From a virus (lineage: Duplodnaviria > Heunggongvirae > Uroviricota > Caudoviricetes), in the IMG/VR virus record IMGVR_UViG_2537561977_000033: a stretch of 45,340 bases of DNA, one strand, 5' to 3'. The notes under the pieces were generated by a model. The model ran no database searches and was not told the origin of the DNA. It saw only the letters and a program-made list of their open reading frames with translations. The position numbers were made by a program, and so were the translations under genes. The number at the start of each line of letters is the position of its first letter. Positions within the stretch are counted from its first letter, which is position 1. Shown here piece by piece: positions 1-45,340 of this stretch.

Positions 1-1284
1 TTACAGACTTCTGGAAGGTTGCGCAGCTCTTACAACACGCGGTTGATCTTCCGCAGCGTCTTCCAGCGCACTTAAATCACGGTCTTTCACCTCTGGCATT
101 TTCAGCGCAGAGATTAAACCAATTACTGAATATGCCATGATCATAATGGCGATCGGATACCAGGATTCCGTCATGGTGCAGAAAATACCCGCCAGGATAG
201 GACCAAAACCGGAAGCGATAAGACCACCAATTTCTTTAGAAATAGCCATCCGGGTAAAGCGGTTTTTACAGCCGAACATTTCTGCCATGGTAATGTTTTC
301 CAGAGCAAATAATCCCAGCACCGCACAGTTATGAATCACAATCAGTGCAACCATAATGGTGCTCGGGGCATAGCTTTTATCTACAATGATAGAAAGCATT
401 GGCCATGCCAGCACAATCGCGGAGGTATTCATAATAATATACGGGATCCGGCGACCAATTTTATCGGATAACCAACCAAGGAACGGAATGGTCATAAAGC
501 CGAGAATCGAACTAATCATCAATGCATCTGTTGGAATTGCTTTGTTAAACAATAACGTCTGCACTAAATAGCCTGCAAGGAAAGTCTGAATTAACCCGGA
601 GTTACCCGCCTGACCAAAACGCAGCCCTGTTGCCAGCCAGAAGGATTTGCTCTGGAACATGCTACCAGCAGGTGCAGGTTTTGCTGTGGGTTGGTTGCTG
701 TCATTAACCTTCTCAAAGACCGGGCTTTCTTTCAGATTCATACGTAACCAGATAGCAAAGACCATCACGACAACGCTCGCCAGGAACGGTATACGCCATC
801 CCCACGCCAGCAGTTCCTCTTTACTGAGAATGAAGAACATAAAGGCCCAGATTGCCGTTGCGCTCAAGGTTCCGCAGTTAGTTCCCATAGCTACAAATGA
901 GGAGATAATTCCGCGCTTACCTTTTGGTGCATATTCCGCCAGCATCGTACCGGCACCGGAAATTTCCGCACCTGCACCCAACCCCTGAATAATACGCAGC
1001 GTCACCAGCAAGATGGGGGCAAAAACACCAATCTGTGCATAGGTCGGTAACACACCAATTAAGGTGGTACAGATCCCCATCATGGTGATGGTAATAAAGA
1101 GCACTTTTTTACGCCCTATTCTGTCGCCCATTTTGCCGAAAATAAATGCTCCGACAATACGCGCCACATAACCCTCACCGTAGGTTCCCATTGCCAAAAT
1201 TAACGCCATTGCCGTTGATGATTCAGGAAAAAATATTTCATGAAACACTAACGCTGCGCCGAGCGAATATAACTGGAAATCCAT
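1..1284 (-). CDS. ydfJ: MFS-family transporter, 427 aa, probably N-terminally shortened
   Basis: Long minus-strand ORF with multiple hydrophobic segments and MFS loop motif GKMGDRIGRKK only ~50 aa from the start; matches my memory of E. coli YdfJ. Stop codon at 1-3. Confidence 0.75.
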   Translation of the reverse strand: MDFQLYSLGAALVFHEIFFPESSTAMALILAMGTYGEGYVARIVGAFIFGKMGDRIGRKKVLFITITMMGICTTLIGVLPTYAQIGVFAPILLVTLRIIQGLGAGAEISGAGTMLAEYAPKGKRGIISSFVAMGTNCGTLSATAIWAFMFFILSKEELLAWGWRIPFLASVVVMVFAIWLRMNLKESPVFEKVNDSNQPTAKPAPAGSMFQSKSFWLATGLRFGQAGNSGLIQTFLAGYLVQTLLFNKAIPTDALMISSILGFMTIPFLGWLSDKIGRRIPYIIMNTSAIVLAWPMLSIIVDKSYAPSTIMVALIVIHNCAVLGLFALENITMAEMFGCKNRFTRMAISKEIGGLIASGFGPILAGIFCTMTESWYPIAIMIMAYSVIGLISALKMPEVKDRDLSALEDAAEDQPRVVRAAQPSRSL

Positions 1285-1887
1285 AATTCACAGGTGTTTT
1301 TTCCCATCCTGTGGTTTCCTTGGCGTTTTCTAGGTTTTTTCAGATAGTTGCATTTTTTAAAAAGCATCCTAAGTTCGATCTCAGTGTCTATCTGGGGCCT
1401 ATTTCTGTCCCATATATGCCCCAAAAAAACTCCCCAACAGATAAGTAGCTTTTTCATGGATTTATGCGTAAAATCAAGAACGGCTGGAAATCATTCAATA
1501 CTCACACTATCGAAAAATTTACCAGCCAACCGCAGCACGTTCTTGCATAAGGCGTGTCTGCGGTTTTTCAACTATTCAGATACATCACTCCCATCACATT
1601 CATTCCTCCGCATCAAAGGCATATAGGCTATATCACCTTGATATTTTTCTTTTTCAGATAAAAACTGTTATCTATGTATACTTTTAAACCCAATCCGTGT
1701 AGAGTCTCTGCATAAGATAGTTTGCAGTTGCCGCTTCAGCTTGCGCCATAAATCGCCTGATTTTTGCTGCCACCTGTTAGCATTCCTGTATACCTGAAAC
1801 GACAATGTTTATCTACGAACTTTAAGAACACCCAAGATAAAAATTGTCAACTATATCATATATAACACATTACTAATTCGAGGCTAT

Positions 1888-2001
1888 ATGAACAGCATAC
1901 TGATAATCACATCTCTCCTTATCATATTCAGCATTTTTAGTCATGCCCTAATAAAATTAGGGATTGGCATATCCAATAACCCAGACAAAACCGATGTATA
2001 A
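1888..2001 (+). CDS. small hydrophobic peptide ORF, 37 aa ([37 protein letters not shown])
   Basis: ATG preceded by GAGG 5 nt upstream; single predicted TM helix; not in the supplied ORF track (too short). Speculative. Confidence 0.25.
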
Positions 2002-2069
2002 GTCAACATATCCTGAATCAGACATACAATATCGCAATGAAAATCAATAATATTTTAAGGAATATCTTC

Positions 2070-2303
2070 ATGAAATCAAAAGACACCCTAAAGTGGTTCC
2101 CTGCGCAGCTTCCTGAAGTAAGAATTATCCTAGGGGATGCTGTAGTGGAAGTAGCAAAACAGGGAAGACCTATCAATACCAGAACATTGCTTGATTACAT
2201 TGAAGGAAACATAAAGAAAAAATCATGGCTGGATAACAAAGAATTATTACAAACAGCGATATCAGTTCTTAAAGACAACCAAAATTTAAATGGTAAAATG
2301 TAA
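2070..2303 (+). CDS. ydfK: YdfK/YnaE-family small prophage protein, 77 aa from the internal Met
   Basis: ORF 2037-2303; AAGGAA Shine-Dalgarno precedes the ATG at 2070 (MKSKDTLKWFPAQLPEV...); recalled similarity to K-12 YdfK/YnaE. Confidence 0.55.
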   Translation: MKSKDTLKWFPAQLPEVRIILGDAVVEVAKQGRPINTRTLLDYIEGNIKKKSWLDNKELLQTAISVLKDNQNLNGKM

Positions 2304-2591
2304 TATAATAAACTTACTTTTTTATCATTTTTCCACTTTAACAACATTTTGCTCCACTTTTCCACGACCAAACAACTTGAAATCTGGTTAAAATAACACG
2401 CAACACTATTCTTCTTCCTTGAGTCCGCCCGGAACTCGAAAAACAAACCGAGTTAAAGCCATTTTTCACAAAATCGATTTTGGGTTTCACCAAAATTACG
2501 GGGTTGCATACGCATTCGTTTATTTTCGAACGTGTAGGTAATGCTGCCAACTTACTGATTTAGTGTATGATGGTGATTTTAAGGTGCTTGC

Positions 2592-2867
2592 GTGGCTTCC
2601 ATTTCCATCAGATGTCCTTCCTGCTCCGCTACTGAAGGCGTGGTGCGTAACGGCAAAAGCACTGCCGGACATCAGCGCTATCTCTGCTCTCATTGCCGTA
2701 AAACATGGCAACTACAGTTCACTTACACCGCCTCTCAGCCCGGTACGCACCAGAAAATCATTGATATGGCCATGAATGGCGTCGGATGTCGCGCCAGTGC
2801 ACGCATTATGGGCGTTGGCCTCAACACGGTTTTACGTCACTTAAAAAACTCAGGCCGCAGTCGGTAA
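2592..2867 (+). CDS. insA: IS1 InsA, 91 aa
   Basis: [43 protein letters not shown]... matches IS1 InsA from memory. Confidence 0.85.
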
Positions 2868-3289
2868 CCTCGCGCATACAACCGGGCAGTGATGTGATTG
2901 TCTGCGCTGAAATGGACGAACAGTGGGGCTACGTCGGTGCTAAATCACGTCAGCGCTGGCTGTTTTACGCGTATGACAGGATACGGAGGACGGTTGTGGC
3001 GCACGTCTTCGGTGAACGCACTCTGGCCACACTGGAGCGTCTTCTGAGCCTGCTGTCGGCCTTTGAGGTCGTGGTATGGATGACGGATGGCTGGCCGCTG
3101 TATGAATCACGCCTGAAGGGAAAGCTGCACGTTATCAGCAAGCGTTACACTCAGCGCATTGAGCGACATAATCTGAATCTGAGACAACATCTGGCAAGGC
3201 TGGGACGGAAGTCACTGTCGTTCTCAAAATCGGTGGAGCTGCATGACAAGGTCATCGGGCATTATCTGAACATAAAACACTATCAGTAA
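2786..3289 (+). CDS. insB: IS1 InsB reading frame, 167 aa (normally made as InsAB' by frameshifting)
   Basis: [16 protein letters not shown]...[13 protein letters not shown]... matches IS1 InsB; overlaps insA in another frame. Confidence 0.85.
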
Positions 3290-3395
3290 GTTGGAGTCAT
3301 TACCAACGTGTACATACAAATATGCACAAAAATAATCATAATTATTTTCTGAGATGCATTATGATATGAACACCAATTTCGTATAGAGTCTCACT

Positions 3396-3986
3396 ATGTC
3401 TCGAATTTTTGCTTACTGTCGGATATCAACGCTGGATCAGACCACCGAAAATCAACGCCGGGAAATCGAAAGTGCAGGTTTTAAAATCAAACCTCAGCAA
3501 ATAATCGAAGAACACATTAGCGGCTCAGCAGCAACCAGTGAGCGTCCTGGTTTTAACCGGTTGCTTGCTCGCCTGAAATGTGGTGATCAATTGATTGTGA
3601 CAAAACTGGATCGCCTTGGTTGTAATGCAATGGATATCAGGAAAACAGTGGAACAACTGACCGAAACAGGTATCAGAGTGCATTGCTTAGCATTGGGGGG
3701 CATTGACCTGACCAGTCCAACAGGAAAAATGATGATGCAAGTAATTTCAGCAGTCGCTGAATTTGAACGAGACCTTTTACTTGAACGCACTCATTCCGGG
3801 ATAGTAAGAGCCCGCGGCGCAGGGAAACGTTTTGGTCGACCACCTGTGTTAAATGAAGAACAGAAACAGGCGGTATTCGAACGAATTAAGTCAGGTGTAA
3901 GTATAAGTGCCATTGCCCGGGAATTCAAAACCTCGCGGCAAACCATTTTAAGAGCCAAAGCAAAACTTCAGACACCTGACATATAA
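3396..3986 (+). CDS. pin: Pin/Gin/Hin-family serine DNA invertase, 196 aa
   Basis: [20 protein letters not shown]... with the catalytic Ser in the YCRIS motif and a C-terminal HTH; matches Pin of E. coli cryptic prophages. Confidence 0.85.
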
Positions 3987-4082
3987 AAATAATCTCGGTG
4001 TGAGATGCTTTACGTCTTCCAAGCCCCCTTCCTTGCCGTAAATGGAAAGATACATCTAATTATAGAATTTATATGTTTTACC

Positions 4083-4658
4083 CTACGGCAGTGCTGGCCA
4101 TTCAATATCCTGTGCAGTTGACGTATCAACACGGTTCAGCAATACCCGATACTTTTTCCATGCTTCCAGCAACGAGATTTCTTCCTCCGTTGCAATTTCC
4201 AGATCTGCAGCATCCTGAAGCGGCGCAATATGCTCACTGGCTACCTGCATCAGGTTGTTTTTTGTTTCTTCCGCCTCCCGGATCCGGAACAGTTTTTCTG
4301 CTTCCGTATCCTTCACCCAGGCTGTGCCGTTCCACTTCTGAAACTCCCCTTCCGGCGATAACCAGGTAACATTTTCCGGTAACGGACCGAGTTCAGAAAT
4401 AAATAACGCGTCGCCGGAAGCCACGTCATAAACCGTTTTACCCCGATGATCTTCAACGAGATGCCACGATGACTCATCACTGTTGAAAACAGCCACGAAG
4501 CCAGCCGGAATATCTGGCGGTGCAATATCGGTACTGTTTGCTGGCAGACCTGTATGAGGCGGAATATATGCATCACCTTCACCAATAAATTCATTAGTTC
4601 CGGCCAGCAGATTATAAATTTTTATGGTCCGTGGTTGTTCACTCATTCTGAATGCCAT
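4083..4658 (-). CDS. tfa: tail fiber assembly protein, 191 aa
   Basis: Immediately downstream of the fiber gene with start/stop overlap at 4656-4660; sequence matches remembered TfaQ/lambda Tfa. Confidence 0.8.
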
Positions 4659-6313
4659 TATGCAAGCCTCACAATATAGTTAAATGCGATGTTTTTGACG
4701 GTGTTTTCCGCGTTACCAGCAGCGTTAACGGTGATGGTGTGTCCATGTGAACCAATCGCAACGGAGTGCGTATGAGCACCAATACCGACAGTATGTGCAT
4801 GTGCGCCTGCGCTTGCAGCAGTACCGGACAGCGAGTGGGTATGAGCACCATCTGATGATGTCTTCCCTGCATTACGAGTCTGGCCACTACCGCTTGTTGT
4901 GCTCATAATCCCCGCGCTTAGATTTGAAATCGCGGTATAACCATTAGGGAAAATGCTCGTGTTCGTGCCACCAAATGCACCGGAACTCTTGTGTTGGTGC
5001 GCACCGGCACTATTTGCGGTCCCGCTAATACTATGGGTATGCGCCCCGGTGTTATTCGTGGATTTGGTTCCGTAATCAAACGACGATGTGGTTTTCGTCC
5101 CCAAATCCGTACTGGATGCGCTGGCGCTGTGGGTGTGCGATTTAATGCCGTCCTGTTCCTGAGTTAATACGGCCCGACCACTGGCGGGCTTGCCCTTAAT
5201 CGTCCAGCCACGCATATCAGGGATCACGCCTGACGGATAAGCAACTGCAAGTTTCGGGTATGCAGATTTGTCAAAAGTCTGCCCCTGCATCAGGGCATAA
5301 CCAGACGGAACGGTATCTGATGGCCACGGGATTGGTGCACCGACTGGATAAAACTCTGCAGGAGGATGAGCCGAGGTGTAAAGCTGCGCCCACGGCGACC
5401 AGTTTGCGTCGGTCGTATCCCGTCGTGAACGAATAAATGCCGGAGCATGAGCACCGCTTGTACCACTCCAGCCGATGAGTAACTCACCTTCGCCAACGGC
5501 TGTCATCCCTTTCAGGTGAATGATATTTCCATACGCTGTTGGATATCCGTTGTTATACACCTCGTATAACTCAAGACCTGCTGCCCCCTGCGTATTGTCT
5601 GTCAGCGCGGTTACCCGACCTTTTGAAGCCAGATTAACTGATGATACTGCTGTTCCACCTGACGGTAACGCCCCGATCTCTGATGCCGTTGGCTTATTTC
5701 TGGAGTTATAGTCCCTTCGCCAGCCAGGTGAATAATCTGTTCCGTGATTAATATAGGTAAACTGGGCGTTAGTTGTTCCACCACCAGTGGAGGTGGTCGG
5801 TGTGGTAATGCGGATCGTCATCGCTGACTTTATCCCCATTACTTCAATGACAGCTCCGGCGAGATGAATATTACCGCAGTCAGTATCAGTAATGATTTTA
5901 TTATTGCCATAAGACCAGGACCCCTTGCACATCCAGTAGGGATGGTTAAATGCTCCCTGAGAATCCAGCCACTCGATAAACTGTGCAGTCGTCCAGTTTC
6001 CTGTTGTTGTGCTTACTGACCCACCGAAGGCACGGCAGGCACCAATATTTTTCGTAAAGGTATCTTTGCCAGGGATATCCGCACCGTTCTGATCTTTCTG
6101 CAGACGTTTCTCAGCATTGTCATTGGCTGCTTTTACTGCCTTTGGCGTTGCCGCCAGCGTTTCAGACGTGCTGTTGGTCGCGCTGCTTAACTGGATTATC
6201 CCTTTGTGCTGTCGTTGCATCCTGTGCGGTGTATTTCCCGTTAGCCAGGTCATACGCGGCCTTAACGGCTTTTGGCGTTGCCGCCTGTGACTCGGAAGTG
6301 CTGTTGGTCGCAC
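4658..6313 (-). CDS. stf: side tail fiber, C-terminal distal part; frame differs from the upstream stf part, real translation start unclear
   Basis: C-terminus ...[40 protein letters not shown] matches lambda Stf; carries the conserved box [26 protein letters not shown] near its N-terminus; first ~35 codons look like out-of-frame read-through. Confidence 0.7.
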
Positions 6314-6335
6314 TACTGAGCTGGACTATCCCCTT
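6141..6335. repeat. two direct copies (~64 bp each, ~130 bp apart) of the conserved tail-fiber recombination box
   Basis: 6141-6204 and 6271-6335 align with about 15 mismatches and one 1-nt length difference; both encode ...[11 protein letters not shown]...ATPKAVKAA in different frames. Confidence 0.8.
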
Positions 6336-7736
6336 TTTCGTCGTGCTCGCATCCTCAAGCGCCACGGCGGATGCAATATCCTCTGCCCGTTTTGCCGCTG
6401 TCTCGGCGCGCGTTGCCGCGGTTTCTGCCGTACTTTTGCTCTGTGCTGCCGCTGTCGCACTGCCAGCAGCCTCTGTCGCCTTCGTGGATGCTGTCGTGGC
6501 GCTGCCCTTCGCTGCTGACGCCTGTCTGGTCGCCTCATCTTTTGAAGCTGACGCCGATGATGCCGATGAAGCCGCCGAACTGGCGGACGATGCGGCAGCC
6601 GTTTTTGAGGATTCTGCGCTGGTTTCCGACGCTTTCGCGTTCGTCTCGGATGTCTTCGCTGCGGAAGCAGACCTCGCTGCTGCACTGGCCTGTTCAGTGG
6701 CTTCGCCAGCCTTCGTTGTGGCTGTTGAAGCAGACGAGGCGGCACTTTCTGCCGACTTTCCGGCAGCGGTGGCACTGGCTGAGGCCTGCCCGGCACTTGT
6801 TGACGCGGTACTGGCAGATGATGCAGCCGCTGTTTTTGAGCCTGCCGCAGCTGAGGCACTCTGTCCCGCTGCCGTTTCAGAAGACCTGGCGTTCGTCTCG
6901 GACGTCTTTGCCGCCTTCGCGGAATTTCCTGCCGCCGTTGCCGAGGAAGCGGCACTACTGGCGCTTGATGATGCGTTCGTTTCTGATGATTTCGCTGCCT
7001 CTTTTGAGGCCGCCGCATCCCGGGCTGAGGTGGCAGCTTCTGACGCCTTTGTGGTCGCTGCGGATGCAGAAGTGGCTGCAGATTTTTGTGACGCTGCCGC
7101 ATTCGTTTCTGACGTTTTCGCCGCACCGGCACTGGTAGCTGCCGCGCTTTTTGAGGACTCTGCAGCGGCAGCACTTTTTGATGCTTCAGTAGCCTTTGTT
7201 GATGCCGTTCCTGCGCTGGAAGACGCTGACTGAGCCGACGTCGCGGCCTGCCCGGCTGATGTGCTGGCTGCACGTGCTGAGCCTGCAGCATCAGTCGCAT
7301 GGGTTGCCGCCTCACGGGCTGATGTGCCGGCATCGCCGGCTGACTTCTTCGCGGCTGCCGTGTTCTGTGCCACCGCGGACGCGTTACGCGCCACCTCTTC
7401 CACCATCAGCTCAAAACGGCGCAGTGCCTCCGGACGGGCATCATCCTCCGTCATGGCACCGAGAAAATCATTCAGCGTACCGGGTCGGGAATCTTCATAC
7501 ACGGTGATGGTCCCGGCATGTGACGGCGGGAATCCTTCCACCAACAGAATAACGCTGTACTGACCGTACTCAACGTCCATACTGTAACGCCCGGCTTCAT
7601 CCGGATTTTCTGAGGCCAGCGTGTTCACCACCACCGTGGTGCTGTTACGTTTTGCTTTCAGCTGGATTGTGCAGTTCTGTACCGGTTTTCCTGTGCCGTC
7701 TTTCAGTACACCTGAAATCTTTACTGCCATATTCAC
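6162..7736 (-). CDS. stf: side tail fiber, N-terminal proximal part, 524 aa, Ala/Ser-rich repeats
   Basis: N-terminus [37 protein letters not shown]... matches lambda Stf; ends shortly after the conserved box, inside the second copy of the repeat. Confidence 0.75.
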
Positions 7737-7741
7737 CCCAC

Positions 7742-7768
7742 AAAAAAGCCCGCCTGAACCGGCGGGCT
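7742..7768 (-). terminator. rho-independent terminator downstream of lom
   Basis: On the minus strand GCCCGCCGGTTCAGGCGGGC followed by TTTTTT. Confidence 0.5.
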
Positions 7769-7794
7769 GTCATAACACTGTGTTACCTGGCTAA

Positions 7795-8394
7795 TCAGAA
7801 TTTATAACCGACACCCACGATGAAACTGTTGGTACGCCAGTCACCGCTGCCGGAGCCTTCATAAGCGACGTCAACGGCCACGGATTCGGTCGGGTTAAAC
7901 TGCACGCCAGCTCCCCACGCCAGAGACGTGTTGCTGTGGCGACCGTCATCACTTCCGGTCAGCACATCGTGCGTTTTCCCCTTGTTGTCAGTTACGCGGA
8001 TATAATCTCCGGAGAAAGTCGAAACACGGCTGTAAGCCATACCCGCCATCGCATACGCGCTGAACCATTCATTCACGCGCACAGACGGCCCCGCCATCAC
8101 GCTGAACCAGCGGTTACGCACGGAATCTTCATGCCAGCGGGTATCGCTGTAATGCGTTTTTTGCTCATCTTCAGCGTTGGCATAACTGAATGACGTAATC
8201 AGCCCCAGCGTGTCCGTAAACTCATAACGGTATTTCACGTTAATCCCGTTCAGATTATCGCTGCCGGGAGCGTTCGTACGGGCATGAAGATACCCTGCGC
8301 TCAGTGTGGCCTGCTGCTCAGACGCCCATGCAGGCGCACCGAATACGGCCAGACAAATGGCTGCGGACAAAATGGCGGCATAAAGTTTACGCAT
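7795..8394 (-). CDS. lom: Lom outer-membrane protein (Ail/Lom family), 199 aa, with signal peptide
   Basis: [24 protein letters not shown]... ends in a beta-barrel motif ...GVGYKF; lambda Lom position between J and stf. Confidence 0.8.
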
Positions 8395-8418
8395 AATTAC
8401 CTCTCGCTTTTCTGCAAT

Positions 8419-8441
8419 AAAAAGGCGCCATTTCTGGCGCC
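8419..8441 (-). terminator. candidate rho-independent terminator after J
   Basis: Minus strand GGCGCCAGAAATGGCGCC followed by TTTTT. Confidence 0.4.
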
Positions 8442-8460
8442 CGTATATGGGTTATAAAAT

Positions 8461-11400
8461 TCAGCTGATACTGATGCCTGCGGTGGCTTTCTTCATCACC
8501 ACAACCAGCAAATCGCTGATACTTGCTGTGGGATACCAGTCATTTACCAGCCATGCTGACACCGAAAACTCCAGCGTCATGTGGCCGTGACCAGCTGGCA
8601 TATCAATAACACCACTGTAAATCAGCGTATTATCCAGCGCGGTACGGTTATAAATTTCAGCACCATTTTTCTTCACTATCAGGCGGCATGACGAATAAAT
8701 ATCGTTATTCTCCCGCTCATGTTTAGCGCCGCAGAATGCCACCGCTGGAATAACAATTTGCCTGTCAAAAGGCTGATCGTCATAAATCCTGACGGTAATG
8801 GTCCCTGATGGCCACCGCTCCGGTGCCCGGGAGTCCCGCGGGAAAGCCTTACCCACTGTTTTGACAATATCGCCTTCAATCTGATTGGCTGACAGTTTCC
8901 CCTTAATCTGACAGTTCTCATTAATCGTGACGTTGTTGAGCGTCCCGGAGTTCGCGTTCACGTTACCGCTGATATCGGCATTTTTCGCCGTCAGCCGTCC
9001 GCCAGGTGTCAGGGAAAATGCCGGAGGATTACCGCCGCTGGTAATGGTGGGGGCCGTCAGGCGTTTCAGGAACACGTCGTTCATGAATATCTGATCGCCC
9101 TGACCAACAAACATCGGTTTTGTGTTGCCATTCGCAGGATTAACCATCGCAATCCTGTCCGCCGCCAGCAGCACCTGACTCTGCATGCCGTCAGGGGTGT
9201 TCTCAATACCGGCACCAATACCCGCGATATAAAGGCGTCCGTCCTGCATCTGCTGCAGCTTCACAGCCCACATGCTGTTCAGGTTATTATTTGTATCAAC
9301 CTGAACCTTCTGTATCTGCTGAATTGCCGCACTCTGGTCTTCCAGTTTCTTATTGACGGTCTGCGTGATTTCATTGCTGACATCCGTAATGGACGTCCTG
9401 ATTTCAGCCAGGTCAGGCGCAAGCTGACCGTTATCAATCTGCGTCCACAGCTCCTGAGCCAGATGGGTTTTCCCTATCTCGCCTTTGAAAAAATCCAGAT
9501 AGCCGGATGCATCATCACTCGGCTGACCAACAGCCTCCACGAATGCCGATTTGCCAACGGTGTTCACACTGCGAACGTAAAAATAATAATCATGGCCCGG
9601 CCTGATATTGATACTGGCGGCTATCCAGTACAGCGCCGTGCCAAGATAGCGGGCTGTGGTTTCAACCTGCCTGATATCGGTAATCCGCTTTTCCGAGAAC
9701 CAGAACTCAAACTGTACCGTCGGGTCATAAACGGCAAGATGCGGCGTGGCGGTTATCTGAAAATAGCCCGGCGTCAGCTCAATCCGCGACGGCGCTGCCG
9801 GTGCGGCAATCCGGAACGATACCGACGCCGGATCGCCCTGCTGCCCCCACGCATTTACTGCCCGGACTGTCAGCCTGTAGTTCCCCAGCGCCAGTTGTGT
9901 GAAGCGGTAAGTGGTTTCCGTCGTCCGGGCCGTGCTGACCAGCCGCTCACTGCCGTCATCCGCTGTTACGGTCAGACGGAGCAGGAAGCTCACGCCCTTC
10001 ACCACCTTCGGCGTGTCCCAGCGCGCCAGCACCTGATATTCCCCGCTGTCTGCGGTGACTTCGGCAGTCAGGTGCTGCACCGCTGGCGGCGTGACACCAT
10101 TCACCGTGCCGCTCTGGTCGCCGTCAAAGTGCGCCCCGTTATCCACGATGGCCTCTTTTTCCGGTACATGCTGCACGGCGGTGATGGCATACGTGCCGTC
10201 ATCGTTCTCACGGATACTCACGCAGCGGAACAGGCGCTGGCGCAGCGTCGGCAGCTTCAGCCCCCATACGCTGTATCCGGCAACGCCGTCAGGAACACGG
10301 CTCACTTTTACCTTCACGCCGTCGGTGACGGACTGGACCTCCACGCTGACCGGATTGCCTCTTCCGTCAACCAGGCTTATCAGCGTGGTACCGGAGGATG
10401 GCAGCGTGATTTCACGGTCGAGCGTCAGCGTCCGGGTCTGGCTGTTCACCGCCAGCACGCGCCCGCCGGTACTGATACCGGCATAGTCATCATCGCAGAT
10501 TTCAATGACATCGCCCGGTACATGGCGAAGCCCTTCAGCACCCACGCTGAAGTCCACGGTCTGCGTTTCCAGCAGTTCCGTTTTAATCAGCCACAGCCCG
10601 GCGCGGTGTGCCTGCCCCCGGCTGGTACAGCCAAAGGCATCCATCTTCGTGACGTTACGACCGTAACGGGCAATGGCCTGCGTATCTTCAACAAGCTCTG
10701 TCGCCGTCTCCCAGCCGTTGTTCGGGTCAATCCAGTTCACCTCAACGGCATTATGGCGGTCCTTCAGGGCGCTGAAGCTGTAGCGGAACGGCGCGCCATC
10801 ATCCGGCATCACCACATTACTGCGGTTATAGGTCCACGCCTTATCCGACGGTCGGTCCTGCACGAACGTCAGCGTCTGCCCGTTCCATACCGGCATACAG
10901 CGCATCGCCGAGCAGAAATCACTGAGCACATCCCACGCCTTACGCTGTGTGGTCAGGTACGCATTACAGGTGATGCGCGGCTCCGTGCCGCCAAAGCCGT
11001 CCGGCACTGACTGGTCGCAGTACTGGCCGATGACATACAGCGCCCATTTATCCACATCCGTCGCACCAAGACGTTTCCCCATGCCGTAGCGCGGATGGGT
11101 CAGCATATCCCACAGACACCAGGCCATGTTGTTGCTGTATGCCGGTTTAAACGTTCCGTCCCAGATACCGCTGTATTGCCGCGTCTGCGGGTTATAGTTC
11201 GACGGCACCTGCAGAATGCGCCCGCGAAGATGATAATTACGACTCACCTGCTGGCTGCCGAACTGCTCCGAGTCCACCTGCACGCCGACCAGTGCCGTGT
11301 TCGGGTAGCCCTGTTTCACATCGATGATTTCGGTGTATGACGACCAGAGCGTTTTGTTCTGCAGCTGGTCTGTGGTGCTGTCCGGCGTCATCCTGCGCAT

Positions 11401-11940
11401 CCGGATACTGAACGGGCGCGGCGGCAGGTTATCCACCACCACAGAGGCCAGGTACTGCGAGGTGGTTTTGCCTTTAATGGTGATGTCTTTTTCCGTCACC
11501 CAGCCACCGTTACGTTGTATCTGAACCAGCAGGCGGACTTCCGATGGATTCCTGTCCCCCTTTGAGGTGGTTTCCACCAGTGCCTGCACACCGAAGGTAA
11601 AGCGCAGACGGTCGATGTTTGCAGACGTGATGGTCCGGGTGATCGGCGTGTCGTATTTCACTTCCGTACCGAGCACCGTCTCGGATCCGGAGGATTCAAA
11701 TCCCTCCGGCGGTGTCTGCTCCTGCTCACCGGCCCGGAACACCACCGTGACACCGGATATGTTGGTATTCCCCTCAGTGTCCAGCACCGGCGTACTGTTC
11801 AGCAGCACGCTTTTTAAGCCATCCACCGGACCTTCAACCGGCCCTTCGCTGATGGCATCGATCACACTCAGCAACTGCGTGGACTTCAGGTTGTCCTTCG
11901 CTTCGCGCGGGGTATGCCCCTTACTGCTGCCTTTACCCAT
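8461..11940 (-). CDS. J: tail tip / host specificity protein J, 1159 aa, with a C-terminal domain unlike lambda J
   Basis: First ~900 aa near-identical to remembered lambda J ([24 protein letters not shown]...); last ~250 aa diverge. Confidence 0.9.
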
Positions 11941-11999
11941 TCCTCACGCTCCATAAACGACAAAACCGCCCGCAGGCGGTTTCACATAAACATTTTGCA

Positions 12000-12671
12000 T
12001 CAGCGACCAATCACCACAACCTGACCACCGTCCCCTTCGTCTGCCGTGCTGATCTCCTGAGAAACCACACGTGACCCCACGCGCATTTCACCGTACAGAA
12101 CGGGCAGAACATTGCCCTGGGCAACCATGTTATCCAGTGAGGAGAAATAGGTGTTTTGTTTGCCGTTATCCGTTGTCTGTGTACGGGGAGTTCTGGTTTT
12201 CGGTGCCAGCATCTGCGCCACACCACCGAGCACCATACTGGCACCGAGAGAAAACAGGATGCCGGTCATACCACCGGCCCCAATGGCTGCCCCCCATGCT
12301 GCAAGGGTGGCTCCGGCGGTAAAGAATGATCCGGCAATGGCGGCAGCTCCCAGGACAATCTGGAATACGCCCCCTGACTTGGCTCCGGCGACTCTGGGAA
12401 CAATATGAATCACAGCGCCGTCAGGCAGAGTCTCATGTAACTGCGCCGTTAACCCGGACGTGCTGACGTCCCGCCCGGCAATCCGTACCTGATACCAGCC
12501 GTCGCTCAGTTTCTGACGAAACGCCGGGAGCTGTGTGGCCAGTGCGCGGATGGCTTCAGCCCCCGTTTTCACACGAAGGTCGATGCGGCGACCAAATCGT
12601 TGTAAATCCCCGTAAAGGCAGATGCGCGCCATGCCCGGTGACGCCAGAGGGAGTGTGTGCGTCGCTGCCAT
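12000..12671 (-). CDS. I: tail assembly protein I, 223 aa
   Basis: MAATHTLPLASPGMARICLYGDLQRFGRRIDLRV... matches lambda I. Confidence 0.85.
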   Translation of the reverse strand: MAATHTLPLASPGMARICLYGDLQRFGRRIDLRVKTGAEAIRALATQLPAFRQKLSDGWYQVRIAGRDVSTSGLTAQLHETLPDGAVIHIVPRVAGAKSGGVFQIVLGAAAIAGSFFTAGATLAAWGAAIGAGGMTGILFSLGASMVLGGVAQMLAPKTRTPRTQTTDNGKQNTYFSSLDNMVAQGNVLPVLYGEMRVGSRVVSQEISTADEGDGGQVVVIGR

Positions 12672-13312
12672 TTGTCGGTATACCTCTCTCGTTTGCTCAG
12701 TTGTTCAGGAATATGGTGCAGCAGCTCGCCATCACCACAGTAAATGGCGGCATGATTCGGCACCGATGAACCAAAACAGCACAGCAGCACATCGCCCGGT
12801 TGTGCTGATGACAACGGCACCTGATACAGCCCTGTGGCCTCCAGATTATCCAGATAGAGATTCTGACCGTGACGCCACCAGTCATCCTCGCGATGAAAAT
12901 CCGGCATCTCAATCCCCGCCAGATGATAAGCATCCCGGAACAGCGTGTAACAGTCCGTCACCCCGTGTTCAAAGCGCCGCCCGGTAAGATGTGGCACACA
13001 GCGGAACTTGTGAATCGCCCCCCGGCAGACCAGCCACCACGGCAAATCACTCTGCACCTGCAGCCGCCGGTCAGCCTCACTCAGCCAGGGCAGACCACCG
13101 GGGTGGCTGTGGACCAGCGCCACAATCTCACCCTGCATTTCTGCCTGCAGCCAGTCCTCCGGCGACATCCGGAAATAATCCTCTGGCTCACCGGAGATAT
13201 TCACGCAGGGAAAATATCTTTCCCCCTCCGGCGTGCTTACCACGAAGCCGCACGACTCCGCTGGCGCACATCGCCGGGCGTGCGCCAGAATCGCTGATTC
13301 TGTCTGTGTCAT
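12569..13312 (-). CDS. K: tail assembly protein K (JAMM/MPN plus NlpC/P60-like), 247 aa; lambda annotation may start at an internal Met
   Basis: MTQTESAILAHARRCAPAESCGF...HSHPGGLPWLSEAD (HxH...S..D JAMM-like motif) matches lambda K; overlaps I as in lambda. Confidence 0.85.
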   Translation of the reverse strand: MTQTESAILAHARRCAPAESCGFVVSTPEGERYFPCVNISGEPEDYFRMSPEDWLQAEMQGEIVALVHSHPGGLPWLSEADRRLQVQSDLPWWLVCRGAIHKFRCVPHLTGRRFEHGVTDCYTLFRDAYHLAGIEMPDFHREDDWWRHGQNLYLDNLEATGLYQVPLSSAQPGDVLLCCFGSSVPNHAAIYCGDGELLHHIPEQLSKRERYTDKWQRRTHSLWRHRAWRASAFTGIYNDLVAASTFV

Positions 13313-13317
13313 GGGAT

Positions 13318-14015
13318 TTACTGCGAAAGTTTGTTAATGGAAAGGAAGCCGCCAAAGTTGCCGACGTTATTGCGGAACTTACAACCGCTCAGGCATTTGC
13401 TGCATTTATCCTTCGTGATATCGGACGTTGGCTGGTCATATTCATCCGCGACCGCCGGACCGTGATAACCGCACTCATCGCCGCGATAGGTCCAGGTGCA
13501 GGTGTTGGCCAGCATGATACGTCCCGGAAAAACAGCGCCATCCGTTTCCGTCGGCGTGGACAGTACAAAGGAGGCACTCACCGCGCTCAGTTCGCTGCAC
13601 TGCTCAATGCGCCAGCGGCTGATCACCTCCTGCTCCGGATCGGCATAACTGTTTCCGTTGACGAAGTTCACCGCATCCAGAAAACGGGCGTAAACCTTAC
13701 GCCGGACCACCGTTCCGCCGACCAGGCTCTGCATATCTTCCGCCATCCCGGTGACCATACCGTACAGGTTAGAAACCGTCAGCGTGGGGCGCGTACTGGT
13801 GCCTTTGCCATTCAGTTCAAAACCGCTCCCCTGAATGGGATACGGCTGATACTGTCGCCCCTGCCAGGTGACCGGCTCACCTTTTTCGTTCTGCTCATTA
13901 CAGAAAAATAACGTTCTCCACCGACCTCTGTCAGATCGATTTCCCAGAGCACCACGCTGGCCGACTGCTCCGCACGGGTGCATTCATTCAGTGTTTCCTG
14001 CCGGATATCCTGCAT
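13318..14015 (-). pseudogene. L: tail protein L with a -1 frameshift in a T-run
   Basis: N-terminal 37 aa (MQDIRQETLNECTRAEQSASVVLWEIDLTEVGGERYF) and the rest (FFCNEQNEKGEPVTWQ...KLSQ) sit in different frames; the junction is TATTTTTCTG on the coding strand, around 13904-13908. Confidence 0.75.
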
Positions 14016-14344
14016 CAGTTCACCACCTGTTTAAACTCTGCGCTGAACTCAACACGCAACATACTGACCTGCGACGACCATTTTGCGCAGATCACCTTTA
14101 TCTGCCTGTAACCATAAGGCGGCGTCCACAGAAAGGCCTTCCAGCCCCCGTGCTCAGCCAGAAACGACTCCAGCGCCGTGGCCTCCTCACGGGAGACAGA
14201 CAGCGTCACGCTGTACGTTTTCAGGTCAGCGTTCAGCCCGGCAGGCGCACGCTGGGAATAGCCATCACCAAAGCGCACCTCCCTGACGGAAGGAGCCGAT
14301 GTCACATCCATCCCGGGTTTCACTTTCCAGCGGAAGGTTTTCAT
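14015..14344 (-). CDS. M: tail protein M, 109 aa
   Basis: MKTFRWKVKPGMDV...RVEFSAEFKQVVN matches lambda M. Confidence 0.85.
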   Translation of the reverse strand: MKTFRWKVKPGMDVTSAPSVREVRFGDGYSQRAPAGLNADLKTYSVTLSVSREEATALESFLAEHGGWKAFLWTPPYGYRQIKVICAKWSSQVSMLRVEFSAEFKQVVN

Positions 14345-15159
14345 CGTCCACCTCCGGAGAACAGACCACCATCGCGCATCTGTGCCTGGATTTCATCACG
14401 GGCACCCTTGCGGGCCATGTCATACACCGCCTTCATCATCTGTGGACCTGGCAGACCATTCGTACCGTCGTTCTGAATCACCACGTTGTTGTTCTGCTCA
14501 AACCTGATACCCTCTGAACGCCGCATTTGCGCCGGACTTCCGGTGCCACCGACATAACCGCCGGTGGCATAGCCGCGCATCAGCCGGTAGAGATTTCCCA
14601 CGCCAATCCGGCTGGTTGCCTCCTTCGTGAAGACAAATTCACCACGGTGAACAATCCCCGCTGGCTCATATTTGCCGCCGGTTCCCGTAAATCCTCCGGT
14701 TGCAAAATGGAATTTCGCCGCAGCTGCCTGAATGGCTGTACCGCCTGACGCTGATGCGCCGCCACCAACAGCCCCGCCAATGGCGCTGCCAATACTCCCG
14801 ACAATCCCCACCATTGCCTGCTTAAGCAGAATTTCTGTCATCATGGACAGCACGGAACGGGTGAAGCTGCGCCAGTTCTGCTCACTGCTGGTCAGCATCG
14901 CTGCCATATTCTGCGCAATACCATCAAAGGTCTGCGTGGCTGCACTTTTAACCTGCAACATACTGTCCGTGGCACTCTCTTTCCACTCGCTCCAGCCGGA
15001 CCTGAGGCCTGCCATCCAGCTCCCGCGAAGCAGGTCTTCAGCCGCCCAGGTCTTTTTCTGCTCTGACATGACGTTATTCAGCGCCAGAGGATTATCGCCA
15101 TACTGTTCCTTCAGGCGCTGTTCCGTGGCTTCCCGTTCTGCCTGCCGGTCAGTCAGCCC
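14341..15159 (-). pseudogene. H: tape measure protein H, C-terminal ~270 codons only; 5' end removed at the IS boundary
   Basis: Open frame runs without stops from the IS left end at 15159 down to the stop at 14341; the supplied ORF (first Met at 15069) covers part of it. Lambda H is about 850 aa. Confidence 0.8.
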
Positions 15160-16453
15160 CTGAGGAATCCCCAGAAAACAAGACAGGCATAGTGAGATGT
15201 GATCTAATTGATTGTGCTAACAATTTCAAGGAGATCACCACTATGCCTGCACGTTCATTATGCCAAAATTTCCTTAACAACATACTGGCCCCTTTGCATC
15301 TTTACCGTCAAAAATCACTGATTGACGCAACTAATGCTGTAATAAATGGCGCTTCCCTCACACTTACCAGTATCGGGCGTCATTTAACCGGTACGGCATC
15401 AGTTAAAAACAAAATAAAGCGGGTGGATCGACTGTTGGGGAATCGACATTTGCAAAATGAGGTTTCCACCATTTTTCAGCGAATTACCCAAAAGATTACG
15501 CGGGGAATGTCTCGTGTTGTGATACTCATTGACTGGAGTGCTTATCATGCCTCTCGTTTTCAGCTTTTGCGGGCAAGCCTGGCATGTGACGGGCGTTCTT
15601 TACCGTTGATGAGTTGTGTCGTTCCATCATCACAGACAGCGAATGCAGATGTACATGAGCGTTTTCTGGAATCGCTTGCTGAGTGCTTTTCCCCCGGGAC
15701 TGATGTCATTGTTATTACAGATGCCGGTTTTCAGGGGCGATGGTTCCAACAGCTCCGCTCCCGTGGCTGGACCTATATTTGCCGGGTACTGGGCAATCAT
15801 TATTACAATGTTGGTAATGGCTGGGAAAAGGTGTCGGACTCAGGCACAAAAGCATCAACGACAGCAATTTATTTAGGTGAAGGCCTGCTGGGTCGAGATA
15901 AAAATGCACAACATGAAGGGCATTTTTATCTTTATAAAAGTAAGCCTAAAGGTCGTAGATTTAAACGCTCGAAGGAAAGAGCAACCAGACCATCGGTGAC
16001 GGCTAAAGCTCGTACTGCCGGGAAATCACCATGGTTTATTTTCACAAACAGTACTGAGTTCTCGCCAAAACAGGTAATGAAATTATACAGCCGTAGAATG
16101 CAAATTGAGCAAAATTTCAGGGATGAAAAAAATCCTCGCTGGGGATTTGGACTACGGTTTGGTGCCAGTCATTCATCCGGGCGGGTCACGGTATTGAGTC
16201 TGATCGCAACATTAGCCAGTATCATTATGTGGTTAAGCGGTTTCAGCCTGGAAAACAAAGGGATACATCATAAATATCAGGCAAATACAGTGAAGCACAG
16301 GCGAGTCATCTCGTTATTAAAACTGGCGGAGAATGTGATTCGACATTCTCCACTCATACTAAACACACTGTCACTTGACGCAGGGCTGAAAGTTCTACAG
16401 CAACGGTATACCAATATGATAATGGTTTACTAAATTTTCTGGGGATCCCTCAG
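15160..16453 (+). mobile_element. IS4-family (IS10-like) insertion sequence, ~1.29 kb, no flanking direct repeat
   Basis: Terminal inverted repeats CTGAGGAATCCCCAGAAAA (15160-15178) and TTTTCTGGGGATCCCTCAG (16435-16453) resemble IS10 ends (CTGA.GATCCCC); flanking 9-mers differ (AGTCAGCCC vs GGCAAATCC). Confidence 0.8.
15192..16433 (+). CDS. IS4-family DDE transposase, 413 aa, IS10 transposase-like
   Basis: Motifs KRVDRLLGNRHLQNE, YKSKPKGRRFKRS, YSRRMQIEQNFRDEK and HKYQANTVKHRRV parallel remembered IS10 transposase; partial identity only. Confidence 0.85.
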   Translation: MRCDLIDCANNFKEITTMPARSLCQNFLNNILAPLHLYRQKSLIDATNAVINGASLTLTSIGRHLTGTASVKNKIKRVDRLLGNRHLQNEVSTIFQRITQKITRGMSRVVILIDWSAYHASRFQLLRASLACDGRSLPLMSCVVPSSQTANADVHERFLESLAECFSPGTDVIVITDAGFQGRWFQQLRSRGWTYICRVLGNHYYNVGNGWEKVSDSGTKASTTAIYLGEGLLGRDKNAQHEGHFYLYKSKPKGRRFKRSKERATRPSVTAKARTAGKSPWFIFTNSTEFSPKQVMKLYSRRMQIEQNFRDEKNPRWGFGLRFGASHSSGRVTVLSLIATLASIIMWLSGFSLENKGIHHKYQANTVKHRRVISLLKLAENVIRHSPLILNTLSLDAGLKVLQQRYTNMIMVY

Positions 16454-16695
16454 GGCAAATCCCCCCGGTTAACTTTGATTCTGGCCTGCGGATTTTTGAC
16501 CGTGGCCCTTTTCAGCCTGGCCCTTTCCTTTACCAGTTTCCGGCGTACCTTTGTCTCACGGGCAACCTGTGACGCAGACTGCGATATCGCGGATGAAGCA
16601 ACGCGGTTAATGGCCATTGCGGCGGCACCGGGCACCGCCGTTTTGCTGATACGGCTGAGGTTTTCAACGGCCTGCTCAAGACCTTTTATGGCCAT
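16454..16695 (-). pseudogene. Z: tail protein Z, N-terminal ~80 codons, truncated at the IS
   Basis: MAIKGLEQAVENLSRISKTAVPGAAAMAINRVASS...KVNRGDLP matches the lambda Z N-terminus; the frame runs into the IS right end. Confidence 0.7.
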
Positions 16696-16706
16696 ACATC
16701 CCCCTT

Positions 16707-17060
16707 TCAGCGGCGACGGTTAACGGCAGGCGGTACGCCCCGTCCAAGCCAGAGATGACAACTTCCGCCATCATCCGGCGAAACCCGATCTACCCAGAAA
16801 TTTTCCTCACCGATGGTCAGCGTGTCTCCACGCCGCAGCTGCCGCACCTCATCAGTCCGGACAAACAGGGACGGGCTGGAGCCTTCAACGCGCACGCCCT
16901 GTCCGGCATAGCTGATATTTTCAGGGTCATCAAAAACACCACGTATCACCGCACCTGACTGCTCACCGGATGTCATGGTGGCTGACGTTCCCATGTACCC
17001 GCGTATCGTTTCATCGGCGCGGGCAATGGCAGCATCGAACAGGTTATCGAAATCAGCCAC
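16707..17060 (-). CDS. FII: head-tail joining protein FII, 117 aa
   Basis: MADFDNLFDAAIARADETIRGYMGTSA... essentially identical to lambda FII from memory. Confidence 0.85.
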   Translation of the reverse strand: MADFDNLFDAAIARADETIRGYMGTSATMTSGEQSGAVIRGVFDDPENISYAGQGVRVEGSSPSLFVRTDEVRQLRRGDTLTIGEENFWVDRVSPDDGGSCHLWLGRGVPPAVNRRR

Positions 17061-17071
17061 AGCGCCTCCCG

Positions 17072-17470
17072 TTATTGCATTCTGGCCAGGCCGCGCTCTG
17101 TCATTTCGGCTGCCACACCGGCAGAGACACGAAACGCCGTTCCCGGCAGCACAAATGCCACAGGTTCATCCCGCGTGGCGTGAAGTGCATCAGTATGCAG
17201 CTTCACCAGTGCCACGACCGTGACCAGTTCAGACGTATCCAGAATCACGGTATCCGGCTGCGCTGATCCCACCTCATTTTCATGTCCGGTCAGCACATTT
17301 TCCCGGCTGAGAGGGGTGTCCTGACCGGCAGTTTCATCCGTGTCATCAAGCTCCTCTTCCAGCTCTGCCACACGGAGCGCCAGTTCTTCTTTCGTCCCCG
17401 TCAGGCTGACATCACGGTTCAGTTGTTCACCCAGCGAGCGGAGACGGGCAATCAGTTCATCTTTCGTCAT
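17072..17470 (-). CDS. FI: head protein FI, 132 aa from the internal Met MTKDELIARL...
   Basis: ORF 17072-17509 contains the lambda FI sequence starting at MTKDEL. Confidence 0.8.
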   Translation of the reverse strand: MTKDELIARLRSLGEQLNRDVSLTGTKEELALRVAELEEELDDTDETAGQDTPLSRENVLTGHENEVGSAQPDTVILDTSELVTVVALVKLHTDALHATRDEPVAFVLPGTAFRVSAGVAAEMTERGLARMQ

Positions 17471-17511
17471 GGACTCCTCCACAGAGAGAAAATGGCCCCG
17501 AAGGGCCATGA

Positions 17512-18537
17512 TTACGCCAGTTGAACGGCCACGAACTCATCAGGATCAGCCAGCAGCATCAGCGGTGCTGACTGAATCATGGTGAACTCTCGCGCCGGAT
17601 CGCCGGATGTCTTCCAGTTTTTCGGATAACGGGGAGACGCATTAATACCCTCACTCAATGCATCCGCATCCTGAATACAGCCATAGGTGCGCAGACCGCG
17701 TGCATGAGTGTTACCCAGCACCATCGTGTTGTCCGGCAGGAAGTTCTTTTTGACGCCGTTTTCCACGTACTGTCCGGAATACACGACGATGGCCACATCG
17801 CCATACATCCCCTTATAGGACACCGCTTTACCCAGGTCTTTCACCGCTGTCTCCAGCTCGGAATGAGAGCCACGACGGGTATCCAGCTTCTCCCTGACGG
17901 CTTTGAAGGAACGGAACAGCGCCCAGCCTTTCGGATCGAACACGATGATATTCACCACACCGCTGGCGTTCAGCGCGTAGGCTTCGATATCGTCGGTCGG
18001 GTCATACGTGGACTTGTCACGCTTGCTCCACTCCGTGCCGCCGGACTGCGTGATGTTATTCTCCTCACTGCGGCCCATATCCACCTCAACCGGATCGAAG
18101 GCTTCACCGGTCATGGTGTATTTGCCCTTAAGCACGGCAGAAACTGCCTGCATCTCTTCGACCTGAGCAATGGCCAGCTCTTCGTCACGCATGTTCTGCA
18201 TGATGATGCGACGGCGGCGGTAAGCTGGGTCCGCCAGATTCTGCGGATCTTCATCCGGCAGGCGACGCAGGGTCATCTGCGGATTCACTTCATGCTTCGG
18301 CTTGACATATCCCGGCGTAAATTCAGAGGTGGAGCCGCCACGGGAACGGATAACCTCACCGGAAACAATCGGCGAAACGTACAGCGCCATGTTTACCAGT
18401 CCCGGAATTTGTGAGAGATAGACTTTCTCCGTGGTGAAGGGATAGCTCTCACGGAAAAAGAGACGCAGAAACAGCGGATCAAACTTAAATTTCTGCTCAT
18501 TTGCCGCCAGCAGCTGGGCGGTTGTGTATATCGACAT
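17512..18537 (-). CDS. E: major capsid protein E, 341 aa
   Basis: MSIYTTAQLLAANEQKFKFDPLFLRLFFRESYPF... matches lambda gpE. Confidence 0.9.
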   Translation of the reverse strand: MSIYTTAQLLAANEQKFKFDPLFLRLFFRESYPFTTEKVYLSQIPGLVNMALYVSPIVSGEVIRSRGGSTSEFTPGYVKPKHEVNPQMTLRRLPDEDPQNLADPAYRRRRIIMQNMRDEELAIAQVEEMQAVSAVLKGKYTMTGEAFDPVEVDMGRSEENNITQSGGTEWSKRDKSTYDPTDDIEAYALNASGVVNIIVFDPKGWALFRSFKAVREKLDTRRGSHSELETAVKDLGKAVSYKGMYGDVAIVVYSGQYVENGVKKNFLPDNTMVLGNTHARGLRTYGCIQDADALSEGINASPRYPKNWKTSGDPAREFTMIQSAPLMLLADPDEFVAVQLA

Positions 18538-18591
18538 AAAAAATCCCGTAAAAAAAGCCGCACAGGCGGCCTTTAGTGATGAAGGGTAAAG

Positions 18592-18924
18592 TTAAACGAT
18601 GCTGATTGCCGTTCCGGCAAACGCGGTCCGTTTTTTCGTCTCGTCGCTGGCAGCCTCCGGCCAGAGCACATCCTCATAACGGAACGTGCCGGACTTGTAG
18701 AACGTCAGTGTGGTGCTGGTCTGGTCAGCAGCAACTGCAAGAATGCCAACGGCAGCACCGTCGGTGGTGCCATCCCACGCAACCAGCTTACGGGTGGAGG
18801 TGTCCAGCATCAGCGGGGTCATTGCAGGCGCTTTCGCACTCAATCCGCCGGGCGCGGTTGCGGTATGAGCCGGGTCACTGTTGCCCAGCGGCTGGTAATG
18901 GGTAAAGGTTTCTTTGCTCGTCAT
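18592..18924 (-). CDS. D: head decoration protein D, 110 aa
   Basis: [40 protein letters not shown]... matches lambda gpD; the ORF has 2 extra N-terminal codons. Confidence 0.85.
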
Positions 18925-18933
18925 AAACATCCC

Positions 18934-20233
18934 TTACACTGGTGTGTTCAGCAAATCGTTAACGGCATCAGATGCCGGGTTACCTGCAGCCAGCGGTGCC
19001 GGTGCCCCCTGCATCAGACGATCCAGCGCAGTGTCACTGCGCGCCTGTGCACTCTGTGGTGCTGCGGCCAGAATGCGGCGGGCCGTTTCCACGGTCATAC
19101 CGGGGGTTTCTGCCAGCACGCGGGCCTGTTCTTCGCGTCCGTGAGCCTCCTCACAGTTGAGGATCCCCATAATGCGGCTGTTTTCTGCCGCAACCGCAGC
19201 GGTGATCTGCGCGTTCACGTCCGGCTGCGCCGCGCTGGCGTTTTCGCCCTCCGTCGCTGGCACCACGTCAGTAACGTCAGCCTGCGAAGCAGTGGCTGAA
19301 ACAGTTGTTGATTGAGTCTCTTTGGTCATTCGCCCTCCTGAGAGACGGGATTTACGTGCATCCAGTGCATCACGCATAACGGTGATCGCATCGGTGCTGT
19401 TGACAAGTTCATCAGCCAGTCCGGCATCAATGGCCTCCTGACCGCTGTACACTGCAGCCTCGGTATCCAGCACAGCCTGCACGGACAGGCCGGTATATGC
19501 CGACACCTTCTGCGCAAACATCCGGCGGGTTGCGTCCATCCGGGACTGCAGTGTCTCCCGGACGTCATCCGGAAGATGGCTGTAGGGGTTGCCATCCACC
19601 TTATGGCTGCCGCTGTAAATCAGCGTGATTTCCACACCCTGTTTCTCCAGCGCAGCACCGTAATTACTGTGAGCCATCATGACGCCGATGGAGCCTGTCC
19701 GGGCGGTCTGCGTGACCAGACGCCGGGAGGCGGCACTGGCAAGCAACTGACCTGCACTGCAGTTCATGTCGTTGGCAAGCGCCCATACCGGTTTTATGTC
19801 ACGCACACGGGCGATGATGTCAGCGCAGTCAAATGCCCCCGCCACCATCCCGCCGGGCGTGTCCATATCGAGCAGAATGCCGTCCACCATCGGATCGCTG
19901 GCAGCCTGTTGCAGACGGGCGATAATGCCGTTGTAACCGGTCATCCCCGAGTACGGCTGCAGCGCCCGCGTCCGGCTGACCAGCGTGCCGGACACCGGCA
20001 GCACGGCGATGCCGTTCATGACCTGATAACTGCGGGCCTGTCGTGGTCCGTCATCATCACCGGATAATGCCAGCGTCGCGAGTGCCTCCTGGGCAGTCAG
20101 GCTGTCGCCGGACACCGCATCCGTCAGGCGGCTGATCCCAAGCTGGCCTGCAAGCGCACAAAAGAAAACCCGCGCATAGGCGGGTTCAAGCATCAGCGGC
20201 TCATTAAAGGCCATGCTGGCAATATGCGGGAGA

Positions 20234-20253
<20 letters not shown>
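18934..20253 (-). CDS. C: head protease/scaffold region protein C, 439 aa, GTG start (Nu3 scaffold is nested in its 3' part in lambda)
   Basis: Lambda C sequence starts at (V)TAELRNLPHIASMAFNEPLML; GTG at 20251-20253 preceded by AGGAGGAG; the supplied ORF extends upstream into the B overlap. Confidence 0.85.
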
Positions 20254-23934
<3,681 letters not shown>

Positions 23935-23960
<26 letters not shown>

Positions 23961-24480
23961 TCAGCAACCCCGGTATCAGTTCATCCAGCGCGGCTGCTTT
24001 GTTCATGGCTTTGATGATATCCCATTTCAGGAAATCAACATGTCGGTTTTCCAGTTCCGGAAAACGCCGCTGCACCGACAGGGGGATCCCGTCGAGAATA
24101 CTGGCAATTTCACCTGCGATCCGCGACAGCACGAAAGTACAGAATGCGGTTTCCACCACTTCAGCGGAGTCTCTGGCATTTTTCAGCTCCTGTGCGTCGG
24201 CCTGCGCACGCGTAAGTCGATGGCGTTCGTACTCAATAGTCCCTGGCTGGAGATCTGTCTCGCTGGCCTGCCGCAGTTCTTCAACTTCCCGGCGCAGCTT
24301 TTCGTTCTCAATTTCAGCATCCCTTTCGGCATACCATCTTATAACGGCGGCAGAGTCATAAAGCACCTCATTACCCTTGCCACCGCCTCGCAGAACGGGC
24401 ATTCCCTGTTCCTGCCAGTTCTGAATGGTACGGATACTCGCACCGAAAATGTCAGCCAGCTGCTTTTTGTTGACTTCCAT
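23935..24480 (-). CDS. Nu1: terminase small subunit Nu1, 181 aa
   Basis: MEVNKKQLADIFGASIRTIQNWQEQGMPVLRGGGKGNEVLYD... matches lambda Nu1. Confidence 0.9.
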
Positions 24481-24700
24481 TGCTCATTCCACGGACAAAA
24501 ACAGAGAAAGGAAACGACAGAGGCCAAAAAGCTCGCTTTCAGCACCTGTCGTTTCCTTTCTTTTCAGGGGGTATTTTAAATAAAAACATTAAGTTACGAC
24601 GAAGAAGAACGGAAACACCTTAAACCGGAAAATTTTCATAAATAGCGAAAACCCGCGAGGTCGCCGCCCCGTAACCTGTCGGATCGCCGGAAAGGACCCG
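24481..24700 (-). other. cos packaging site (cosB, cosN, cosQ) in circularly permuted prophage context
   Basis: 24658-24669 AGGTCGCCGCCC is the reverse complement of the lambda cohesive end GGGCGGCGACCT; the segment up to Nu1 mirrors the lambda left end and 24670-24700 the lambda right end (...CCGACAGGTTACG). Confidence 0.8.
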
Positions 24701-24868
24701 CAAAATGATAATAATTATCATCTACATGTCACAACGTGCATCTACGCCATCAAACCACGTCAAATAATCAATTATGACGCAGGTATCGTATTAATTGATC
24801 TGCATCAACTTAACGTAAAAACAACTTCAGACAATACAAATCAGCGACACTGAATACGGGGCAACCTC

Positions 24869-25063
24869 ATGTCAACGAAGAACAGAACCCGCAGAACAAC
24901 AACCCGCAACATCCGCTTTCCTAACCAAATGATTGAACAAATTAACATCGCTCTTGAGCAAAAAGGGTCCGGGAATTTCTCAGCCTGGGTCATTGAAGCC
25001 TGCCGTCGGAGACTAACGTCAGAAAAGAGAGCATATACATCAATCCAGAGTGATGATGGATGA
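24869..25063 (+). CDS. small prophage protein, 64 aa, YnfO/YlcI-like (DUF3950) by recollection
   Basis: MSTKNRTRRTTTRNIRFPNQMIEQINIALEQKGSGNFSAWVIEACRRRL; basic N-terminus. Confidence 0.4.
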   Translation: MSTKNRTRRTTTRNIRFPNQMIEQINIALEQKGSGNFSAWVIEACRRRLTSEKRAYTSIQSDDG

Positions 25064-25313
25064 ACATCCCGGTTTCTTTACCTTCCCTCCCTCCCCGCAC
25101 AGAACTGGCGAGCGTGAGGGACCAATATGTGAGCCATAAATGCCTTATCTTCAGAAATGCAGTTGGTATCCGAATAGAACGATATTGTAAATTCACCTAA
25201 ATACGAGGCATTGCTGTAGTTGAATTGCAGTACTGTATTAGCCTGACAGTGACAGAATACGATATTGACTCTGTCACTTGTGAAATGGTCAGAATGGTTA
25301 GCAGTTATGGTGA

Positions 25314-25520
25314 TCAGTCAACCAACAGGGAATAATCCTTCGTATTCTTATCGTGCTTTACTAACGCGGCCTCAATTGCCCTGAATGCTTCCAGAGATAC
25401 TTGATGTTCTATACATGCAATTACAACATCCGGGTAACCCATCGAAATGGTGCTATTAAGCATAGTTTTTACACGAACCTGCTCCTGGGAGGGGGTATCA
25501 ATGTATTGATCTTTATGCAT
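25314..25520 (-). CDS. hypothetical protein, 68 aa
   Basis: ORF only; no family recognised. Confidence 0.25.
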
Positions 25521-25814
25521 TTTGTCGCTCCATTCGTTTGCTCTTCACTTGCGGCTAAAAATATAACGTCAAATCACTCAGCATGAAAGAGTGAAAGTTT
25601 CAGCGCGTTTCCCTTACATAATCTGTCGTTTGTATTCTCTTCAGGCATACCGGAAAGACTAGGTATTGTCACACAACCAATACCATCGACAATCGAGATT
25701 TATATCTATTCGGTAATGTTTAAATATAACAAAACCCCGTAAAACGAGGTTTATGGGTAATTTGTATTGTTGAATAGCATCTGATGAGAAATTGATGCTA
25801 ATACTATAAACATA

Positions 25815-25988
25815 CTAGATTAAATCAATCTTGATATCATAGCTTTCAAGACCAGTCATTTTTTCCGTGCAGTAAACTGGATACTGGTAACTTCTTTCCC
25901 GGTCTTTTTCTTAAGCTCAATGATTTTTTTGTTATATATTCAGAAATATCTGCTTCTGTTTTTGTTTTAACTCTTCAATGTTCATCAT
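25815..25988 (-). pseudogene. gnsB: GnsA/GnsB-family gene remnant with two frame changes
   Basis: Three frames give MMNIEELKQ / KTEADISEYITKK / IIELKKKTGKEVTSIQFTARKKMTGLESYDIKIDLI, together resembling GnsA/B (MNIEELKKQAETEI...NKNTGKEV...FTAREKMTGLESYDVKI); breaks lie at A-runs. Confidence 0.45.
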
Positions 25989-26159
25989 TTCCTCTTTTAG
26001 TCTGTTATGACTTTCCTGGTACACAGTAGTGTCAATTATATGGAGTAAACGTATAAAAGATAAGATGAAACATCGCAATAATCAACATACGACGGTCTAA
26101 ATTTCACACAAACAGATAAAGATGATTATCATTTATTATCAATGCATTAGAATCAAATC

Positions 26160-26340
26160 AATTCAAGAGTCTCATTGCTGCTTCCAGAATTTCTTCTGAA
26201 GTTACATGTCGATCCGCTGCTACATAAATGACTTTATGATCTCCGGTCAGAGATGGAAACCCTGCGGCCATTACAGTAAGGTGTGTTTTTCGCCATTTGG
26301 ATATTCACGCATGATGGTGTTAACTCCAGTCATCGCTGGC
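26160..26340 (-). pseudogene. unidentified small gene remnant split over two frames
   Basis: ...PAMTGVNTIMREYPNGEKHTLL(stop) followed in another frame by MAAGFPSLTGDHKVIYVAADRHVTSEEILEAAMRLLN. Confidence 0.2.
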
Positions 26341-26656
26341 ACTACCACTGCTGGTTCAGAGTTAAAAAAACTATGATTTTTTCATGATGTTACCGTAGTA
26401 TGTGAGTATCCATCGAATAGACACCAAGCAAAAAAGCTCCCGAAGGAGCCTTCATTTTCACTTTTTTAAATCCAACGACAGACGGCTGGCATTTAAGTAT
26501 TGTGAAATATTATCAAATGTAATCATCATTGATTTACAAAAGATACATTTTGCCCCGAAAGGATTCATGTCAGAAACATCAAAAGATGATGTTCTATACT
26601 GGGAACCATGACAACACGGGCATCTAAAGTGAATATGGTTTGTAATATTGTCTACC

Positions 26657-26869
26657 TCAAAGCGCCACTACATGAACAGCGGCAGGACCTTTAGGTCCGT
26701 TCTCAATACCAAATTCAACTTCCTGATTCTCAGTTAATGTTTTGAAATCGTTGCTCTGAATTGCTGAGAAATGGACAAACACATCTTTGCTGCCATCTTT
26801 CGGCGTGATGAAACCAAAACCTTTTTCAGGGTTAAACCATTTCACTAAACCAGTCATTTTGTTAGACAT
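26657..26869 (-). CDS. cspI: cold-shock protein (CspA family), 70 aa
   Basis: [38 protein letters not shown]... with RNP1/RNP2 motifs; matches my memory of CspI. Confidence 0.8.
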
Positions 26870-27230
26870 AATTATTACCTTTTGAAGAAATTAGCCCTTG
26901 GGCAGAATGGTCCGAAAAAAATATCAGAGAGAAAAACCAACAAGGAAATCTCAAGAGGTACAAATAATAAAATTATAACAATGACTGCTTCAGATAAATT
27001 TGTAACAAACCAGAACACCATTAACGCATGATTAACCACCCATAGCAAGGATTACTTTTGTAAAGAAAAACACAGCAATGAAAGAATAGCTTTATTTATT
27101 AATAAAACGTGTCATTCTGATTAAGACCTTTTATCTTACCCTTAAGATTTCAGGAATTTTGGCTCATGGAAGAGTCCTTTTTATTCAAATTTTACATTCC
27201 GCGATGTAAATGTTCCGATTTAATATTACC

Positions 27231-28253
<1,023 letters not shown>

Positions 28254-28257
<4 letters not shown>

Positions 28258-28565
28258 AGATATTTATGATGAGGACGCTCGTGCTTATTGGCAGGATTTT
28301 CAATCTTAAAGGAGTACTGATGCTGCAGATAAGACTCAACTTTTTCTGACAATTTTTCTGCTACTTCCAGGAAGACTTGCCGGACGCTCCTTCTGGCTGC
28401 TGCCTCATAAAACTCCAGCGCAGCTCCTTCAACACGGTCCATGGCGACATCCAGGTCAAAAATTTCACCGTCAAAGCGTTCTTTGTCCTGTAAGGCTACA
28501 GTTACCGTAACTTTATTCTCAAAATTACGGACTCCTTTCACAACCAGTTCATAGTCTTGAGTCAT
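28254..28565 (-). CDS. ydfR: YdfR-like protein (DUF1327), 103 aa
   Basis: Between holin and lysozyme, as in K-12 Qin. Confidence 0.5.
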
Positions 28566-28569
28566 TGGA

Positions 28570-28785
28570 TTACTCTCCTCTCGCAGCCTTACGCCTGTCT
28601 TCTTTAATCTTGAAATAAAGATTTGTCAGATACGTCAGCAGGCCAAAAACCAGGCTACCCAGCACACCGATTGCAGCCCACTGTGACGGAGTTACTTTAT
28701 CGAGTAACTGCAATGCCCAGAAACCAGCATTACCCGCCGATGTGCCATAGGCAACACCTGTTGTTAACTTATCCATTGATTTCAT
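28570..28785 (-). CDS. essQ: phage 21 S-type holin (pinholin), 71 aa, with dual-start motif MKSM
   Basis: [71 protein letters not shown] resembles S21; the supplied ORF extends 25 codons upstream. Confidence 0.75.
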
Positions 28786-29004
28786 ATCCTCACCCCGATG
28801 TACACGGATGGTGCAATATGTTTGAAAAGATCGGAGTCTACGGGGTAGTTTTGACAGCACACGTTGTTCTCAACGGCGCTAAAAAAACATACACATTAAA
28901 AATGTGGGTAATTATTTTGAAAGAAAGTCATATATAAAATAATAATACGAGAAATGTTTTCATATTTAGTGTACTGTATACGGCCATTTATACAGGAAAA
29001 GCCT

Positions 29005-29175
29005 ATGTCAGAACGTAAAAACTCAAAATCACGCCGTAATTATCTCGTTAAATGTTCCTGCCCAAACTGCACCCAAGAGTCAGAACACAGTTTTTCAAGA
29101 GTACAAAAAGGTGCCCTTTTGATCTGCCCTCATTGCAACAAAGTATTCCAGACAAATCTTAAAGCTGTAGCCTGA
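29005..29175 (+). CDS. small Cys4 zinc-ribbon protein, ~56 aa
   Basis: MSERKNSKSRRNYLVKCSCPNCTQESEHSFSRVQKGALLICPHCNKVF; AGGAAA RBS before the ATG at 29005. Confidence 0.35.
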   Translation: MSERKNSKSRRNYLVKCSCPNCTQESEHSFSRVQKGALLICPHCNKVFQTNLKAVA

Positions 29176-29537
29176 TTGATTTTATTAGTAACAAGTATTT
29201 TTATATTTTAATAATATATTTAAAGCAGATAATAAAAAACCCGCCTGAGCGGGTTTGAGATTGTGGTGCTTTTTGTGGGAGTCATCCACTTACGCACTTT
29301 GTTTTGCCATGCCAGCAGTTAGCTTCTGCTGTAAAACTATTCATGCAGCAAACCTGCACTTCACCACAATGGTTAGCATACTTTTCCTGATTAAGATTTT
29401 GCCAAATATGCTAGCCATTGTTTCATGTATTGGACCTCCTTACTTTTTATTAAAGAGATCCAATATTCACTACTCTGTCCGTATCTCTACTCAGGCATCA
29501 GCCTTCTTCGTTATCGTATACAGACGAGCGATGAATT

Positions 29538-29753
29538 TTAATCAGTAATGATGACATTTGCTGCTGCAGGACCTTTAGCACCACTCTCTATAGAGAAGGT
29601 AACCTTTTGACCTTCAAATAAGGTTCGATAATTATCATTCTGAATCGCAGAAAAATGCACAAACACATCTTTACTACCATCAACAGGAGAAATAAAGCCG
29701 AAACCTTTATCAGCGTTAAACCATTTTACTAAACCAGTCATTTTATTTGACAT
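29538..29753 (-). CDS. cspB: cold-shock protein (CspA family), 71 aa
   Basis: [51 protein letters not shown]... matches my memory of CspB. Confidence 0.8.
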
Positions 29754-30052
29754 TCTACATTCCTTAACTTGAGCCTTTCGGCATAAATGGTTTGCATAAC
29801 AGAAACGACTTCGTACTTAATTGGAGAGACTCAAAGAAGGAATAAGTGAATAACACCTGAAATGAGAACTGCTTTAGTAAACTACTTCGTATATCGTCTG
29901 TTCTTCAAACCGACGCAATCATTAACGCATAGTTGAACATATGAAGCAATGTTTATTTTAGACATCCAGCCGTCTTCAACCCCATCAAAAACTATAGCTT
30001 TCTTCAGGAACGTGTGTATAGTGCGCCAAGTTATCAGTATTAAGGAATTTTT

Positions 30053-30265
30053 TTGTCCCGTAAAATGACAGGAATTGTCAAAACCTTTGACGGCAAAAGC
30101 GGCAAGGGTCTTATCACCCCATCCGATGGTCGTATCGATGTCCAGCTTCATGTTTCAGCGCTCAATCTCCGCGATGCAGAAGAAATTACCACCGGATTAC
30201 GCGTGGAATTTTGCCGGATAAATGGTCTGCGTGGCCCTTCAGCTGCCAATGTTTACCTTTCATGA
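30053..30265 (+). CDS. cspF: cold-shock-domain protein, divergent CspF/CspH-type, 70 aa
   Basis: [44 protein letters not shown]...[18 protein letters not shown]. Confidence 0.75.
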
Positions 30266-30556
30266 GCTATATTAAAGCTTTAATTTCAGGCCCCATCGGA
30301 TCACACATGGAGAGTTTTTATGAATAACCCCGTCTGTCTTGATGACTGGTTGATTGGCTTTAAAAGCTTATGCTGTACTTTGGCCGTAATAGCTCTGCTA
30401 ATAATATAATAAGCAGACTCATTGTGTTTAGGGGCATTGTACTGGAAGAAAACATTTTAAACATCAGGCAAATAACCAAGTCACCAGCTAAATAATAAGT
30501 TAACAGACATGAGTCCCGGGATGAGATTCAACATTACCATTGCCCCATTTAAAGCA

Positions 30557-30584
30557 CAAAACCCGCTCATCAGCGGGTTTTCTA
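30557..30584 (-). terminator. hairpin terminator candidate (tR'-like) downstream of the putative late promoter
   Basis: Perfect stem AAACCCGCT/AGCGGGTTT with a 5-nt loop; T-rich on both sides. Confidence 0.4.
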
Positions 30585-30619
30585 CTTTTTCTTAACGTCG
30601 GGTATACAAAGCCCATCGT

Positions 30620-30655
30620 TGAAAAAATTTTATCCATATTTTTTGAAAAATGCAA
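30620..30655 (-). promoter_or_regulatory. candidate late promoter pR' (sigma-70) just downstream of Q
   Basis: Minus strand TTGCAT (30650-30655), 17-nt spacer, TAAAAT (30627-30632); 32 bp after the Q stop. Confidence 0.4.
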
Positions 30656-30686
30656 ACATCATGTCGCCATCTTCAGCAAAAATCAT

Positions 30687-31439
30687 TTATCTCGTCACCT
30701 TCCTCAATTGCGCTTCCGCGTATGCTTCTTCCTGCCAGCACTTTGTTACCAGTTTACCAATGACGTCCGCATACCCCTTATACCACTGATAATCGGTCAG
30801 GTCTGGTACCAGCTTCTGGACATGACGTCGTGCCAGCGTGGTCGGTAAACGACTAAACCGGTTTCCATTACAACGCCCACAAATCTTATATACCGGTACG
30901 CCATGAAACCGGGTTCTTTTTTCATCCAGAACAATCCCTTTACCCTTACACCCTCTGCACGCTGTGCTGGCTTCGCCCTTACCATGGCAATGCTGACATA
31001 GTTCCTTCACCCATTCTTCCTTGATTACAGATTCCCCGCGTCTGTAGTGTTTCACCACTTCGCGCAATACATTATAAAATCCCGTACCTGAACAATGCTC
31101 ACAGCGAGCCTTACTTGCCGCAGACCTGGAGTAATCAGCAAAGGCAAAACTCACGAGGTAAGGAATAATCTGTAACCGGATTTCTTCACTCAATTTGTTC
31201 AATGTCGGGTTATCCAGTGCCATCGCGTAATTTAGCAGGCCTTCAATCGCAAACTGAGGGTCCTGAACACCAACTTTTGCCAGAAATAAGGCCAACCCAA
31301 GTGGTGCTTTCGACTGCACCATCCCCTGCGCTGCCATTACATCCGTAATTGTTAAACAACCGGTGCCTGTCGCTGGAGCGTCATCGCTCAATTTTGGAGA
31401 TTTTGGGGAGTAATATTTTGGTAAGGCTTCAAGGTTCAT
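30687..31439 (-). CDS. quuQ: late-gene antiterminator Q (phage 82/21-type), ~250 aa from the internal Met
   Basis: Cys-rich zinc-binding region (CEHCSGTGF...CQHCHGKGE...CRGCKGKG...CGRCNGN); position before the lysis genes; start MNLEALPKYY avoids overlap with the upstream gene. Confidence 0.75.
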   Translation of the reverse strand: MNLEALPKYYSPKSPKLSDDAPATGTGCLTITDVMAAQGMVQSKAPLGLALFLAKVGVQDPQFAIEGLLNYAMALDNPTLNKLSEEIRLQIIPYLVSFAFADYSRSAASKARCEHCSGTGFYNVLREVVKHYRRGESVIKEEWVKELCQHCHGKGEASTACRGCKGKGIVLDEKRTRFHGVPVYKICGRCNGNRFSRLPTTLARRHVQKLVPDLTDYQWYKGYADVIGKLVTKCWQEEAYAEAQLRKVTR

Positions 31440-31452
31440 GCTCGTTCTCCAC

Positions 31453-32541
31453 TTACGCCAGTACGCCAATTGCCAGCGCGCGATCGATAAAACGAAATAT
31501 CAGCTCCAGTTGGGAGCCATACTTATCTTCAAATGCCACTGTATCCGTATGCAGCTCGTTGTGATGCTTTCTGCACAAAGGCAACACAAAGAGATCATGT
31601 GCTTTTGTTCCCATTCCGCCCTGCCCGTGACCAATCAGATGATGCGGATCGTCGGCTGGCATACCGCAGCAAGCACACGGCTGTGTCTTAACCCAACGTG
31701 TGTATTTCTCCTTAACCCAGCGGCGACGTTTAGGCAGCTTCATGAAAGATTCCGGAGACTCTGGATCAACGGTGATGCTTACCACCGTCTTTTCCTGTGG
31801 TGATTTTTGTTGCTGGTGGGCGTAAGGCAACGGTGCAAGATTTTTTGTGCGTTGTTTCAATATTCTGGTGGCGGTCTGCTCTCCCGGTACGATGTCGCTT
31901 TCGCGGTACACCGAGCAGATTTTTTCCGCTGGTAATCCCAGCGAACGACGCGATACAGCCTCAGGTAGTGCATCCACCACCTGATTGCAGACCGCCCACC
32001 AGGATAATTCAGCCAAAGATAATTCCCGCTCCTGCGTACCGCTTATTGCGTGACGGATGACGTCAATCACCCATGCTGTCAGATTTTGTTGAGCAAGCAG
32101 CTCCAGTGATTCCGATGTCTGGTCACGCAGTTGGTTGTCGCAGTGCCAGCACAACACCATTGCGCCGGTACCATAACGGTGAATGACTGTTTCAGTGTGA
32201 TGGTAATCGCCATTAGGCCACTGGCAGGATGTAACATGACGTAATAGCCAGTCGGACAATGCGCCAACGCCGCCAGCAGCACGAATCACCCGTTCGTTAC
32301 TAAAAAACGGCAGCAATGTTTTGTCTTCCGCCAGCGGCTGGCGAACGGCAGGAACGACTCCGGATGGCAGATTACGCATGCTTTTTGGTTCCGGTTCCAC
32401 CAGCACTCGAGGATTATGAAATATCTGTATGGATTCACGGCCCGGCTTAAGGACCACCAGCCCAAGCTCAGGCACCAGAACAGGTCTAAGTAATACCCGC
32501 ACGTTACCTCCAGATCCGTTGCTGGAAAGTGCGGGACGCAC
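31453..32541 (-). CDS. ydfU: DUF968-family protein with C-terminal HNH-like Cys/His motif; start uncertain
   Basis: C-terminus ...PCACCGMPADDPHHLIGHGQGGMGTKAHDLFVLPLCRKHHNELH; upstream of Q as ydfU is in K-12 Qin. Confidence 0.55.
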   Translation of the reverse strand: MRPALSSNGSGGNVRVLLRPVLVPELGLVVLKPGRESIQIFHNPRVLVEPEPKSMRNLPSGVVPAVRQPLAEDKTLLPFFSNERVIRAAGGVGALSDWLLRHVTSCQWPNGDYHHTETVIHRYGTGAMVLCWHCDNQLRDQTSESLELLAQQNLTAWVIDVIRHAISGTQERELSLAELSWWAVCNQVVDALPEAVSRRSLGLPAEKICSVYRESDIVPGEQTATRILKQRTKNLAPLPYAHQQQKSPQEKTVVSITVDPESPESFMKLPKRRRWVKEKYTRWVKTQPCACCGMPADDPHHLIGHGQGGMGTKAHDLFVLPLCRKHHNELHTDTVAFEDKYGSQLELIFRFIDRALAIGVLA

Positions 32542-32782
32542 GTGGTGGGCGTTCGGAATAAGGCAGCCTGACAGAGATTATCCAGTGCCGATAGTCGAGA
32601 CTGAGAGCTTTCTTAACCTCGAACCCGCGCCTGCGGTAAGAATGAATCAGCCATTCGGCCTGTTCTGCAGTGCATGGAGGGTGCTGGAACCATTCAGACT
32701 TGAATGCGTGAGAATACCGCCCGTGCGTGCAGGCAAGAACGGGCGAATTATCAGAATTGTAATATTTTGCGTTGCGTGCCAT
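32504..32782 (-). CDS. hypothetical protein, 92 aa
   Basis: ORF only; overlaps the longest possible ydfU start. Confidence 0.3.
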   Translation of the reverse strand: MARNAKYYNSDNSPVLACTHGRYSHAFKSEWFQHPPCTAEQAEWLIHSYRRRGFEVKKALSLDYRHWIISVRLPYSERPPRASRTFQQRIWR

Positions 32783-32848
32783 CGGTTTTCTCCGGTGGCA
32801 CGGTGTTACTCAGCGGGAGTTCAGCCCCGCGCAAGATTGTAGATGAGT

Positions 32849-33100
32849 TTATTCTCCTGAAAAAGCAGAAAAGCCAGCTTTTATTCCGATCTCTTTCAAT
32901 GCCTGTAATGAAGTGACAAACTCACCTTCGCGCAAGATAAATCCGTCCGTGACCCGAGCATCCACAAAATTAATTAACGCAGCCCCATTCTTTCGCAAAC
33001 ACATAATGCGGTAATGACTAACAAGATTTCCATTTTCAACGCACACAGCATAGAGGCCATCTTCACAAAAAATTTTACGCAGTTCTTCGATGTTCATCAT
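32849..33100 (-). CDS. hypothetical protein, 83 aa (possibly Rem by position and length)
   Basis: MMNIEELRKIFCEDGLYAVCVENG...; symbol not assigned because I cannot recall the Rem sequence. Confidence 0.35.
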   Translation of the reverse strand: MMNIEELRKIFCEDGLYAVCVENGNLVSHYRIMCLRKNGAALINFVDARVTDGFILREGEFVTSLQALKEIGIKAGFSAFSGE

Positions 33101-33315
33101 CAGAATCCTTCCGGATAATTAGCTCTCCCCTTTAAGGGACCATCCCTCTTCTCCCTGCGCGCTACTTAAGTATTTTTGATTCTATTCCGGCACCGTCCAG
33201 AACTTCAAACGCGTTGAAAATAAAACAAAAACCCGCCGAAGCGGGTTAAGTGCGGGTGCGTTGAGGATGCCTGCCACATCAGAGGTGGCGAGGGATTTCT
33301 CCCTCGCCGGGTCTC

Positions 33316-33471
33316 TTACTCCTCAGGTTCGTAAGCTGTGAAGACAGCGACCTCCGTCTGGCCGGTTCGGATTCGTACCTCGCAAAGGTCTTTCCTCGTT
33401 ACCAGTGCCGTCACTATGACGGTTAAACAGATGACGATCAGGGCGATTAACATCGCCTTTTGCTGCTTCAT
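33316..33471 (-). CDS. hokD: Hok-family type I toxin, 51 aa
   Basis: Hand translation of the minus strand: MKQQKAMLIALIVICLTVIVTALVTRKDLCEVRIRTGQTEVAVFTAYEPEE; not in the ORF track (short). Confidence 0.8.
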   Translation of the reverse strand: MKQQKAMLIALIVICLTVIVTALVTRKDLCEVRIRTGQTEVAVFTAYEPEE

Positions 33472-33542
33472 AGCCTGCTTCTCCTGTCAACGCAAAGCAG
33501 AAGTGTCACCTTCGGTGCGAAACAGAGATGTCATGCTTTGGT

Positions 33543-33830
33543 TCAGAGAATGCGTTTGACCGCCTCGCTATATACTTCCGAGCGTTCTCTTTTCCCAACA
33601 GAAATCACGAAAACGACAACTTTCTCGTCTATAACCTGGTATACAAGGCGATAGCCTGAAGACCGGAGCTTAATCTTGTAACAATCAGGCATACCACGGA
33701 GCTTGTTTGCTTCAATCCGGGGTGACTCAAGTACTTCAACCAACTTCTTTTTCAACTGTTCACGTACCGTCGAGCCCAGCTTTCGCCATTCCTTTAGTGC
33801 CCGCTCGTCAAAATCCAGAAAATACGCCAT
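33543..33830 (-). CDS. relE: RelE mRNA interferase toxin, 95 aa
   Basis: MAYFLDFDERALKEWRKLGSTVREQLKKKLVEVLESPRIEANKLRGMPDCYKIKLRSSGYRLVYQVIDEKVVVFVISVGKRERSEVY matches RelE. Confidence 0.85.
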   Translation of the reverse strand: MAYFLDFDERALKEWRKLGSTVREQLKKKLVEVLESPRIEANKLRGMPDCYKIKLRSSGYRLVYQVIDEKVVVFVISVGKRERSEVYSEAVKRIL

Positions 33831-34069
33831 CAGAGTTCATCCAGCGTCACACGTACTGGCTTAGGATTACGAAGCCGTTCTTTCACTATCTCCACAAGTT
33901 CAGCATCTTCATCACTCAGGAGTGTCTGTTTGAACGGCAAGCGTTCATTGTCAGCGATATACTCGAGCATGAGACGAAGCGCTTCAGAAGGAGTTACACC
34001 CATTTTTTCAAGCGCGGCGTAAGAACGCGCTTTAAGTTCATCGTCAATACGCAGGTTAATGCTACCCAT
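33830..34069 (-). CDS. relB: RelB antitoxin, 79 aa
   Basis: MGSINLRIDDELKARSYAALEKMGVTPSEALRLMLEYIADNERLPFKQTLLSDEDAELVEIVKERLRNPKPVRVTLDEL matches RelB; stop/start overlap with relE. Confidence 0.85.
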   Translation of the reverse strand: MGSINLRIDDELKARSYAALEKMGVTPSEALRLMLEYIADNERLPFKQTLLSDEDAELVEIVKERLRNPKPVRVTLDEL

Positions 34070-34080
34070 GTCTTACACCT

Positions 34081-34106
34081 CTTGTAATTACAAATGTCAT
34101 TACAAG
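34081..34106 (-). promoter_or_regulatory. relBE operator (relO) palindromic repeats upstream of relB
   Basis: CTTGTAATTACAAATGTCATTACAAG, hexad repeats TTGTAAT/ATTACAA, 12 bp upstream of the relB start. Confidence 0.5.
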
Positions 34107-34399
34107 TATCGCACTACAACATGCTTAGGGCAAGTCACGAAGGAAGTCAGAAAGTAGTCGTAAGAACGGTGATCACTGTCCGCTTTGTGCCAGGAGCAGC
34201 CATTGCTAAGTCCATCCTGTATTGTGCAGATCAGCTCGTTTTTAAAGAGTCCGGCCATCATCTTACTGGTACAGACACCATATACTTTGTGACGGTCAGG
34301 CTACATATGCACAACTCAACTTATTCATCTATTTTTTGCTTTAGCATGTCAGTGTTGCTTTCTCGTCGGCGGGTGAGCGGTGACCTGACCTGTAGATAA
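34094..34399 (+). CDS. hypothetical ORF, 101 aa (YdfV position and size); may be spurious
   Basis: Length and position match my memory of K-12 ydfV; overlaps the relBE promoter region. Confidence 0.25.
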   Translation: MSLQVSHYNMLRASHEGSQKVVVRTVITVRFVPGAAIAKSILYCADQLVFKESGHHLTGTDTIYFVTVRLHMHNSTYSSIFCFSMSVLLSRRRVSGDLTCR

Positions 34400-34601
34400 A
34401 GGAACGTAGCACGTTTTATGCAACACCCGCATGCGGCAGAAAATTATTGCCGAACGTTTACCCCTGTCAACAAGCTTTACTTTCTGAGGCGCGCCAGCCC
34501 GCGAGGAAAACAATCTGAACATCAAACAATTAATGACACAAGAAATACGATTAAAGATTTTTTTGTGCATGCCGATAGTGCTTTTTTAAAAGGAGAAATC
34601 T

Positions 34602-34918
34602 ATGTCTGTCACAATTCAGGGAAATACCTCAACCGTTATTTCAAACAACTCCGCCCCGGAAGGAACATCAGAAATAGCCAAAATCACAAGACAAATTCAG
34701 GTGCTGACTGAAAAGCTTGGGAAAATCTCATCGGAAGAGGGGATGACGACACAGCAGAAAAAGAAATGGCTGCATTGGTACAGAAGCAAATTGAAAGCCT
34801 CAGGGCTCAACTGGAGCAGTTGTTAAGGCAGCAGGCAGAGAAAAAGAATAAAGACGCGACAGTTCAGCCTGATAAAAAGAAGAGAAAAAGACGATACAAA
34901 TACCGCTGGCACCATTGA
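34602..34918 (+). pseudogene. flxA: FlxA-like protein with an apparent -1 frameshift near an A-run
   Basis: Frame 1 MSVTIQGNTSTVISNNSAPEGTSEIAKITRQIQVLTEKLGKISSEEGMTTQQKK then frame 2 MAALVQKQIESLRAQLEQLLRQQAEKKNKDATVQPDKKKRKRRYKYRWHH; junction at CAGAAAAAGAAATGG. Confidence 0.45.
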
Positions 34919-34945
34919 TATTTACGTCTAAGTGACAGCCGTATT

Positions 34946-34968
34946 GTGGCCCTCATCGGGCCACTTTT
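34946..34968 (+). terminator. rho-independent terminator after flxA
   Basis: GTGGCCCTCATCGGGCCAC followed by TTTT. Confidence 0.5.
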
Positions 34969-35129
34969 CGCCATCAGCCTTTTCTTTAAAGACATATTAT
35001 CTTTGTATCATTTCTGATAGTTAACATTACAAGATATAAGTAATGGACGCACTCCCAATTAGTCTATTTAAATCGCCACGAGTTTAACTGACAACCCATG
35101 ATCAATTATGAATTGCAACTATTTCTGTA

Positions 35130-36790
35130 GTCACTTTTGTGGGGACAGTCCACAAAACTGCCAACTTCCGCTTCTTGCTCTTAGCGGACATTAGCATAGG
35201 CTATTTACCATAACGCCTCATTACGCGCACCGCCCAGACTGACTCAGCGCGTTTCTGGCATATCCCCGGTAAAACAAGTAACAACCCCCCCGAAAATGAA
35301 CACCAGAAACGCGACTTAAGAATCTACCCTATGAATGGATATGCACTCAACCGAATCGATCTTGGTTTCAATCTATTTTATCGGGATCAGGCTTCTTTTT
35401 AGGTAACTTCGGGGGCTTAACTTGCTGATGACTTTGCGTTCGGCGCGTAAGCCAGGGATGGTCAGCTTTAGATTTAACATAGTATTTTGAGCGTAAATCA
35501 ATACGGGCATTATCCACTCGTTCATGGACACTCTTTTCATCATCCAGTGGTATAGGCTCCGGGCCATCAACATACTTTTCCCAGCCCAGCGCTTTCCCGT
35601 CATACAGAACGTTAATTTCACCGTCAAAGTTCTCACATACAGTAACAACCGAATGCCTAAGTCGATATCCCCGGCCCTCACTGCGTACCTGAAACGCACT
35701 GCTTTTGTACTGGAAAGTGAGATTTTTAGACAGAACGCGCTTCGCCTGTAGGCTGAAGATATAACCCAGTTCCTCTTCAGAATGGTGCACATCAAGATGA
35801 GCATTATCAGTAGTACGAGGCGACGTAGCGAACCGGTTGTTATAGGCTTCAATAAAGGTCGGCAACCATGCATTTGCTGTTTCAATATCACTGATATTCT
35901 GAAGCCGCATTTCTTTGACCAGCCTGTCCTGTAGTGTCTGATTGGCGCGCTCTACCCGCCCTTTTGCCTGCGGGCTGTTGGCATGGATTGGCTCGATGCC
36001 CAGTGTCTTTATCGCACGAGTGAACTGGGTCAGCTCACCTTCCCGCTCTGGGTTATTTACCCTGAATATACTGTGTCTATCAGAGTAGAGAGCGAGCGGT
36101 ACGCCATGATCATTAAGGTAACCCCGGAGGGTTTCCATGTAAGCCCGGGTTGTTTCAGCAGGCACAAAACGCAACGCCATCAACGCACTGGTGGCATCAT
36201 CAATGAAAACGATCAGTGTACATCTGGGGCCTCGATTTTCAAACCAGTCATGCGGTGAGCCATCAATCTGGATCAGTTCACCGTAAGATGGTCGTCGCAT
36301 GCGGCGTTGATATATACGGGCAATTTTACGACGGCGTTCACGCCATAACCCCTCTTCTATCATCCACTTTCTGAGAGTTTCAACGGATAAAGATAAACCG
36401 TGTATCTCGCGCAATTTTTCGCACGCAAACGTAGGTCCAAAATCAGCGTAACGGCCTTTGAGGAGTGAAATTACTGTTGCTCTGAATTCAGTAGAAAAGG
36501 AATTATTAGGACGCTTTCCACGTCGGTGGGAAACCAGACCAGAAGGCCCTTCATTTCTATACCGTTGCACCAGACGTTTAACCTGCCGAATAGAAATGCC
36601 AATGCGTGCCGCAGCTTGTTCCTGAGTAATATGTCGATTAATTGACTCCTGAATAATCTGAAGTCGGTGGAGTTCCTTATGACTCATCGTAACAGTCTCT
36701 TTGATCATGAAAAATCCCCCAGAGAATTGTCTGGGGACATTTTAGAATGGTTCAAAGGGGACATTACAGCTTGGTGTTAACAATAGCCTG
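35130..36790 (-). mobile_element. insertion sequence carrying an integrase-fold DDE transposase (IS481/ISNCY-like); boundaries approximate
   Basis: Transposase gene 35368-36708; palindromic GGGGACA-containing sequences on both sides (35136-35160; 36711-36770); exact ends and target duplication not resolved. Confidence 0.4.
35368..36708 (-). CDS. DDE transposase with N-terminal HTH and rve integrase core, 446 aa
   Basis: MIKETVTMSHKELHRLQIIQESINRHITQEQAAARIGISIRQVKRL... (HTH), then candidate catalytic D (IQIDGSPHDWF), D (LYSDRHSIF) and E (AKGRVERANQTLQDRL). Confidence 0.8.
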   Translation of the reverse strand: MIKETVTMSHKELHRLQIIQESINRHITQEQAAARIGISIRQVKRLVQRYRNEGPSGLVSHRRGKRPNNSFSTEFRATVISLLKGRYADFGPTFACEKLREIHGLSLSVETLRKWMIEEGLWRERRRKIARIYQRRMRRPSYGELIQIDGSPHDWFENRGPRCTLIVFIDDATSALMALRFVPAETTRAYMETLRGYLNDHGVPLALYSDRHSIFRVNNPEREGELTQFTRAIKTLGIEPIHANSPQAKGRVERANQTLQDRLVKEMRLQNISDIETANAWLPTFIEAYNNRFATSPRTTDNAHLDVHHSEEELGYIFSLQAKRVLSKNLTFQYKSSAFQVRSEGRGYRLRHSVVTVCENFDGEINVLYDGKALGWEKYVDGPEPIPLDDEKSVHERVDNARIDLRSKYYVKSKADHPWLTRRTQSHQQVKPPKLPKKKPDPDKID

Positions 36791-37161
36791 CTTCTCCTTG
36801 CCTTCCGGCACTCGCGACAGATTATGTTTAGACGACTGTCGTAGCGACGTATTTCTCCGTCAGGTAATGACCAGATAAGGTCCGGATCAACCACAGCAGG
36901 TTTCTTCACCTTTGCCCTCGAGAGTTTTTTGCGGGCGTTTTGCCAGTCCTTACGCGCCTGTTCAGACGGGAATAACCCGTAACCAGAGCTGTATACATCG
37001 CCACTGGCAACCAGCTCTCTGGCCAGAACGCTCATCAGATATCTTGTTGCCCCAGTTTTAGCTTCCAGTTGTCGTAACGTCTCGCGCCCACTCTGGCGTA
37101 CGAGTTCCACCACCTGCCCTTTAATTTTTTCCCGCTCTTCTTGTGTAAAAACTTTTGCCAC
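36742..37161 (-). CDS. hypothetical protein of the early-right (replication) operon, 139 aa; 3' end probably altered by the IS
   Basis: Basic, Lys/Arg-rich; reading frame ends within ~40 bp of the transposase start. Confidence 0.3.
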   Translation of the reverse strand: MAKVFTQEEREKIKGQVVELVRQSGRETLRQLEAKTGATRYLMSVLARELVASGDVYSSGYGLFPSEQARKDWQNARKKLSRAKVKKPAVVDPDLIWSLPDGEIRRYDSRLNIICRECRKARRSRLLLTPSCNVPFEPF

Positions 37162-37201
37162 AAGTCCTCCTGAACATTACTTTATACCCTAAAATCAACA
37201 C

Positions 37202-38221
37202 TTATCCCCTGAAACCAGGCGGAATTTCTGTATCCGGTTCAGAAATATGATTCACACAACGCTGTACAGGTGAACGTCCCAGGCGGATGACCAGTTCGTC
37301 CCATTTTTCGCGGAGTTTTGACGGGCTCATGATGTTTTTTACCCAGAATTGATCTCGCTGTACCCGACCAAACATTTCGCAAATTTGTCTGTGGCTTCTG
37401 CCATCCAGCATCCGCATTGTGCGCACGTCATTGGCCCAGGCTGTCCAGTTAGGCTCTTTTGGTCGCATGATCTCTCCATCGTCGCTGGCAGCCTGTTCGT
37501 AAAGGTTCACGATCCGCCCCCAAATCCACTGCGCACACGCCAAATCCTCCCTGCTACCCCACTGGCGTTTTTTCGCACTAAACACAACCGCGTCGGGGTT
37601 CCGGGTTAAAAAATCCTGTTCAGCGGTCTGCGGGTCCGGTTGCGAAGCTTCCGGACGAAAAGTGTTTTTATTCTCTGTAGTAATCTCTGTTGTATTCTCT
37701 GTAAGATCATCAGGCCATTTTGACCCGATGACATTGGGTCGTTTTGAACCAATGGAGCGTTTCATTTTGACCTCTTCCATCGTGTCATTTTGACCTGATG
37801 GAGCGGCGCATTTTAAACCGATGGATTCGCTCAATTTGCCACCATCTAAAAGCTCGCTCCCGTAGTTGATCGTGTAGAAATTGGTCATATCGCGCTTTGA
37901 TTTATTGAGCTTTTCACAACGCAAAAGCCCCAGCGTTTTCAGACTTGCAAACGCGCGCTTTAACGTTGACTCTGACCAGAATGGGAACTGTTCCAGCCAT
38001 TGTTCCGTTGTGTTGTAAATCCAGCGAACACCATCACATTCCATGCCGGAATTGGTATCTCTCAACCAGTAATGCAACTGCTGCAACACAATGGCTTCAT
38101 TTAAGCCAATCTTCATCGCAAGCTGTGTGTTTATAACCAGTGGGCGTTCAGCAAAAAGAAGGCTCATAATTCCATCCAGCTTTTTGTTGGTATTGCTGTC
38201 GATACGCAAGTTTGAAAGCAA
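37202..38221 (-). CDS. putative replication initiation / replisome organizer protein, 339 aa
   Basis: Position downstream of cro-like dicC, corresponding to the lambda O/P position; no confident family match by eye. Confidence 0.35.
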   Translation of the reverse strand: MLSNLRIDSNTNKKLDGIMSLLFAERPLVINTQLAMKIGLNEAIVLQQLHYWLRDTNSGMECDGVRWIYNTTEQWLEQFPFWSESTLKRAFASLKTLGLLRCEKLNKSKRDMTNFYTINYGSELLDGGKLSESIGLKCAAPSGQNDTMEEVKMKRSIGSKRPNVIGSKWPDDLTENTTEITTENKNTFRPEASQPDPQTAEQDFLTRNPDAVVFSAKKRQWGSREDLACAQWIWGRIVNLYEQAASDDGEIMRPKEPNWTAWANDVRTMRMLDGRSHRQICEMFGRVQRDQFWVKNIMSPSKLREKWDELVIRLGRSPVQRCVNHISEPDTEIPPGFRG

Positions 38222-38669
38222 TTGCTTTTTCTATAAGTTCGTCAGTTTCACGATCCACTACGGCAGGATCAGCAAAAAGCAGTCCGGACTCCACCACATC
38301 GCCATATTCTTTGTTTAACCCGGCGATCATGTACGTGATGCTTTTTCCGTCACTAATTTCACGATACAACCTGAAATCATTAATCCGAATAGCCTCCATA
38401 ATTGCAGGCACTAGCGCCGTGAACTTTTCACGCTTATCCCTGGTGTCGATAGCCTTCCAGCGTTCGAATATCTTCACTCGATTAACGCCAAGTGCTCGCT
38501 GATCAACCGCGCCACCTTCATCTGTGACACGCTGAACATCGATGTTCGGGCGCTCTTTCAAAGCCCAGAATGCTTCTGTGATTAATATCGTCGCCTGCTC
38601 CTGTGTCATTCCTGGTCGACATATCCAGGCATCCAGAGCCTCACGAGCCTGTTCAGGAGTGATTTTCAT
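38148..38669 (-). CDS. hypothetical early protein, 173 aa (cII/YdaT position)
   Basis: First gene after dicC in the same operon; overlaps the dicC 3' end by 17 bp. Confidence 0.35.
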   Translation of the reverse strand: MKITPEQAREALDAWICRPGMTQEQATILITEAFWALKERPNIDVQRVTDEGGAVDQRALGVNRVKIFERWKAIDTRDKREKFTALVPAIMEAIRINDFRLYREISDGKSITYMIAGLNKEYGDVVESGLLFADPAVVDRETDELIEKAIAFKLAYRQQYQQKAGWNYEPSFC

Positions 38670-38883
38670 TGTTCAACCGCCCCGCCCGCTTCGTCTTACG
38701 ATATTCATCATAAACTTTGGGATCATACTGAAGCTCCCCGCCAGATGCCTCCTGTAGACGCATCGCGCGACCTTCGGGAACTAAATCCCCTTTCCAGCTA
38801 TAAAGCGAAGCCAAACGAATACCTGCTGCTTGTGCAAGTTTTGTTTTTGAACCGAAATACAAAAGAGCGTCAGTTTTAAGCAT
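38653..38883 (-). CDS. dicC: Cro-like repressor DicC, 76 aa
   Basis: MLKTDALLYFGSKTKLAQAAGIRLASLYSWKGDLVPEGRAMRLQEASGGELQYDPKVYDEYRK... matches DicC; divergent from dicA. Confidence 0.8.
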   Translation of the reverse strand: MLKTDALLYFGSKTKLAQAAGIRLASLYSWKGDLVPEGRAMRLQEASGGELQYDPKVYDEYRKTKRAGRLNNENHS

Positions 38884-38900
38884 TTAAAACACCTTTATTG

Positions 38901-38966
38901 TTAGTCATAACTAACAAGATAGATGTTAACAAAAACATAGTCAATACGATTTAGCATTAGCTAACT
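38901..38966. promoter_or_regulatory. dicA/dicC intergenic operators (two TTAG...CTAA palindromes)
   Basis: TTAGTCATAACTAACA (38901-38916) and TTAGCATTAGCTAACT (38951-38966) between the divergent repressor genes. Confidence 0.5.
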
Positions 38967-39374
38967 ATGGAAACAAAAAATTTAACTATCGGCGAACGCA
39001 TCAGGTATCGTCGGAAAAACCTCAAACACACCCAAAGGTCTCTTGCTAAAGCCCTGAAAATCTCCCATGTGTCTGTATCACAATGGGAACGGGGTGATAG
39101 TGAACCTACAGGGAAGAACCTTTTTGCCCTCAGCAAAGTATTGCAATGCTCACCAACATGGATTCTATTTGGCGATGAAGACAAGCAACCAACACCACCT
39201 GTTGAGAAGCCAGTTGCCTTATCCCCCAAAGAACTAGAGCTCCTTGAGCTGTTTAATGCACTGCCAGAATCAGAACAGGATACCCAGCTCGCCGAAATGC
39301 GAGCTCGAGTAAAAAACTTCAATAAACTCTTTGAAGAATTACTAAAAGCCCGTCAGCGGACAAATAAAAGATAA
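38967..39374 (+). CDS. dicA: XRE-family repressor DicA, 135 aa
   Basis: METKNLTIGERIRYRRKNLKHTQRSLAKALKISHVSVSQWERGDSEPTGKNLFALSKVLQCSPTWILFGDED... matches DicA. Confidence 0.9.
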   Translation: METKNLTIGERIRYRRKNLKHTQRSLAKALKISHVSVSQWERGDSEPTGKNLFALSKVLQCSPTWILFGDEDKQPTPPVEKPVALSPKELELLELFNALPESEQDTQLAEMRARVKNFNKLFEELLKARQRTNKR

Positions 39375-39409
39375 CATCATCAATGAGTTATCTTTTACCA
39401 CATCAATTA

Positions 39410-39463
39410 TGTTAGCTATAGCATACAAAATCACTTGACCGATATGTTAGTCATAGCTAATCT
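39410..39463 (+). promoter_or_regulatory. dicB-operon promoter with overlapping DicA operator-like palindromes
   Basis: TTGACC (39435-39440), 17-nt spacer containing TGTTAGTCATAGC, TAATCT (39458-39463); second palindrome TTAGCTATAGCATA at 39412-39425. Confidence 0.5.
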
Positions 39464-39540
39464 TGTTTGCATCAACACACCGCACGGTGTTCTCAGCAAA
39501 CAGTTCCGCTACCCCAGCGTTAAGGGGAAATGAGGTCAGC

Positions 39541-39696
39541 ATGGATACTATCGATCTTGGCAACAACGAATCTCTGGTGTACGGCGTGTTTCCAAACCAG
39601 GACGGCACGTTCACCGCAATGACGTATACCAAAAGCAAAACGTTTAAAACCGAAAATGGTGCCCGTCGCTGGCTGGAAAGAAACTCAGGTGAGTGA
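39541..39696 (+). CDS. ydfA: YdfA, 51 aa
   Basis: MDTIDLGNNESLVYGVFPNQDGTFTAMTYTKSKTFKTENGARRWLERNSGE. Confidence 0.7.
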   Translation: MDTIDLGNNESLVYGVFPNQDGTFTAMTYTKSKTFKTENGARRWLERNSGE

Positions 39697-39697
39697 T

Positions 39698-40273
39698 ATG
39701 GATTTCGACACAATCATGGAAAAGGCTTACGAAGAATACTTCGAAGGCCTTGCCGAAGGCGAAGAAGCTCTCAGCTTCAGTGAGTTTAAACAGGCACTCA
39801 GAATAAGAATGTGCTCTCACAATGACGCGGAGCACAAATATGAGAAGCAAAATCAGACCGCAGGAAATTTTGTTCTGGAACCCGGAGAAACGCTTTTCAA
39901 AATTCCCGTTACGTGCCCCATTTGCGGTTTTACATCAGAAGAACTTGACGACTCCTGTAACAATCAGGAAACAACCAAGTATGTCGAAGATGATACCGAG
40001 TGCGCACGAAGAACGATTATATCCACGAGTCCAAACTCCAGGACCAATAAATCTCACTATGAGAGGGTGATTAATCCACTCCCCCAAACCAATAAAAAAG
40101 ATGCCGGAGGACAAAAAACCCAATGGAACAACGGGATATCTGTCAAAAAAAGACGTTCCATTAAAGACAAACAACGCAGCGCCAACAACTGTAAGCGCTT
40201 TATACCAGTAATCAATTTTCATGTTCTTAAGCGGATTTATTGGTGGTTGCGACATTGCTTAATGAATCCTTAA
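39698..40273 (+). CDS. 191-aa ORF covering the region K-12 splits into ydfB and ydfC; contains a CPICGF zinc-finger-like motif
   Basis: Starts MDFDTIMEKAYEEYFEGLAEGEEALSFSEFKQAL... and continues uninterrupted to 40273. Confidence 0.4.
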   Translation: MDFDTIMEKAYEEYFEGLAEGEEALSFSEFKQALRIRMCSHNDAEHKYEKQNQTAGNFVLEPGETLFKIPVTCPICGFTSEELDDSCNNQETTKYVEDDTECARRTIISTSPNSRTNKSHYERVINPLPQTNKKDAGGQKTQWNNGISVKKRRSIKDKQRSANNCKRFIPVINFHVLKRIYWWLRHCLMNP

Positions 40274-40532
40274 AACTGTGGTGATTTTAAGGATACCACC
40301 TCGCCTGACGTGGTTAAAAGCAGGCACACAACACGAAAGCGCACGGCGAAGTTCGTCTCACTGTACGGTGTCGTTAAATTTAATTCGACCGTGCGCTTCC
40401 GGTTGTGGCAACCCGCAAAATGGCGCGGCGGTAAGTATGGCGGGGTTATTCCTTCCCCGTTGAGGACACCGGGTTGTCAGGTTGACCATACGCTTAAGTG
40501 ACAACCCCGCTGCAACGCCCTCTGTTATCAAT

Positions 40533-40585
40533 TTTCTGGTGACGTTTGGCGGTATCAGTTTTACTCCGTGACTGCTCTGCCGCCC
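40533..40585 (+). ncRNA. dicF: DicF small regulatory RNA (ftsZ-targeting), ~53 nt, followed by a T-run
   Basis: TTTCTGGTGACGTTTGGCGGTATCAGTTTTACTCCGTGACTGCTCTGCCGCCC matches the DicF sequence as I remember it; between the ydfB/C region and dicB. Confidence 0.8.
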
Positions 40586-40759
40586 TTTTTAAAGTGAATT
40601 TTGTGATGCGGTGAATACGGCTAAGCGCACGCGGAACAGTTAAAACCAAAAACAGTGTTATGGGTGGATTCTCTGTATCCGACGTTAATTGTTAACTGGT
40701 TAACGTCACCTGGAGGCACCAGGCACTGCATCACAAAATTCATTGTTGAGGACGCGATA

Positions 40760-40948
40760 ATGAAAACGTTATTACCAAACGTTAATACGTCTGAAGGTTG
40801 TTTTGAAATTGGTGTCACTATCAGTAACCCTGTATTTACTGAAGATGCCATTAACAAGAGAAAACAAGAACGGGAGCTATTAAATAAAATATGCATTGTT
40901 TCAATGCTGGCTCGTTTACGTCTGATGCCAAAAGGATGTGCACAATGA
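40760..40948 (+). CDS. dicB: cell-division inhibitor DicB, 62 aa
   Basis: MKTLLPNVNTSEGCFEIGVTISNPVFTEDAINKRKQERELLNKICIVSMLARLRLMPKGCAQ. Confidence 0.85.
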   Translation: MKTLLPNVNTSEGCFEIGVTISNPVFTEDAINKRKQERELLNKICIVSMLARLRLMPKGCAQ

Positions 40949-41136
40949 ATTCAGCATTTGCGCTTGTTCTGACAGTTTTTCTTGTTTCCGGAGTGCCAGT
41001 TGATATTGCAGTCAGTGTTCACAGGACAATGCAGGAGTGTATGACTGCAGCAACCGAACAGAAAATTCCCGGTAACTGTTACCCGGTCGATAAAGTTATT
41101 CACCAGGATAATATCGAAATCCCGGCAGGTCTTTAA
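40945..41136 (+). CDS. ydfD: YdfD small lysis-associated membrane protein, 63 aa
   Basis: MNSAFALVLTVFLVSGVPVDIAVSVHRTMQECMTAATEQKIPGNCYPVDKVIHQDNIEIPAGL; start overlaps the dicB stop. Confidence 0.7.
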   Translation: MNSAFALVLTVFLVSGVPVDIAVSVHRTMQECMTAATEQKIPGNCYPVDKVIHQDNIEIPAGL

Positions 41137-41229
41137 AACAGTTCCGTAATAAATATCCGGTTTCATTCTTATATGCCAGCAATGGCAGGGATTTGTTCAT
41201 CCTTAAATCTGTCATGAGGTTAAAACAAA

Positions 41230-43701
41230 ATGAGTAAAGTCTTTATTTGCGCCGCTATTCCTGACGAACTGGCAACAAGGGAAGAAGGCGCTGTGGCTGT
41301 AGCCACAGCCATTGAAGCTGGCGACGAACGCCGTGCTCGAGCAAAATTTCACTGGCAGTTCCTGGAACATTATCCGGCTGCTCAGGACTGCGCTTATAAA
41401 TTTATTGTCTGCGAGGATAAACCTGGCATACCCCGCCCTGCCCTCGATTCATGGGATGCTGAATATATGCAGGAAAACCGCTGGGATGAGGAGTCTGCTT
41501 CTTTTGTCCCGGTTGAGACTGAATCCGATCCGATGAACGTCACTTTTGACAAGCTGGCCCCTGAAGTACAGAACGCTGTCATGGTTAAGTTCGACACATG
41601 TGAAAACATCACCGTTGATATGGTTATTAGCGCACAGGAATTGTTGCAGGAAGACATGGCAACATTCGACGGACATATCGTTGAAGCGTTGATGAAAATG
41701 CCAGAAGTTAACGCCATGTATCCGGAGCTTAAGTTGCACGCCATTGGGTGGGTTAAGCATAAATGTATTCCTGGTGCTAAATGGCCCGAAATTCAGGCAG
41801 AGATGCGCATCTGGAAAAAACGTCGCGAAGGTGAACGCAAGGAAACCGGAAAATACACGTCTGTTGTTGATCTCGCCCGCGCCAGAGCCAATCAACAGTA
41901 CACTGAAAATTCAACAGGAAAAATCAGCCCGGTCATTGCTGCCATTCATCGCGAATACAAGCAGACATGGAAAACACTGGATGACGAACTGGCCTACGCT
42001 CTCTGGCCTGGTGATGTGGATGCCGGAAACATTGACGGCAGCATCCATCGCTGGGCAAAAAAAGAAGTTATCGACAACGACCGCGAAGACTGGAAGCGTA
42101 TCTCGGCATCAATGCGCAAACAGCCTGATGCCCTTCGCTACGACCGCCAAACTATTTTTGGCCTTGTCCGTGAGCGTCCGATCGACATTCACAAAGATCC
42201 CGTAGCACTGAACAAATATATCTGCGAATACCTGACGACAAAGGGCGTGTTTGAGAATGAAGAAACAGACCTGGGCACTGTTGATGTTCTCCAGTCATCA
42301 GAAACACAAACTGATGCAGTGGAAACTGAGGTATCTGATATCCCAAAAAATGAAACCGCGCCGGAAGCTGAACCATCTGTAGAGCGTGAGGGGCCGTTCT
42401 ATTTCCTCTTCGCAGATAAGGACGGAGAAAAATACGGTCGCGCAAACAAACTTTCTGGTCTGGATAAGGCACTGGCTGCTGGCGCCACTGAAATCACAAA
42501 AGAAGAATATTTTGCCCGAAAAAATGGCACATACACGGGCTTACCGCAAAATGTAGATACCGCTGAAGATTCAGAACAACCAGAGCCGATAAAAGTTACC
42601 GCTGACGAAGTAAACAAAATTATGCAGGCAGCCAATATCAGCCAGCCTGACGCCGATAAGTTGCTTGCTGCATCACGTGGTGAATTTGTTGAAGGGATTA
42701 GTGACCCGAATGATCCGAAATGGGTTAAGGGGATCCAGACCCGCGATTCTGTGAACCAGAACCAGCATGAATCGGAACGGAACTACCAAAAAGCGGAACA
42801 AAACAGTCCAAATGCGTTACAAAACGAGCCAGAAACGAAACAGCCTGAACCAGTGGCGCAACAGGAAGTGGAAAAAGCCTGCACCGCCTGCGGTCAGACC
42901 GGCGGCGGCAACTGCCCTGATTGTGGCGCGGTGATGGGCGACGCAACATACCAAGAAACATTCGATGAAGAGTATCAGGTTGAAGTTCAGGAAGATGATC
43001 CGGAGGAAATGGAAGGCGCTGAACATCCACACAAGGAGAACACTGGCGGCAATCAGCATCACAATAGCGATAATGAAACTGGCGAGACGGCAGATCACCC
43101 AATTAAGGTGAACGGTCATCACGAAATCACATCCACCAGCAGGACGTGTGACCATCTAATGATCGACCTTGAAACCATGGGAAAAAATCCTGATGCCCCG
43201 ATCATCTCAATAGGTGCAATATTTTTCGATCCGCAAACCGGAGATATGGGACCGGAATTTAGTAAGACTATCGATCTGGAAACTGCTGGCGGAGTCATTG
43301 ATCGGGACACCATTAAATGGTGGCTTAAGCAATCACGCGAAGCGCAATCTGCCATTATGACCGATGAAATCCCGTTAGATGATGCACTGTTACAATTGCG
43401 GGAATTTATCGACGAAAACTCCGGTGAATTTTTTGTTCAGGTTTGGGGAAATGGAGCCAACTTCGACAACACGATTTTGCGCCGTTCATACGAACGGCAG
43501 GGGATCCCCTGCCCGTGGCGTTACTACAACGATCGCGATGTACGCACAATCGTTGAGCTGGGGAAAGCCATAGACTTCGATGCCAGAACGGCTATTCCAT
43601 TCGAAGGTGAGCGCCATAATGCACTTGATGACGCCCGTTACCAGGCAAAATACGTTTCAGTTATCTGGCAAAAACTGATCCCGAGTCAGGCTGATTCTTA
43701 A
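41230..43701 (+). CDS. large exonuclease-like protein, 823 aa: acidic N-terminal ~600 aa of unknown function, CxxC-x6-CxxC zinc ribbon, C-terminal DEDDh (DnaQ-like) 3'-5' exonuclease domain
   Basis: C-terminal motifs in DEDDh order: DLETMG (Exo I), WGNGANFDNTIL (Exo II), HNALDDARYQAKY (Exo III); zinc ribbon CTACGQTGGGNCPDCG; sits between the dicB operon and xis-int (recombination-gene position). Confidence 0.6.
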   Translation: MSKVFICAAIPDELATREEGAVAVATAIEAGDERRARAKFHWQFLEHYPAAQDCAYKFIVCEDKPGIPRPALDSWDAEYMQENRWDEESASFVPVETESDPMNVTFDKLAPEVQNAVMVKFDTCENITVDMVISAQELLQEDMATFDGHIVEALMKMPEVNAMYPELKLHAIGWVKHKCIPGAKWPEIQAEMRIWKKRREGERKETGKYTSVVDLARARANQQYTENSTGKISPVIAAIHREYKQTWKTLDDELAYALWPGDVDAGNIDGSIHRWAKKEVIDNDREDWKRISASMRKQPDALRYDRQTIFGLVRERPIDIHKDPVALNKYICEYLTTKGVFENEETDLGTVDVLQSSETQTDAVETEVSDIPKNETAPEAEPSVEREGPFYFLFADKDGEKYGRANKLSGLDKALAAGATEITKEEYFARKNGTYTGLPQNVDTAEDSEQPEPIKVTADEVNKIMQAANISQPDADKLLAASRGEFVEGISDPNDPKWVKGIQTRDSVNQNQHESERNYQKAEQNSPNALQNEPETKQPEPVAQQEVEKACTACGQTGGGNCPDCGAVMGDATYQETFDEEYQVEVQEDDPEEMEGAEHPHKENTGGNQHHNSDNETGETADHPIKVNGHHEITSTSRTCDHLMIDLETMGKNPDAPIISIGAIFFDPQTGDMGPEFSKTIDLETAGGVIDRDTIKWWLKQSREAQSAIMTDEIPLDDALLQLREFIDENSGEFFVQVWGNGANFDNTILRRSYERQGIPCPWRYYNDRDVRTIVELGKAIDFDARTAIPFEGERHNALDDARYQAKYVSVIWQKLIPSQADS

Positions 43702-43773
43702 TGTTCAACTGTCGCCGGTTGTGACTGGTATTCTGCAACCGGCGCTCGTCTGATGTAAGAGATAAAGAAATCG

Positions 43774-44025
43774 ATGAGCGAAGTAATCATGATTGTCTCT
43801 CCCGGCAAATGGGTATCCGAAGAGCAGTTAATTGCGCTGAAAGGAATAAAAAAAGGTACGTTAAAAAAGGCCCGGGAAAAATCGTTTATGGAAGGAAGGG
43901 AATATAAGCATGTCGCTCATGACGGTATGCCATGGGATAACAGTCCATGCTTTTACAACCTGGAAGAAATTGATCGCTGGATTGAGCGCCAGGCATCAGC
44001 GAGACCAAGACGTCATCTTACTTGA
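43774..44025 (+). CDS. xis: excisionase-like small protein, up to 83 aa
   Basis: Small basic protein immediately upstream of the integrase; alternative start MIVSPGKW... Confidence 0.45.
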   Translation: MSEVIMIVSPGKWVSEEQLIALKGIKKGTLKKAREKSFMEGREYKHVAHDGMPWDNSPCFYNLEEIDRWIERQASARPRRHLT

Positions 44026-44044
44026 CTAAAAGCCACACTAACTA

Positions 44045-45340
44045 ATGAGAGAAGTTGAAATGAAATATCCGACAGGCGTGGAAAACCATGGAGGGAAATT
44101 ACGTATCTGGTTTGTTTATAAAGGCGTAAGAGTCAGGGAAAATCTGGGGGTTCCTGACACAGCAAAAAACAGGCGCGTTGCAGGTGAACTACGCTCCTCT
44201 GTTTGTTACGCAATAAAAACTGGTGTTTTCGACTATGCAAAACAGTTTCCCTCCTCACGCAATCTGGAAAAATTTGGTGAGGCCCGACAAGATTTAACCA
44301 TAAAAGAACTGGCTGAAAAATTTCTGGCACTGAAAGAAACTGAAGTCGCCAAAACATCACTCAACACATACCGTGCCGTCATCAAAAATATCCTGAGCAT
44401 AATCGGTGAAAAAAATCTTGCCTCATCGATTAATAAAGAAAAATTACTGGAGGTTCGTAAAGAGCTACTGACTGGATACCAGATCCCCAAAAGTAACTAT
44501 ATTGTTACACAACCAGGGAGATCGGCTGTAACTGTAAATAATTACATGACAAATCTTAACGCCGTGTTCCAGTTTGGTGTTGATAACGGTTACCTGGCAG
44601 ATAATCCGTTTAAGGGGATCTCGCCATTAAAGGAATCAAGAACCATTCCGGATCCTCTTTCGCGGGAGGAATTTATCCGTCTTATCGATGCGTGCAGAAA
44701 TCAGCAAGCAAAAAATTTATGGTGTGTTTCTGTTTATACTGGCGTTCGCCCTGGTGAGCTGTGTGCACTTGGATGGGAGGACATAGATCTGAAAAATGGA
44801 ACAATGATGATCAGGAGAAATTTAGCAAAAGACCGTTTCACGGTACCAAAAACACAGGCGGGAACCAATCGGGTCATTCATCTTATTAAGCCAGCAATCG
44901 ACGCTCTCCGGAGTCAGATGACATTAACGAGACTGAGCAAAGAGCATATCATTGATGTTCACCTCAGAGAGTATGGCAGAACAGAAAAACAAAAATGCAC
45001 CTTTGTTTTTCAACCTGAAGTGTCAGCGAGAGTAAAAAATTATGGTGACCATTTTACCGTTGACTCAATAAGGCAGATGTGGGACGCAGCGATAAAACGT
45101 GCCGGACTCCGCCATCGAAAATCATATCAGTCGAGACATACTTATGCCTGCTGGTCGCTGACAGCTGGTGCTAACCCGGCATTTATAGCAAACCAGATGG
45201 GCCATGCAGATGCGCAAATGGTATTTCAGGTATACGGAAAATGGATGTCTGAAAACAATAATGCACAGGTAGCTTTGTTAAATACACAGTTAAGCGAGTT
45301 TGCCCCAACCATGCCCCATAACGAAGCAATGAAAAATTAA
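44045..45340 (+). CDS. int: tyrosine integrase (phage integrase family), up to 431 aa
   Basis: C-terminal catalytic region with R (GVRPGELCALGWEDID), HxxR (SRHTYACW) and Tyr (VFQVYGKWM); stop at 45338-45340, the last bases of the window. Confidence 0.85.
   Translation: MREVEMKYPTGVENHGGKLRIWFVYKGVRVRENLGVPDTAKNRRVAGELRSSVCYAIKTGVFDYAKQFPSSRNLEKFGEARQDLTIKELAEKFLALKETEVAKTSLNTYRAVIKNILSIIGEKNLASSINKEKLLEVRKELLTGYQIPKSNYIVTQPGRSAVTVNNYMTNLNAVFQFGVDNGYLADNPFKGISPLKESRTIPDPLSREEFIRLIDACRNQQAKNLWCVSVYTGVRPGELCALGWEDIDLKNGTMMIRRNLAKDRFTVPKTQAGTNRVIHLIKPAIDALRSQMTLTRLSKEHIIDVHLREYGRTEKQKCTFVFQPEVSARVKNYGDHFTVDSIRQMWDAAIKRAGLRHRKSYQSRHTYACWSLTAGANPAFIANQMGHADAQMVFQVYGKWMSENNNAQVALLNTQLSEFAPTMPHNEAMKN

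Follow-up and report, generated by a model that had tools for sequence, protein, structure and literature searches.

Stacking of relBE before hokD in a Qin-type prophage looks like the footprint of a relBE-tailed transposon

The consecutive arrangement of relB, relE, and hokD in a Qin-type prophage looks like the footprint of a relBE mobile element that inserts specifically before hok genes and severs them from their antisense-RNA antidote. The analyzed window comprises the entire 45,340 nucleotides of IMG/VR virus record IMGVR_UViG_2537561977_000033. Here relBE occupies the final 0.7 kb of an IS1202-family (ISEsa1-like) element that measures 3.3 kb (33485-36782), and comparison with related loci indicates that the stack very probably arose when this relBE-tailed transposon inserted before hokD; relBE and hok would be juxtaposed because such transposons insert in the hok translation-initiation region. 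The relBEF finding per se is already known and is textbook material, and integration of a plasmid-derived relBE into the hokD/mokD frame has been proposed before (Ramisetty & Santhosh 2016, as cited in PMC6379469).

An earlier note had placed RelB, RelE, and a 51-aa Hok-family toxin consecutively on the minus strand of a prophage, behind a relO-like palindrome. The open reading frame list and Pfam matches bore out this content, order, and strand (Table 1); the palindrome is present (TTGTAA-TTACAA at 34082-34093), and the neighbors are those of the K-12 Qin prophage (rem, ydfU, ydfV, flxA, dicF, and dicB). All three proteins are identical to RelB, RelE, and HokD of K-12 MG1655, and the locus is the classical relBEF (relB-relE-hokD) operon of a Qin-type lambdoid prophage, hokD having formerly been called relF. 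The relO operator, the spacer, and the terminator are also shared, with a DNA identity of 99.5% over 1.3 kb, and this whole 1.3-kb stretch was found in 1159 of 5426 complete Escherichia coli genomes, annotated rem-hokD-relE-relB-ydfV. The window differs from K-12 by a few SNPs, homopolymer indels, and a frameshifted flxA, and it retains 2.8 kb absent from K-12 (35553-38389), which contain the intact transposase, the left terminal inverted repeat (IRL), and the upstream copy of a duplication.

Table 1 Features of the relBE-hokD locus and of the element that contains relBE (positions in the window)
Feature	Position	Strand	Description
Intrinsic terminator of the operon	33230..33247	-	AACCCGCTTCGGCGGGTT followed by a T-run; within hokD 3' UTR
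hokD (relF)	33316..33471	-	51-aa Hok/Gef membrane toxin, third cistron; HOK_GEF PF01848 1e-23
mok-frame ORF	33490..33323	-	55 aa, TTG start inside IRR; annotated DUF5431 on plasmids
Target-site duplication copy 1	33470..33484	.	Minus strand GGAGAAGCAGGCTAT = hokD SD through 'AT' of the start codon
IRR (right terminal inverted repeat)	33485..33510	+	TGTCAACGCAAAGCAGAAGTGTCACC; most of the 71-nt relE-hokD spacer
relE	33543..33830	-	95 aa; ribosome-dependent mRNA endonuclease toxin; ParE_toxin PF05016 2e-13
relB	33830..34069	-	79 aa; antitoxin and autorepressor; RelB PF04221 E=1e-32
relO operator	34081..34106	-	Palindrome TTGTAATTACAA and adjoining near-repeat TGTCATTACAAG
ydfV ORF	34094..34399	+	Probably spurious; straddles the module boundary, antisense overlap with the rel promoter
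Putative PrelB	34105..34133	-	-35 TTGCCC (34133..34128), 17-nt spacer, -10 GATACT (34110..34105)
Internal IRR-like inverted-repeat copy	34163..34200	-	Left edge of the relBE end module
flxA	34602..34934	+	Cargo of this element copy; frameshifted relative to K-12
IS1202-family (ISEsa1-like, ISNCY_2) DDE transposase	35368..36708	-	446 aa, apparently intact
IRL (left terminal inverted repeat)	36757..36782	-	TGTTAACACCAAGCTGTAATGTCCCC; identical (26/26) in all related elements
Target-site duplication copy 2	36783..36797	.	Perfect direct repeat of copy 1
Last nucleotides of the original hokD mok/sok leader	36798..36811	-	GTGCCGGAAGGCA[A]

The relBE part is a type II module. The antitoxin gene lies directly upstream of the toxin gene, the start of relE overlapping the stop of relB (TGATG). 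RelE equals the protein in PDB 4V7K over 95 of 95 residues and that in 4FXE, and both points that the earlier note had treated as critical came out in its favor: the catalytic residues of RelE are present (R45, K52, K54, R61, R81, and Y87 are retained), and the hok frame is intact. In K-12, PrelB is repressed through binding of relO by RelB and by RelB-RelE complexes; once the labile RelB is depleted, RelE cuts mRNA in the ribosomal A site, and the operon is transcribed more strongly. The palindrome of the operator lies 12 nt upstream of the relB ATG, the near-repeat spans 12 nt (34095-34106), and the operator sequence was invariant in all six aligned contexts. A putative PrelB overlapping relO could be read from the sequence; it matches 8 of 12 consensus positions and was missed by the promoter scan, whose threshold was 9. 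Binding of RelBE to the K-12 rel promoter was demonstrated experimentally (10.1101/239335), deletion of the relBEF promoter in K-12 abolished the transcript, and full-length relBEF mRNA was seen with relB, relE, and relF probes (PMC3598666). Experiments have established that relB-relE-relF(hokD) of the identical K-12 locus form one mRNA (PMC3598666, citing Bech 1985 and Gotfredsen & Gerdes 1998; PMC5120126), and RelE toxicity and its neutralization by RelB are established for these identical proteins (literature cited in PMC3598666). Neither a promoter nor a terminator was found in the 71-nt relE-hokD spacer, and the hokD terminator is the sole terminator-like site in 33100-34450.

The description as stacked toxin-antitoxin modules held for relBE and failed for hok. 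The search for mok and sok elements by alignment, which the earlier note had proposed, showed both to be absent upstream of hokD: Rfam model RF01794 gave no sok match at E<=1 in 32000-35500 and none at gathering score across the whole window (on hok loci without an interruption it reaches 84-132 bits), no mok initiation region was found before hokD, and similarity to the hokD loci that carry sok breaks off at 33485, 14 nt short of the hokD ATG. Because mok and sok are absent, hokD is an orphan toxin cistron and not a second toxin-antitoxin module. It shares with R1 hok/sok (parB), hokC, and sok-bearing hokD the Hok/Gef peptide with its conserved Cys and editable Tyr codon, the hok SD, the 3' fbi-like element (a fold-back sequence, CCTCAACGCACCC), and the terminator, and conservation with the hokC and sok-hokD loci extends to its 3' UTR. 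Compared with R1 and chromosomal hok/sok, however, it lacks the hok promoter, the tac/ucb 5' elements, the mok start, and the sok gene, and it is transcribed from a type II toxin-antitoxin promoter; what survives is the toxin cistron, SD, 3' UTR, and terminator, with no promoter of its own. In the literature, a genetic rearrangement is considered to have inactivated K-12 hokD (Pedersen & Gerdes 1999, as cited in PMC7232551). In the predicted fold of the relE-hokD-terminator RNA of the window, the IRR end and the SD pair with the 3' fbi (z = -3.3), and translation of hokD from relBEF mRNA is probably poor; since the predicted pairing partners of the SD vary among hok lineages, sequestration of the SD can be suggested only weakly. 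The last ~30 nt of the relE-hokD spacer resemble the end of the R1-type leader.

We considered whether cryptic hok-type control might persist, with an ORF in the mok frame, starting at a TTG in the right terminal inverted repeat (IRR), coupling translation, or with Sok acting in trans. The mok frame is open from IRR in the window, where only the frame running from this TTG is left, and in the IncHI2 copies, and strains such as CPE35 and R2 still carry the displaced sokD, 3.3 kb upstream. Against this, the TTG has no SD in front of it, the hokD transcript has lost the mok initiation region that Sok targets, the window contains no sok match anywhere, and chromosomal Soks gave no cross-protection against R1 hok (PMC9841398), so that such control appears highly unlikely.

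The element that ends with relBE is ordered IRL, transposase, flxA, ydfV, relB, relE, IRR. Its transposase matches NCBIfam NF033594 (E=1.2e-139, 465 bits against a cut-off of 250), a homologue is named 'IS1202-like element ISEsa1 family transposase' in RefSeq, and K-12 ydfW corresponds to its last 49 aa. The ends have the form 5'-TGT...ACA-3' (IRL starts TGTTAACACC, IRR starts TGTCAACGCA). When both strands of the 45-kb window were scanned, the best match to IRL was IRR, inverted and in register (21/28); the local IRL/IRR alignment score of 19 was reached by 4 of 2000 shuffles. A duplication that is perfect over 15/16 nt (second copy 36783-36797(8)) flanks exactly 33485-36782, and the 15-bp duplication is the sole direct repeat of at least 14 nt in 33400-36900. 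No good IRR was found directly after the transposase gene (best match 15/28), and the boundaries drawn here therefore differ from those curated for ISEsa1, which ISfinder gives as a 1.6-kb element with 'no TSD detected' (PMC10132070).

At least five hok lineages have a related element with different cargo inserted at this position and in this orientation, each flanked by its own 15-bp duplication, and the IRR-hok junction is the same in five hok lineages; uninterrupted 'empty' sites exist for three. At hokD, strains R2 and CPE35 have the complete leader directly next to IRL (Rfam sok scores of 111 and 104 bits), and the locus is uninterrupted in strains 181.1 and O157. For pndA of IncI plasmids, the filled site (L016, duplication TGGAGGGGCTATGAT) has an empty counterpart (L009), as has that of IncHI2 hok (L019, duplication GGAGAAGAAGGCCAT; empty in L008 with the same upstream genes), and the filled IncHI1B site shows the duplication GGAGAAAAAGGCTAT. 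The 15-bp duplication is perfect in the window, L016, L019, and L020, and matches at 13 of 15 positions in the IncF copy (L021); the flanking repeats were not pre-existing duplications in the empty sites L003, L008, and L009. When 15 IRL flanks from GTDB species representatives were sampled, 11 were a hok leader in the same orientation, one was the same site in inverted orientation, and three were insertions not at recognizable hok sites. Both the target-site specificity and the mobility of the element are thus suggested by comparative data, namely these filled and empty sites. Four lineages share a box (TAGCCTCTT) located 25 nt upstream of the insertion point.

Two further contexts were considered and set aside. 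L022 could not serve as a 'minimal' element, its transposase being truncated and its ORF foreign, and no IS21 insertion marks that point at the ES9 plasmid junction (L005), where the end of IS21 lies ~180 bp further off; L005 is a plain non-hok context.

The older literature (PMC7232551) attributes the inactivation of hokD to genetic rearrangement, and an unspecific 'major genetic rearrangement', or homologous or illegitimate recombination between hok loci, might have joined relBE to hokD in place of transposition. Microhomology could come from the hok SD block (AGGAGAAG), which among short stretches is the one best conserved between hok lineages, and a microhomology deletion (GTGCCGGAAG) did occur in the window. 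Nevertheless, every insertion of the unit, whose ends are identical, is bordered on both sides by a 15-bp duplication specific to that lineage, microhomology at the pndA junction amounts to 1 nt, and no chimeric hok genes were seen; the unit moreover has a transposase and the TGT/ACA ends typical of the family (PMC10132070). Recombination as the source of the junction is accordingly extremely improbable, and the lineage-specific duplications flanking the unit exclude the idea that the spacer is a diverged hok leader at which hok genes were swapped by homologous recombination.

The end module is conserved over ~713 bp (33485-34197). Its left edge carries the internal IRR-like copy, whose local alignment with the reverse complement of the IRR region scored 33 (2000 shuffles: mean 13.3, sd 2.3, maximum 26), and homology of the module ends at 34192-34199 in all contexts. 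Identity of relBE and the spacer is 99-100% across contexts, against only 55-67% for the hok regions there, which suggests a recent spread of the module. The ydfV ORF had no Pfam match and is conserved in plasmid contexts over its first 104 nt only. The position of flxA holds other cargo in other copies of the element, including nickel/chromate resistance, cation-diffusion, and efflux genes on IncHI, IncF, and IncI plasmids. The 713-bp module was also examined as an independent MITE, but no duplication directly flanks 33485-34197 (window, L005, and L006), and this idea was dropped because the duplication flanks the larger unit that starts at the transposase IRL; an integron cassette was likewise rejected, as GTTGACA misfits the attC core GTTRRRY and the left end misfits too.

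Under the transposition model, the target would have been an intact sok/hokD locus, which the element entered immediately 5' of the hok SD, duplicating the 15 bp from the SD through the 'AT' of the ATG. hokD would thereby have kept its own SD and ATG, been freed from Sok/mok control, and come to be driven by PrelB; relBE is the outward-reading, terminator-less end module of the element, and the transcript runs from relB through relE and hokD to the hokD terminator. The preference for hok initiation regions is probably a safe-harbor strategy that brings the element to plasmids and prophages. In the window, most of the displaced leader was deleted after insertion: the rest of the hokD leader including sok, which is present in full upstream of IRL in R2 and CPE35, is missing, and the remnant is fused to a DUF977-like ORF via the 10-nt microhomology GTGCCGGAAG. 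In K-12, the IRL half of the element was deleted, and the transposon origin is hidden there because the transposase end was lost.

As the earlier note had suggested, the arrangement might instead be a selected two-toxin cassette, in which loss of RelB de-represses an mRNase together with a membrane toxin for prophage stabilization or abortive infection. relBE and hokD are indeed co-transcribed, and of the fragments that toxin-induced cleavage leaves of relBEF mRNA, the relF part is the most abundant (PMC3598666); transcription and editing of hokD mRNA are documented (PMC5630033), over-expressed HokD is toxic (10.1101/2025.08.07.668861), and the orientation of relBE to hok is the same in 11 of 12 hok insertions, placing hok under PrelB in every such copy. 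The recurrence is, however, fully accounted for by where the transposon inserts and by its fixed orientation, and selection on a joint function is not needed. K-12 hokD has been deemed inactive (Pedersen & Gerdes 1999, as cited in PMC7232551 and PMC5630033), the literature consulted reports no phenotype for such a cassette, and one copy of the element (L022) occupies a non-hok site, which indicates that the element does not require hok. A selected stabilization or abortive-infection cassette is unsupported by the present data, and we consider it improbable.

The element shares with the IS1202 family, including ISEsa1 and the ISAjo2 group that targets pdif/dif sites, a ~446-aa ISNCY_2/TnsB-like DDE transposase (Harmer & Hall 2023, PMC10132070), TGT...ACA ends, imperfect inverted repeats of ~26 bp (~24-26 bp in the family), an unusually long duplication, and marked target-site and orientation specificity. 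The family is described as having 5'-TGT...ACA-3' ends and duplications in classes of 3-5 bp and 16-28 bp (PMC10132070), and the 15-bp duplication falls just outside both. In contrast to IS1202-family insertion sequences, the relBE element has its functional right end past passenger genes, in every case after the relBE module; at 3.3-14.5 kb it is, unlike the 1.6-kb IS, a transposon or 'transporter IS', and its target is the hok translation-initiation region and not, as in the ISAjo2 group, a Xer site. Some transposons, Tn3-family ones among them, carry toxin-antitoxin modules inside the element. These likewise hold a type II pair in a unit beside transposition functions, but here the family differs, and the pair sits at the extreme end and reads outward into the target gene, itself a toxin gene. 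On balance, we lean slightly towards regarding these copies as an undescribed transposon family, ISEsa1-like, with its right end past outward-reading relBE, variable cargo, a 15-bp duplication, a fixed orientation at the hok SD, and transfer of hok from mok/Sok to RelBE control. If true, this would explain the 'no TSD detected' listing for ISEsa1, and K-12 ydfW, flxA, ydfV, and relBE would be parts of one decayed transposon.

The proposed insertion offers a concrete and testable mechanism for the 'genetic rearrangement' that orphaned K-12 hokD. It would represent a site- and orientation-specific transposon that uses a hok toxin gene as a landing pad and carries another toxin-antitoxin pair; since large plasmids and prophages are enriched in hok loci, the element would be targeted to mobile DNA, and its plasmid copies bear metal-resistance and efflux cargo. 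Deletions of relBE and the 'Δ10 TA' strains used in persistence work would also alter hokD expression, and both relBE and hokD would belong to a mobile element rather than to host stress circuitry.

The earlier note had described three consecutive minus-strand genes with an upstream palindrome, and this arrangement was confirmed by the ORF list, the sequence, and Pfam searches. By megablast, the full 1.3-kb stretch was present in 1,159 of 5,426 complete E. coli genomes, among them K-12 MG1655, where it is annotated rem-hokD-relE-relB-ydfV within the Qin prophage; window and K-12 have the same RelB, RelE, HokD, and Rem proteins and differ at seven DNA positions. The window RelE was identical at 95/95 residues to the ribosome-bound crystallised RelE (4V7K), with R45, K52, K54, R61, R81, and Y87 all kept, and relBE has every sequence-testable property of a type II toxin-antitoxin system. 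The rest of the window is also Qin-like, with a DicF RNA and two cspA-type leaders, and the locus is the classical, already known relBEF operon of Qin. From the rel promoter, relB, relE, and relF (= hokD) are transcribed together (PMC3598666; PMC5120126); the full-length transcript was seen with probes for all three genes and lost upon promoter deletion, and its relF portion builds up after toxin-induced cleavage (PMC3598666). Operator binding by RelBE was found by Sort-Seq and DNA-affinity purification (10.1101/239335), over-expressed HokD is toxic (10.1101/2025.08.07.668861), and A-to-I editing of hokD mRNA in a TadA-type context converts a Tyr codon to Cys (PMC5630033). The editable codon is present in the window (codon 47, TAC, 33331-33333, in GCTTACGAA). 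Autoregulation of PrelB/relO by RelB and RelBE, RelE cleavage of mRNA on the ribosome, and transcription of relB-relE-hokD as one RNA that stops at the hokD terminator are established here or in the literature for identical sequence. Elsewhere in the window, Rfam matches at gathering score (4117-4315, 26630-27014, 29522-29914, 40534-40585) comprised IS009, two cspA thermoregulator leaders belonging to cspB/cspI-type genes of Qin, and DicF.

Features of the window and insertions of related elements at hok loci (IRL and IRR, left and right terminal inverted repeats)
Feature	Position	Strand	Description
relB	34069..33830	minus	79 aa; Pfam RelB, 1e-32
relE	33830..33543	minus	95 aa; start overlaps relB stop; Pfam ParE/RelE toxin, 2e-13
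hokD	33471..33316	minus	51 aa; Pfam HOK_GEF, 1e-23
relO-type palindrome TTGTAA/TTACAA	34082-34093		upstream of relB; 12-nt near-repeat adjoining
Terminator-like site	33247..33230		3' of hokD; sole such site within 33100-34450
mok-frame ORF	33323-33490	minus	55 aa; open from TTG inside IRR; overlaps hokD
hokD 3' UTR	33226-33307	minus	weak isrK-like Rfam match, 25.7 bits (gathering score 50)
16-nt direct repeat ATAGCCTGCTTCTCCT	33470-33485 and 36783-36798		perfect; second copy 3.3 kb upstream of hokD
Transposon unit	33485-36782		3,298 bp; transposase, flxA, ydfV, relB, relE
Internal IRR-like inverted repeat	34163-34200		score 33 (shuffle maximum 26)
ydfV ORF	34094-34399	plus	overlaps opposite-strand relBE promoter
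flxA	34602-34934		frameshifted; single-base A-run deletions vs K-12 at 34757, 34873, 34884
DUF977-like ORF	36742-37161	minus	fused at 36799-36811 to last 12 nt of hokD leader
Replication-type ORF	37202-38221		339 aa
Segment absent from K-12 Qin	35553-38389		2.8 kb
hokD insertion, strains R2 and CPE35			complete leader (Rfam sok 111 and 104 bits), then duplication GGAGAAGCAGGCTAT, then IRL; relBE-IRR-duplication-hokD ~3.3 kb on; unit 3.3 kb; cargo flxA, ydfV; empty sites in strains 181.1 and O157
pndA insertion, IncI plasmid pSA20064858.1 (L016)			...GGCAA TGGAGGGGCTATGAT [TGTTAAC...GTTGACA] TGGAGGGGCTATGAT GCCACAG; duplication TGGAGGGGCTATGAT; unit ~3.3 kb, same Qin-type unit, 99.5% identical to window 33481-36107; empty site ...GGCAATGGAGGGGCTATGATGCCACAG (L009)
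IncHI2 hok insertion, pEC-IMP (L019)	309-6401		duplication GGAGAAGAAGGCCAT; unit 6.1 kb; transposase 94% aa identical; cargo cytochrome b, CDF transporter, ISEsa2 insertion, relBE; empty site L008, same upstream genes
IncHI1B insertion, K. pneumoniae plasmid (L020)	5259-19703		full unit, 14.4 kb; ncrABCY, chrBA; duplication GGAGAAAAAGGCTAT
IncF insertion, Enterobacter plasmid (L021)	5168-19689		full unit, 14.5 kb; duplication 13/15 positions matching

The same note had interpreted the operon as two stacked toxin-antitoxin modules; the operon stands, but its hok part is not a module, as both mok and sok proved absent when looked for. No Rfam match to sok (RF01794) was found in 32000-35500 even at E<=1, and none at gathering score anywhere in the window. 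The relBE-free hokD genes of other lambdoid prophages, e.g. O157:H7 strain 1130 and strain 181.1, carry a complete hok leader (104-117 bits with the same Rfam model). Alignment showed that identity of the window to these sok-bearing loci starts at 33485, exactly 14 nt before the hokD ATG, and extends over hokD, its 3' UTR, rem, and ydfU. The window hokD retains its SD, coding frame, 3' fold-back sequence, and terminator; the hok promoter, 5' regulatory elements, mok initiation region, and sok are gone. Sok and mok control is therefore absent, in contrast to a type I hok/sok system, and hokD is an orphan toxin cistron rather than a second module. This matches an older statement, as cited in PMC7232551, attributing K-12 hokD inactivation to genetic rearrangement (Pedersen & Gerdes 1999), and the proposal, as cited in PMC6379469, that relBE came from a plasmid and inserted in the hokD/mokD frame (Ramisetty & Santhosh 2016).

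Plasmid equivalents of the 55-aa mok-frame ORF are annotated 'DUF5431 family protein'. Besides the isrK-like match in the hokD 3' UTR, an Rfam isrO match above gathering score (58.8 bits) overlaps the transposon IRL on a Kluyvera contig (L037, 6628-6741), so hok 3' UTR or IS-end sequence may be part of some Salmonella 'island sRNA' families. Where prophages have an undisrupted sok-hokD locus, different cargo occupies the position upstream of the hok leader: a RelA/SpoT-domain protein, possibly a toxSAS, in strain 181.1 (L003, 3528-4553) and the Paa adhesin in O157:H7 (L002, 3129-3887).

The ATAGCCTGCTTCTCCT repeat was the sole direct repeat of at least 14 nt in the 3.5-kb region. Its upstream copy comes after the final 12-13 nt of the hokD leader and leads into TGTTAACACCAAGCTGTAATGTCCCC and a 446-aa ORF, which matched the ISNCY_2 transposase model (1.2e-139) and is named 'IS1202-like element ISEsa1 family transposase' in RefSeq. 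On both strands of the 45-kb window, the best match to the 28-nt IRL end lay at 33485 (21/28, inverted, in register), which is the sequence adjoining hokD; no comparable repeat was found directly behind the transposase gene (best 15/28). The unit so delimited ends in 5'-TGT...ACA-3' with imperfect inverted repeats of ~26 bp and has on either side a copy of the 15-bp target duplication GGAGAAGCAGGCTAT, which corresponds to the hokD SD through the 'AT' of ATG. The relBE-hokD junction is thus insertional in origin, with target duplication.

The internal IRR-like repeat falls precisely on the left edge of the relBE end module, a module kept in every element copy, and could be a second transposase-binding site or a relic of a smaller ancestral element. 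The ydfV ORF, which spans the boundary between the relBE module and copy-specific cargo and had no match in a Pfam search, is probably not a real gene. The three flxA deletions and a T-run one base shorter after the hokD terminator (33221) look like long-read homopolymer errors; real decay is possible.

The relBE genes and their 57-nt downstream spacer showed 99-100% identity in IncHI2, IncHI1B, and IncI plasmids and 92% in an IncF plasmid, and the hok genes that follow are just 55-67% identical to hokD. For the hokD, pndA, IncHI2, and R1-like types, sok-positive, leader-bearing relatives can be aligned only starting from one shared column, with the hok part 99-100% identical to that of the leader-bearing twin for the first three types. 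The module boundaries are fixed at 33485 and ~34197 in every context, and the order IRL, transposase, cargo, relB, relE, IRR, hok was found in 5/5 contexts. Since the duplicated sequence is in each case specific to the local lineage, the insertions are separate transpositions, and the spread by recombination of one ancestral relBE-hok fusion is ruled out.

The cargo of the relBE-tailed plasmid copies comprises resistance genes for nickel/cobalt (ncrABCY) and chromate (chrBA), a CDF transporter plus cytochrome b, or efflux/oxidoreductase genes, making the element a vehicle for metal-resistance cargo. On a K. pneumoniae IncF plasmid (L013, 1190-1400), only the last ~33 nt of IRR/spacer precede hok and relBE is replaced by a divergently oriented GNAT-toxin/DUF1778 pair, a decayed copy of the relBE-hok arrangement.

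A search for exact copies of the 26-nt IRL, with each GTDB species represented by one genome, yielded 16 loci, 15 with a readable flank. In 11 of the 15, IRL was immediately preceded by a hok leader and SD in the same orientation, representing at least seven hok contexts (Klebsiella, Enterobacter, Kluyvera, Pseudocitrobacter, Pantoea, Huaxiibacter, Superficieibacter, Shigella), and six of these 11 had an adjoining sok match at gathering score; one further flank was the same site inverted, and three were other sites. Every element complete within the 8-kb loci ends in relBE and IRR. Relative to the hok leader the insertion point is constant, lying 25 nt downstream of a box TAGCC(T/C)... in four lineages; relative to the ATG it varies.

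The window lacks sok because the displaced hokD leader has been almost wholly deleted, leaving a DUF977-leader junction with a 10-nt microhomology, GTGCCGGAAG; the DUF977-like reading frame continues through the duplicated hokD SD into IRL. The segment absent from K-12 Qin holds most of the transposase, IRL, the upstream duplication, and the DUF977-like and replication-type ORFs. K-12 retains only the final 256 bp of that transposase region, and its ydfW matches the 49 C-terminal transposase residues (47/49 identical); the loss of IRL and the upstream duplication there is probably why the transposon went unrecognised in the reference strain. The window-type IRL junction was present in 105 of 5,426 complete E. 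coli genomes.

As the parts are arranged, hokD would be transcribed solely because the terminator-less relBE end module reads outward across IRR. It is probably translated poorly: when the 320-nt RNA from the relE stop to the terminator is folded to minimum free energy (z = -3.3), the 3' fbi sequence UCCUCAACGC is paired with the IRR end and SD (GCGUUGACAGGA). The predicted pairing partners differ in other hok lineages, so the fold argues only weakly for this.

The element shares with the IS1202 family (PMC10132070) the transposase, 5'-TGT...ACA-3' ends, imperfect inverted repeats, a long duplication, and target specificity, pdif sites being the target of the ISAjo2 group (PMC10132070). It differs in its obligatory terminal relBE module, 15-bp duplication, and hok target, and its boundaries are not those of curated ISEsa1 (1.6 kb, 'no TSD detected'). 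A search of papers only, covering part of the literature, found none that links ISEsa1 with hok or relBE, and a recent Hok survey makes no mention of a relBE association; we consider, with moderate confidence, that a relBE-tailed, hok-targeting element has been undescribed so far. The transposon origin and the hok targeting are what goes beyond the textbook relBEF finding, and they raise its interest somewhat. Targeting hok initiation regions may be a safe-harbour strategy that leads the element to plasmids and prophages, on which hok loci are enriched (10.1101/2025.08.07.668861).

Follow-up and report, generated by a model that had tools for sequence, protein, structure and literature searches.

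In Escherichia coli K-12, flxA is a gene of the Qin prophage that belongs to the FliA regulon, whose function is unknown and which has no obvious role in flagellar synthesis or motility (PMC4183435, PMC1935009). The window, by which we mean the whole 45,340-nucleotide stretch of DNA that was analysed, carries the counterpart of K-12 flxA (b1566) at the same locus, among the same neighbours and behind an identical FliA promoter, and differs from it in that the gene is split over three reading frames and reaches a premature end after 74 codons. The flxA allele of O26 strains that encodes WP_001317460.1 is identical in DNA to that of the window save for three A's that the window lacks. Positions 24766-44918 match contig ADUP01000059.1 of the E. 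coli LT-68 draft assembly (GCA_000188815.2) at 100% identity, and window 34750-34895 corresponds to about 96,460-96,600 of that contig. One product of the split gene, the 50-residue ORF2, is the GenBank entry EFZ55512.1, 'protein flxA [Escherichia coli LT-68]'; the 74-residue ORF1 is apparently uncalled in the LT-68 record.

Two kinds of described sequence invite comparison with this locus. Frameshifted copies of flxA are found in 14EC047, in VE-V11-M, in the NCTC drafts UGDS01 and UGET01 and in AIGE01, and they carry the same A6 to A5 changes, one per genome in every case, whereas LT-68 alone has all three. Homopolymer errors of draft assemblies share with the window the confinement of the changes to homopolymers, a uniform loss of one base, a steep dependence on run length, occurrence in a single assembly, the breakage of conserved genes and the lack of any excess of substitutions, and the assignment of the window to this class rests on that error signature. 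As set out below, the break in flxA is very probably an artefact of homopolymer under-calling in the LT-68 draft, flxA being intact in the cell.

The flxA locus and its signals

Directly upstream of flxA in the window stand rem, hokD, relE, relB and ydfV, at 99-100% identity in a tblastn search with the reference proteins, and the gene occupies the orthologous position, 3' of relBE-hokD and ydfV in a Qin-like lambdoid prophage. The 28 promoter bases TAAAGATTTTTTTGTGCATGCCGATAGT are unique in the window and identical to the K-12 flxA site bound by FliA in ChIP-seq (PMC4183435), and the pattern TAAAGNTT-N10-12-GCCGATA, for which no match is expected by chance, has the flxA promoter as its sole match in the window. 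On the strength of this identity the promoter is predicted to be FliA-dependent. Downstream of the gene, a hairpin with a folding energy of -15.6 kcal/mol (z = -2.6) probably serves as the flxA terminator, a role that we predict from its structure; a scan for consensus terminators made no call for this hairpin 3' of flxA because its T-tail is short. The coordinates of these elements are collected in Table 1.

Table 1. Elements of the flxA locus and positions of all shortened A/T runs, in window coordinates.
Feature	Position	Strand	Details
FliA (sigma-28) promoter of flxA	34552..34579	+	TAAAGATT-N11-GCCGATAGT; intact, including the T7 run
Shine-Dalgarno AAGGAG	34590..34595	+	6 nt 5' of the flxA ATG; identical in K-12 and O26
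flxA locus as written	34602..34931	+	330 nt versus 333 nt in the intact gene (alignment with K-12 and O26)
ORF1, 74 aa	34602..34826	+	FlxA residues 1-54 (MSVT...QQKK) and 20 out-of-frame residues, KWLHWYRSKLKASGLNWSSC
Run 1, A5 versus intact A6	34758..34762	+	CAGCAG-AAAAA-GAAATGG; first frameshift
ORF2, 50 aa	34766..34918	+	FlxA residues 56-93 (MAAL...PDKK), then frameshift tail KRKRRYKYRWHH
Run 2, A5 versus intact A6	34874..34878	+	GAT-AAAAA-GAAGAG; second frameshift
Run 3, A5 versus intact A6	34885..34889	+	GAAGAG-AAAAA-GACG; third frameshift, restores the original frame
Putative intrinsic terminator of flxA	34946..34968	+	7-bp GC-rich stem GUGGCCC/GGGCCAC, 5-nt loop, UUUU
15 other shortened A/T runs	1423, 3985, 8419, 13904, 18538, 25924, 25965, 26286		
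15 other shortened A/T runs, continued	26364, 26377, 26915, 27642, 29198, 29987, 33222		

As intact references we took flxA of K-12 MG1655 and of O26 RM10386, both 333 nt long and encoding 110 residues. Alignment of the window with the O26 allele gives three single-base gaps and no substitution, and alignment with the K-12 allele gives three single-base gaps and two substitutions. Intact flxA holds three A6 runs inside 132 nt, all three of which are A5 in the window. The net change across the three runs is -3, so that the ATG at 34602 and the stop codon share one frame, while the interior is shifted twice and an in-frame TAA is met at 34824-34826. ORF1 departs from the native frame at CAGCAG-AAAAA-GAAATGG. 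ORF2 begins at the native Met56, in a frame other than that of ORF1, and only its first 38 residues are FlxA sequence, its last 12 being a frameshift product that arises from the deletions in runs 2 and 3. The native C-terminus DDTNTAGTIDIYV (the last 13 residues, followed by the stop codon at 34929-34931) lies in the original frame, the native end TNTAGTIDIYV and its stop being read again in the frame in which the gene starts.

The two reading frames correspond to successive parts of one protein family. ORF1 scores 29.3 bits over positions 2-49 of the Pfam FlxA profile (PF14282, cut-off 26.3), and ORF2 matches positions 52-89 with 22.3 bits, which taken alone is under the cut-off of 26.3. Since the two are colinear on the profile, their pairing is not a matter of chance and they represent two halves of one gene. 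When the three A's are restored, the translated protein is identical to the O26-type WP_001317460.1, and this repaired product of 110 residues belongs to the FlxA family with a score of 54.1 bits against a gathering cut-off of 26.3.

These results bear out the core of the preliminary description of this DNA and revise its details. It had reported a break of the flxA reading frame near an A-rich run, with a one-base indel as the likely cause; two colinear FlxA ORFs in different frames are indeed present and the alignment with K-12 flxA has a gap in the A-rich run at about 34758 (A6 to A5), but the break consists of three one-nucleotide deletions, not one. The 54 N-terminal codons that it recognised are native FlxA residues 1-54. 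Its C-terminal segment of 52 codons has to be shortened to the 50 of ORF2, with FlxA sequence confined to the part that precedes KRKRRYKYRWHH, and its gene end at 34918 is the stop of the shifted ORF2 frame, the native C-terminus ending at 34931. It was this wrong end coordinate that gave rise to the argument that the length of the locus is not a multiple of 3, which fails because the true locus (34602-34931) measures 330 nt. A single uninterrupted frame of about 110 codons, which would have told against the description, is absent from flxA in the window, and K-12 FlxA can be followed there only through three frames.

Shortening of A/T runs across the window

To establish the direction of the run-length differences, we compared either half of the window with three finished genomes, six main references in total. 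In 18 A/T runs, the three of flxA among them, the window falls short of the references by exactly one base, and in no run does it exceed them, the exceptions to full three-reference support being the run at 26286, where two references aligned, and that at 26915, where two of the three references are longer. That all 18 changes point in the same direction has a probability of about 8e-6 in a two-sided sign test. For the six main references taken together, we observed one comparable run change in a single reference, in addition to the shorter length at 26915 that one of them shares with the window. Consistent with this, 19 of the 20 gaps in a blastn alignment with strain 0-4 (19.5 kb, 99.5% identity) are one-nucleotide deletions in the window, mostly in A/T runs, and the gaps in the alignment of ATCC 8739 with the first half of the window are likewise almost all one-nucleotide window deletions in A/T runs.

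The shortening depends steeply on the length of the run in the references. None of 1130 runs of 3-4 bases is affected, as against 2 of 128 runs of 5, 9 of 55 runs of 6, 2 of 11 runs of 7 and 5 of 5 runs of 8; when the flxA runs are set aside, 6 of 52 A6 runs (about 12%) are under-called. The affected runs are all A/T, although only three G/C runs of at least 6 bases could be compared, so the base bias says little. The shortened runs are also clustered, with five of them lying within 450 nt at 25.9-26.4 kb.

Besides flxA, shortened runs break the frame of four genes whose reference counterparts are intact, namely gnsB (25.9 kb), ynfN (26.3 kb), rzpQ (27.6 kb) and the gene of tail protein L (13.9 kb), and the remaining shortened runs are intergenic. 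About 50 other genes are colinear with the reference proteins in tblastn, mostly at 99-100% identity. Between 25 and 45 kb, where 18.7 kb could be compared, the window has 14 private substitutions, of which 7 are transitions and 7 transversions, together with 12-13 private run deletions; over the same interval the corresponding figures for the finished genomes are 18-151 substitutions and 0-1 changes in run length. The window thus stands out by a marked surplus of indels, and nothing in it points to a mutator.

Origin of the three deletions in flxA

The length dependence, the uniform direction and the normal load of substitutions point to an origin outside the cell. In the mechanism that we propose, long A/T runs in the LT-68 draft would have been called systematically one base short, and the three A6 runs of flxA would have been under-called to A5, which would split the gene. 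In the cell, flxA would then most likely be an intact gene of 110 codons, identical to the O26-type gene of WP_001317460.1, and would represent a Qin-like prophage gene driven by FliA (sigma-28). The cause would be an error of base calling or consensus building, of the pyrosequencing, semiconductor or nanopore type, rather than mutation; we infer this from the pattern of the changes. We take the drafts of the accession series and date of LT-68 to be 454 pyrosequencing assemblies, and a literature search with accession ADUP and the names of sister strains found no record of the sequencing platform; the error signature holds whatever the platform was. We also count in favour of an artefact that the promoter, Shine-Dalgarno sequence, start codon, stop codon and terminator hairpin of flxA are all intact.

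The extent of the damage to this one gene sets a limit on the simplest form of the model. If each A6 run were miscalled independently with a probability of about 12%, the shortening of three out of three A6 runs in one gene would be expected in about 0.2% of cases, which speaks against independence and indicates that the errors are locally clustered. Low local coverage is a plausible explanation for the clustering of the shortened runs, and the choice of a gene that looked broken, made in the preliminary description, adds to the excess.

The occurrence of the three deletions elsewhere bears directly on how often they might be real. In RefSeq, the flxA locus is present in about 1200 of the 5426 complete genomes of E. 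coli, the best matches extending over 504 bases against the 501 bases of the query. Among the 1194 complete genomes with the flxA stretch, run 1 is A6 in all 1194 and A5 in none. The A5 form of run 2 is found among complete genomes in 14EC047 only and that of run 3 in VE-V11-M only, both copies being labelled 'frameshifted' by PGAP, and run 3 is A5 also in an error-rich JGI metagenome contig (L006). Given these counts of 0, 1 and 1, a true deletion has a prior probability of about 0.1% or less per run. The exact 50-residue product of ORF2 is encoded on one public contig only, ADUP01000059.1, and since this product requires the deletions of both run 2 and run 3, the triple deletion is present in no other public assembly. 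A phase-variable contingency locus was considered as well and rejected, A6 being essentially fixed (in all 1194 genomes for run 1, and in all but one each for runs 2 and 3).

Run 1 has a wider distribution than the other two, and it gives rise to a mixed interpretation in which slippage did remove a base from run 1 and left LT-68 with a flxA pseudogene, only the changes in runs 2 and 3 being assembly errors. At least 59 contigs in NCBI, JGI and Logan encode the 74-residue frameshift product to which the run 1 deletion alone gives rise. In five loci that were fetched (L005, L009, L011, L012 and L014, with flxA at 3001-3332 in each), run 1 is the sole homopolymer that has lost a base, the aligned flanks of 1-6 kb being free of such deletions, and the carriers of the A5 run include both K-12-type and O26-type flxA alleles in different prophage contexts. 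Slippage may have produced a true allele that recurs, or this site may be subject to a systematic error of its own. Against the mixed interpretation, homopolymer deletions abound in four other carriers (L006, L007, L008 and L010), so that repeated error accounts for some of the recurrence, and not one of the complete genomes counted above has the shortened run. The run-1-deleted pattern in its exact form is absent also from the species-representative genomes of GTDB, among which LT-68 is not included. Moreover, LT-68 is not specifically related to the carriers: 11 differences in 6.2 kb separate it from the nearest of them, L011, most of them involving a base that all other fetched loci lack. 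Because LT-68 under-calls about 12-16% of its A6 runs, an artefact at this site is at least 50 times likelier a priori, and we regard the mixed interpretation as unlikely. We give a similarly low probability to the broader proposition that the A5 form of run 1 is a genuine loss-of-function allele of flxA that has arisen independently and repeatedly, in LT-68 and in about 60 contigs, at a slippage hot spot; in that case a dispensable, FliA-regulated prophage gene may have been hit, and runs 2 and 3 of LT-68 may still be assembly noise.

That all three deletions are real, either because flxA is an old pseudogene or because LT-68 is a mismatch-repair-deficient mutator that contracts A/T runs, is very improbable. 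Homopolymer runs are natural hot spots of -1 slippage, the more so when mismatch repair is lacking, and for each of the three runs there is at least one further public genome in which it is shortened. Against this reading, no substitution separates the window gene from the O26 allele, although three indels do. Loss of mismatch repair produces mostly transitions and indels in both directions, whereas all 18 events in the window are losses of one base, with none of +1 or -2, the A8 runs are affected without exception, and the private substitutions are not raised in number and are half transversions. A mismatch-repair mutator was accordingly rejected on the direction of the changes, the saturation at A8 and the spectrum of substitutions, and the uniqueness of the triple deletion to LT-68 speaks against all forms of this reading. 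Were the deletions true, they would add one more pseudogene of a prophage gene whose function is unknown. We attach hardly any credence to a deliberate decoding of the locus by programmed ribosomal frameshifting or by transcriptional slippage on the A runs. A-rich runs are possible slippage sites, and the net change of -3 keeps start and stop in one frame, but three separate corrections would be required, the in-frame TAA terminates ORF1, and the flxA runs are just 5 A's long, as compared with the roughly 9 or more A/T residues at which transcriptional slippage is efficient in E. coli. The homologues are read in a single frame (the run 1 shift being found in 0 of 1194 genomes and those of runs 2 and 3 in one genome each), and a programmed frameshift is effectively refuted by this single-frame gene in nearly all other genomes.

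Taken together, the break in flxA is almost certainly not a real biological feature, and the deletions almost certainly represent a systematic homopolymer-length error of the draft and not mutation. With under-calling as the preferred explanation, the value of the observation lies in quality control and not in biology: the window and, by extension, the LT-68 draft under-call long A/T runs, and apparent frameshifts, pseudogenes and split genes that fall on homopolymers there (in the window flxA, gnsB, ynfN, rzpQ and tail protein L) are suspect and are to be discounted unless reads bear them out. The entry EFZ55512.1 is a fragment in which the last 12 residues are a frameshift product.

Further differences within the window

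Several other differences from the reference genomes were recorded. Compared with ATCC 8739, the window has an insertion of 768 nt between ydfK and pinQ (2537-3304), with ORFs of 91 and 167 residues, which by its size and ORFs we take to resemble IS1 (InsA/InsB). A block of about 1.3 kb at 15161-16452, which contains a transposase-like ORF of 413 residues (15192-16433, + strand), replaces about 4 kb of ATCC 8739 tail genes, starting with two-thirds of the tape measure gene from its N-terminal end and continuing through T, G, V and U into the tail gene that follows, and the prophage is therefore tail-defective. An uninterrupted transposase ORF of 446 residues (35368-36708, - strand) lies 440 nt downstream of flxA; its counterpart in several finished genomes is annotated as a truncated pseudogene of the IS1202-like ISEsa1 family, and ydfW is called inside its end.

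A deletion of 2 nt at 6205 (CCCTT[TC]TGTG), again in comparison with ATCC 8739, splits a prophage tail-fibre gene into two frames. As it lies outside any homopolymer, this deletion may have arisen by genuine mutation; identity also drops to only about 90% over the 3' half of the gene. Lastly, two apparent one-nucleotide deletions of the window relative to strain 0-4 (locus L003), at 33482 (CCC/CC, 3' of hokD) and at 40573 (TT/T, between ydfB and dicB, presumably where the DicF sRNA gene is located), are insertions private to strain 0-4, since at each site the window has the same sequence as every other fetched locus that extends over it.

Follow-up and report, generated by a model that had tools for sequence, protein, structure and literature searches.

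The closest described relatives of the element analysed here belong to the IS1202 family, which includes ISEsa1 (Siguier et al. 2022/23, 10.1101/2022.12.17.520857; PMC10132070). Its transposases have 400-500 aa, an N-terminal HTH, a D..DD..D..E signature with an extra DD between the first two catalytic aspartates, and a glutamine at E+7. The termini are TGT...ACA with a second conserved box near position 20, and target site duplications (TSDs) measure 5-6, 15-17 or 27-28 bp by subgroup, 15-17 bp being the length in the ISTde1-type class. ISfinder lists ISEsa1 as 1609 bp with terminal inverted repeats matching at 15 of 22 positions (Table 7 of PMC10132070), and Harmer and Hall (PMC10132070) describe it at this length without a TSD or a target preference. 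Members of the ISAjo2/ISAba32 subgroup (the dif/pdif 'xrs hunters') insert 5-6 bp from the XerC arm and create TSDs of 5-6 bp.

The locus studied here lies in a 45,340-nucleotide stretch of Caudoviricetes DNA (IMG/VR record IMGVR_UViG_2537561977_000033), hereafter the window. Its transposase, termini and TSD length are those of the IS1202 family, but the element is 3.3 kb long (2.6-9 kb in relatives) and carries relBE, a Xer site and variable cargo. In contrast to the description of ISEsa1, it has a 15-bp TSD and prefers hok loci. With ISAjo2 and ISAba32 it shares a single transposase and a sequence-directed mode of insertion, with constant orientation and spacing relative to a short conserved plasmid-maintenance sequence. 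It falls outside that subgroup, however: its xrs is internal, its targets are hok leaders or other sequences, and its TSDs are 15-16 bp.

Other systems offer parallels. Tn7 uses attTn7 via TnsD, Tn5053/Tn402 are 'res hunters', and both have a TnsB/MuA-like DDE transposase. The present element likewise combines such a transposase with a safe-haven target that is recognised next to the point of insertion and, like Tn5053, prefers plasmid stability loci, but it lacks genes for TnsA, TnsC, TnsD and TniQ and a resolvase of its own. Tn3-family transposons with toxin-antitoxin modules next to res were reportedly described by Lima-Mendez et al. in 2020. There, as here, the transposition unit always includes a type II module and a resolution site. 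The transposase here is of another family, the site is a host-XerCD cer-type site instead of res/TnpR, and the toxin-antitoxin module stands at the outer end, reading out of the element.

Transposase and element boundaries

The tnp product (Table 1) contains HTH_28/29/32 and rve_3 domains (Pfam) and scores 465 bits against NF033594 (cut-off 250). Residues D149, DD170-171, D210, E253 and Q260 are invariant across 8 homologues of 42-80% identity, so the protein has every feature of an IS1202-family transposase, and the assignment of an integrase (DDE) fold in an earlier note on this DNA is borne out. An identical protein occurs in O26:H11. RefSeq labels the 446-aa protein 'ISEsa1 family'; the transposase listed for ISEsa1 in ISfinder has 439 aa.

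Table 1. Coordinates of the transposon, its target and the neighbouring genes in the window
Feature	Position	Strand	Remarks
hokD, target gene, 51 aa	33316-33471	-	ORF and RefSeq; now downstream of relE and IRR
TSD, left copy, ATAGCCTGCTTCTCC	33470-33484		abuts IRR
IRR	33485-33514	+	TGTCAACGCAAAGCAGAAGTGTCACCTTCG; matches IRL; kept in all relatives
relE	33543-33830	-	conserved cargo at IRR end, reading outward
relB	33830-34069	-	conserved cargo
ydfV ORF	34094-34399	+	variable cargo of Qin-type element, putative protein-coding
flxA	34602-34934	+	variable cargo
Cargo hairpin TTTTGTGG-GGACAGT-CCACAAAA	35135-35157		holds left GGGGACA; no element end
Hairpin TCCGCT-N10-AGCGGA	35167-35188		conserved, just outside XerD arm
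xrs core	35203-35231	-	XerD arm 35203-35213, central 7 bp 35214-35220, XerC arm 35221-35231
cer-type accessory sequences, XerC side	35232-35351	-	ARG-box-like TGCATATCCATTCA at 35332-35345
tnp, intact IS1202-family (ISEsa1-like) DDE transposase, 446 aa	35368-36708	-	Pfam, NF033594, catalytic signature
IRL	36753-36782	-	reverse complement TGTTAACACCAAGCTGTAATGTCCCCTTTG
TSD, right copy, ATAGCCTGCTTCTCC	36783-36797		abuts IRL end
hokD leader stub, 19 bp	36783-36801		sole remnant of mok/sok region in this lineage
Deletion junction, microhomology CTTCCGGCAC	36802-36811		two BLAST segments overlap here
DUF977 gene, truncated at ~codon 120, ORF 139 aa	36742-37161	-	PF06163, 4e-22
O-like replication initiator, 321 aa	37202-38167	-	RefSeq start; phrog_391, 5e-93
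YdaT-family/CII-like protein, 173 aa	38148-38669	-	PF06254 1e-5; phrog_163 2e-40

The transposon spans 3298 bp from the outer end of IRR at 33485 to that of IRL at 36782 and has TGT...ACA termini. IRL and IRR match as inverted repeats at 22 of 30 positions, which is the top score in the whole window on both strands (runner-up 19). IRL (TGTTAACACC..TAATGTCCCC) contains two AATGTCCCC boxes, which read GGGGACATT on the plus strand at 36757 and 36733. IRR (TGTCAACGCA..AAGTGTCACC) has a second ATGTCA box ~38 bp inward and is homologous to the IRR of simple IS relatives, which have the same two ends. The arrangement of a 5'-TGT and a second conserved box is that of IS1202-family termini. The TSD is a perfect 15-bp repeat, a 15-mer found in the window only at 33470 and 36783, and its left copy is the reverse complement of the Shine-Dalgarno-like GGAG and the ATG of hokD. 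Its length is one of those known in the family, and TSDs of 14-16 bp flank at least 12 further insertions.

Read in the direction of tnp, the element consists of IRL, tnp, a cer-type XerCD site and its ArgR-type accessory sequences, flxA/ydfV, relB-relE and IRR. A simple IS (1.3-2.0 kb, with tnp alone or at most one passenger ORF) is thus too small a description for 3298 bp that include relB, relE, flxA, ydfV and xrs. Taken jointly, the data make it very probable that 33485-36782 is one cargo-bearing IS1202-family transposon that created a 15-bp TSD at hokD and was followed by later deletions. The intact ORF, the ends and polymorphic insertions suggest that it is capable of transposition. We found no published description of these boundaries or of hok targeting.

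The earlier note had instead proposed an IS within 35100-36800, lying in the replication operon between GGGGACA direct repeats near 35136 and 36760. The motif does occur at 35141, 36733 and 36757, but it carries no end signature, and its copies are direct and not inverted. The similarity claimed between 35136-35190 and 36760-36800 dissolves on alignment: the best local score is 7 (shuffles 6.2 ± 1.3), a value reached by 35% of shuffles and 37% of random window pairs and hence at chance level, and the window has 4 copies of GGGGACA where 4.8 would be expected. The copy at 35141 lies in the loop of a hairpin belonging to the cargo, and elements with different cargo lack this hairpin; the two right-hand copies are conserved, predicted transposase-binding boxes within the true IRL. 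Of the sequences quoted for the two regions, CTTCTCCTTGCC at 36790 is TSD plus hok-leader stub and CTTCTTGCTC at 35172 is the loop of the conserved hairpin beside the XerD arm. The note was right that clean ends could not be defined within its limits, the real ones being 33485 and 36782, but a larger element with a 15-bp TSD reaches outside those limits. Since its junction with the DUF977 gene is moreover a deletion scar, the direct-repeat model is almost certainly wrong.

A second delimitation would equate the insertion with a compact ~1.6-kb IS, namely the 1609-bp ISEsa1 with its 15/22 terminal repeats (Table 7 of PMC10132070), running from IRL to ~35174 beside pre-existing, unrelated relBE/flxA. 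Many plasmid matches do start at 35163-35173. However, Harmer and Hall saw neither TSD nor target for the 1609-bp definition, and IRL has no inverted counterpart near 35163, the strongest candidate (35255-35297) falling within the cer accessory sequence. Position 35163 is instead the edge of a conserved tnp-xrs module, beyond which the cargo differs and invariably ends in relBE and IRR with matching TSDs. We therefore consider the compact IS very unlikely and retain the 3298-bp transposon. In many copies the IS110-family element ISEsa2 is inserted at element position ~1610, which probably accounts for the 1609-bp delimitation.

The module edge lies ~40 bp past the XerD arm and thus outside the Xer core, so cargo exchange is not obviously Xer-mediated. 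The hairpin at 35167-35188 is conserved across elements and is a hot spot for IS110/IS30 insertions. On the cargo side, the promoter/operator region upstream of relB is conserved over at least 130 bp, to ~34200, and flxA is broken in the window by three 1-nt deletions within A-runs. Relatives carry ars, CDF/cytochrome b or LysR-type cargo and reach sizes of up to 9.1 kb.

The internal Xer site

On the minus strand the site reads GGTGCGCGTAA-TGAGGCG-TTATGGTAAAT, with the 11-bp arms and the spacing (6-8 bp) of cer-type sites. It is identical at 28 of 29 positions to the characterised NTP16 site (PMC11724359 supplement), the single difference being in the central region. As in NTP16 and ColE1, the accessory sequences are on the XerC side. 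Together with xrs they share 103 of 159 positions with NTP16, with the ARG boxes in register, and 35203-35351 matches ColE1-type small plasmids at 73-80%. The ArgR box stands ~100 bp from the XerC arm, as is usual for accessory sequences of ~200 bp; the accessory stretch before the tnp stop codon is only ~137 bp. The difference from plasmid cer-type sites is that this one lies within a transposon and is present in single copy on a chromosome.

In each element the site occupies positions 1552-1580, always 137 bp downstream of tnp. In a relative with 80% aa identity (L025) this place directly behind tnp is taken by another cer-like core. Host XerCD, ArgR and PepA may use the putative site to resolve transposition cointegrates or, alternatively, multimers of the carrier plasmid. 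Each of these roles is plausible but short of probable, and the first requires that the family transposes replicatively. The site might also be hitch-hiking plasmid DNA that does nothing for the element, as transposase-less plasmid cer-like sites share 35162-35326 at ~88% and a lone chromosomal copy cannot recombine. This is unlikely given the intact arms and ARG box and a position that is the same, directly behind tnp, in all complete elements, L025 included.

Insertion at hok genes

The element inserted at the ribosome-binding site and ATG of hokD, both covered by the TSD, in a Qin-type lambdoid prophage; its target was the translation-initiation region of this gene and not, as had been proposed, the replication module. 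The insertion cut hokD off from its leader and left the hok ORF immediately downstream of relBE. The ORF is intact, but the locus no longer qualifies as hok/sok (a leader with mok, Sok target and promoter), with 19 bp of leader left. As the insertion model requires, the flanks at 33470-33484 and 36783-36797 are contiguous in the uninterrupted allele: the reconstructed empty hokD site has a one-piece match of 99.8% in E. coli SW071618, and a plasmid hok empty site matches at 100%.

Relatives occur mostly at the same position and in the same orientation in different hok genes. Among 140 IRL copies in IMG/VR and metagenomes there are 43 distinct flanks, ~28 of the hok-leader type; because many of the surveyed copies are related by descent, these totals exceed the number of independent hok insertions, for which there are at least 10 hok alleles. 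Some 10 insertion contexts lie outside hok, which makes hok a strongly preferred target but not the exclusive one. At this strength we regard hok targeting as likely.

The same architecture with other cargo is found on plasmids and chromosomes of many Enterobacteriaceae. Of 5426 complete E. coli genomes more than 1200 have the element, as do hundreds of IncF/IncHI resistance plasmids. Independent copies on pEnt261 (ATGGCCTTCTTCTCC), pSTEC2018_166-c (CATCGCAGCCCCTCCA) and pNDM-CIT (CATGGCTTCTTCTCC) each have a perfect duplication of their own. In ~15 species-representative genomes the elements measure 2.6-9.1 kb and have TSDs of 14-16 bp. Simple IS relatives in Hahella (1449 bp) and Rhabdochlamydiaceae (1466 bp) have TSDs of 15-16 bp and homologous ends (TGTTAGCCC/TGTCAAC).

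Hok genes are similar enough for recombination, and some copies have hybrid or rearranged flanks (L010, L027), so that the relBE-tnp block could have spread by homologous recombination between hok loci after a single ancestral event. Several observations make this highly improbable. Each hok allele has its own perfect duplication that fits the local sequence on both sides. Joints shift by 1 nt to give 15- or 16-bp TSDs inside one allele, insertions outside hok likewise have 14-16-bp TSDs (L016, L023, L025, L082), and tandem double insertions at hok occur (L028, L223). Repeated transposition into hok genes remains the preferred reading.

The DDE transposase is predicted to bind the paired ATGTC(C/A)CC boxes of each end, to cleave at the TGT/ACA termini and to cut the target at points 15-16 bp apart. 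Target choice would be sequence-directed and oriented, with a hok-leader motif (TAGCC ~40 bp and AAGGCA ~22 bp from the IRL joint) setting the position. This putative recognition motif could merely mirror conservation of the hok leader instead of being read by the transposase. Once inserted, relBE may stabilise the element and its replicon and drive hok as a third operon gene. The complete scheme, a one-protein DDE transposon that recognises hok leaders, inserts in a single orientation at the RBS/start, makes Hok the third gene of its outward-reading relBE operon and, lacking a resolvase, has its cointegrates resolved at the internal cer-type site by host XerCD/ArgR/PepA, is, with all of its parts combined, rather doubtful.

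Later deletions and neighbouring genes

Relative to S. flexneri L024, ~1.98 kb are absent next to IRL through a deletion between 10-bp microhomologies. It took the rest of the hok leader (intact in L024 and in the empty-site E. coli L091), two small genes and the 3' end of the DUF977 gene. The transposase does adjoin early-right/replication genes, as had been noticed, but it does so because of this later ~2-kb deletion and not because it inserted there. The 139-aa ORF accordingly abuts it at a deletion scar and not at an insertion site: compared with an intact 133-aa homologue (L006), native DUF977 sequence begins at 36802, and the last 19 codons come from the hok stub and IRL.

All four minus-strand ORFs of the earlier note are present (446 aa, 35368-36708; 139 aa, 36742-37161; 339 aa, 37202-38221; 173 aa, 38148-38669). 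Its label of a replication module suits the O-like initiator, whose ORF reaches 339 aa from a TTG at 38221, but not the other two of the three proteins that it left unassigned. The 173-aa YdaT/CII-like protein, which matches YdaT_toxin, is regulatory, and neither it nor the 139-aa DUF977 protein (labelled 'Ren-like' in PHROGs) is a replication enzyme. The suggested comparison with Rac ydaS-ydaT-ydaU-ydaV finds no counterpart for DUF1376 or DnaC: the initiator has no Pfam match and is therefore not DUF1376/YdaU, and the Pfam search of the ORFs revealed no DnaC-like gene. A DnaT-like tail at the C terminus of the initiator is weak (E = 0.006, far below cut-off), and no ORF for a helicase loader (P or DnaC-like) lies between initiator and DUF977. 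DicC weakly matches P22_Cro/YdaS.

The same transposon explains a classical K-12 locus. The relBEF operon (relB-relE-hokD) of the K-12 Qin prophage has genes of 99.6% nucleotide identity and the same IRR and TSD at hokD (at 1645288), with xrs at 1647009-1647037. A further 2.8-kb deletion (35553-38389) left ydfW, which is the last 49 codons of tnp (35368-35517), and ydfX. The K-12 relBE-hokD/ydfW region is a decayed copy of the transposon; it differs in lacking IRL and the greater part of tnp, which is why the transposon cannot be recognised there. In the account given of Ramisetty and Santhosh (2016) in PMC6379469, only an integration of relBE into hokD from plasmids is noted.

Implications

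These boundaries correct the anatomy of a very widespread element that is now annotated as 'ISEsa1 family transposase', 'ydfW' or a pseudogene, and they explain the absence of a target duplication in work on ISEsa1. They also give the classical relB-relE-hokD operon of E. coli K-12 a transposon origin. If the proposed scheme is true, the K-12 relBEF operon, flxA and ydfW would be transposon remains and the ISfinder entry for ISEsa1 a truncated description. As a likely preferred, oriented target, hok loci add a class of targets that is new to the IS1202 family, other members of which hunt Xer sites. The constant presence of a putative host-Xer resolution site and toxin-antitoxin genes in a DDE transposon points to a self-stabilising 'plasmid-maintenance cassette', by which metal-resistance cargo (ars, CDF and probably ncr) is moved as well.

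Ends and target site of the transposon

The right boundary of the transposon, ...GGTGTTAACA at 36782 (the IRL end), is common to all plasmid copies at 99% and 91% identity, and outside it the flanks of these copies differ yet resemble one another. Two of the plasmids, pEnt261 and pSTEC2018_166-c, match the window at 99.2% over 33467/33481-36810. The sequence TGTCAACGCAAAGCAGAAGTGTCACCTTCG at 33485 (the IRR end) matches the reverse complement of the right end at 22 of 30 positions, which is the best match on either strand of the entire window (the next best has 19), and ATAGCCTGCTTCTCC, a 15-mer present nowhere else in the window, lies directly outside both ends. The matching ends and flanking 15-mer therefore define an element of 3298 bp with TGT...ACA termini and a 15-bp target-site duplication (TSD). 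This TSD is the reverse complement of GGAGAAGCAGGCTAT(G), the SD-like sequence and start codon of hokD. The same ends occur in three other hok genes, on pEnt261, pSTEC2018_166-c and pNDM-CIT, each with its own perfect 15-16-bp duplication.

Queries reconstructed from flank, one TSD copy and flank recovered empty sites as single uninterrupted matches, at 100% for the plasmid hok and 99.8% for hokD in E. coli SW071618, so that both occupied and empty forms are observed. The pre-insertion order in SW071618 is DicA, Cro, YdaT, O-like, intact DUF977, a methyltransferase pseudogene, a hypothetical protein, hokD with its leader, and rem.

Scanning one genome per species with a protein seed gave 78 loci. 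The Enterobacteriaceae elements (2.6-9.1 kb) have the same IRL and IRR and TSDs of 14-16 bp, and most are at hok; some, among them L016, L023, L025 and L082, are at other sites. The more distant relatives are plain insertion sequences in Hahella (1449 bp, at least 10 copies) and a Rhabdochlamydiaceae MAG (1466 bp), whose homologous ends (TGTTAGCCC... and TGTCAAC...) and 15-16-bp TSDs confirm that the IRR is correctly assigned and that TSDs of this length belong to the clade.

The earlier note had instead proposed a transposase insertion at about 35100-36800, flanked by similar GGGGACA-containing sequences. The motif is present at 35141, 36733 and 36757, but its number in the window is at chance level, with four copies versus 4.8 expected, and the similarity between 35136-35190 and 36760-36800 (score 7) is reached by 35% of shuffles (6.2 +/- 1.3). 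The same note was right that this interval lacks clean ends, as no inverted repeat or duplication bounds it. Three further candidates were rejected. A possible IRR at 35255-35297, which matches the inner IRL at about 28 of 44 positions, falls within cer accessory sequence that ColE1-type plasmids without the IS also have, and it has no TSD. A '1648-bp unit' (35163-36810) taken from plasmid BLAST ends turns out to be the conserved tnp-xrs module together with hok-leader flanks that resemble one another. Plasmid matches that stop at 35326 and seem to be empty sites are actually IS26 truncations.

Transposase

The 446-aa product of the transposase gene (tnp) contains HTH_28/29/32 and rve_3 domains and scores 465 bits against NF033594 'ISNCY_2' (cut-off 250). 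Residues D149, D170-D171, D210, E253 and Q260 are intact and invariant in an alignment with 42-80% identical homologues, and they constitute the signature that Siguier et al. give for the IS1202 family. A PDB sequence search with the transposase returned a marginal retroviral-integrase match alone (E = 0.01). RefSeq cuts the intact gene, here and in two other compared loci (L001, 6369-7709; L241, 20369-21709), into a 'pseudogene, missing C-terminus' and, for the last 49 codons, 'ydfW'. Translation of the ORF in O26:H11 11368 gives a protein identical to that of the window, with no internal stop; the split is an annotation artefact inherited from K-12.

Architecture and cargo

Every complete element has the same gene order: IRL, tnp, Xer core, hairpin, variable cargo, relBE promoter region, relB, relE and IRR.

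Positions and content of the element and its target gene
Feature	Window position	Element position	Content or remark
Element	33485-36782		IS1202-family transposon
tnp	35368-36708 (-)	75-1415	446 aa
Xer core	35203-35231 (-)	1552-1580	conserved hairpin follows
Cargo, Qin type			flxA/ydfV
Cargo, IncHI plasmids			cytochrome b + CDF transporter
Cargo, Scandinavium			ars operon
Cargo, other elements			LysR-type + other genes
Nested insertions			IS110 (ISEsa2) or IS30-like
relBE promoter region			conserved; between variable cargo and relB
hokD	33316-33471 (-)		target gene

The ncr operon beside the '1.6-kb copies' (L003, L007, L010) is probably also cargo. IS110-family (ISEsa2) and IS30-like elements have repeatedly inserted in the small conserved hairpin just past the XerD arm (at about 1610 in L014, L017 and L020, and about 1606 in L016 and L029), which looks like a secondary insertion hot spot. 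The ISEsa2 insertion at element position ~1610 in many copies probably explains the 1609-bp delimitation in ISfinder.

Preference for hok leaders

Among the loci compared, the element occupies eleven distinct hok alleles, always oriented with IRL towards the hok leader and IRR towards the hok ORF. Measured from the IRL joint, TAGCC is about 40 bp away and AAGGCA about 22 bp away in these alleles, and the spacing is kept even where the ATG offset differs (L020). Another 140 IRL copies from IMG/VR and metagenomes have 43 distinct flanks, with about 28 hok leaders and about 10 that are unrelated. Repeated insertion is indicated by joints that differ by 1 nt in the same allele and by double insertions in tandem (L028, L223). 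These tandems, in Leclercia (L028, 9529-9600) and L223, consist of two related elements at one hok site, with IRR followed by a short duplication and the next IRL, which suggests that there is no target immunity. In the non-hok target in Kluyvera (L023), TAGCC and AAAGGCA stand at -40 and -23, respectively, from the joint; hok leaders have these offsets too, and this flank may delimit the recognition motif. The two family-defining papers give no TSD and no target for ISEsa1.

An Rfam scan of 32500-39500 found nothing above threshold, with sub-threshold isrK and rsmX matches downstream of hokD. The isrK match, just downstream at 33226-33307 (-), scores 25.7 bits, with the gathering score at 50, and may correspond to a structured 3' terminus of the hok transcript.

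Xer site

The Xer core reads GGTGCGCGTAA-TGAGGCG-TTATGGTAAAT and differs by one central-region base from the NTP16 site, which is functionally characterised and given in the PMC11724359 supplement. On the XerC side of the core, 140 bp match the ArgR-type accessory sequence of NTP16 at 103/159 positions with the ARG boxes in register (35332-35345), and 35203-35351 matches ColE1-type small plasmids at 73-80%. A cer-like site could have been the insertion target, as in the ISAjo2 group, but this is ruled out by the internal and constant position of the site. A supposed second Xer half-site in the right flank or in DUF977 ('TTATGTTTAGA') lacks a XerC arm and is also found in uninterrupted DUF977 genes. 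In K-12 MG1655 (NC_000913.3), a cer-type Xer site resembling that of NTP16 lies unannotated at 1647009-1647037, together with its accessory sequence, in Qin between flxA and ydfW.

History of the insertion and its prophage setting

The window is an E. coli lambdoid prophage of the Qin type. E. coli O26:H11 11368, O78 and many other strains contain the region at 99.8-99.9%, and there it is annotated with hokD, relE, relB, ydfV, flxA, ydfW, 'IS1202-like element ISEsa1 family transposase', DUF977, a hypothetical protein, YdaT family, Cro/CI (DicC) and DicA. Collinearity with the best-matching O78 and O26 genomes is lost left of 28035 (window 1-28035) and across the dicC-dicA intergenic region (38782-39469), and an IS1-like sequence (91%) lies at 2524-3304. 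Relative to O26:H11 11368, flxA (34602-34934) is disrupted by the loss of one A at each of three separate A5/A6 runs, a pattern typical of homopolymer sequencing errors that could instead be real decay.

S. flexneri (L024) has the same hokD insertion with the leader intact. Compared with it, the window is missing 1.98 kb, and the homology blocks overlap by 10 bp (CTTCCGGCAC, 36802-36811); alignment to an intact DUF977 gene places the start of native DUF977 sequence at 36802. The transposase gene thus came to lie against the replication genes through a deletion at microhomology, and not, as had been proposed, by insertion among them. The deletion took the hok leader, two small genes and the 3' end of DUF977. 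K-12 MG1655 keeps IRR and the TSD at hokD (1645288), relBE, ydfV, flxA, the Xer site (1647009-1647037) and the last 185 nt of tnp (ydfW), and is without 35553-38389 and IRL.

All four ORFs reported previously (446, 139, 339 and 173 aa) are present at their positions. The 339-aa ORF, which has 321 aa when counted from the RefSeq start, encodes an O-like replication initiator (phrog_391, 5e-93). Because it lacks any Pfam domain, it is not YdaU/DUF1376. The 173-aa ORF is YdaT/CII-like (PF06254; phrog_163, 2e-40), and the 139-aa ORF is DUF977 (PF06163; phrog_142, 'Ren-like'). Between the initiator (37202-38221) and DUF977 there is no helicase-loader gene (P or DnaC-like), and the last 20 residues of the initiator weakly resemble the DnaT C-terminus (E = 0.006).

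Novelty and proposed mechanism

The transposase family and gene are already known and annotated. In the searchable literature we found no account of where the element truly ends, of its TSD, of the relBE and xrs that it constantly carries, of its preference for hok or of a transposon origin for the K-12 relBEF region, and the element is undescribed in the literature searched on relBE/hokD/ISEsa1/ydfW plus transposon. Earlier work, as cited in PMC6379469, states only that relBE integrated into hokD from plasmids (Ramisetty & Santhosh 2016).

We propose that the transposase would bind paired ATGTC(C/A)CC boxes and cleave its target with a 15-16-bp stagger, and that a motif in the hok leader may direct oriented target capture. 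The relBE genes would act as a stabilising module whose promoter now presumably drives hok; Gotfredsen and Gerdes 1998, as cited in PMC5120126, reported that relBEF is co-transcribed. The cer-type site would provide a resolution function carried out by host XerCD. TnsB-like enzymes lacking TnsA transpose replicatively. The site may resolve cointegrates, if transposition of the element is replicative, or multimers of its carrier plasmids, and we consider these two roles roughly equally likely.

Follow-up and report, generated by a model that had tools for sequence, protein, structure and literature searches.

Does the DNA between and beside the divergent genes dicC and dicA form a compact repressor/cro-like switch, and does that switch control the cell-division inhibitor operon lying beyond it? 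A first-pass annotation, made without database searches, had proposed both for a 45,340-nt Caudoviricetes record (IMGVR_UViG_2537561977_000033; the whole of this stretch is called the window here) and had suggested alignment with the K-12 dicA-dicC region as a check. Over window positions 38860–39560 the dicC-dicA-dicBp region of Escherichia coli K-12 MG1655 is identical at 699 of 701 positions, the two differences being one synonymous change in dicA and one inner base at the centre of the promoter-proximal palindrome (39455; A in the window, G in K-12). The DicA proteins are identical, gene order is the same, and collinearity with K-12 Qin spans 38390–39798 at 99.4%. The window carries the K-12 Qin dicA/dicC immunity locus, a system that is already known (b1569–b1570; Bejar et al. 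1986/1988; Yun et al. 2012; Ragunathan et al. 2023), and earlier papers deal with binding at the operator Oc, with bistability, with Rem as an antirepressor, and with DicC ChIP peaks flanking dicA. It is essentially the same DNA: Oc, Om, Oa and the promoter hexamers do not differ, and ydfA, dicF and dicB follow downstream in both. The prophage in the window is nevertheless less decayed than K-12 Qin: its YdaT-family gene is intact, whereas K-12 carries the remnant ydfX at that place, its 823-aa exonuclease gene is intact too, and the K-12 ydfC segment is replaced by an unrelated 517 bp.

The two repressor genes are 83 bp apart and were recognized from their ORFs and from matches to HTH_3/Phage_CI_repr and P22_Cro (Table 1). 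The smaller one is annotated as dicC in the near-identical genomes NC_000913.3 and NZ_CP091022.1. Residues 7–71 of DicA align to the N-terminal domain of P22 C2 (E = 8e-20, phmmer against PDB), and the PDB matches 1adr, 2r1j and 3jxb range from 8e-20 to 2e-19. No S24 peptidase domain was found in DicA, the Pfam matches all being to helix-turn-helix, repressor or Cro-type DNA-binding domains, and it has been reported that the Ala-Gly site is missing and that the protein is insensitive to mitomycin C (PMC10448788). DicA is a member of the antirepressor-controlled class of repressors, which are without a RecA-stimulated autocleavage domain. The gene in the cII position, downstream of dicC, is annotated as a YdaT family protein in NZ_CP091022.1 and as cII in PhiR42_1, a 48.7-kb phage record that carries a nearly identical immunity module. 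On the other side of dicA, the genes ydfA, DicF and dicB all lie on the plus strand downstream of dicBp and are co-transcribed (PMC10448788). With these three genes in place, and with DicA known to repress dicBp (PMC10448788), control of the dicF-dicB operon by the switch is borne out.

Table 1. Genes, operators and promoters of the dicC-dicA-dicB region, in window coordinates
Feature	Position	Strand	Remarks
rem, antirepressor of DicA	32849..33100	-	83-aa ORF, collinear with annotated rem of NZ_CP091022.1; function from PMC10448788
YdaT-family gene, cII position, downstream of dicC	38148..38669	-	Pfam YdaT_toxin, E = 1.2e-5
dicC	38653..38883	-	76-aa Cro-like repressor; Pfam P22_Cro, E = 1.7e-11
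Operator Oc, TGTTAGTCATAACTAACA	38899..38916	.	Core TTAGTCATAACTAA at 38901-38914
dicC promoter	38916..38944	-	-35 TTGACT (38944-38939), 17-nt spacer, -10 TATCTT (38921-38916)
Degenerate middle operator Om, TGTTAACAAAAACATAGT	38924..38941	.	Core TTAA..CATA, 3 mismatches to TTAG..CTAA
Operator Oa, ATTTAGCATTAGCTAACT	38949..38966	.	Core TTAGCATTAGCTAA at 38951-38964, exact TTAGN6CTAA
dicA	38967..39374	+	135-aa CI-like repressor; Pfam HTH_3, E = 1.3e-16
Distal dicB-side operator, TGTTAGCTATAGCATACA	39410..39427	.	Core TTAGCTATAGCATA at 39412-39425; two mismatches to 18-mer consensus
dicB-operon promoter dicBp (predicted)	39435..39463	+	-35 TTGACC 39435-39440; spacer 39441-39457 (17 nt); -10 TAATCT 39458-39463
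Promoter-proximal operator, TGTTAGTCATAGCTAATC	39445..39462	.	Core TTAGTCATAGCTAA at 39447-39460, exact TTAGN6CTAA; in spacer and first -10 bases
Predicted dicB-operon leader	39471..39540	+	CATCRA start region; hairpin 39477-39490; small hairpin 39507-39519
ydfA	39541..39696	+	First gene of dicB operon; Pfam DUF1391, E = 1.7e-28; annotated in near-identical genomes
DicF small RNA	40534..40585	+	Rfam RF00039, 76.7 bits vs gathering score 48
dicB, cell-division inhibitor	40760..40948	+	Pfam DicB, E = 1.9e-40, full length

Between dicC and dicA the first-pass annotation had seen two palindromes, and both are present, as the cores of Oc and Oa. Exact matches to TTAGN6CTAA number three in the 45,340 bp, against 0.31 expected, and all of them fall inside 560 bp. 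The 18-mer TGTTAG-N6-CTAACA with up to two mismatches likewise has three matches in the window, all in the immunity region. At three mismatches the 15 matches found are noise (14.7 expected), and no further sites can be claimed elsewhere in the window; support for Oa therefore comes from its 14-bp core and its conservation rather than from the 18-mer. The sequence at 38898–38917 is an exact match to the published 20-mer of the DicA operator Oc (TTGTTAGTCATAACTAACAA; PMC3441716). Oc abuts or overlaps the -10 of the dicC promoter and spans the region of its start site. This promoter has 9 of 12 consensus matches in a promoter scan, its start site as mapped by 5'RACE is consistent with the -10 TATCTT (Yun 2012, PMC3441716), and homologues from Citrobacter and Serratia conserve the -35 and retain a -10 of the form TAnnTT.

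A fifth site, absent from the first-pass annotation, is the degenerate Om, whose centre is 25 bp from the centres of both Oc and Oa. Its presence in the window agrees with the Oc/Om/Oa naming in the literature (PMC3441716), and the equivalent position holds a one-mismatch site in lineages L163–L165 (TGTTAACAATAACTAAGT) and in the PPompW type (TCGTAGAGAAACCTAAGT). Oa has the inner sequence CATTAG, not YYATRR, and flanks reading ATTTAG..CTAACT, and its centre is invariant, unlike those of the other operators. No Shine-Dalgarno sequence is present between the end of Oa and the adjoining dicA ATG, and a relaxed scan found no convincing sigma-70 promoter for dicA, in agreement with Yun 2012 and Reg-Seq. 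Set against the three operators per control region of a lambdoid switch, the OR-like side thus described has strong Oc and Oa and, in the window, a degenerate Om; the OL-like side has no more than two recognisable sites in any lineage.

On that OL-like side, just downstream of dicA, two more palindromes had been described, together with a promoter, TTGACC-17-TAATCT, containing one of them in its spacer. Both palindromes lie where they had been placed, but the upstream one is imperfect, its right half being CATA where CTAA is expected; the promoter hexamers also stand, and the second palindrome does lie mostly in the spacer, but it enters the -10 by 3 nt. In other lineages the right half of the distal operator is CAAACA, CGAACA or CTAACA, and most diverged lineages have a good palindrome there, of which the window's site is a decayed, weakened copy. 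Its left hexamer is nearly invariant in 50 homologues, within a highly variable stretch. The consensus promoter scan missed dicBp because its -10 matches at only three of six positions. It has been placed between dicA and ydfA and described as DicA-repressed (PMC10448788); the literature searched yielded no mapped start site or footprint for it, and the Reg-Seq authors give a DicA site at dicB of unknown location. The -35 TTGACC is invariant in the 50 homologues, and the lineages examined from Citrobacter, Serratia, KY1497 and PPompW show TTGNNN-17-TAAnnT in an unchanged register.

The operon would start near 39471, a position that, like the exact hexamers of dicBp, we infer from sequence and conservation. 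The motif CATCRA lies 7–8 nt past the -10 in every lineage with a promoter-proximal operator found. In the predicted leader, a CGCY/RGCG stem shows compensatory changes; RNAalifold recovered a 4-bp hairpin alone, the upstream hairpin being lost to alignment gaps, and Rfam at permissive thresholds gave no match in the dicA-ydfA interval. The dicA stop codon is itself spanned by a perfect inverted repeat of 11 bp, an unrelated element.

Comparison across homologues separates the fixed from the changeable parts of these sites. Eighty close homologues from IMG/VR reduce to 50 distinct 701-bp sequences of 88%–100% identity; a scan of genome contigs gave six loci, two of which (L007 and L008) proved to be distant helix-turn-helix proteins without the architecture and were dropped. 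In the 50 sequences the outer hexamers of Oc (TGTTAG/CTAACA) and its central AT are invariant, as are TGTTAG, the central AT and CTAA of the proximal operator, whose right hexamer, CTAATC, varies in its last two bases. Positions 7, 8, 11 and 12 and the flanks vary in Oc and in both dicB-side operators, and Oa is nearly invariant. When a column is counted as variable if at least two sequences carry the minor base, 4 of 48 half-site columns vary compared to 12 of the 24 columns in the central six positions (Fisher p = 1.4e-4, 50 unique homologues). The diverged homologues comprise Citrobacter (73% protein identity), Serratia (64%) and thirteen further lineages (63%–77%). In all diverged lineages Oc lies at -66 and Oa at -16 from the dicA ATG, and wherever downstream sites could be located there are two, 33–36 bp apart, the proximal one inside the spacer of a TTGNNN-17-TAAnnT promoter. 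The proximal operator is in the same place in every lineage with a downstream site located; dicB-side sites were not found in three loci of diverged lineages, and they are absent or incomplete in a few loci. The first-pass annotation had staked its reading on conservation of the palindromes in homologous loci, and the sites are kept across genera.

The operators also differ with the type of repressor encoded between them. A sister type (KY 1497, PPompW) has the same layout, a repressor of the same 135-aa family (54%–62% identity), TTAG..CTAA cores placed identically and, frequently, the same dicB operon downstream. Its recognition helix is VAHVTISQ, whereas that of DicA is ISHVSVSQ, and the flanks are CCTTAG or TCTTAG in the PPompW type. 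The DicA helix pairs with TTAG-Y..R-CTAA and the sister helix with TTAG-R..Y-CTAA: sister-type operators consistently carry a purine at position 7 and a pyrimidine at position 12, and the DicA type has them the other way round. We propose that this position 7/12 difference is what separates the DicA immunity type from its sister. A third arrangement has an unrelated repressor upstream of the same dicB operon, with TGTAC-type repeats at the same positions. The homology common to the different immunity modules starts at 39503, just past the promoter-operator block, which is where it should start if the immunity cassette includes the operators and the promoter.

The published data on the proteins can be set beside these patterns. 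Binding of DicA to Oc was found by an in vivo assay and by crude-extract EMSA (Yun et al., PMC3441716), and one A to C substitution in Oc abolishes it; direct DicA binding has been reported for Oc only, and the same study describes DicA-dependent repression through Oc and DicA-dependent activation of dicA. DicA represses dicBp 22-fold, as judged from the increase upon its deletion, and Rem raises dicBp 165-fold, independently of RecA; DicA and DicC together behave as a bistable switch (PMC10448788). ChIP-seq of DicC gave one inferred site on each side of dicA, with the palindromic motif TT[ACT]G...C[GAT]AA and a peak at the divergent promoter, and DicC induction lowers dicA 48–84-fold, while induction of dicB or dicF was not seen after DicC expression (PMC11430063). 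The P22 C2 domain, the P22_Cro family, the placement of the operators, and this literature (PMC6915034 is also cited in its favour) all support the proposed repressor/cro-like switch, and we are highly confident that the locus serves a Qin-type lambdoid prophage as its immunity region, organized as a P22-like two-repressor switch. Points that tell against it are the missing dicB or dicF response to DicC expression (PMC11430063), the weak -10 of dicBp and the poor right half of the distal operator in the window.

In such a switch DicA, a CI/C2-like dimeric helix-turn-helix repressor, would bind 18-bp dyads of the form TGTTAG-YYATRR-CTAACA. At Oc it would cover the -10 edge and the start site of the leftward dicC promoter, occluding RNA polymerase and keeping dicC off, and published reporter data suggest that from the same site it would stimulate its own weak promoter. 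At the proximal operator, over the dicBp spacer and -10, it would exclude RNA polymerase and so keep ydfA-dicF-dicB silent, with the distal operator 35 bp upstream probably aiding occupancy. DicC would recognise the same TTAG..CTAA family and repress dicA, most plausibly via Oa, after which dicBp could fire; Oa is the natural candidate for this shut-off because it abuts an ATG that has no Shine-Dalgarno sequence. Since DicA is without a RecA-cleavable S24 domain, induction would proceed via Rem, encoded 6 kb away, or via spontaneous or stress-induced flipping. Occupancy of the two dicB-side sites by DicA, any cooperativity, and the share that each of Oc, Om and Oa takes in the switch are read here from operator sequence and conservation and should be taken as probable assignments.

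Could the palindromes be something other than operators, that is, chance symmetry in AT-rich DNA or structural DNA or RNA hairpins such as terminators? The region is AT-rich, and the inverted repeat at the dicA stop codon is an unrelated example of perfect symmetry. The number of exact cores packed into 560 bp nevertheless far exceeds that expected in the full 45 kb, half-sites are invariant while centres and flanks vary, positions are kept across genera, operator sequence changes along with the repressor helix, and point mutations in Oc abolish DicA binding (PMC3441716), so that this idea is scarcely credible. Somewhat less remote, though still improbable, is that another promoter drives the dicB operon and that TTGACC/TAATCT is coincidental. 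In the relaxed scan of the dicA-ydfA interval dicBp shares the top score of 8/12 with TTACCA-18-TAGCAT (39395–39424), and one source cited in PMC11430063 lists extra, internal promoters upstream of dicF and dicB. However, the TTACCA region (39397–39408) is among the most variable stretches in the homologues, whereas TTGACC is invariant; those diverged lineages that were examined repeat the TTGNNN-17-TAAnnT register with an operator placed in the spacer; and Ragunathan et al. saw no evidence of other promoters and traced DicF to a transcript starting upstream of ydfA (PMC10448788).

The allocation of sites between the two proteins allows a stronger alternative. It is quite possible, if a little short of probable, that the operators of DicA are Oc and the promoter-proximal site only, and that Oa, perhaps with the distal site and Om, consists mainly of DicC sites or of sites that depend on cooperativity, which would make the four palindromes non-equivalent. 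In vivo, DicA bound Oc but not isolated Om or Oa (PMC3441716); Oa stands apart in its inner bases, its flanks and its invariant centre; and DicC, whose ChIP peaks flank dicA, represses dicA strongly (PMC11430063). Against this, the negative result for Om and Oa was given as "data not shown" and concerned isolated sites, at which cooperativity is undetectable (PMC3441716), and lambdoid phages normally have every operator bound by both proteins, in differing orders of affinity. Given that negative result, it may be that not every palindrome need be a DicA site.

Within the two-repressor switch, the inner operator bases form a subject of their own. In Oc and both dicB-side operators, positions 7, 8, 11 and 12 are all polymorphic, through transitions only, giving YYATRR. 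Among 39 sequences more than 95% identical, 11 of the 12 inner positions vary, compared to 13 of 135 third-codon positions in dicA. On a tree made from the other columns there are 5.6 changes per site at inner positions, 0.36 at third-codon positions and 0.49 at other non-coding positions, an inner rate ~15-fold that of dicA synonymous sites. Of 16 inner haplotypes that are possible, Oc alone shows eight, and positions 4 bp apart yield all four gametes; in a tree-free test seven of 13 single-substitution pairs differ at the 12 inner positions, which make up 1.7% of sites. Replication failed in the sister (PPompW) group, where only two inner positions are strongly variable, so the hypervariability is not general to TTAG..CTAA operators. 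Quasipalindrome template switching found no support as a cause, perfect palindromic centres making up ~30% of haplotypes against a random expectation of 25%. A tentative explanation, which we regard as rather doubtful, is repeated selection on these largely non-contacted bases, or a repressor- or structure-induced mutational hotspot there, either of which would retune DicA/DicC affinity and the set-point of the switch. If true, natural populations would here provide a case of affinity being tuned through indirect readout, in a switch guarding toxic genes. The hypervariability seems not to have been described before.

The closest model outside Qin is P22 immC (c2, cro, OR/OL), which shares the C2-like N-terminal domain, the P22_Cro family, and the divergent cro-like and repressor genes. 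P22R uses 18-bp operators in which positions 2–7 and 12–17 are contacted and positions 8–11 are read indirectly, with ApT preferred (PMC4267663). The DicA operators are compatible with this geometry, being 18-bp dyads whose axis falls between positions 9 and 10, with unchanging outer hexamers, a constant ApT at the centre, and free variation at positions 8 and 11. The half-site, however, is TGTTAG and not of the P22 type, DicA at 135 aa has a short C-terminal domain and no autocleavage module, and in the window the OL-like side offers only two recognisable sites and the OR-like side a degenerate middle one. With lambda cI/cro (OR1-3, OL1-3) the locus has in common its bistable logic, a repressor that closes the early-left and cro-side promoters and activates the weak promoter of its own gene, a Cro that shuts off the repressor gene, and an OR-side operator spacing of ~25 bp. 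It differs from lambda in protein subfamily and operator sequence, in the absence of RecA-dependent cleavage of DicA, in the single site Oc, which appears to join repressing and activating roles, and in a dicA start codon that abuts Oa. In its mode of induction it resembles the Gifsy-type antirepressor-controlled repressors with which Ragunathan et al. (2023, PMC10448788) compared it, which undergo no SOS cleavage and are inactivated by a small antirepressor; the counterpart here is Rem, encoded at 32849–33100, and a point of difference is that Rem induces dicBp independently of RecA (PMC10448788).

What the present comparison adds to a known system is the placement, across lineages, of the dicB-side operators and their promoter, the position 7/12 distinction, and the changeable inner operator bases. 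Expression of DicF and DicB from a cryptic prophage depends on this switch, and the literature on K-12 shows that the two stop cell division that relies on FtsZ, change metabolism and give protection against some phages. It bears in this way on filamentation, stress survival and the domestication of prophages.

At the dicA start (38949-38969), CTAACTATG is unvarying in all DicA-type lineages, and the gene has no Shine-Dalgarno sequence upstream of it. The best -10-like hexamer before dicA is TAGCAT (38952-38957), for which no proper -35 is present. If TAGCAT serves as the -10, the predicted dicA transcript would start 0-3 nt upstream of the AUG, and the repressor mRNA would be leaderless or near-leaderless, much like that of lambda cI. 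At the other end of the gene, the dicA stop codon falls inside the span of an inverted repeat (see table) that may act as a weak terminator or be bound by a protein; no such repeat was seen in the Citrobacter or Serratia homologue sequence compared. The 2.5-kb contig L004 (JAIIUG010000151.1), assigned by binning to a Collinsella sp. MAG, shows 98% identity to this E. coli region; mis-binning of an Enterobacterial contig is the likeliest explanation.

Features in and around the DicA/DicC switch, and RNA matches elsewhere in the window
Feature	Position	Strand	Remarks
Hypervariable inner operator positions	38905-38906, 38909-38910, 39416-39417, 39420-39421, 39451-39452, 39455-39456		From comparison of close homologues
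Inverted repeat TAAAAGATAAC ... GTTATCTTTTA	39365-39397		Perfect, 11-bp, AT-rich, 11-nt gap
dicB-operon leader	39471-39540		Hairpins 39477-39490 and 39507-39519; mosaic boundary 39503; CATCRA start region, covarying stem, TTCTCAG box, small CGCY-N5-RGCG hairpin
Unannotated hydrophobic ORF, 106 aa	39935-40255	-	Antisense within dicB operon
YdaT-family gene	38148-38669		Downstream of dicC, in cII position; intact here
cspA thermoregulator elements (two)	26630-27014, 29522-29914		Rfam gathering matches
IS009 RNA	4117-4315		Rfam gathering match

The dicB-operon leader is conserved between genera and also between different immunity modules. Its stem arms covary (AACACC/GGTGTT versus AATCAC/GTGATT), and the small hairpin runs through the pair series T-A, T-G, C-G. 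In Serratia the leader is followed by a strong terminator and ydfA is missing. The leader has no Rfam match; it could be a nut-/put-like antitermination element or a stabilising leader. Immediately after DicF, and extending into the start of dicB, lies a match to the STnc100 sRNA (40583-40792; 34.6 bits, below the gathering score of 47; E = 3.4e-5). The cspA thermoregulators and IS009 RNA are unrelated to the DicA/DicC switch.

An unrelated 517 bp (39799-40315) stands in place of the K-12 ydfC segment and contains the 106-aa ORF, for which a Pfam search gave no match; ydfB is truncated. Homology to K-12 at the YdaT-family gene begins only at 38390, and K-12 retains there the remnant ydfX.

Among close homologues, operator positions 7, 8, 11 and 12 are hypervariable, with ~5.6 parsimony changes per site versus 0.36 at dicA third-codon sites. 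All of these changes are transitions; the outer hexamers and the central AT show no change at all. In 7 of 13 sequence pairs separated by a single substitution, the difference falls within the 12 inner operator positions. Replication of this hypervariability in the sister immunity group failed.

At the E. coli locus L089 (1743-2541), the same ydfA-dicB operon is preceded by an unrelated repressor with an HTH and by a gene of the AlpA family; TGTAC/GTACA-type repeats are found where DicA operators would stand, and the leader is 190 nt longer. Set against 38884-39540 of the window, two loci (L090:1282-1940 and L091:1732-2425) carry a sister DicA-like type, with TTAG..CTAA cores at the same positions as in the DicA type and VAHVTISQ as recognition helix. 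Its operators have a purine at position 7 and a pyrimidine at position 12, the reverse of the DicA type, and this opposition in sequence suggests that immunity specificity is set by operator position 7/12.

Follow-up and report, generated by a model that had tools for sequence, protein, structure and literature searches.

Based on the sequence comparisons presented here, we propose that the open frame at 39698..40273 (+) runs into a mobile cassette of temperate phages that is likely to carry two fully overlapping genes on opposite strands, one of them a forward ORF and the other a minus-strand gene for a predicted membrane protein of 106 aa (39935..40255); both DNA strands appear to be read at this locus. 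The membrane-protein gene is wholly nested in the forward ORF, codon opposite codon, with position 1 of the forward codons paired to position 3 of the reverse codons. The frame lies in a window of 45,340 nt (the whole stretch of viral DNA analysed, IMG/VR record IMGVR_UViG_2537561977_000033), and the initial annotation had described it as one continuous ORF in the region where Escherichia coli K-12 has the two short genes ydfB and ydfC.

Genomic context of the locus

The neighbouring genes dicC, dicA, ydfA, DicF, dicB and ydfD identify the surroundings as a Qin-like lambdoid prophage. A YdaT-like ORF (38148-38669) and dicC (38653-38883) lie on the minus strand, followed by dicA (38967-39374, +) and ydfA (39541..39696, +), a 51-aa DUF1391 gene of a dicBF-type operon which is called in the ORF listing and in RefSeq and aligns as identical to that of K-12, and whose stop codon reaches into the region where the following ORF starts (TGAtATG). 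Downstream in the operon are the small RNA DicF (40534..40585, +; Rfam RF00039, 76.7 bits), the only Rfam match between 36000 and 45340, then dicB (40760-40948) and ydfD, and an intact exonuclease gene of 823 codons (41230-43701). The prophage in the window is probably defective. In K-12 the corresponding Qin operon, ydfA-ydfB-ydfC-dicF-dicB, is the dicBF operon, and ydfB and ydfC have been described only as encoding small proteins of this operon of unknown function (PMC5069750). The window resembles K-12 Qin in that dicC, dicA, ydfA, codons 1-33 of ydfB, the dicF leader, DicF, dicB and ydfD are identical or nearly so; it differs in that an unrelated cassette of about 500-575 bp, bearing the nested gene pair, stands in for the 3' end of ydfB and the whole of ydfC, and no homolog of the membrane-protein gene is found at this place in K-12.

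The same pair occurs in other phages. Prophages of the E. coli type, metagenomic ones and those of Yersinia carry it directly 3' of a cI/dicA-like repressor gene, with the forward ORF placed first or second in the leftward early operon. Phage mEp390 and its relatives have the pair between cro and cII; there the forward ORF is annotated as gp39 and the membrane-protein gene lies, unannotated, on the cI strand. In every phage locus with identified flanking genes, the forward ORF is oriented with the early operon and the membrane-protein gene against it. The spacing to the next gene ranges from 4 to >300 nt across lineages, and in several mEp390-like phages the forward stop codon is situated about 16-29 nt before the start of cII. 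Judging from these positions, the gene pair travels as a unit among different temperate phages.

Origin of the 191-codon frame

According to the ORF listing, the forward frame is open from 39698 to a TAA at 40271-40273 and encodes 191 aa, beginning MDFDTIMEKAYEEYFEGLAEGEE and including CPICGF, so that the uninterrupted frame described in the initial annotation stands; the first in-frame ATG lies further upstream, at 39656, and would extend the ORF to 205 aa (39656..40273, +). Pairwise DNA alignment finds the window identical to K-12 up to 39795, that is, to codon 33 of ydfB. Homology to K-12 is then absent from 39796 to about 40300, becoming patchy from about 40296 and solid only from about 40370; megablast against K-12 recovers query bases 1-140 only. 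The swapped-in segment (39796..40370), which takes the place of the 3' end of ydfB and the whole of ydfC, therefore has a sharp left breakpoint (39795/39796) and a diffuse right boundary. DNA alignment found nothing in the window that corresponds to the final 9 codons of K-12 ydfB or to its stop. The K-12-identical part (39698..39795, +; codons 1-33), delimited by alignment and megablast, contributes the start codon, a GGTG Shine-Dalgarno-like motif found in the SD scan and the coupling to ydfA through TGAtATG.

At the protein level, PHROG 2061 (YdfB) matches residues 1-34 of the ORF (E=3e-21), short of the full 42 aa of YdfB, and BLASTP detects no resemblance between the 72-aa YdfC and the 191-aa product (E=17). 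Neither megablast nor alignment detects ydfC DNA in the window segment, and the ORF does not hit PHROG 1744 (YdfC), falling instead into PHROG 35040, which it matches over its full length (E=2.2e-140, residues 1-191 on profile positions 15-205). Other E. coli prophages (P0067, P0068, P0070) carry the cassette upstream of an intact ydfC, in some cases with long read-through ORFs that span the cassette frame and ydfC; cassette and ydfC are thus separate modules. With the end of K-12 ydfB and ydfC located in DNA that has no homolog here, a product to which YdfC bears no relation, and a cassette that coexists with ydfC elsewhere, the 191-aa ORF is the result of a module exchange typical of lambdoid mosaics, rather than a split or fused gene.

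The name ydfB/ydfC given to the frame consequently holds for its beginning only: codons 1-33 align in frame with ydfB, but the alignment ends at 39795 and ydfC does not align to the ORF at all. That the frame is the intact ancestral form, later split by mutation in K-12, was one of two options offered initially, and the identity of the first 33 codons with K-12 ydfB, in the same frame, would agree with it. We nevertheless regard it as vanishingly improbable, given the lack of DNA homology beyond codon 33, the absence of protein similarity to YdfC and its separate PHROG, the prophages in which cassette and ydfC are neighbours, and the forward ORFs elsewhere that have a start of their own and no YdfB part. 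A fusion or frameshift of ydfB and ydfC was likewise considered and ruled out by the K-12 alignment and BLASTP.

The cassette's own forward start in the window is probably the ATG at 39809, 13 nt past the K-12 breakpoint; of the 37 codons that come before it in frame, numbers 1-33 are those of K-12 ydfB. The resulting ORF (39809..40273, +; 154 aa, MCSHNDAEH...) has the length and layout of the forward ORFs of other lineages (141-166 aa), although the SD scan finds no Shine-Dalgarno-like motif before this ATG. In two other lineages (L122 and L123) the native forward ORF begins MGIQKQ... at the position and ribosome-binding site of K-12 ydfA. Recombination would have placed the cassette in a Qin-like dicA-ydfA-...-dicF-dicB operon, fusing the YdfB head in frame to the cassette's forward ORF to give the 191-aa chimera, for which the ORF listing, the K-12 alignment, PHROG 35040 and the RefSeq protein WP_000344958.1 all speak. 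Because ATG 39809 lacks such a motif and the prophage is probably defective, expression of the forward ORF in the window itself is uncertain. The 576-bp ORF is present at >=99% identity in many E. coli, and at least 80% of a 645-bp query is found in 797 of 5426 complete genomes.

The minus-strand membrane-protein gene

The 106-aa product of the nested gene (39935..40255, -; MSQPPINPLKNMKIDYWYKA...GLGEWINHPL...), which had been absent from the initial annotation, is supported by its ORF, homologs, motifs, substitution pattern and AF2 model. A protein search retrieved 60 relatives, down to 34% identity and many of them full-length at 34-58%, from Yersinia, Herminiimonas, Reinekea and metagenomes, and a genome scan gave about 29 loci in proteobacteria and in MAGs assigned to several other phyla. 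Taken together, the searches place homologs in the 34-58% range also in Pantoea, Roseateles, Pseudomonas, Arcobacter and various MAGs. The motifs WYKA and G-GEW-NHP are invariant in the family alignment. Within the phage clade, pN/pS in the membrane frame is 0.12-0.29 (Nei-Gojobori), and the differences per codon position amount to 0.10/0.07/0.33 between the window and L122 and to 0.25/0.15/0.58 between two other loci (L012 and L119). Three transmembrane helices are predicted in the 106-aa protein; the AF2 model (pLDDT 86.6, pTM 0.73) comprises helices at residues 17-32, 42-62 and 85-105 and a beta hairpin at 65-79. On these comparative grounds the minus-strand gene is real and under purifying selection, and no other coding sequence at the locus is as well conserved.

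That only the forward 191-aa protein is real, the minus-strand ORF being its shadow, is accordingly very improbable. Several existing annotations place their calls on the forward strand (WP_000344958.1, phage HannyBb, mEp390 gp39, PHROG 35040), as this reading would expect, but substitutions pile up at third codon positions of the minus strand, and homologs of the minus-strand gene occur in many phyla, where their antisense frame is closed by 2-17 stops; moreover, AF2 is confident for the membrane protein and poor for the forward protein.

An AAGGA Shine-Dalgarno-like motif (40267..40271, -), seen in the sequence and in the SD scan, precedes the ATG of the membrane-protein gene by 11 nt. Further upstream lies a conserved non-coding element of about 40 bp (40290..40330, -), kept in window-type loci and in L122, L123, L004 and L007, across lineages with only 51-58% protein identity. 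It contains a -35-like TTAACC (+ strand 40312-40317), a 16-nt spacer and a -10-like TATCCT (40290-40295), together with the inverted repeats GCCTG (40303-40307) and CAGGC (40321-40325), and may be a weak or regulated promoter. The consensus promoter and terminator scan around the cassette gave nothing convincing for the membrane-protein gene, this element falling below threshold, and no lambda-type CII box (TTGC-N6-TTGC) was found 5' of the gene in mEp390-like phages; its position is what suggests that it might come first on a PRE-like transcript.

Comparisons with known families gave no assignment. Neither the membrane protein nor the forward product matches a family in Pfam, NCBIfam or PADLOC at E<=0.1, so that PADLOC offers no anti-phage defence or exclusion identity for either, and a Foldseek search of the membrane-protein model against PDB and BFVD returned no match at E<=0.001. 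Chromosomal homologs (Herminiimonas, Reinekea and one metagenome contig) are found among small ORFs of unknown function or beside a DUF5677 gene, a setting that offers no hint of what the protein does. A convergent gene for an 84-aa CPSCG protein near the membrane-gene homolog of Desulfobulbales was considered as an ancestral partner and rejected as a coincidence, since it is a conserved chromosomal gene at a distance that ranges from 60 nt to 1 kb.

The forward frame: a conserved head and an unconstrained overlap

Outside the membrane-protein gene, the forward ORF encodes a short N-terminal peptide (39878..39934, +; EPGETLFKIPVTCPICGFT) whose motif is kept across lineages. IP..CPxCGF is found in the window and in L122, L123, L004, L007 and Roseateles L011, and its third codon positions vary synonymously (ATT/ATC/ATA, CCC/CCA/CCG/CCT, TGC/TGT, GGT/GGA/GGG, TTT/TTC). 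By source, the window shares this motif with three further lineages of the E. coli type, one metagenomic prophage, Yersinia and Roseateles, a betaproteobacterium. At this position a second sub-clade, to which phage mEp390, Pantoea and many viral contigs belong, carries FFE.L...PGSV.ID.....V.L.GW. For the 24 forward codons outside the overlap, pN/pS is 0.18-0.6 in most within-clade pairs. In phage lineages the forward start lies 32-47 codons beyond the 3' end of the membrane-protein gene, and in nearly all lineages the SD scan finds GAGG, AAGGA or GGAG 5-10 nt before the forward start codon. From the conservation of its codons, then, the N-terminal peptide is coding and under purifying selection.

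The overlap behaves differently. Amino-acid purifying selection is seen there in the membrane frame but not in the forward frame, where pN/pS is 1.05-1.6, and in amino-acid identity the forward product always trails the membrane protein by a wide margin (39% versus 58% in one example). AF2 models the forward product with a pLDDT of 45.9, with values <50 for residues 46-137 and modest confidence only at the N-terminal motif and a C-terminal helix, all from a shallow alignment; the overlap part is hydrophilic and probably disordered. In most lineages the forward ORF ends 4-12 codons past the start of the membrane-protein gene. The tail within the overlap may have no function of its own. Given the low pN/pS of the head, the values for the overlap and the lack of AF2 structure, the forward gene is best described as a conserved head, followed by a long unconstrained but unbroken stretch and then by a tail whose sequence is set by the conserved N-terminus of the membrane protein.

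The forward product has no evident class. PHROG 35040 represents the forward ORF as phage annotators have called it, carrying no functional information and ignoring the nested gene; forward ORFs of other lineages match it weakly (E 1e-29 to 4e-5), and mEp390 gp39 does not reach it. A zinc ribbon or rubredoxin-like zinc finger would have two CxxC(G) knuckles, whereas a single CPxCG is conserved here; no second Cys/His pair is conserved among lineages, the PGSV...GW sub-clade has no cysteine, and Pfam zinc-ribbon matches appear at E>=0.1 only. Similarity to Lar-like restriction alleviation proteins (PHROG 6422) is not significant (E=0.3, residues 71-140).

Avoidance of antisense stop codons

The codon-aligned antisense frame of the membrane-protein gene is closed solely by the codons TTA, CTA and TCA in that gene. 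In the window their count is 0, which on its own has P=0.08 under local codon usage; as only three codons need be absent, one open case proves little. We therefore turned to scans of viral, metagenomic and genomic data, which gave 99 distinct sequences of the membrane-protein gene, forming 41 clusters at 70% identity. The queries consisted of the membrane protein alone, and the sample is hence unbiased for the other strand. The conserved forward-frame peptide just outside the membrane-protein gene is present in 13 clusters, all from prophage or viral loci, the locus context having been inspected except for one member, Roseateles L011.

Antisense stops are completely lacking in 11 of these 13 motif-bearing clusters (GC 0.41-0.58), as against 3 of the 17 motif-less clusters with GC 0.40-0.53, most others of which have 2-12; the association of the forward motif with the absence of antisense stops, and so of a co-conserved open antisense pair, exceeds chance (Fisher p=6e-4). 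Chromosomal homologs have 2-17 antisense stops. Over the 11 cluster representatives, 0 antisense stops are observed versus 20-26 expected (P about 1e-10 to 1e-12), values which treat the representatives as independent and which residual shared ancestry would weaken somewhat. The expectation was derived from the genes' own codons (GTA 8.8% of Val; NCA 21% of Thr/Pro/Ala), with the TTA/TTR share set, by assumption, at 10-30%, and a less conservative codon control gives a far smaller P. This codon-usage control is validated by the control group, where the CTA/CTN share equals that of GTA/GTN and the TCA/TCN share that of NCA/NCN. The exclusion of TTA, CTA and TCA is, on this codon evidence, best explained by selection for an open forward frame.

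Exceptions exist. Two motif-bearing lineages (L132/L204 and L266) contain 2-4 antisense stops, their forward ORFs being shorter, the E. coli lineage L121 has a TGA within the motif, and a few E. coli copies contain one antisense stop; the long form is thus dispensable in some backgrounds.

These counts also bear on the second option offered initially, that the long ORF is fortuitous, a shadow cast by a membrane-protein gene which alone is functional. Such a reading draws on the fact that the codon-aligned antisense frame is the one most often open by chance, on the modest P value of the window alone, on a forward-frame pN/pS of about 1 or higher in the overlap, on the high-GC homologs L009, L028, L269 and L272 that are open without the forward motif, and on the frequency with which PGAP skips the forward ORF. 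It does not account for the complete lack of stops in 11 independent lineages, for the tight link between openness and a conserved N-terminal peptide with start codons and Shine-Dalgarno-like motifs, or for the stops in chromosomal homologs of equal GC, and we judge it improbable.

Possible roles of the arrangement

For the two-gene cassette favoured here, the orientation of the genes suggests when each product might be made. As the membrane-protein gene is antisense to the early operon, a reasonable guess is that its product is made at times when that operon is off, such as in the lysogen or while lysogeny is being established; the forward ORF, of about 150 aa, would be translated during early transcription. 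Selection would exclude TTA, CTA and TCA from the membrane-protein gene, keeping the forward frame open while leaving the forward sequence of the overlap free. The openness might be needed for a full-length product (head, linker and C-terminal helix) or for translation itself, and we give these two needs about equal weight.

A possible, though less probable, form of the latter is that the frame is open only so that ribosomes cover the early transcript over the antisense gene, the product of the overlap being irrelevant. Ribosomes would then shield about 450 nt from Rho-dependent termination or decay, or would be delivered to the next gene. This proposal concerns the mechanism only and agrees with the two-gene anatomy. 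An overlap that is predicted to be disordered and has no amino-acid constraint, and from which stops are yet excluded, is what it predicts; the ORF is co-directional with the early operon, the gap to cII in mEp390-like phages is only about 16-29 nt, and the K-12 operon runs on into the long untranslated dicF leader (PMC5069750). Against it, purifying selection acts on the protein sequence of the head, something that a mere need for translation would not call for, and the distance to the next gene is variable. Many lambdoid phages, in addition, have antitermination systems.

A further and rather unlikely suggestion is that the codon-aligned arrangement is itself functional: once the early operon fires, the forward ORF would be transcribed and translated over the shared DNA, which would silence the membrane-protein gene and yield a hydropathically complementary partner, amounting to a built-in switch or self-antidote with a logic comparable to that of P22 SieB/Esc. 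Were this true, few antiparallel nested gene pairs of prokaryotic viruses would have better comparative support.

Relation to known systems

The slot beside the repressor gene of temperate phages typically holds exclusion or defence 'moron' genes, and lambda RexB, P22 SieB (with the in-frame Esc) and HK97 gp15 are membrane proteins expressed in the lysogen from beside the lambdoid immunity region. The product described here is similar to these in being a small membrane protein encoded beside a temperate-phage repressor gene; it differs in that its gene is antisense to the early operon and in that no sequence or fold similarity to them was found with Pfam, NCBIfam, PADLOC or Foldseek.

The reality of long antisense overlapping genes is contested for bacteria and phages alike, most candidates being founded on expression noise within a single strain. 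Embedded antisense genes that have been reported include pop/ompA, asa, ano and nog1 in E. coli O157:H7 and olg1/olg2 in Pseudomonas aeruginosa, and the cases are reported to be based mainly on RNA-seq and ribosome profiling (PMC9927249, PMC5960689, PMC6294744, PMC8850804). As reported, the published cases share with the present one two long ORFs on opposite strands and selection signals beyond those of one gene. Unlike in those cases, the container here is the long ORF and the well-conserved gene is the nested one, the pair being known from sequence comparison alone; it is borne on a mobile phage cassette and conserved over many diverged temperate phages; and selection on the container consists of stop avoidance and a constrained non-overlapping N-terminus, rather than of the amino acids of the overlap. 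A literature search found no paper describing the cassette or the gene pair.

Support for the pair is comparative in nature, namely the exclusion, in dozens of diverged temperate phages, of precisely those three codons that would close the opposite frame, combined with a conserved start, a Shine-Dalgarno-like motif and an N-terminal peptide. Since the viable phage mEp390 carries both genes, it makes a tractable test case in which the need for the product could be told apart from the need for translation.

The locus also exposes a problem of annotation, gene callers choosing one strand or neither, and a widespread membrane-protein family has no Pfam or NCBIfam model. RefSeq calls differ between genomes: one (L001) has a 102-bp 'ydfB pseudogene, missing C-terminus' with no further call before dicB, another (L003) the 191-aa hypothetical protein WP_000344958.1, and in mEp390 the call is gp39. 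PGAP frequently leaves the forward ORF uncalled. In practice, the label ydfB-ydfC should not be used for this ORF.

Nested gene pair and its annotation

In one E. coli lineage (GCA_946062735.1), the forward ORF is interrupted by a GGA to TGA change within the CPVCG motif, three codons ahead of the junction with the 3' end of the membrane gene, which is nested antisense within this ORF (in the window, 106 aa at 39935-40255, minus strand, within 191 aa at 39698-40273, plus strand). The membrane gene itself is intact in this lineage, and the forward frame opposite to it is without stops.

Public records treat the nested pair inconsistently. In phage mEp390 (NC_019721, 2956-3411), gp39 is called antisense to the membrane-protein homolog and carries the record note "similar to Bcep176 gp33"; Bcep176 gp33 is called on the membrane-protein strand, and thus opposite strands of homologous DNA have been annotated. 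The identical DNA of two RefSeq records (NZ_CP025859 and NZ_CP169035) has likewise received differing PGAP calls, one being a ydfB pseudogene "missing C-terminus" followed by ~960 bp devoid of annotation, the other a 191-aa hypothetical protein. The 106-aa minus-strand gene is annotated in neither of these two inspected records.

Between the stop of the forward ORF and the dicF leader lies a conserved non-coding element (window 40290-40330), in which GCCTG/CAGGC and CCAC/GTGG form inverted repeats. Prophage lineages with only 51-58% identity between their membrane proteins have this element in common, and the K-12 sequence downstream of ydfC is partly similar to it. This element could be the promoter/operator of the minus-strand gene or, alternatively, an RNA element in the plus-strand transcript.

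Chromosomal homologs of the membrane gene

Two membrane-gene homologs, one of them in Reinekea marinisedimentorum (L283; the other, L284), are located within series of small ORFs that all point in one direction and have no known function, separated by spacers of ~100 nt; one such series stops near a ParD-like gene. This gene layout resembles an integron cassette array. In Arcobacter sp. Pygsuia-1 (NZ_CP182343), the three membrane-gene copies occupy separate chromosomal positions yet do not differ in sequence, as a repeated mobile element would explain.

Other differences from K-12

The window also encodes an intact exonuclease ORF of 823 aa (41230-43701, plus strand), with relatives harboring YdfE_N, YdfE_C and Rv2179c-like domains, whereas its K-12 counterpart is truncated by an IS2 insertion and remains as the ydfE fragment. 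On the opposite flank of the immunity region, the minus strand (38148-38883) carries a 173-aa YdaT-family ORF, which shares 17 bases with the end of the dicC/cro-like gene; K-12 has ydfX/ydfW at this place, and this is a further mosaic difference.

Follow-up and report, generated by a model that had tools for sequence, protein, structure and literature searches.

The DicF precursor of a Qin-like prophage contains a conserved pseudoknotted RNA domain also carried by phages without DicF

The put RNAs of the phages HK022 and HK639 are protein-independent processive antiterminators that act in cis on RNA polymerase (beta' zinc-binding domain). Another leader element, the EAR RNA of the eps operons of Bacillales, is a structured RNA of about 120 nt located inside the operon, between genes, where it promotes terminator read-through. 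Knowledge of DicF, a small RNA of Escherichia coli, and of its processed precursor goes back to 1990, and a re-examination followed in 2023.

In E. coli K-12, DicF derives from a polycistronic transcript, that of dicBp, through two cleavages: RNase III generates the 5' end of the 190-nt species, and that of the 53-nt form is made by RNase E (PMC10448788). An internal promoter was not found in K-12, according to primer extension and to the rnc dependence of the 190-nt 5' end (PMC10448788). The 190-nt species is stable and builds up in stationary phase, both terminated and read-through transcripts have been seen, and the published Northern blots used DicF probes only (PMC10448788). The 3' ends of K-12 DicF arise by termination or, for a 72-nt form, by RNase III (PMC5069750).

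DicF resembles the sRNAs released by RNase E from operons or 3' UTRs, such as CpxQ and ArcZ, in being the terminator-proximal fragment of a longer transcript. It differs from them in that it is intergenic and not an mRNA 3' end, and in that RNase III sites are found on both sides. This work deals with the dicF region of a Caudoviricetes sequence (IMG/VR record IMGVR_UViG_2537561977_000033); the whole stretch of 45,340 nucleotides that was analysed is called the window. DicF and its processed precursor, as first stated for this region in an earlier note made from the sequence alone, are already known. The new point is that the core of the precursor is a conserved pseudoknotted RNA which many phages, P1 among them, carry without DicF.

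The dicF locus and its operon

The covariance model RF00039 (Rfam) matched the plus strand at 40534-40585 over its complete length (model positions 1-52 of 52), with 76.7 bits against a gathering score of 48 and an E-value of 2.6e-15. The earlier note had placed a 53-nt DicF here and had named the lack of such a match as the result that would speak against it; this check was run and DicF passed it clearly. The 53 nt extend over 40533-40585 (+), which is the RF00039 match plus an extra 5' U according to the K-12 annotation, and T5 follows at 40586-40590. No other DicF copy exists in the window, and all 53 nt, including the target-pairing region and the terminator, equal those of E. coli K-12 dicF (b1574). 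The sRNA together with its U5 thus covers 40533-40590 (+), with the terminator hairpin at 40547-40585 and U5 at 40586-40590.

Overall, everything that can be tested about DicF membership is found at this locus: a score above the model threshold, a 5' target-pairing region and a Rho-independent terminator equal to those of K-12, and a place upstream of dicB in a dicBF-type operon. The terminator scan was blind to the DicF terminator, whose loop is longer than 8 nt, and therefore helped little in the window. At permissive E-values the only Rfam neighbour was a sub-threshold STnc100 match over the dicF-dicB spacer.

Regarding the genomic setting, many E. coli chromosomes, among them that of O26:H11 strain 11368, matched a 571-nt query (40200-40770) at 100% identity. 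On this identical DNA, the order annotated in RefSeq is a Cro/CI pair, an HTH repressor, ydfA, a truncated ydfB, an unannotated gap, dicB, ydfD, an exonuclease and xis. The first gene of the dicBF (PL-type) operon is ydfA (39541-39696, +), recognized by RefSeq, by identity to K-12 and by PHROG 751, and it is followed by the truncated ydfB (about 39698-39799, +). Next comes a low-GC insert at 39800-40277 (G+C 0.416), which stands in place of the K-12 ydfB 3' end and ydfC and contains an antisense ORF of 106 aa (39935-40255, -); this ORF is annotated as hypothetical in some RefSeq records and has no PHROG match. Behind dicF, RefSeq, the ORFs and PHROGs agree on dicB (40760-40948, +), encoding the 62-aa cell-division inhibitor, after which ydfD (40945-41136, +) and the exonuclease gene (41230-43701, +) are located.

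The alignment with K-12 has three zones: near-identity over ydfA and the 5' part of ydfB, divergence from about 39800 to about 40330, and partial homology from about 40330 that becomes near-identity from 40385. Between 40385 and 40760 there are 5 mismatches, and the 190-nt precursor has 1, at 40417. The order ydfA, ydfB, spacer, dicF, dicB, ydfD is the one found in the K-12 Qin dicBF operon. The window differs from K-12 Qin by the low-GC DNA with the antisense 106-aa ORF that replaces the ydfB 3' end and ydfC, and by the sequence of one duplex arm upstream of dicF, where pairing is kept. Judged by sequence and gene order, the locus is the dicBF early-left (PL-type) operon of a Qin-like lambdoid prophage of E. 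coli. Since the operon is interrupted by the low-GC insert, with an antisense ORF in the place of ydfC, transcription through to dicF is assumed.

The leader as a non-coding and probably processed precursor

The upstream stretch 40278-40530 had been described in the earlier note as GC-rich, with several inverted repeats and only weak ORFs. It is only mildly GC-rich (53.8% G+C, against 49.6% in the window), and its left boundary at 40278 is arbitrary, since 40278-40326 belongs to the K-12-divergent stretch (about 39800-40330). The inverted repeats are real, and five pairs were located: 40334-46/40389-401 (13 nt, 92% complementary), 40327-37/40397-407, 40471-79/40499-507 (9 nt, perfect), 40440-54/40496-510 and 40266-75/40285-94. 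Since both strands of the 313-nt stretch fold better than shuffled sequences (z -2.7 for the plus strand and -3.7 for the minus strand), single-sequence folding leaves the strand unsettled. The plus strand was assigned because covariation and frequent G-U pairs point there.

Four ORFs overlap this region, two on the plus strand with GTG starts (40278-40463 and 40310-40501) and two on the minus strand (40358-40531 and 40494-40649). All of them are spurious; the earlier note had suspected this of the plus-strand ORFs and had stated, not quite correctly, that these were the only ones involved. The possibility that the leader encodes one or more small proteins (40278-40463, 40310-40501 or 40358-40531) has in its favour that ORFs of 57-63 aa exist and that hypothetical proteins are annotated there in some phage records. 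However, frameshifting indels disrupt each overlapping ORF in 33-34 of the 70 distinct homologues, up to 10 others have in-frame stops, and it is because of these frameshifts and stops that the upstream region is regarded as non-coding. Moreover, the starts are GTG or TTG, those of the plus-strand ORFs sit in K-12-divergent sequence, the substitutions track base-pair covariation, and RefSeq has no CDS over the leader region on identical DNA, so that a coding leader is scarcely credible.

Almost as improbable is that the 250 nt upstream of dicF contain a separate promoter for it, which would make dicF an independent gene and the leader a primary 5' UTR. In agreement with this, PMC10448788 mentions that a promoter upstream of dicB had been reported earlier, but the primer extension data from K-12, together with the dependence of the 190-nt 5' end on rnc, speak against it (PMC10448788), and the promoter scan gave no sigma-70-like site on the plus strand of 40278-40533.

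The reading of the leader as a processed precursor matches the published K-12 biology (PMC10448788, PMC5069750), and the near-identity of the 190-nt precursor to that of K-12, a single mismatch, supports it. The putative RNase III substrate, here called duplex A, is an interrupted helix of about 20 bp formed in the MFE fold by 40327-40346 and 40389-40407 (+), with -36.8 kcal/mol and z -4.1. It is retained in K-12 despite the change in sequence (-36.3 kcal/mol, z -3.5). A 190-nt RNA ending at 40585-40590 would start at 40396-40401, which lies within the 3' arm of duplex A, and we infer that RNase III cuts at about this place. On the other side of DicF, a second candidate RNase III site, duplex B, is made up of a 19-nt inverted repeat with 95% complementarity (40595-40613 and 40724-40742, +; fold z -4.98), whose 3' arm lies just upstream of the dicB ribosome-binding site. 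The 3' end of the 72-nt DicF maps to 40604, within the 5' arm of duplex B. The linker preceding DicF (40517-40532, +) contains a segment, 40523-30, that can pair with DicF nt 5-12 (40537-44) in the MFE fold, and the RNase E site at 40532/40533 is predicted to lie in the 6-nt AUUUUC loop of the resulting hairpin.

According to this scheme, whose steps are established in K-12 (where the 190-nt precursor differs at one base) and are transferred to the window by inference, transcription would begin at the DicA-repressed promoter upstream of ydfA and would continue through the spacer. Cleavage of duplex A (40327-46/40389-407) by RNase III would then leave the stable 190-nt RNA, from which an RNase E cut at 40532/33 would release the 53-nt Hfq-binding DicF, repressing ftsZ and other mRNAs. 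The 3' end would be set by the DicF terminator or, on read-through transcripts reaching dicB, by an RNase III cut in duplex B (40595-613/40724-742). Taken together, it is very probable that the region comprises dicF and the untranslated dicBF spacer with processing of the K-12 type, and that the core of the leader is a conserved pseudoknotted domain.

The leader domain and its relatives

The leader core spans 115 nt (40402-40516, +) and folds into four helices and a pseudoknot. P1 (40402-09/40509-16, +) closes the domain, and its 5' strand overlaps the 3' arm of duplex A. It encloses P2 (40413-17/40424-28, +), P3 (40441-45/40455-59, +), whose loop has a YCCUY motif, and P4 (40471-79/40499-507, +), which has an invariant 19-nt loop. 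The pseudoknot joins 40430-32 and 40435-40 to 40486-94 (+), the latter segment being inside the P4 loop. In dot-bracket notation 40402-40516 reads:

((((((((...(((((......))))).[[[..[[[[[[(((((.........)))))...........(((((((((......]]]]]]]]]....))))))))).))))))))

In a MAFFT alignment of 71 distinct sequences, 95.3% of the cells were paired, compared with at most 53% when the partners were slid, and 12 pairs were changed on both sides (4.9 +/- 1.6 in shuffles). An alignment guided by the model, which favours the model, gave 95.5% of cells paired (at most 53% when slid) and 14 of the 36 pairs changed on both sides, while shuffles gave 5.3 +/- 1.5 (0/500 shuffles) and slid partners 2-6. Examples of these changes are the compensatory replacement of GUUGUCA/UGACAAC by GUAACCA/UGGUUAC in P4 of Izhakiella and the change of a pseudoknot pair from U-A to C-G in phage P1. 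The sequence of P3 is almost unconstrained, and in the window copy an A at 40417 breaks one P2 pair. The segments GGCGCGGCGGUAAGUAUGG and CAGGUUGACCAURCGC have few variable positions over all classes; the latter was the search pattern of every scan, and the way of collecting copies therefore accounts for part of its invariance.

A covariance model built for the domain (R1) scores 158 bits at 40402-40516 and detects one copy per related locus. By analogy with putL and putR, a second copy on the PR side was looked for, and none was found in the window or in 100 related loci. These results revealed that the leader core is an autonomous, conserved and covarying four-helix pseudoknotted RNA domain, which is well supported. 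Rfam 15 has no family over 40300-40530, either at the gathering score or at E-values up to 10, and none over the domain in the P1, cdtI, Citrobacter, Erwinia and Izhakiella loci. A full-text literature search did not find the characteristic sequence strings of the domain. The recognition of the 5' body of the precursor as a widespread structured domain therefore appears to be new, as far as Rfam 15 and the searched literature show. A long-range pairing between the 5' flank of the domain and a segment behind the terminator, which would form a processing stalk of the rRNA kind round the entire cassette, was also considered. It had seemed convincing by eye, but it is not supported by the RNAduplex z values, from +0.4 to -1.9, and only the upstream arm of the Qin type is strong.

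Concerning its distribution, when the leader together with DicF was searched against phage records, three groups matched in the leader core alone: phage cdtI and Stx2c-converting phages; Salmonella phage F1055; and P1, P7 and relatives. When viral contigs were scanned with a sequence pattern, 114 copies were obtained, which represent 65 distinct core sequences. A further scan, with a single genome for each species, brought in Escherichia albertii, E. ruysiae, Shigella, Citrobacter, Trabulsiella, Serratia symbiotica, Erwinia tracheiphila and Izhakiella. The domain is present, unannotated, in 4269 of 5426 complete E. coli genomes (about 79%), with up to 8 copies per genome, as well as in 61 phage records and in about 510 plasmid records, the listed examples of which have the size of P1-like phage-plasmids. 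Rfam DicF is absent from the domain loci of P1, cdtI, Citrobacter, Erwinia and Izhakiella.

All classes examined have an intrinsic terminator within about 10-60 nt behind the domain, and the sequence of this terminator differs by class. The canonical DicF follows 77 of the 114 viral-contig copies; the other types are DicF variants, a cdtI/Citrobacter type without the DicF seed, a long Erwinia/Serratia/Izhakiella/Trabulsiella type with an internal SD-ATG, and a P1 type (GCCCAUC...). The domain is always on the sense strand of a repressor-controlled early operon. In Erwinia, Izhakiella and Citrobacter it comes after a cI-like gene, and in Citrobacter braakii only xis and int are found behind it. 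In cdtI it is downstream of cI and of a near-consensus promoter, with a different terminator behind. Phage Ayreon has the domain after its annotated PL and a further annotated terminator inside the operon, and the isolated phage Tritos keeps the complete series cI, ydfABC, domain, dicF, dicB, ydfD, exonuclease, xis and int. In the Qin type the domain is far from the promoter, after ydfA and ydfB, about 0.9 kb past the ydfA start in the window. An N-like protein or gene was not seen among the neighbouring ORFs examined.

The P1 copy scores 96 bits with model R1 and has compensatory changes in P3, P4 and the pseudoknot. The match is located about 50 nt downstream of the C1-controlled promoter Pban, in the annotated 'dicF-like region', with the domain beginning about 25 nt after the annotated Pban start, and a strong terminator, the tRNA genes, tciABC and ban come after it. 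The 'dicF-like region' of the Pban leader therefore has the same domain as the window, likewise with an intrinsic terminator behind, but it has no Rfam DicF, and the annotation (68791-68892) spans only the 3' half of the domain and the terminator. What it shares with the dicF region is mainly the leader domain and not the DicF sRNA.

Among the described elements, the put RNAs are also situated in the early-left leader of N-less lambdoid phages, upstream of terminators, and also have a compact fold with a pseudoknot or triplex. By eye, both have the short motifs GCGCGGCGG and ACCAURCG, in different order. However, put RNAs consist of two stems in about 70 nt, whereas the domain has four helices in 115 nt and one copy per phage. 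The location typical of put, after an early promoter, before terminators and with no N, is found for Pban of P1, for PL of cdtI and Ayreon, and in the order PL, domain, terminator, xis and int of Citrobacter. Homology to put was rejected, as model R1 finds nothing at HK022 putL or putR or at HK639 putL, even with the filters off. The nutL/N leader of lambda is comparable to the domain in being part of a PL leader and in having an RNase III duplex next to it; a nut site of the lambda type was discarded because there is no boxB-like hairpin and no N-like neighbour. The 5' flank of the non-Qin classes, GUGCUCUYUUC, resembles the boxA consensus, but the flank of the Qin type (GUGCGCUUCC) has diverged and the candidate likeness is a motif of 6-8 nt in some classes only. 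EAR is comparable in that the Qin-type domain is also deep inside an operon; it belongs to a different phylum, the domain has no Rfam EAR match, and the likeness in function is hypothetical. By the criterion of homology, the domain fits neither put nor nut nor any Rfam family.

Possible functions of the domain

The reading ranked first, with a preference that falls short of an even chance, is that the domain is a cis-acting RNA which lets the polymerase pass the terminator behind it, as put and EAR do. Four points favour it: the domain has a constant place before the first terminator, essential genes and further terminators are located downstream, N is absent, and put and EAR are precedents. 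Against it, there is one copy per phage and the PR side has none, homology to put RNAs is not detectable, and the leaders of the cdtI type hold another element between PL and the domain, a conserved, put-like ACGGCG...CAUGCGUCG hairpin that could do the job. Furthermore, K-12 shows both terminated and read-through transcripts, and PMC10448788 gives no evidence on control of their ratio. A riboswitch-like mechanism was considered as well. The domain contains the sequence GGCGGUA, which recurs in lambdoid terminators, within their 5' arm; it is absent from the P1-type terminator (GCCCAUC...), so that the alternative pairing with the terminator is not conserved in the P1 class, and the genomic context points to no ligand.

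The invariant loops could instead reflect a host partner, since they are unchanged across unrelated phage types. The domain would then be a separate stable RNA acting in trans on a conserved host factor or on host mRNAs, for example through the pyrimidine-rich P3 loop, which retains the YCCUY motif. [quoted passage not shown] Such an RNA has not been reported, the Northern blots having been probed for DicF only (PMC10448788), and the domain is never free-standing but always in the sense-strand leader ahead of long early operons, so this seems a rather doubtful alternative. Less probable still, and in our opinion unlikely, is that the domain is a mere scaffold for processing and stability, with a duplex for RNase III, a loop for RNase E and protection of the 190-nt RNA, and serves no purpose beyond this. 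The domain is indeed flanked by the inferred RNase III cut and by the RNase E site, the 190-nt species is stable and accumulates in stationary-phase K-12 (PMC10448788), and duplex A overlaps the 5' strand of P1, so that cleavage could free the domain to fold. Nevertheless, RNase III needs a mere duplex and RNase E an AU-rich single strand, which leaves unexplained the invariant loops and the covarying pseudoknot kept from P1 to the prophages of Erwinia; the domain is also retained where the RNA behind it is not DicF.

A broader proposal, more speculative than cis-acting read-through itself, is that the domain may represent an undescribed class of early-leader RNA, a protein-free processive antiterminator beside put and EAR that would carry RNA polymerase past the adjacent terminator and past subsequent ones, DicF being one of several interchangeable 'terminator sRNAs' placed behind it. 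Its carriers in that case would be P1-like phage-plasmids and N-less lambdoid phages of Enterobacterales.

The domain is unannotated in RefSeq and missing from Rfam despite its spread over E. coli, P1-like phage-plasmids and other genera. If control of read-through is its true function, this would explain how N-less lambdoid phages and P1 express xis, int, dicB and ban located behind strong terminators, and also how the choice between DicF (termination) and DicB (read-through) is set.

Prophage context of the dicBF operon

Besides DicF, the window carries Rfam matches to IS009 (4117-4315, minus strand) and to two cspA-type thermoregulator leaders of paralogous cold-shock genes (26630-27014 and 29522-29914, both minus strand), which is consistent with a Qin-like prophage. 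Among the related loci, Rfam places an adjoining C4 antisense RNA and isrK above threshold on the minus strand of the cdtI-type prophage (L005, 40-228) and of the Citrobacter prophage (L138, 1630-1815). The prophages with this pair also have the leader domain, the conserved 115-nt pseudoknotted RNA.

DicF and DicB homologues were reported in a 2016 paper as absent from phage databases. dicF is now found in the phage genome records of Tritos, HannyBb, mEp460_ev081 and Evi, and in Tritos (L145) the entire ydfABC-dicF-dicB-ydfD-exonuclease-xis-int operon is present. In the window, the 3' end of K-12 ydfB together with ydfC is replaced by a stretch of low GC content (39800-40277; 0.416). Within this insert, inside the dicBF operon, an antisense ORF (39935-40255, minus strand) encodes a membrane-like product of 106 aa, which had no PHROG match and is labelled, as 'hypothetical', in some RefSeq genomes only.

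The dicF-dicB spacer and the dicB leader

The spacer between dicF and dicB can form a near-perfect duplex of 19 bp (40595-40613 with 40724-40742), whose 3' arm stops just 5' of the dicB ribosome-binding site. According to published work (PMC5069750), RNase III generates the 3' end of a 72-nt form of DicF; this end corresponds to position 40604, inside the 5' arm of the duplex. An Rfam match to STnc100 over the spacer (40583-40792) was below threshold (34.6 vs 47 bits). Furthermore, positions 40702-40710 of the dicB leader are a perfect 9-nt complement of GGUGACGUU, part of the 5' pairing region of DicF (40538-40546); this complementarity may carry no meaning, since chance alone would give about 0.6 such matches in the stretch examined.

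Variants of the leader domain and a second leader element

In natural deletion variants (L015, L063, and L133 of Shigella flexneri), both the RNase III hairpin and the 5' strand of leader-domain helix P1 are missing, with the junction at the short repeat ACRCGAAA(U)GGCGC. This repeat is present twice in the window, at 40330-40345, within the 5' arm of the presumed RNase III substrate (duplex A), and at 40412-40427, where helix P2 starts. The region 40318-40352 resembles an incomplete second copy of the leader-domain start. Position 40417 is A in the window and G in K-12 and most homologues, so the innermost pair of P2 is broken here (A-C, not G-C).

Another conserved leader element that carries no annotation (UUUGGUUGUAACACGGCGUAUGGCACAUGCGUCGUUAGCGGUCUGG..GACGUUAAAGGGG...) was found in phage cdtI (L005, ~2250-2345), about 35 nt past PL and upstream of the leader domain, in Citrobacter braakii (L138, ~3915-4020) and in phage P1 (L004, ~4770-4880), immediately 5' of ban. 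No Rfam family covers this element, which is absent from the window. The motif ACGGCG...CAUGCGUCG is common to it and to stem I of putL, the protein-independent antiterminator RNA of HK022 and HK639.

A possible control signal in the terminator

In loci of the Erwinia/Izhakiella/Serratia/Trabulsiella type (L142, L143, L131, L140 and L055), the long terminator hairpin after the leader domain holds a Shine-Dalgarno-like AGGAG followed by AUG, and the complementary pyrimidine motif YCCUY is kept in the P3 loop of the leader domain. This arrangement hints at translational or pairing control.

Follow-up and report, generated by a model that had tools for sequence, protein, structure and literature searches.

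The window analyzed here, i.e., the whole 45,340-nucleotide stretch of DNA of one virus record (Caudoviricetes; IMG/VR record IMGVR_UViG_2537561977_000033), carries a complete coding sequence of 823 amino acids with an ATG start. It stands downstream of an early-left operon of the dicBF type and upstream of the integration genes, with the following features at the locus:

38653-38883, divergent from the DicA/CI-type repressor gene: dicC/cro-like gene
38967-39374, plus strand: DicA/CI-type repressor gene of the immunity region
40534-40585, plus strand: DicF small RNA, early-left operon
40760-40948, plus strand: dicB, early-left operon
40945-41136, plus strand: ydfD, early-left operon
41216-41219, plus strand: Shine-Dalgarno-like GAGG read from the sequence, 10 nt before the ATG
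41230-43701, plus strand: exonuclease gene
43774-44025, plus strand: excisionase gene, directly 3' of the exonuclease gene
44045-45340, plus strand: tyrosine integrase gene

These coordinates, together with the Pfam match to PF16473, bear out a preliminary description of this DNA, which had proposed an 823-aa exonuclease with a C-terminal DEDDh domain and xis and int as the next genes; no gene lies between the exonuclease gene and the excisionase/integrase pair. The interval between ydfD and the exonuclease gene contained no promoter-like site and no convincing terminator-like site, and the gene would be cotranscribed with the early-left operon under the DicA/CI-type repressor, which is presumed to control this operon from what is known of Qin in K-12. 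An internal start at M644, which would give a stand-alone DEDDh protein, was considered and rejected, since the nearest AGGA lies 14 nt upstream and there is thus no good ribosome-binding site.

The protein falls into two parts, of which the features on the plus strand are as follows:

41230-41997, residues 1-256: YdfE_N and YdfE_C region (newer Pfam families PF27430/PF27432, precomputed)
41962-42264, residues 245-345: conserved helical middle domain (alignment, model pLDDT >90)
42265-42384, residues 346-385: acidic linker, predicted to be disordered
42385-42534, residues 386-435: small beta-hairpin/helix domain (GPFYFLFADKDGEKYG...; module map, model pLDDT about 80)
42601-42744, residues 458-505: two helices and the GISDPNDPKWVKG motif, nearly identical in RecE
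42880-42924, residues 551-565: four-cysteine ribbon CTAC-x7-CPDC, conserved in RecE (low model confidence)
42955-43149, residues 576-640: acidic tract (28% D+E), predicted to be disordered
43153-43668, residues 642-813: DEDDh (DnaQ/DexA/Rv2179c-like) 3'-5' exonuclease domain (Pfam, T4 DexA structure 8kel, alignment)
43165-43173: Exo I motif D646-x-E648 (motif and alignment)
43465-43467: Exo II aspartate D746 (motif and alignment)
43615-43632: Exo III motif H796-x4-D801 of the "h" subtype (motif and alignment)

Residues 642 to 813 matched the Rv2179c-like DEDDh family PF16473 with a score of 226.5 bits (cutoff, 27) and an E value of 2.4e-67, covering profile positions 2 to 177 of 177. The three DnaQ-type motifs reported earlier are present in order (DLETMG at 646-651, WGNGANFD at 739-746, and HNALDDA at 796-802), and D646/E648/D746/H796/D801 occupy the same invariant columns as D7/E9/D119/H186/D191 of T4 DexA (exonuclease A; PDB 8kel), which belongs to the same family and was the only PDB sequence match for the protein. 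Judged by these residues, the exonuclease domain appears catalytically intact and would be expected to digest nucleic acid from free 3' ends; its predicted 3'-5' polarity is that of characterized DEDDh members, unlike the 5'-3' double-stranded DNA exonucleases of RecET and lambda Red, which produce 3' tails. The C terminus was thus assigned by Pfam to DEDDh rather than to the PD-(D/E)XK fold that the preliminary description had named as the outcome that would speak against it. The RecE C-terminal PD-(D/E)XK nuclease (PF12684), which K-12 RecE itself matches at 4e-28, had no Pfam match in the protein, and the RecE nuclease domain, used as a tblastn query, detected nothing across the whole window.

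The preceding 640 residues are acidic, as had been described, with D+E making up 19% and K+R 11% of the residues; their net charge is -52. The accompanying view that about 600 N-terminal residues hold no recognizable motif gives way, considering the YdfE_N/YdfE_C match and the homology of residues 262 to 627 to residues 278 to 592 of K-12 RecE (exonuclease VIII of Rac; BLASTP E value 3e-62, 40% over 366 columns). Homology of the middle domain to RecE begins at about residue 278, and most of the mapped long members of the family share this domain. From residue 474 on, identity to RecE reaches about 85 to 90%, as estimated by eye from the alignment, through the GISDPNDPKWVKG motif, the four-cysteine ribbon, and the acidic tract, and the similarity stops at the start of the RecE nuclease domain; the end of the acidic tract, i.e., the junction between scaffold and nuclease, corresponds to about residue 592 of RecE. 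The ribbon itself had been noticed before, with a spacer of six residues; the ribbon stands, whereas the spacer has seven residues (C551-x2-C554-x7-C562-x2-C565, with 4/4 cysteines conserved in RecE) and a pattern with x6 found nothing. The earlier suggestion of a RecE-like exonuclease whose nuclease has another fold was therefore right at the level of homology.

RecE also occupies the same operon position, between kil-type genes and xis/int, and differs at both ends: it carries an N-terminal Exonuc_VIII domain (PF06630) where the window protein has YdfE_N/YdfE_C, and a C-terminal PD-(D/E)XK 5'-3' nuclease where the window protein has the DEDDh 3'-5' domain. No match to PF06630 was found in the protein at E ≤ 1, and the RecE equivalog NF007259 (NCBIfam) scored 281 bits, below its cutoff of 1269, with only model positions 271 to 600 matched. 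In the model of residues 1 to 256, predicted with pLDDT >90, an alpha/beta subdomain covers about residues 1-95 and a helical one about residues 110-205, and the module map of relatives indicated that this region is interchangeable with the Exonuc_VIII domain. The small domain at residues 386 to 435 is conserved at 31 to 65% among the relatives that have it. A single-sequence AlphaFold2 model of the full protein had a mean pLDDT of 34.5 and was discarded. As the structure searches found no structural match for the scaffold, its role as a tether for the nuclease is a conjecture.

Among relatives, the shared scaffold ends in a RecE-type nuclease, a DEDDh domain, or a Rad52-like tail, and all combinations of N-terminal and C-terminal modules were observed. 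Seven distinct DEDDh fusions (the window protein with those of phages HannyBb and Tritos, L006, L013, L014/L015, L022, and L023) are followed by xis/int and lack an annealase, while the three PD-(D/E)XK fusions (Rac, L016, and L024) are followed by RecT. The third type of end is probably a Rad52-like annealase: the tail gave repeated sub-threshold matches to Pfam Rad52_Rad22, the depositors' note on gp21 of phage H66 backs the assignment, and in H66 the Rad52-like gene forms a cluster of a few genes with those for a DnaQ-like exonuclease and an SSB; with the tail of the sibling proteins as the query, a PDB profile search returned nothing. The closest stand-alone homologues, among them epsilon34 gp34, Bas106_0031, and the phage 1720a-02 nuclease, are about 56 to 60% identical to residues 640 to 821 and collinear with the window protein from "HLMIDLETMG" to the C terminus, and differ in having only 182 to 190 aa and no scaffold. 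Two of them, in epsilon34 and Bas106, lie inside P22-like modules in the order kil-erf-ssb-exo-abc2, beside genes for an Erf-like annealase, SSB, and Abc2, which the window phage lacks. DnaQ-like nucleases have been listed among the members of lambdoid Rec modules, and members of this stand-alone group have been recognized as such (PMC12315714).

The preliminary description had found no annealase next to the gene and had taken a nearby RecT/Bet homologue as evidence that would count against it; no such homologue was detected anywhere in the window. The tblastn searches with RecT (two versions), lambda Bet, an Erf-like protein, epsilon34 gp36, and the Rad52-like tail revealed no annealase in the window, Pfam scans found none among the neighboring genes, and lambda Exo, Gam, Abc2, and SSB gave only chance fragments across the whole window (the best match in these searches, including that with the RecE nuclease, had an E value of 0.046 over 20 aa). 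Rac RecE has recT next to it, whereas the window gene has none. The early-left operon encodes a nuclease and the window has no SAP, SSB, or anti-RecBCD genes, as in class B, the nuclease-only class of lambdoid Rec modules defined with Tritos as the prototype (PMC12315714, Zheng et al. 2025). Chi sites numbered four on the minus strand, which we take as the top strand of the phage, and one on the other strand, against a chance expectation of 1.6 in total (4 of 100 shuffles reached five sites); four in the presumed top-strand orientation is borderline, being equal to the class B threshold of at least four and at the bottom of the class range. Tritos also has the same neighbors, in the order DicF-dicB-ydfD-exo-xis-int, and the window is a member of the Tritos class and shows no essential difference from it. 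The main text of the Tritos paper gives no description of the domain architecture of the nuclease (PMC12315714).

The gene is the intact form of ydfE of the E. coli Qin prophage and encodes a very common, already catalogued phage protein. Matches over at least 80% of its length were found in 3,537 of 5,426 complete E. coli genomes, many E. coli chromosomes contain copies that are 100% identical and annotated as exonuclease or 3'-5' exonuclease, the proteins of phages HannyBb and Tritos are >99% identical (Tritos, 99.1%), and PHROG 2082 was matched over the full length. The dN/dS values were 0.09 to 0.10 for the DEDDh domain and 0.06 to 0.15 for the conserved scaffold segments (0.15 at residues 245-345; 0.06 to 0.11 at residues 471-545). 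Because of the identical copies in many chromosomes and the low dN/dS, the gene is real and under purifying selection. The K-12 pseudogene ydfE (b1577) lies at the same locus beside dicB-ydfD in Qin and is 100% identical over residues 1 to 256, but it is truncated by IS2E, and everything beyond residue 256 is missing, the nuclease included. This truncated fragment, the only form in K-12, and the many partial database entries could indicate a decaying remnant kept through prophage abundance alone; set against a dN/dS of about 0.1 and against thousands of genomes, as well as phage isolates, in which the gene is full length and its catalytic residues are intact, such a reading is very improbable. 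The titles and abstracts of papers naming ydfE point to no functional study.

What the nuclease acts on can be judged from its family and its surroundings. T4 DexA, of the same Pfam family, is a DNA exonuclease, which counts for DNA as the substrate, whereas the founding member of PF16473 is the Mycobacterium tuberculosis RNase Rv2179c, after which the family is named. The latter counts against DNA trimming and would fit an exoribonuclease acting on 3' ends of phage or host RNA, e.g., to process or degrade the long early-left transcript containing DicF; many database copies are indeed named "3'-5' exoribonuclease," and the gene presumably shares its transcript with this small RNA gene. However, these names were transferred by homology only, DexA as the only characterized phage member of the family is a DNase, and the scaffold is otherwise joined to DNA nucleases or annealases, so that we give an RNA substrate only a slight chance.

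For a DNA substrate, degradation rather than recombination would be one use. T4 DexA has a documented role in scavenging host DNA, and the gene shares its early operon with the host-takeover genes dicB, ydfD, and DicF; a lytic-cycle nuclease could scavenge host or competitor DNA as a source of nucleotides or destroy host nucleic-acid defense molecules with free 3' ends. However, temperate lambdoid phages are not known to degrade the host chromosome, none of the results suggests a target, and the relatives link the scaffold with RecT- or Rad52-type partners and thus point to recombination instead. We consider this role quite unlikely, and the related proposal of an anti-defense factor in the preliminary description is without support in the present results.

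The main rival, which we regard as unlikely, is that the gene encodes a prophage anti-phage nuclease of the HREX kind, which would selectively degrade modified (5hmC-type) DNA of invading T-even phages and protect the lysogen. DicB protects cells from some phages, and the exonuclease gene lies near dicB in the same operon; moreover, the gene is as common in complete E. coli genomes as given above. A stand-alone, plasmid-borne E. coli homologue of DexA, EcD, has been shown to break down the DNA of T4 and to confer protection against this phage, and Escherichia is reported as the genus richest in DexA homologues (PMC12153337); the existence of such a defense nuclease counts against a recombination role. 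EcD and the window protein are both E. coli DEDDh exonucleases of the DexA family (PMC12153337), but identity of EcD with the window domain is ruled out by the EcD cloning primers, which encode MIDTET...TIPETYD, and EcD is a separate, stand-alone protein. The columns of W152 and D169, with which DexA recognizes 5hmC, hold Tyr and Ala in the window protein, while that of D90, a tetramer contact, still holds Asp (D718), in an alignment that is uncertain at 26% identity; DexA further differs in being a stand-alone protein of 227 aa with extra loops from a virulent T-even phage. PADLOC returned only a generic CRISPR-associated DEDDh match, and the gene lies in a repressor-controlled early-left operon without a promoter-like site of its own. 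Finally, a defense role would leave both the RecE scaffold and the presence of stand-alone homologues inside erf-ssb-abc2 modules unexplained.

Recombination is instead the role favored by genomic context, from which we infer it. We give about an even chance to the explanation that the gene encodes a two-part early-left phage exonuclease that trims 3' ends of DNA and works with host recombination. According to this explanation, a lambdoid phage of the Qin/Tritos type would make, from its early-left operon, a protein whose first about 640 residues form a RecE-family scaffold (YdfE-type module, helical domain, two small conserved elements, zinc ribbon, and acidic disordered linkers) and whose last about 180 residues form a DEDDh exonuclease from the DexA/Rv2179c family. 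The single DEDDh domain would, in this lineage, have taken the place of a RecE PD-(D/E)XK nuclease plus recT and would therefore leave the phage with a nuclease-only recombination module. Upon induction or infection, the scaffold may place the 3'-5' exonuclease at DNA ends or at recombination or replication intermediates, where it would trim 3' tails or flaps, and strand exchange would probably be left to host RecBCD-Chi-RecA, with no phage annealase involved. Two published statements count against a role in recombination, namely, that one-gene Rec modules are "somewhat suspect" and that 3'-5' exonucleases usually inhibit homologous recombination (PMC12315714).

The sequence finding itself is ordinary, since gene, domains, and module class alike are already known from PHROG 2082, the RefSeq "exonuclease" entries, and the Tritos class of the 2025 paper (PMC12315714). 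Its importance may lie in the family, which offers natural swaps of both nuclease type and N-terminal module, with the presence or absence of recT tracking the nuclease type. About two-thirds of the complete E. coli genomes, as well as viable temperate phages, carry near full-length matches, and the gene bears on two competing published views, in which such proteins are either 3'-5' exonucleases of phage modules that promote or block recombination or nucleases of defense. Tentatively, as a possibility well short of likely, the RecE/YdfE N-terminal region could be a portable recombination hub with three end-effectors, i.e., a 5'-3' PD-(D/E)XK nuclease plus RecT, a 3'-5' DEDDh nuclease alone, and a Rad52-like annealase, of which the DEDDh version would represent an annealase-independent pathway feeding RecBCD-Chi-RecA. 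If so, this version would be a phage pathway that begins with trimming of 3' ends. Full-length RecE is a standard cloning tool for linear-linear recombineering and has a large scaffold in common with the window protein; the natural swaps could show what that scaffold binds, and a study of the hub could reveal the role of the N-terminal two-thirds of RecE.

The ydfE-type exonuclease gene is a known, catalogued object whose function is predicted from sequence. Copies 100% identical to it occur in many E. coli chromosomes (megablast), where they are annotated as "exonuclease" or "3'-5' exonuclease," and megablast matches spanning 80% or more of its length were found in 3,537 of 5,426 complete E. 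coli genomes. PHROG 2082 matched the protein over its full length, while YdfE_N (PF27430) and YdfE_C (PF27432), families in newer Pfam releases, covered residues 1 to 256. The K-12 counterpart is the pseudogene ydfE, which is interrupted by IS2E and whose first 256 residues are identical to those of the window protein. The window itself represents an intact Qin-type lambdoid prophage, with the order dicC, dicA, ydfA, DicF, dicB, ydfD, exonuclease gene, xis, and int, and the integrase end adjoins rspB in complete genomes. The gene and the same neighbors were also present in the isolated phages HannyBb (99.9%), PhiR42_1 (99.6%), Tritos (99.1%), and mEp460_ev081 (89%). Since the 93-nt gap between ydfD and the exonuclease gene contained neither a promoter-like site nor a convincing terminator, we infer co-transcription with dicB-ydfD. 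The exonuclease gene and other features of the window are listed below.

Features of the window
3396-3986, + strand: 196-aa ORF, at the position of a Pin-type DNA invertase beside the tail-fiber genes in Tritos and HannyBb
4117-4315, - strand: Rfam IS009 RNA match, close to the 196-aa ORF
26630-27014 and 29522-29914, - strand: two Rfam cspA-thermoregulator matches, overlapping cspI and cspB
26660-26869, 29541-29753, and 30053-30262: cold-shock genes cspI, cspB, and cspF
33319-34069, - strand: toxin-antitoxin genes hokD, relE, and relB, flanked by rem and ydfV, an arrangement shared with K-12 Qin
35368-36708, - strand: intact 446-aa transposase ORF with HTH and rve_3 domains, between ydfW and the DUF977/replication genes
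39656-40273, + strand: 205-aa ORF with no Pfam match, between ydfA and DicF
40534-40585: DicF sRNA
41230..43701, + strand: exonuclease ORF of 823 codons, with an ATG start and GAGG 10 nt before the ATG

Equivalents of the transposase in other genomes are annotated as a partial IS1202-like ISEsa1 transposase. At the position of the 205-aa ORF, K-12 has ydfB/ydfC, and the HannyBb equivalent is annotated as hypothetical. Inversion of PinQ/PinR has reportedly been linked to blocked adsorption of phage T2 in recent papers.

The C-terminal DEDDh domain proposed in the preliminary description was confirmed by Pfam, which assigned residues 642 to 813 to PF16473 (Rv2179c-like DEDDh exonuclease; E value of 2.4e-67, 226.5 bits against a cutoff of 27), and its three DnaQ-type motifs were located at residues 646 to 651, 739 to 746, and 796 to 802. 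Alignment with T4 exonuclease A (DexA) and three stand-alone phage homologues placed D646, E648, D746, H796, and D801 in invariant columns holding the DexA catalytic residues, and DexA (8kel; E value of 1.5e-6) was the sole solved structure matched by sequence. The acidic character claimed for the N-terminal region also held, with a net charge of -52 over residues 1 to 640, and the Cys ribbon was present (C551/C554/C562/C565), with a spacer of seven residues instead of the six given initially.

Upstream of this domain, residues 262 to 627 aligned with residues 278 to 592 of K-12 RecE (BLASTP, E value of 3e-62), and the identity, as read by eye from the alignment, climbed to about 85 to 90% from residue 474 on, through the GISDPNDPKWVKG motif, the ribbon, and the acidic tract. 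The likeness stopped at the start of the RecE nuclease, the PDDEXK-like domain of which spans RecE residues 615 to 850 in Pfam (residues 564 to 866 according to a 2023 review, PMC11611040). The earlier suggestion of a RecE-like recombination exonuclease with a different nuclease fold is thus partly supported, in that the homology to RecE and the DEDDh C terminus both stood, while a recombination role is predicted from context. An AlphaFold2 model of residues 1 to 640, built on 48 homologues, was confident for residues 1 to 205 (an alpha/beta and then a helical subdomain), 245 to 345 (helical), 390 to 435 (a small beta-hairpin domain), and 458 to 500 (two helices); the other parts, including the ribbon, were predicted to be disordered or had low confidence. 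Searches of PDB and BFVD gave no significant structural neighbors. In P0241 (527 aa), which is a natural in-frame deletion variant, residues 1 to 368 of the window protein are fused immediately to the greater part of the DEDDh domain, and the beta-hairpin domain, ribbon, and acidic tract are missing.

An exhaustive search of 1.84 billion proteins with a profile of residues 1 to 640 recovered only 247 cluster representatives. Domain mapping of the long members among these revealed an N-terminal module of either YdfE type or RecE type (PF06630) and four C-terminal ends on the scaffold.

C-terminal ends on the scaffold
End 1: DEDDh domain, 7 representatives
End 2: RecE PD-(D/E)XK nuclease, about 11 representatives
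End 3: tail with the motif KKSLTDAxKKALSxLGF, 17 representatives: P0251 (L011, 6001-8370), P0298, P0354, P0246, and 13 others (alignment A2)
End 4: fourth tail, 3 representatives: P0243 (residues 442-702), P0376, and P0381; PHROG 26058

Every combination of N- and C-terminal modules was found among the long members; for instance, a RecE N terminus (100% identical) is paired with DEDDh (99%) in P0245, and P0248 has YdfE_N together with the RecE nuclease. Segment-wise comparison with relatives likewise revealed a mosaic pattern, in which unrelated N termini were joined to near-identical C-terminal halves. The fourth tail had no Pfam domain, and its PHROG match has no function assigned there.

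The third tail is probably a Rad52-like annealase, judging from profile similarity: 9 of 10 fused tails matched Pfam Rad52_Rad22 just below the threshold (best E value, 0.0013), stand-alone homologues matched positions 23 to 127 of that profile (E values of 0.0012 to 0.0016), and phage H66 gp21 was annotated as Rad52-like by its depositors. A profile search of PDB with this tail found nothing. The conserved core of ∼190 aa lies inside a longer C-terminal tail that replaces the nuclease, and stand-alone homologues of the tail occur in 172 phage records. In L011, a Sipho_Gp157 gene comes after the fusion gene. These siblings, labeled "exonuclease" by PHROGs and many records, probably bear that label wrongly, and they may correspond to the "RecE-2" proteins, previously mentioned as lacking a nuclease domain (PMC12315714).

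The type of nuclease was consistently associated with the downstream gene. All DEDDh fusions examined, seven distinct proteins (that of the window with HannyBb and Tritos, and those of loci L006, L013, L014/L015, L022, and L023), had xis and/or int directly downstream and no annealase, while all PD-(D/E)XK fusions examined (Rac, L016, and L024) were followed by a RecT-family gene. This consistent context therefore suggests that "nuclease domain plus recT" and "DEDDh domain alone" are alternative cassettes. In agreement with the annealase absence described initially, a tblastn comparison of twelve recombination proteins with the window yielded no more than chance fragments. The closest stand-alone DEDDh homologues (182 to 190 aa) were about 56 to 60% identical, and two of them are located within recombination modules of the P22-like kind, with the gene order kil, erf-like, ssb, (endonuclease), exonuclease, and abc2. 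The module of Pseudomonas phage H66 (L019, 2983-6293), comprising a Rad52-like gene, two small genes, a DnaQ-like 3'-5' exonuclease (RNase_T family), SSB, and an RdgC-like gene, gives a second and unrelated example in which a 3'-5' exonuclease neighbors an annealase. DnaQ-like 3'-5' nucleases have independently been described as members of lambdoid Rec modules (Zheng et al. 2025, PMC12315714); the same study defines a nuclease-only class of four phages, with Tritos as the prototype, all of which have four or more Chi sites on the top strand. The window contained five Chi sites, compared with 1.6 expected.

Chi sites
27832-27839, 32397-32404, 32454-32461, and 43133-43140, - strand: putatively active, phage top strand
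31812-31819, + strand: opposite strand

The four minus-strand sites were assigned to the phage top strand because of gene order; three of them are located no more than about 8 kb from the cos-proximal right (terminase) end, and one is inside the exonuclease gene. This pattern fits that of published Chi-rich phages without an annealase, at the low end of the range, and the Chi count with the nuclease-only module therefore places the window in the Tritos class.

We give roughly even chances to an explanation in which the RecE-type scaffold would hold a DNA 3'-end-processing exonuclease made from the early operon, which would be active during the lytic cycle, with strand exchange left to host RecBCD-Chi-RecA; a point against it is that recombination is usually inhibited by 3'-5' exonucleases. 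Its main rival is a role as a prophage defense nuclease: EcD, a stand-alone DexA homologue from E. coli, breaks down 5hmC DNA and confers protection against T4 (PMC12153337). However, EcD is a different protein, the columns of DexA W152 and D169 hold Tyr and Ala in the window protein, PADLOC recognized no defense system, and the repressed early-operon position is a poor fit to defense. Scavenging or counter-defense, an RNase, and a relic are less likely readings; the PF16473 name "exoribonuclease" is undecisive on substrate, since T4 DexA itself also belongs to this family, and dN/dS was 0.09 to 0.10 for the DEDDh domain and 0.06 to 0.15 for conserved scaffold segments.

With the gene itself already catalogued, the value added by this analysis is modest: it comprises the exact RecE/DEDDh junction, a rule by which the presence of recT follows the type of nuclease, and a lead, namely the probable fusion of the RecE/YdfE scaffold to a Rad52-like domain as well.
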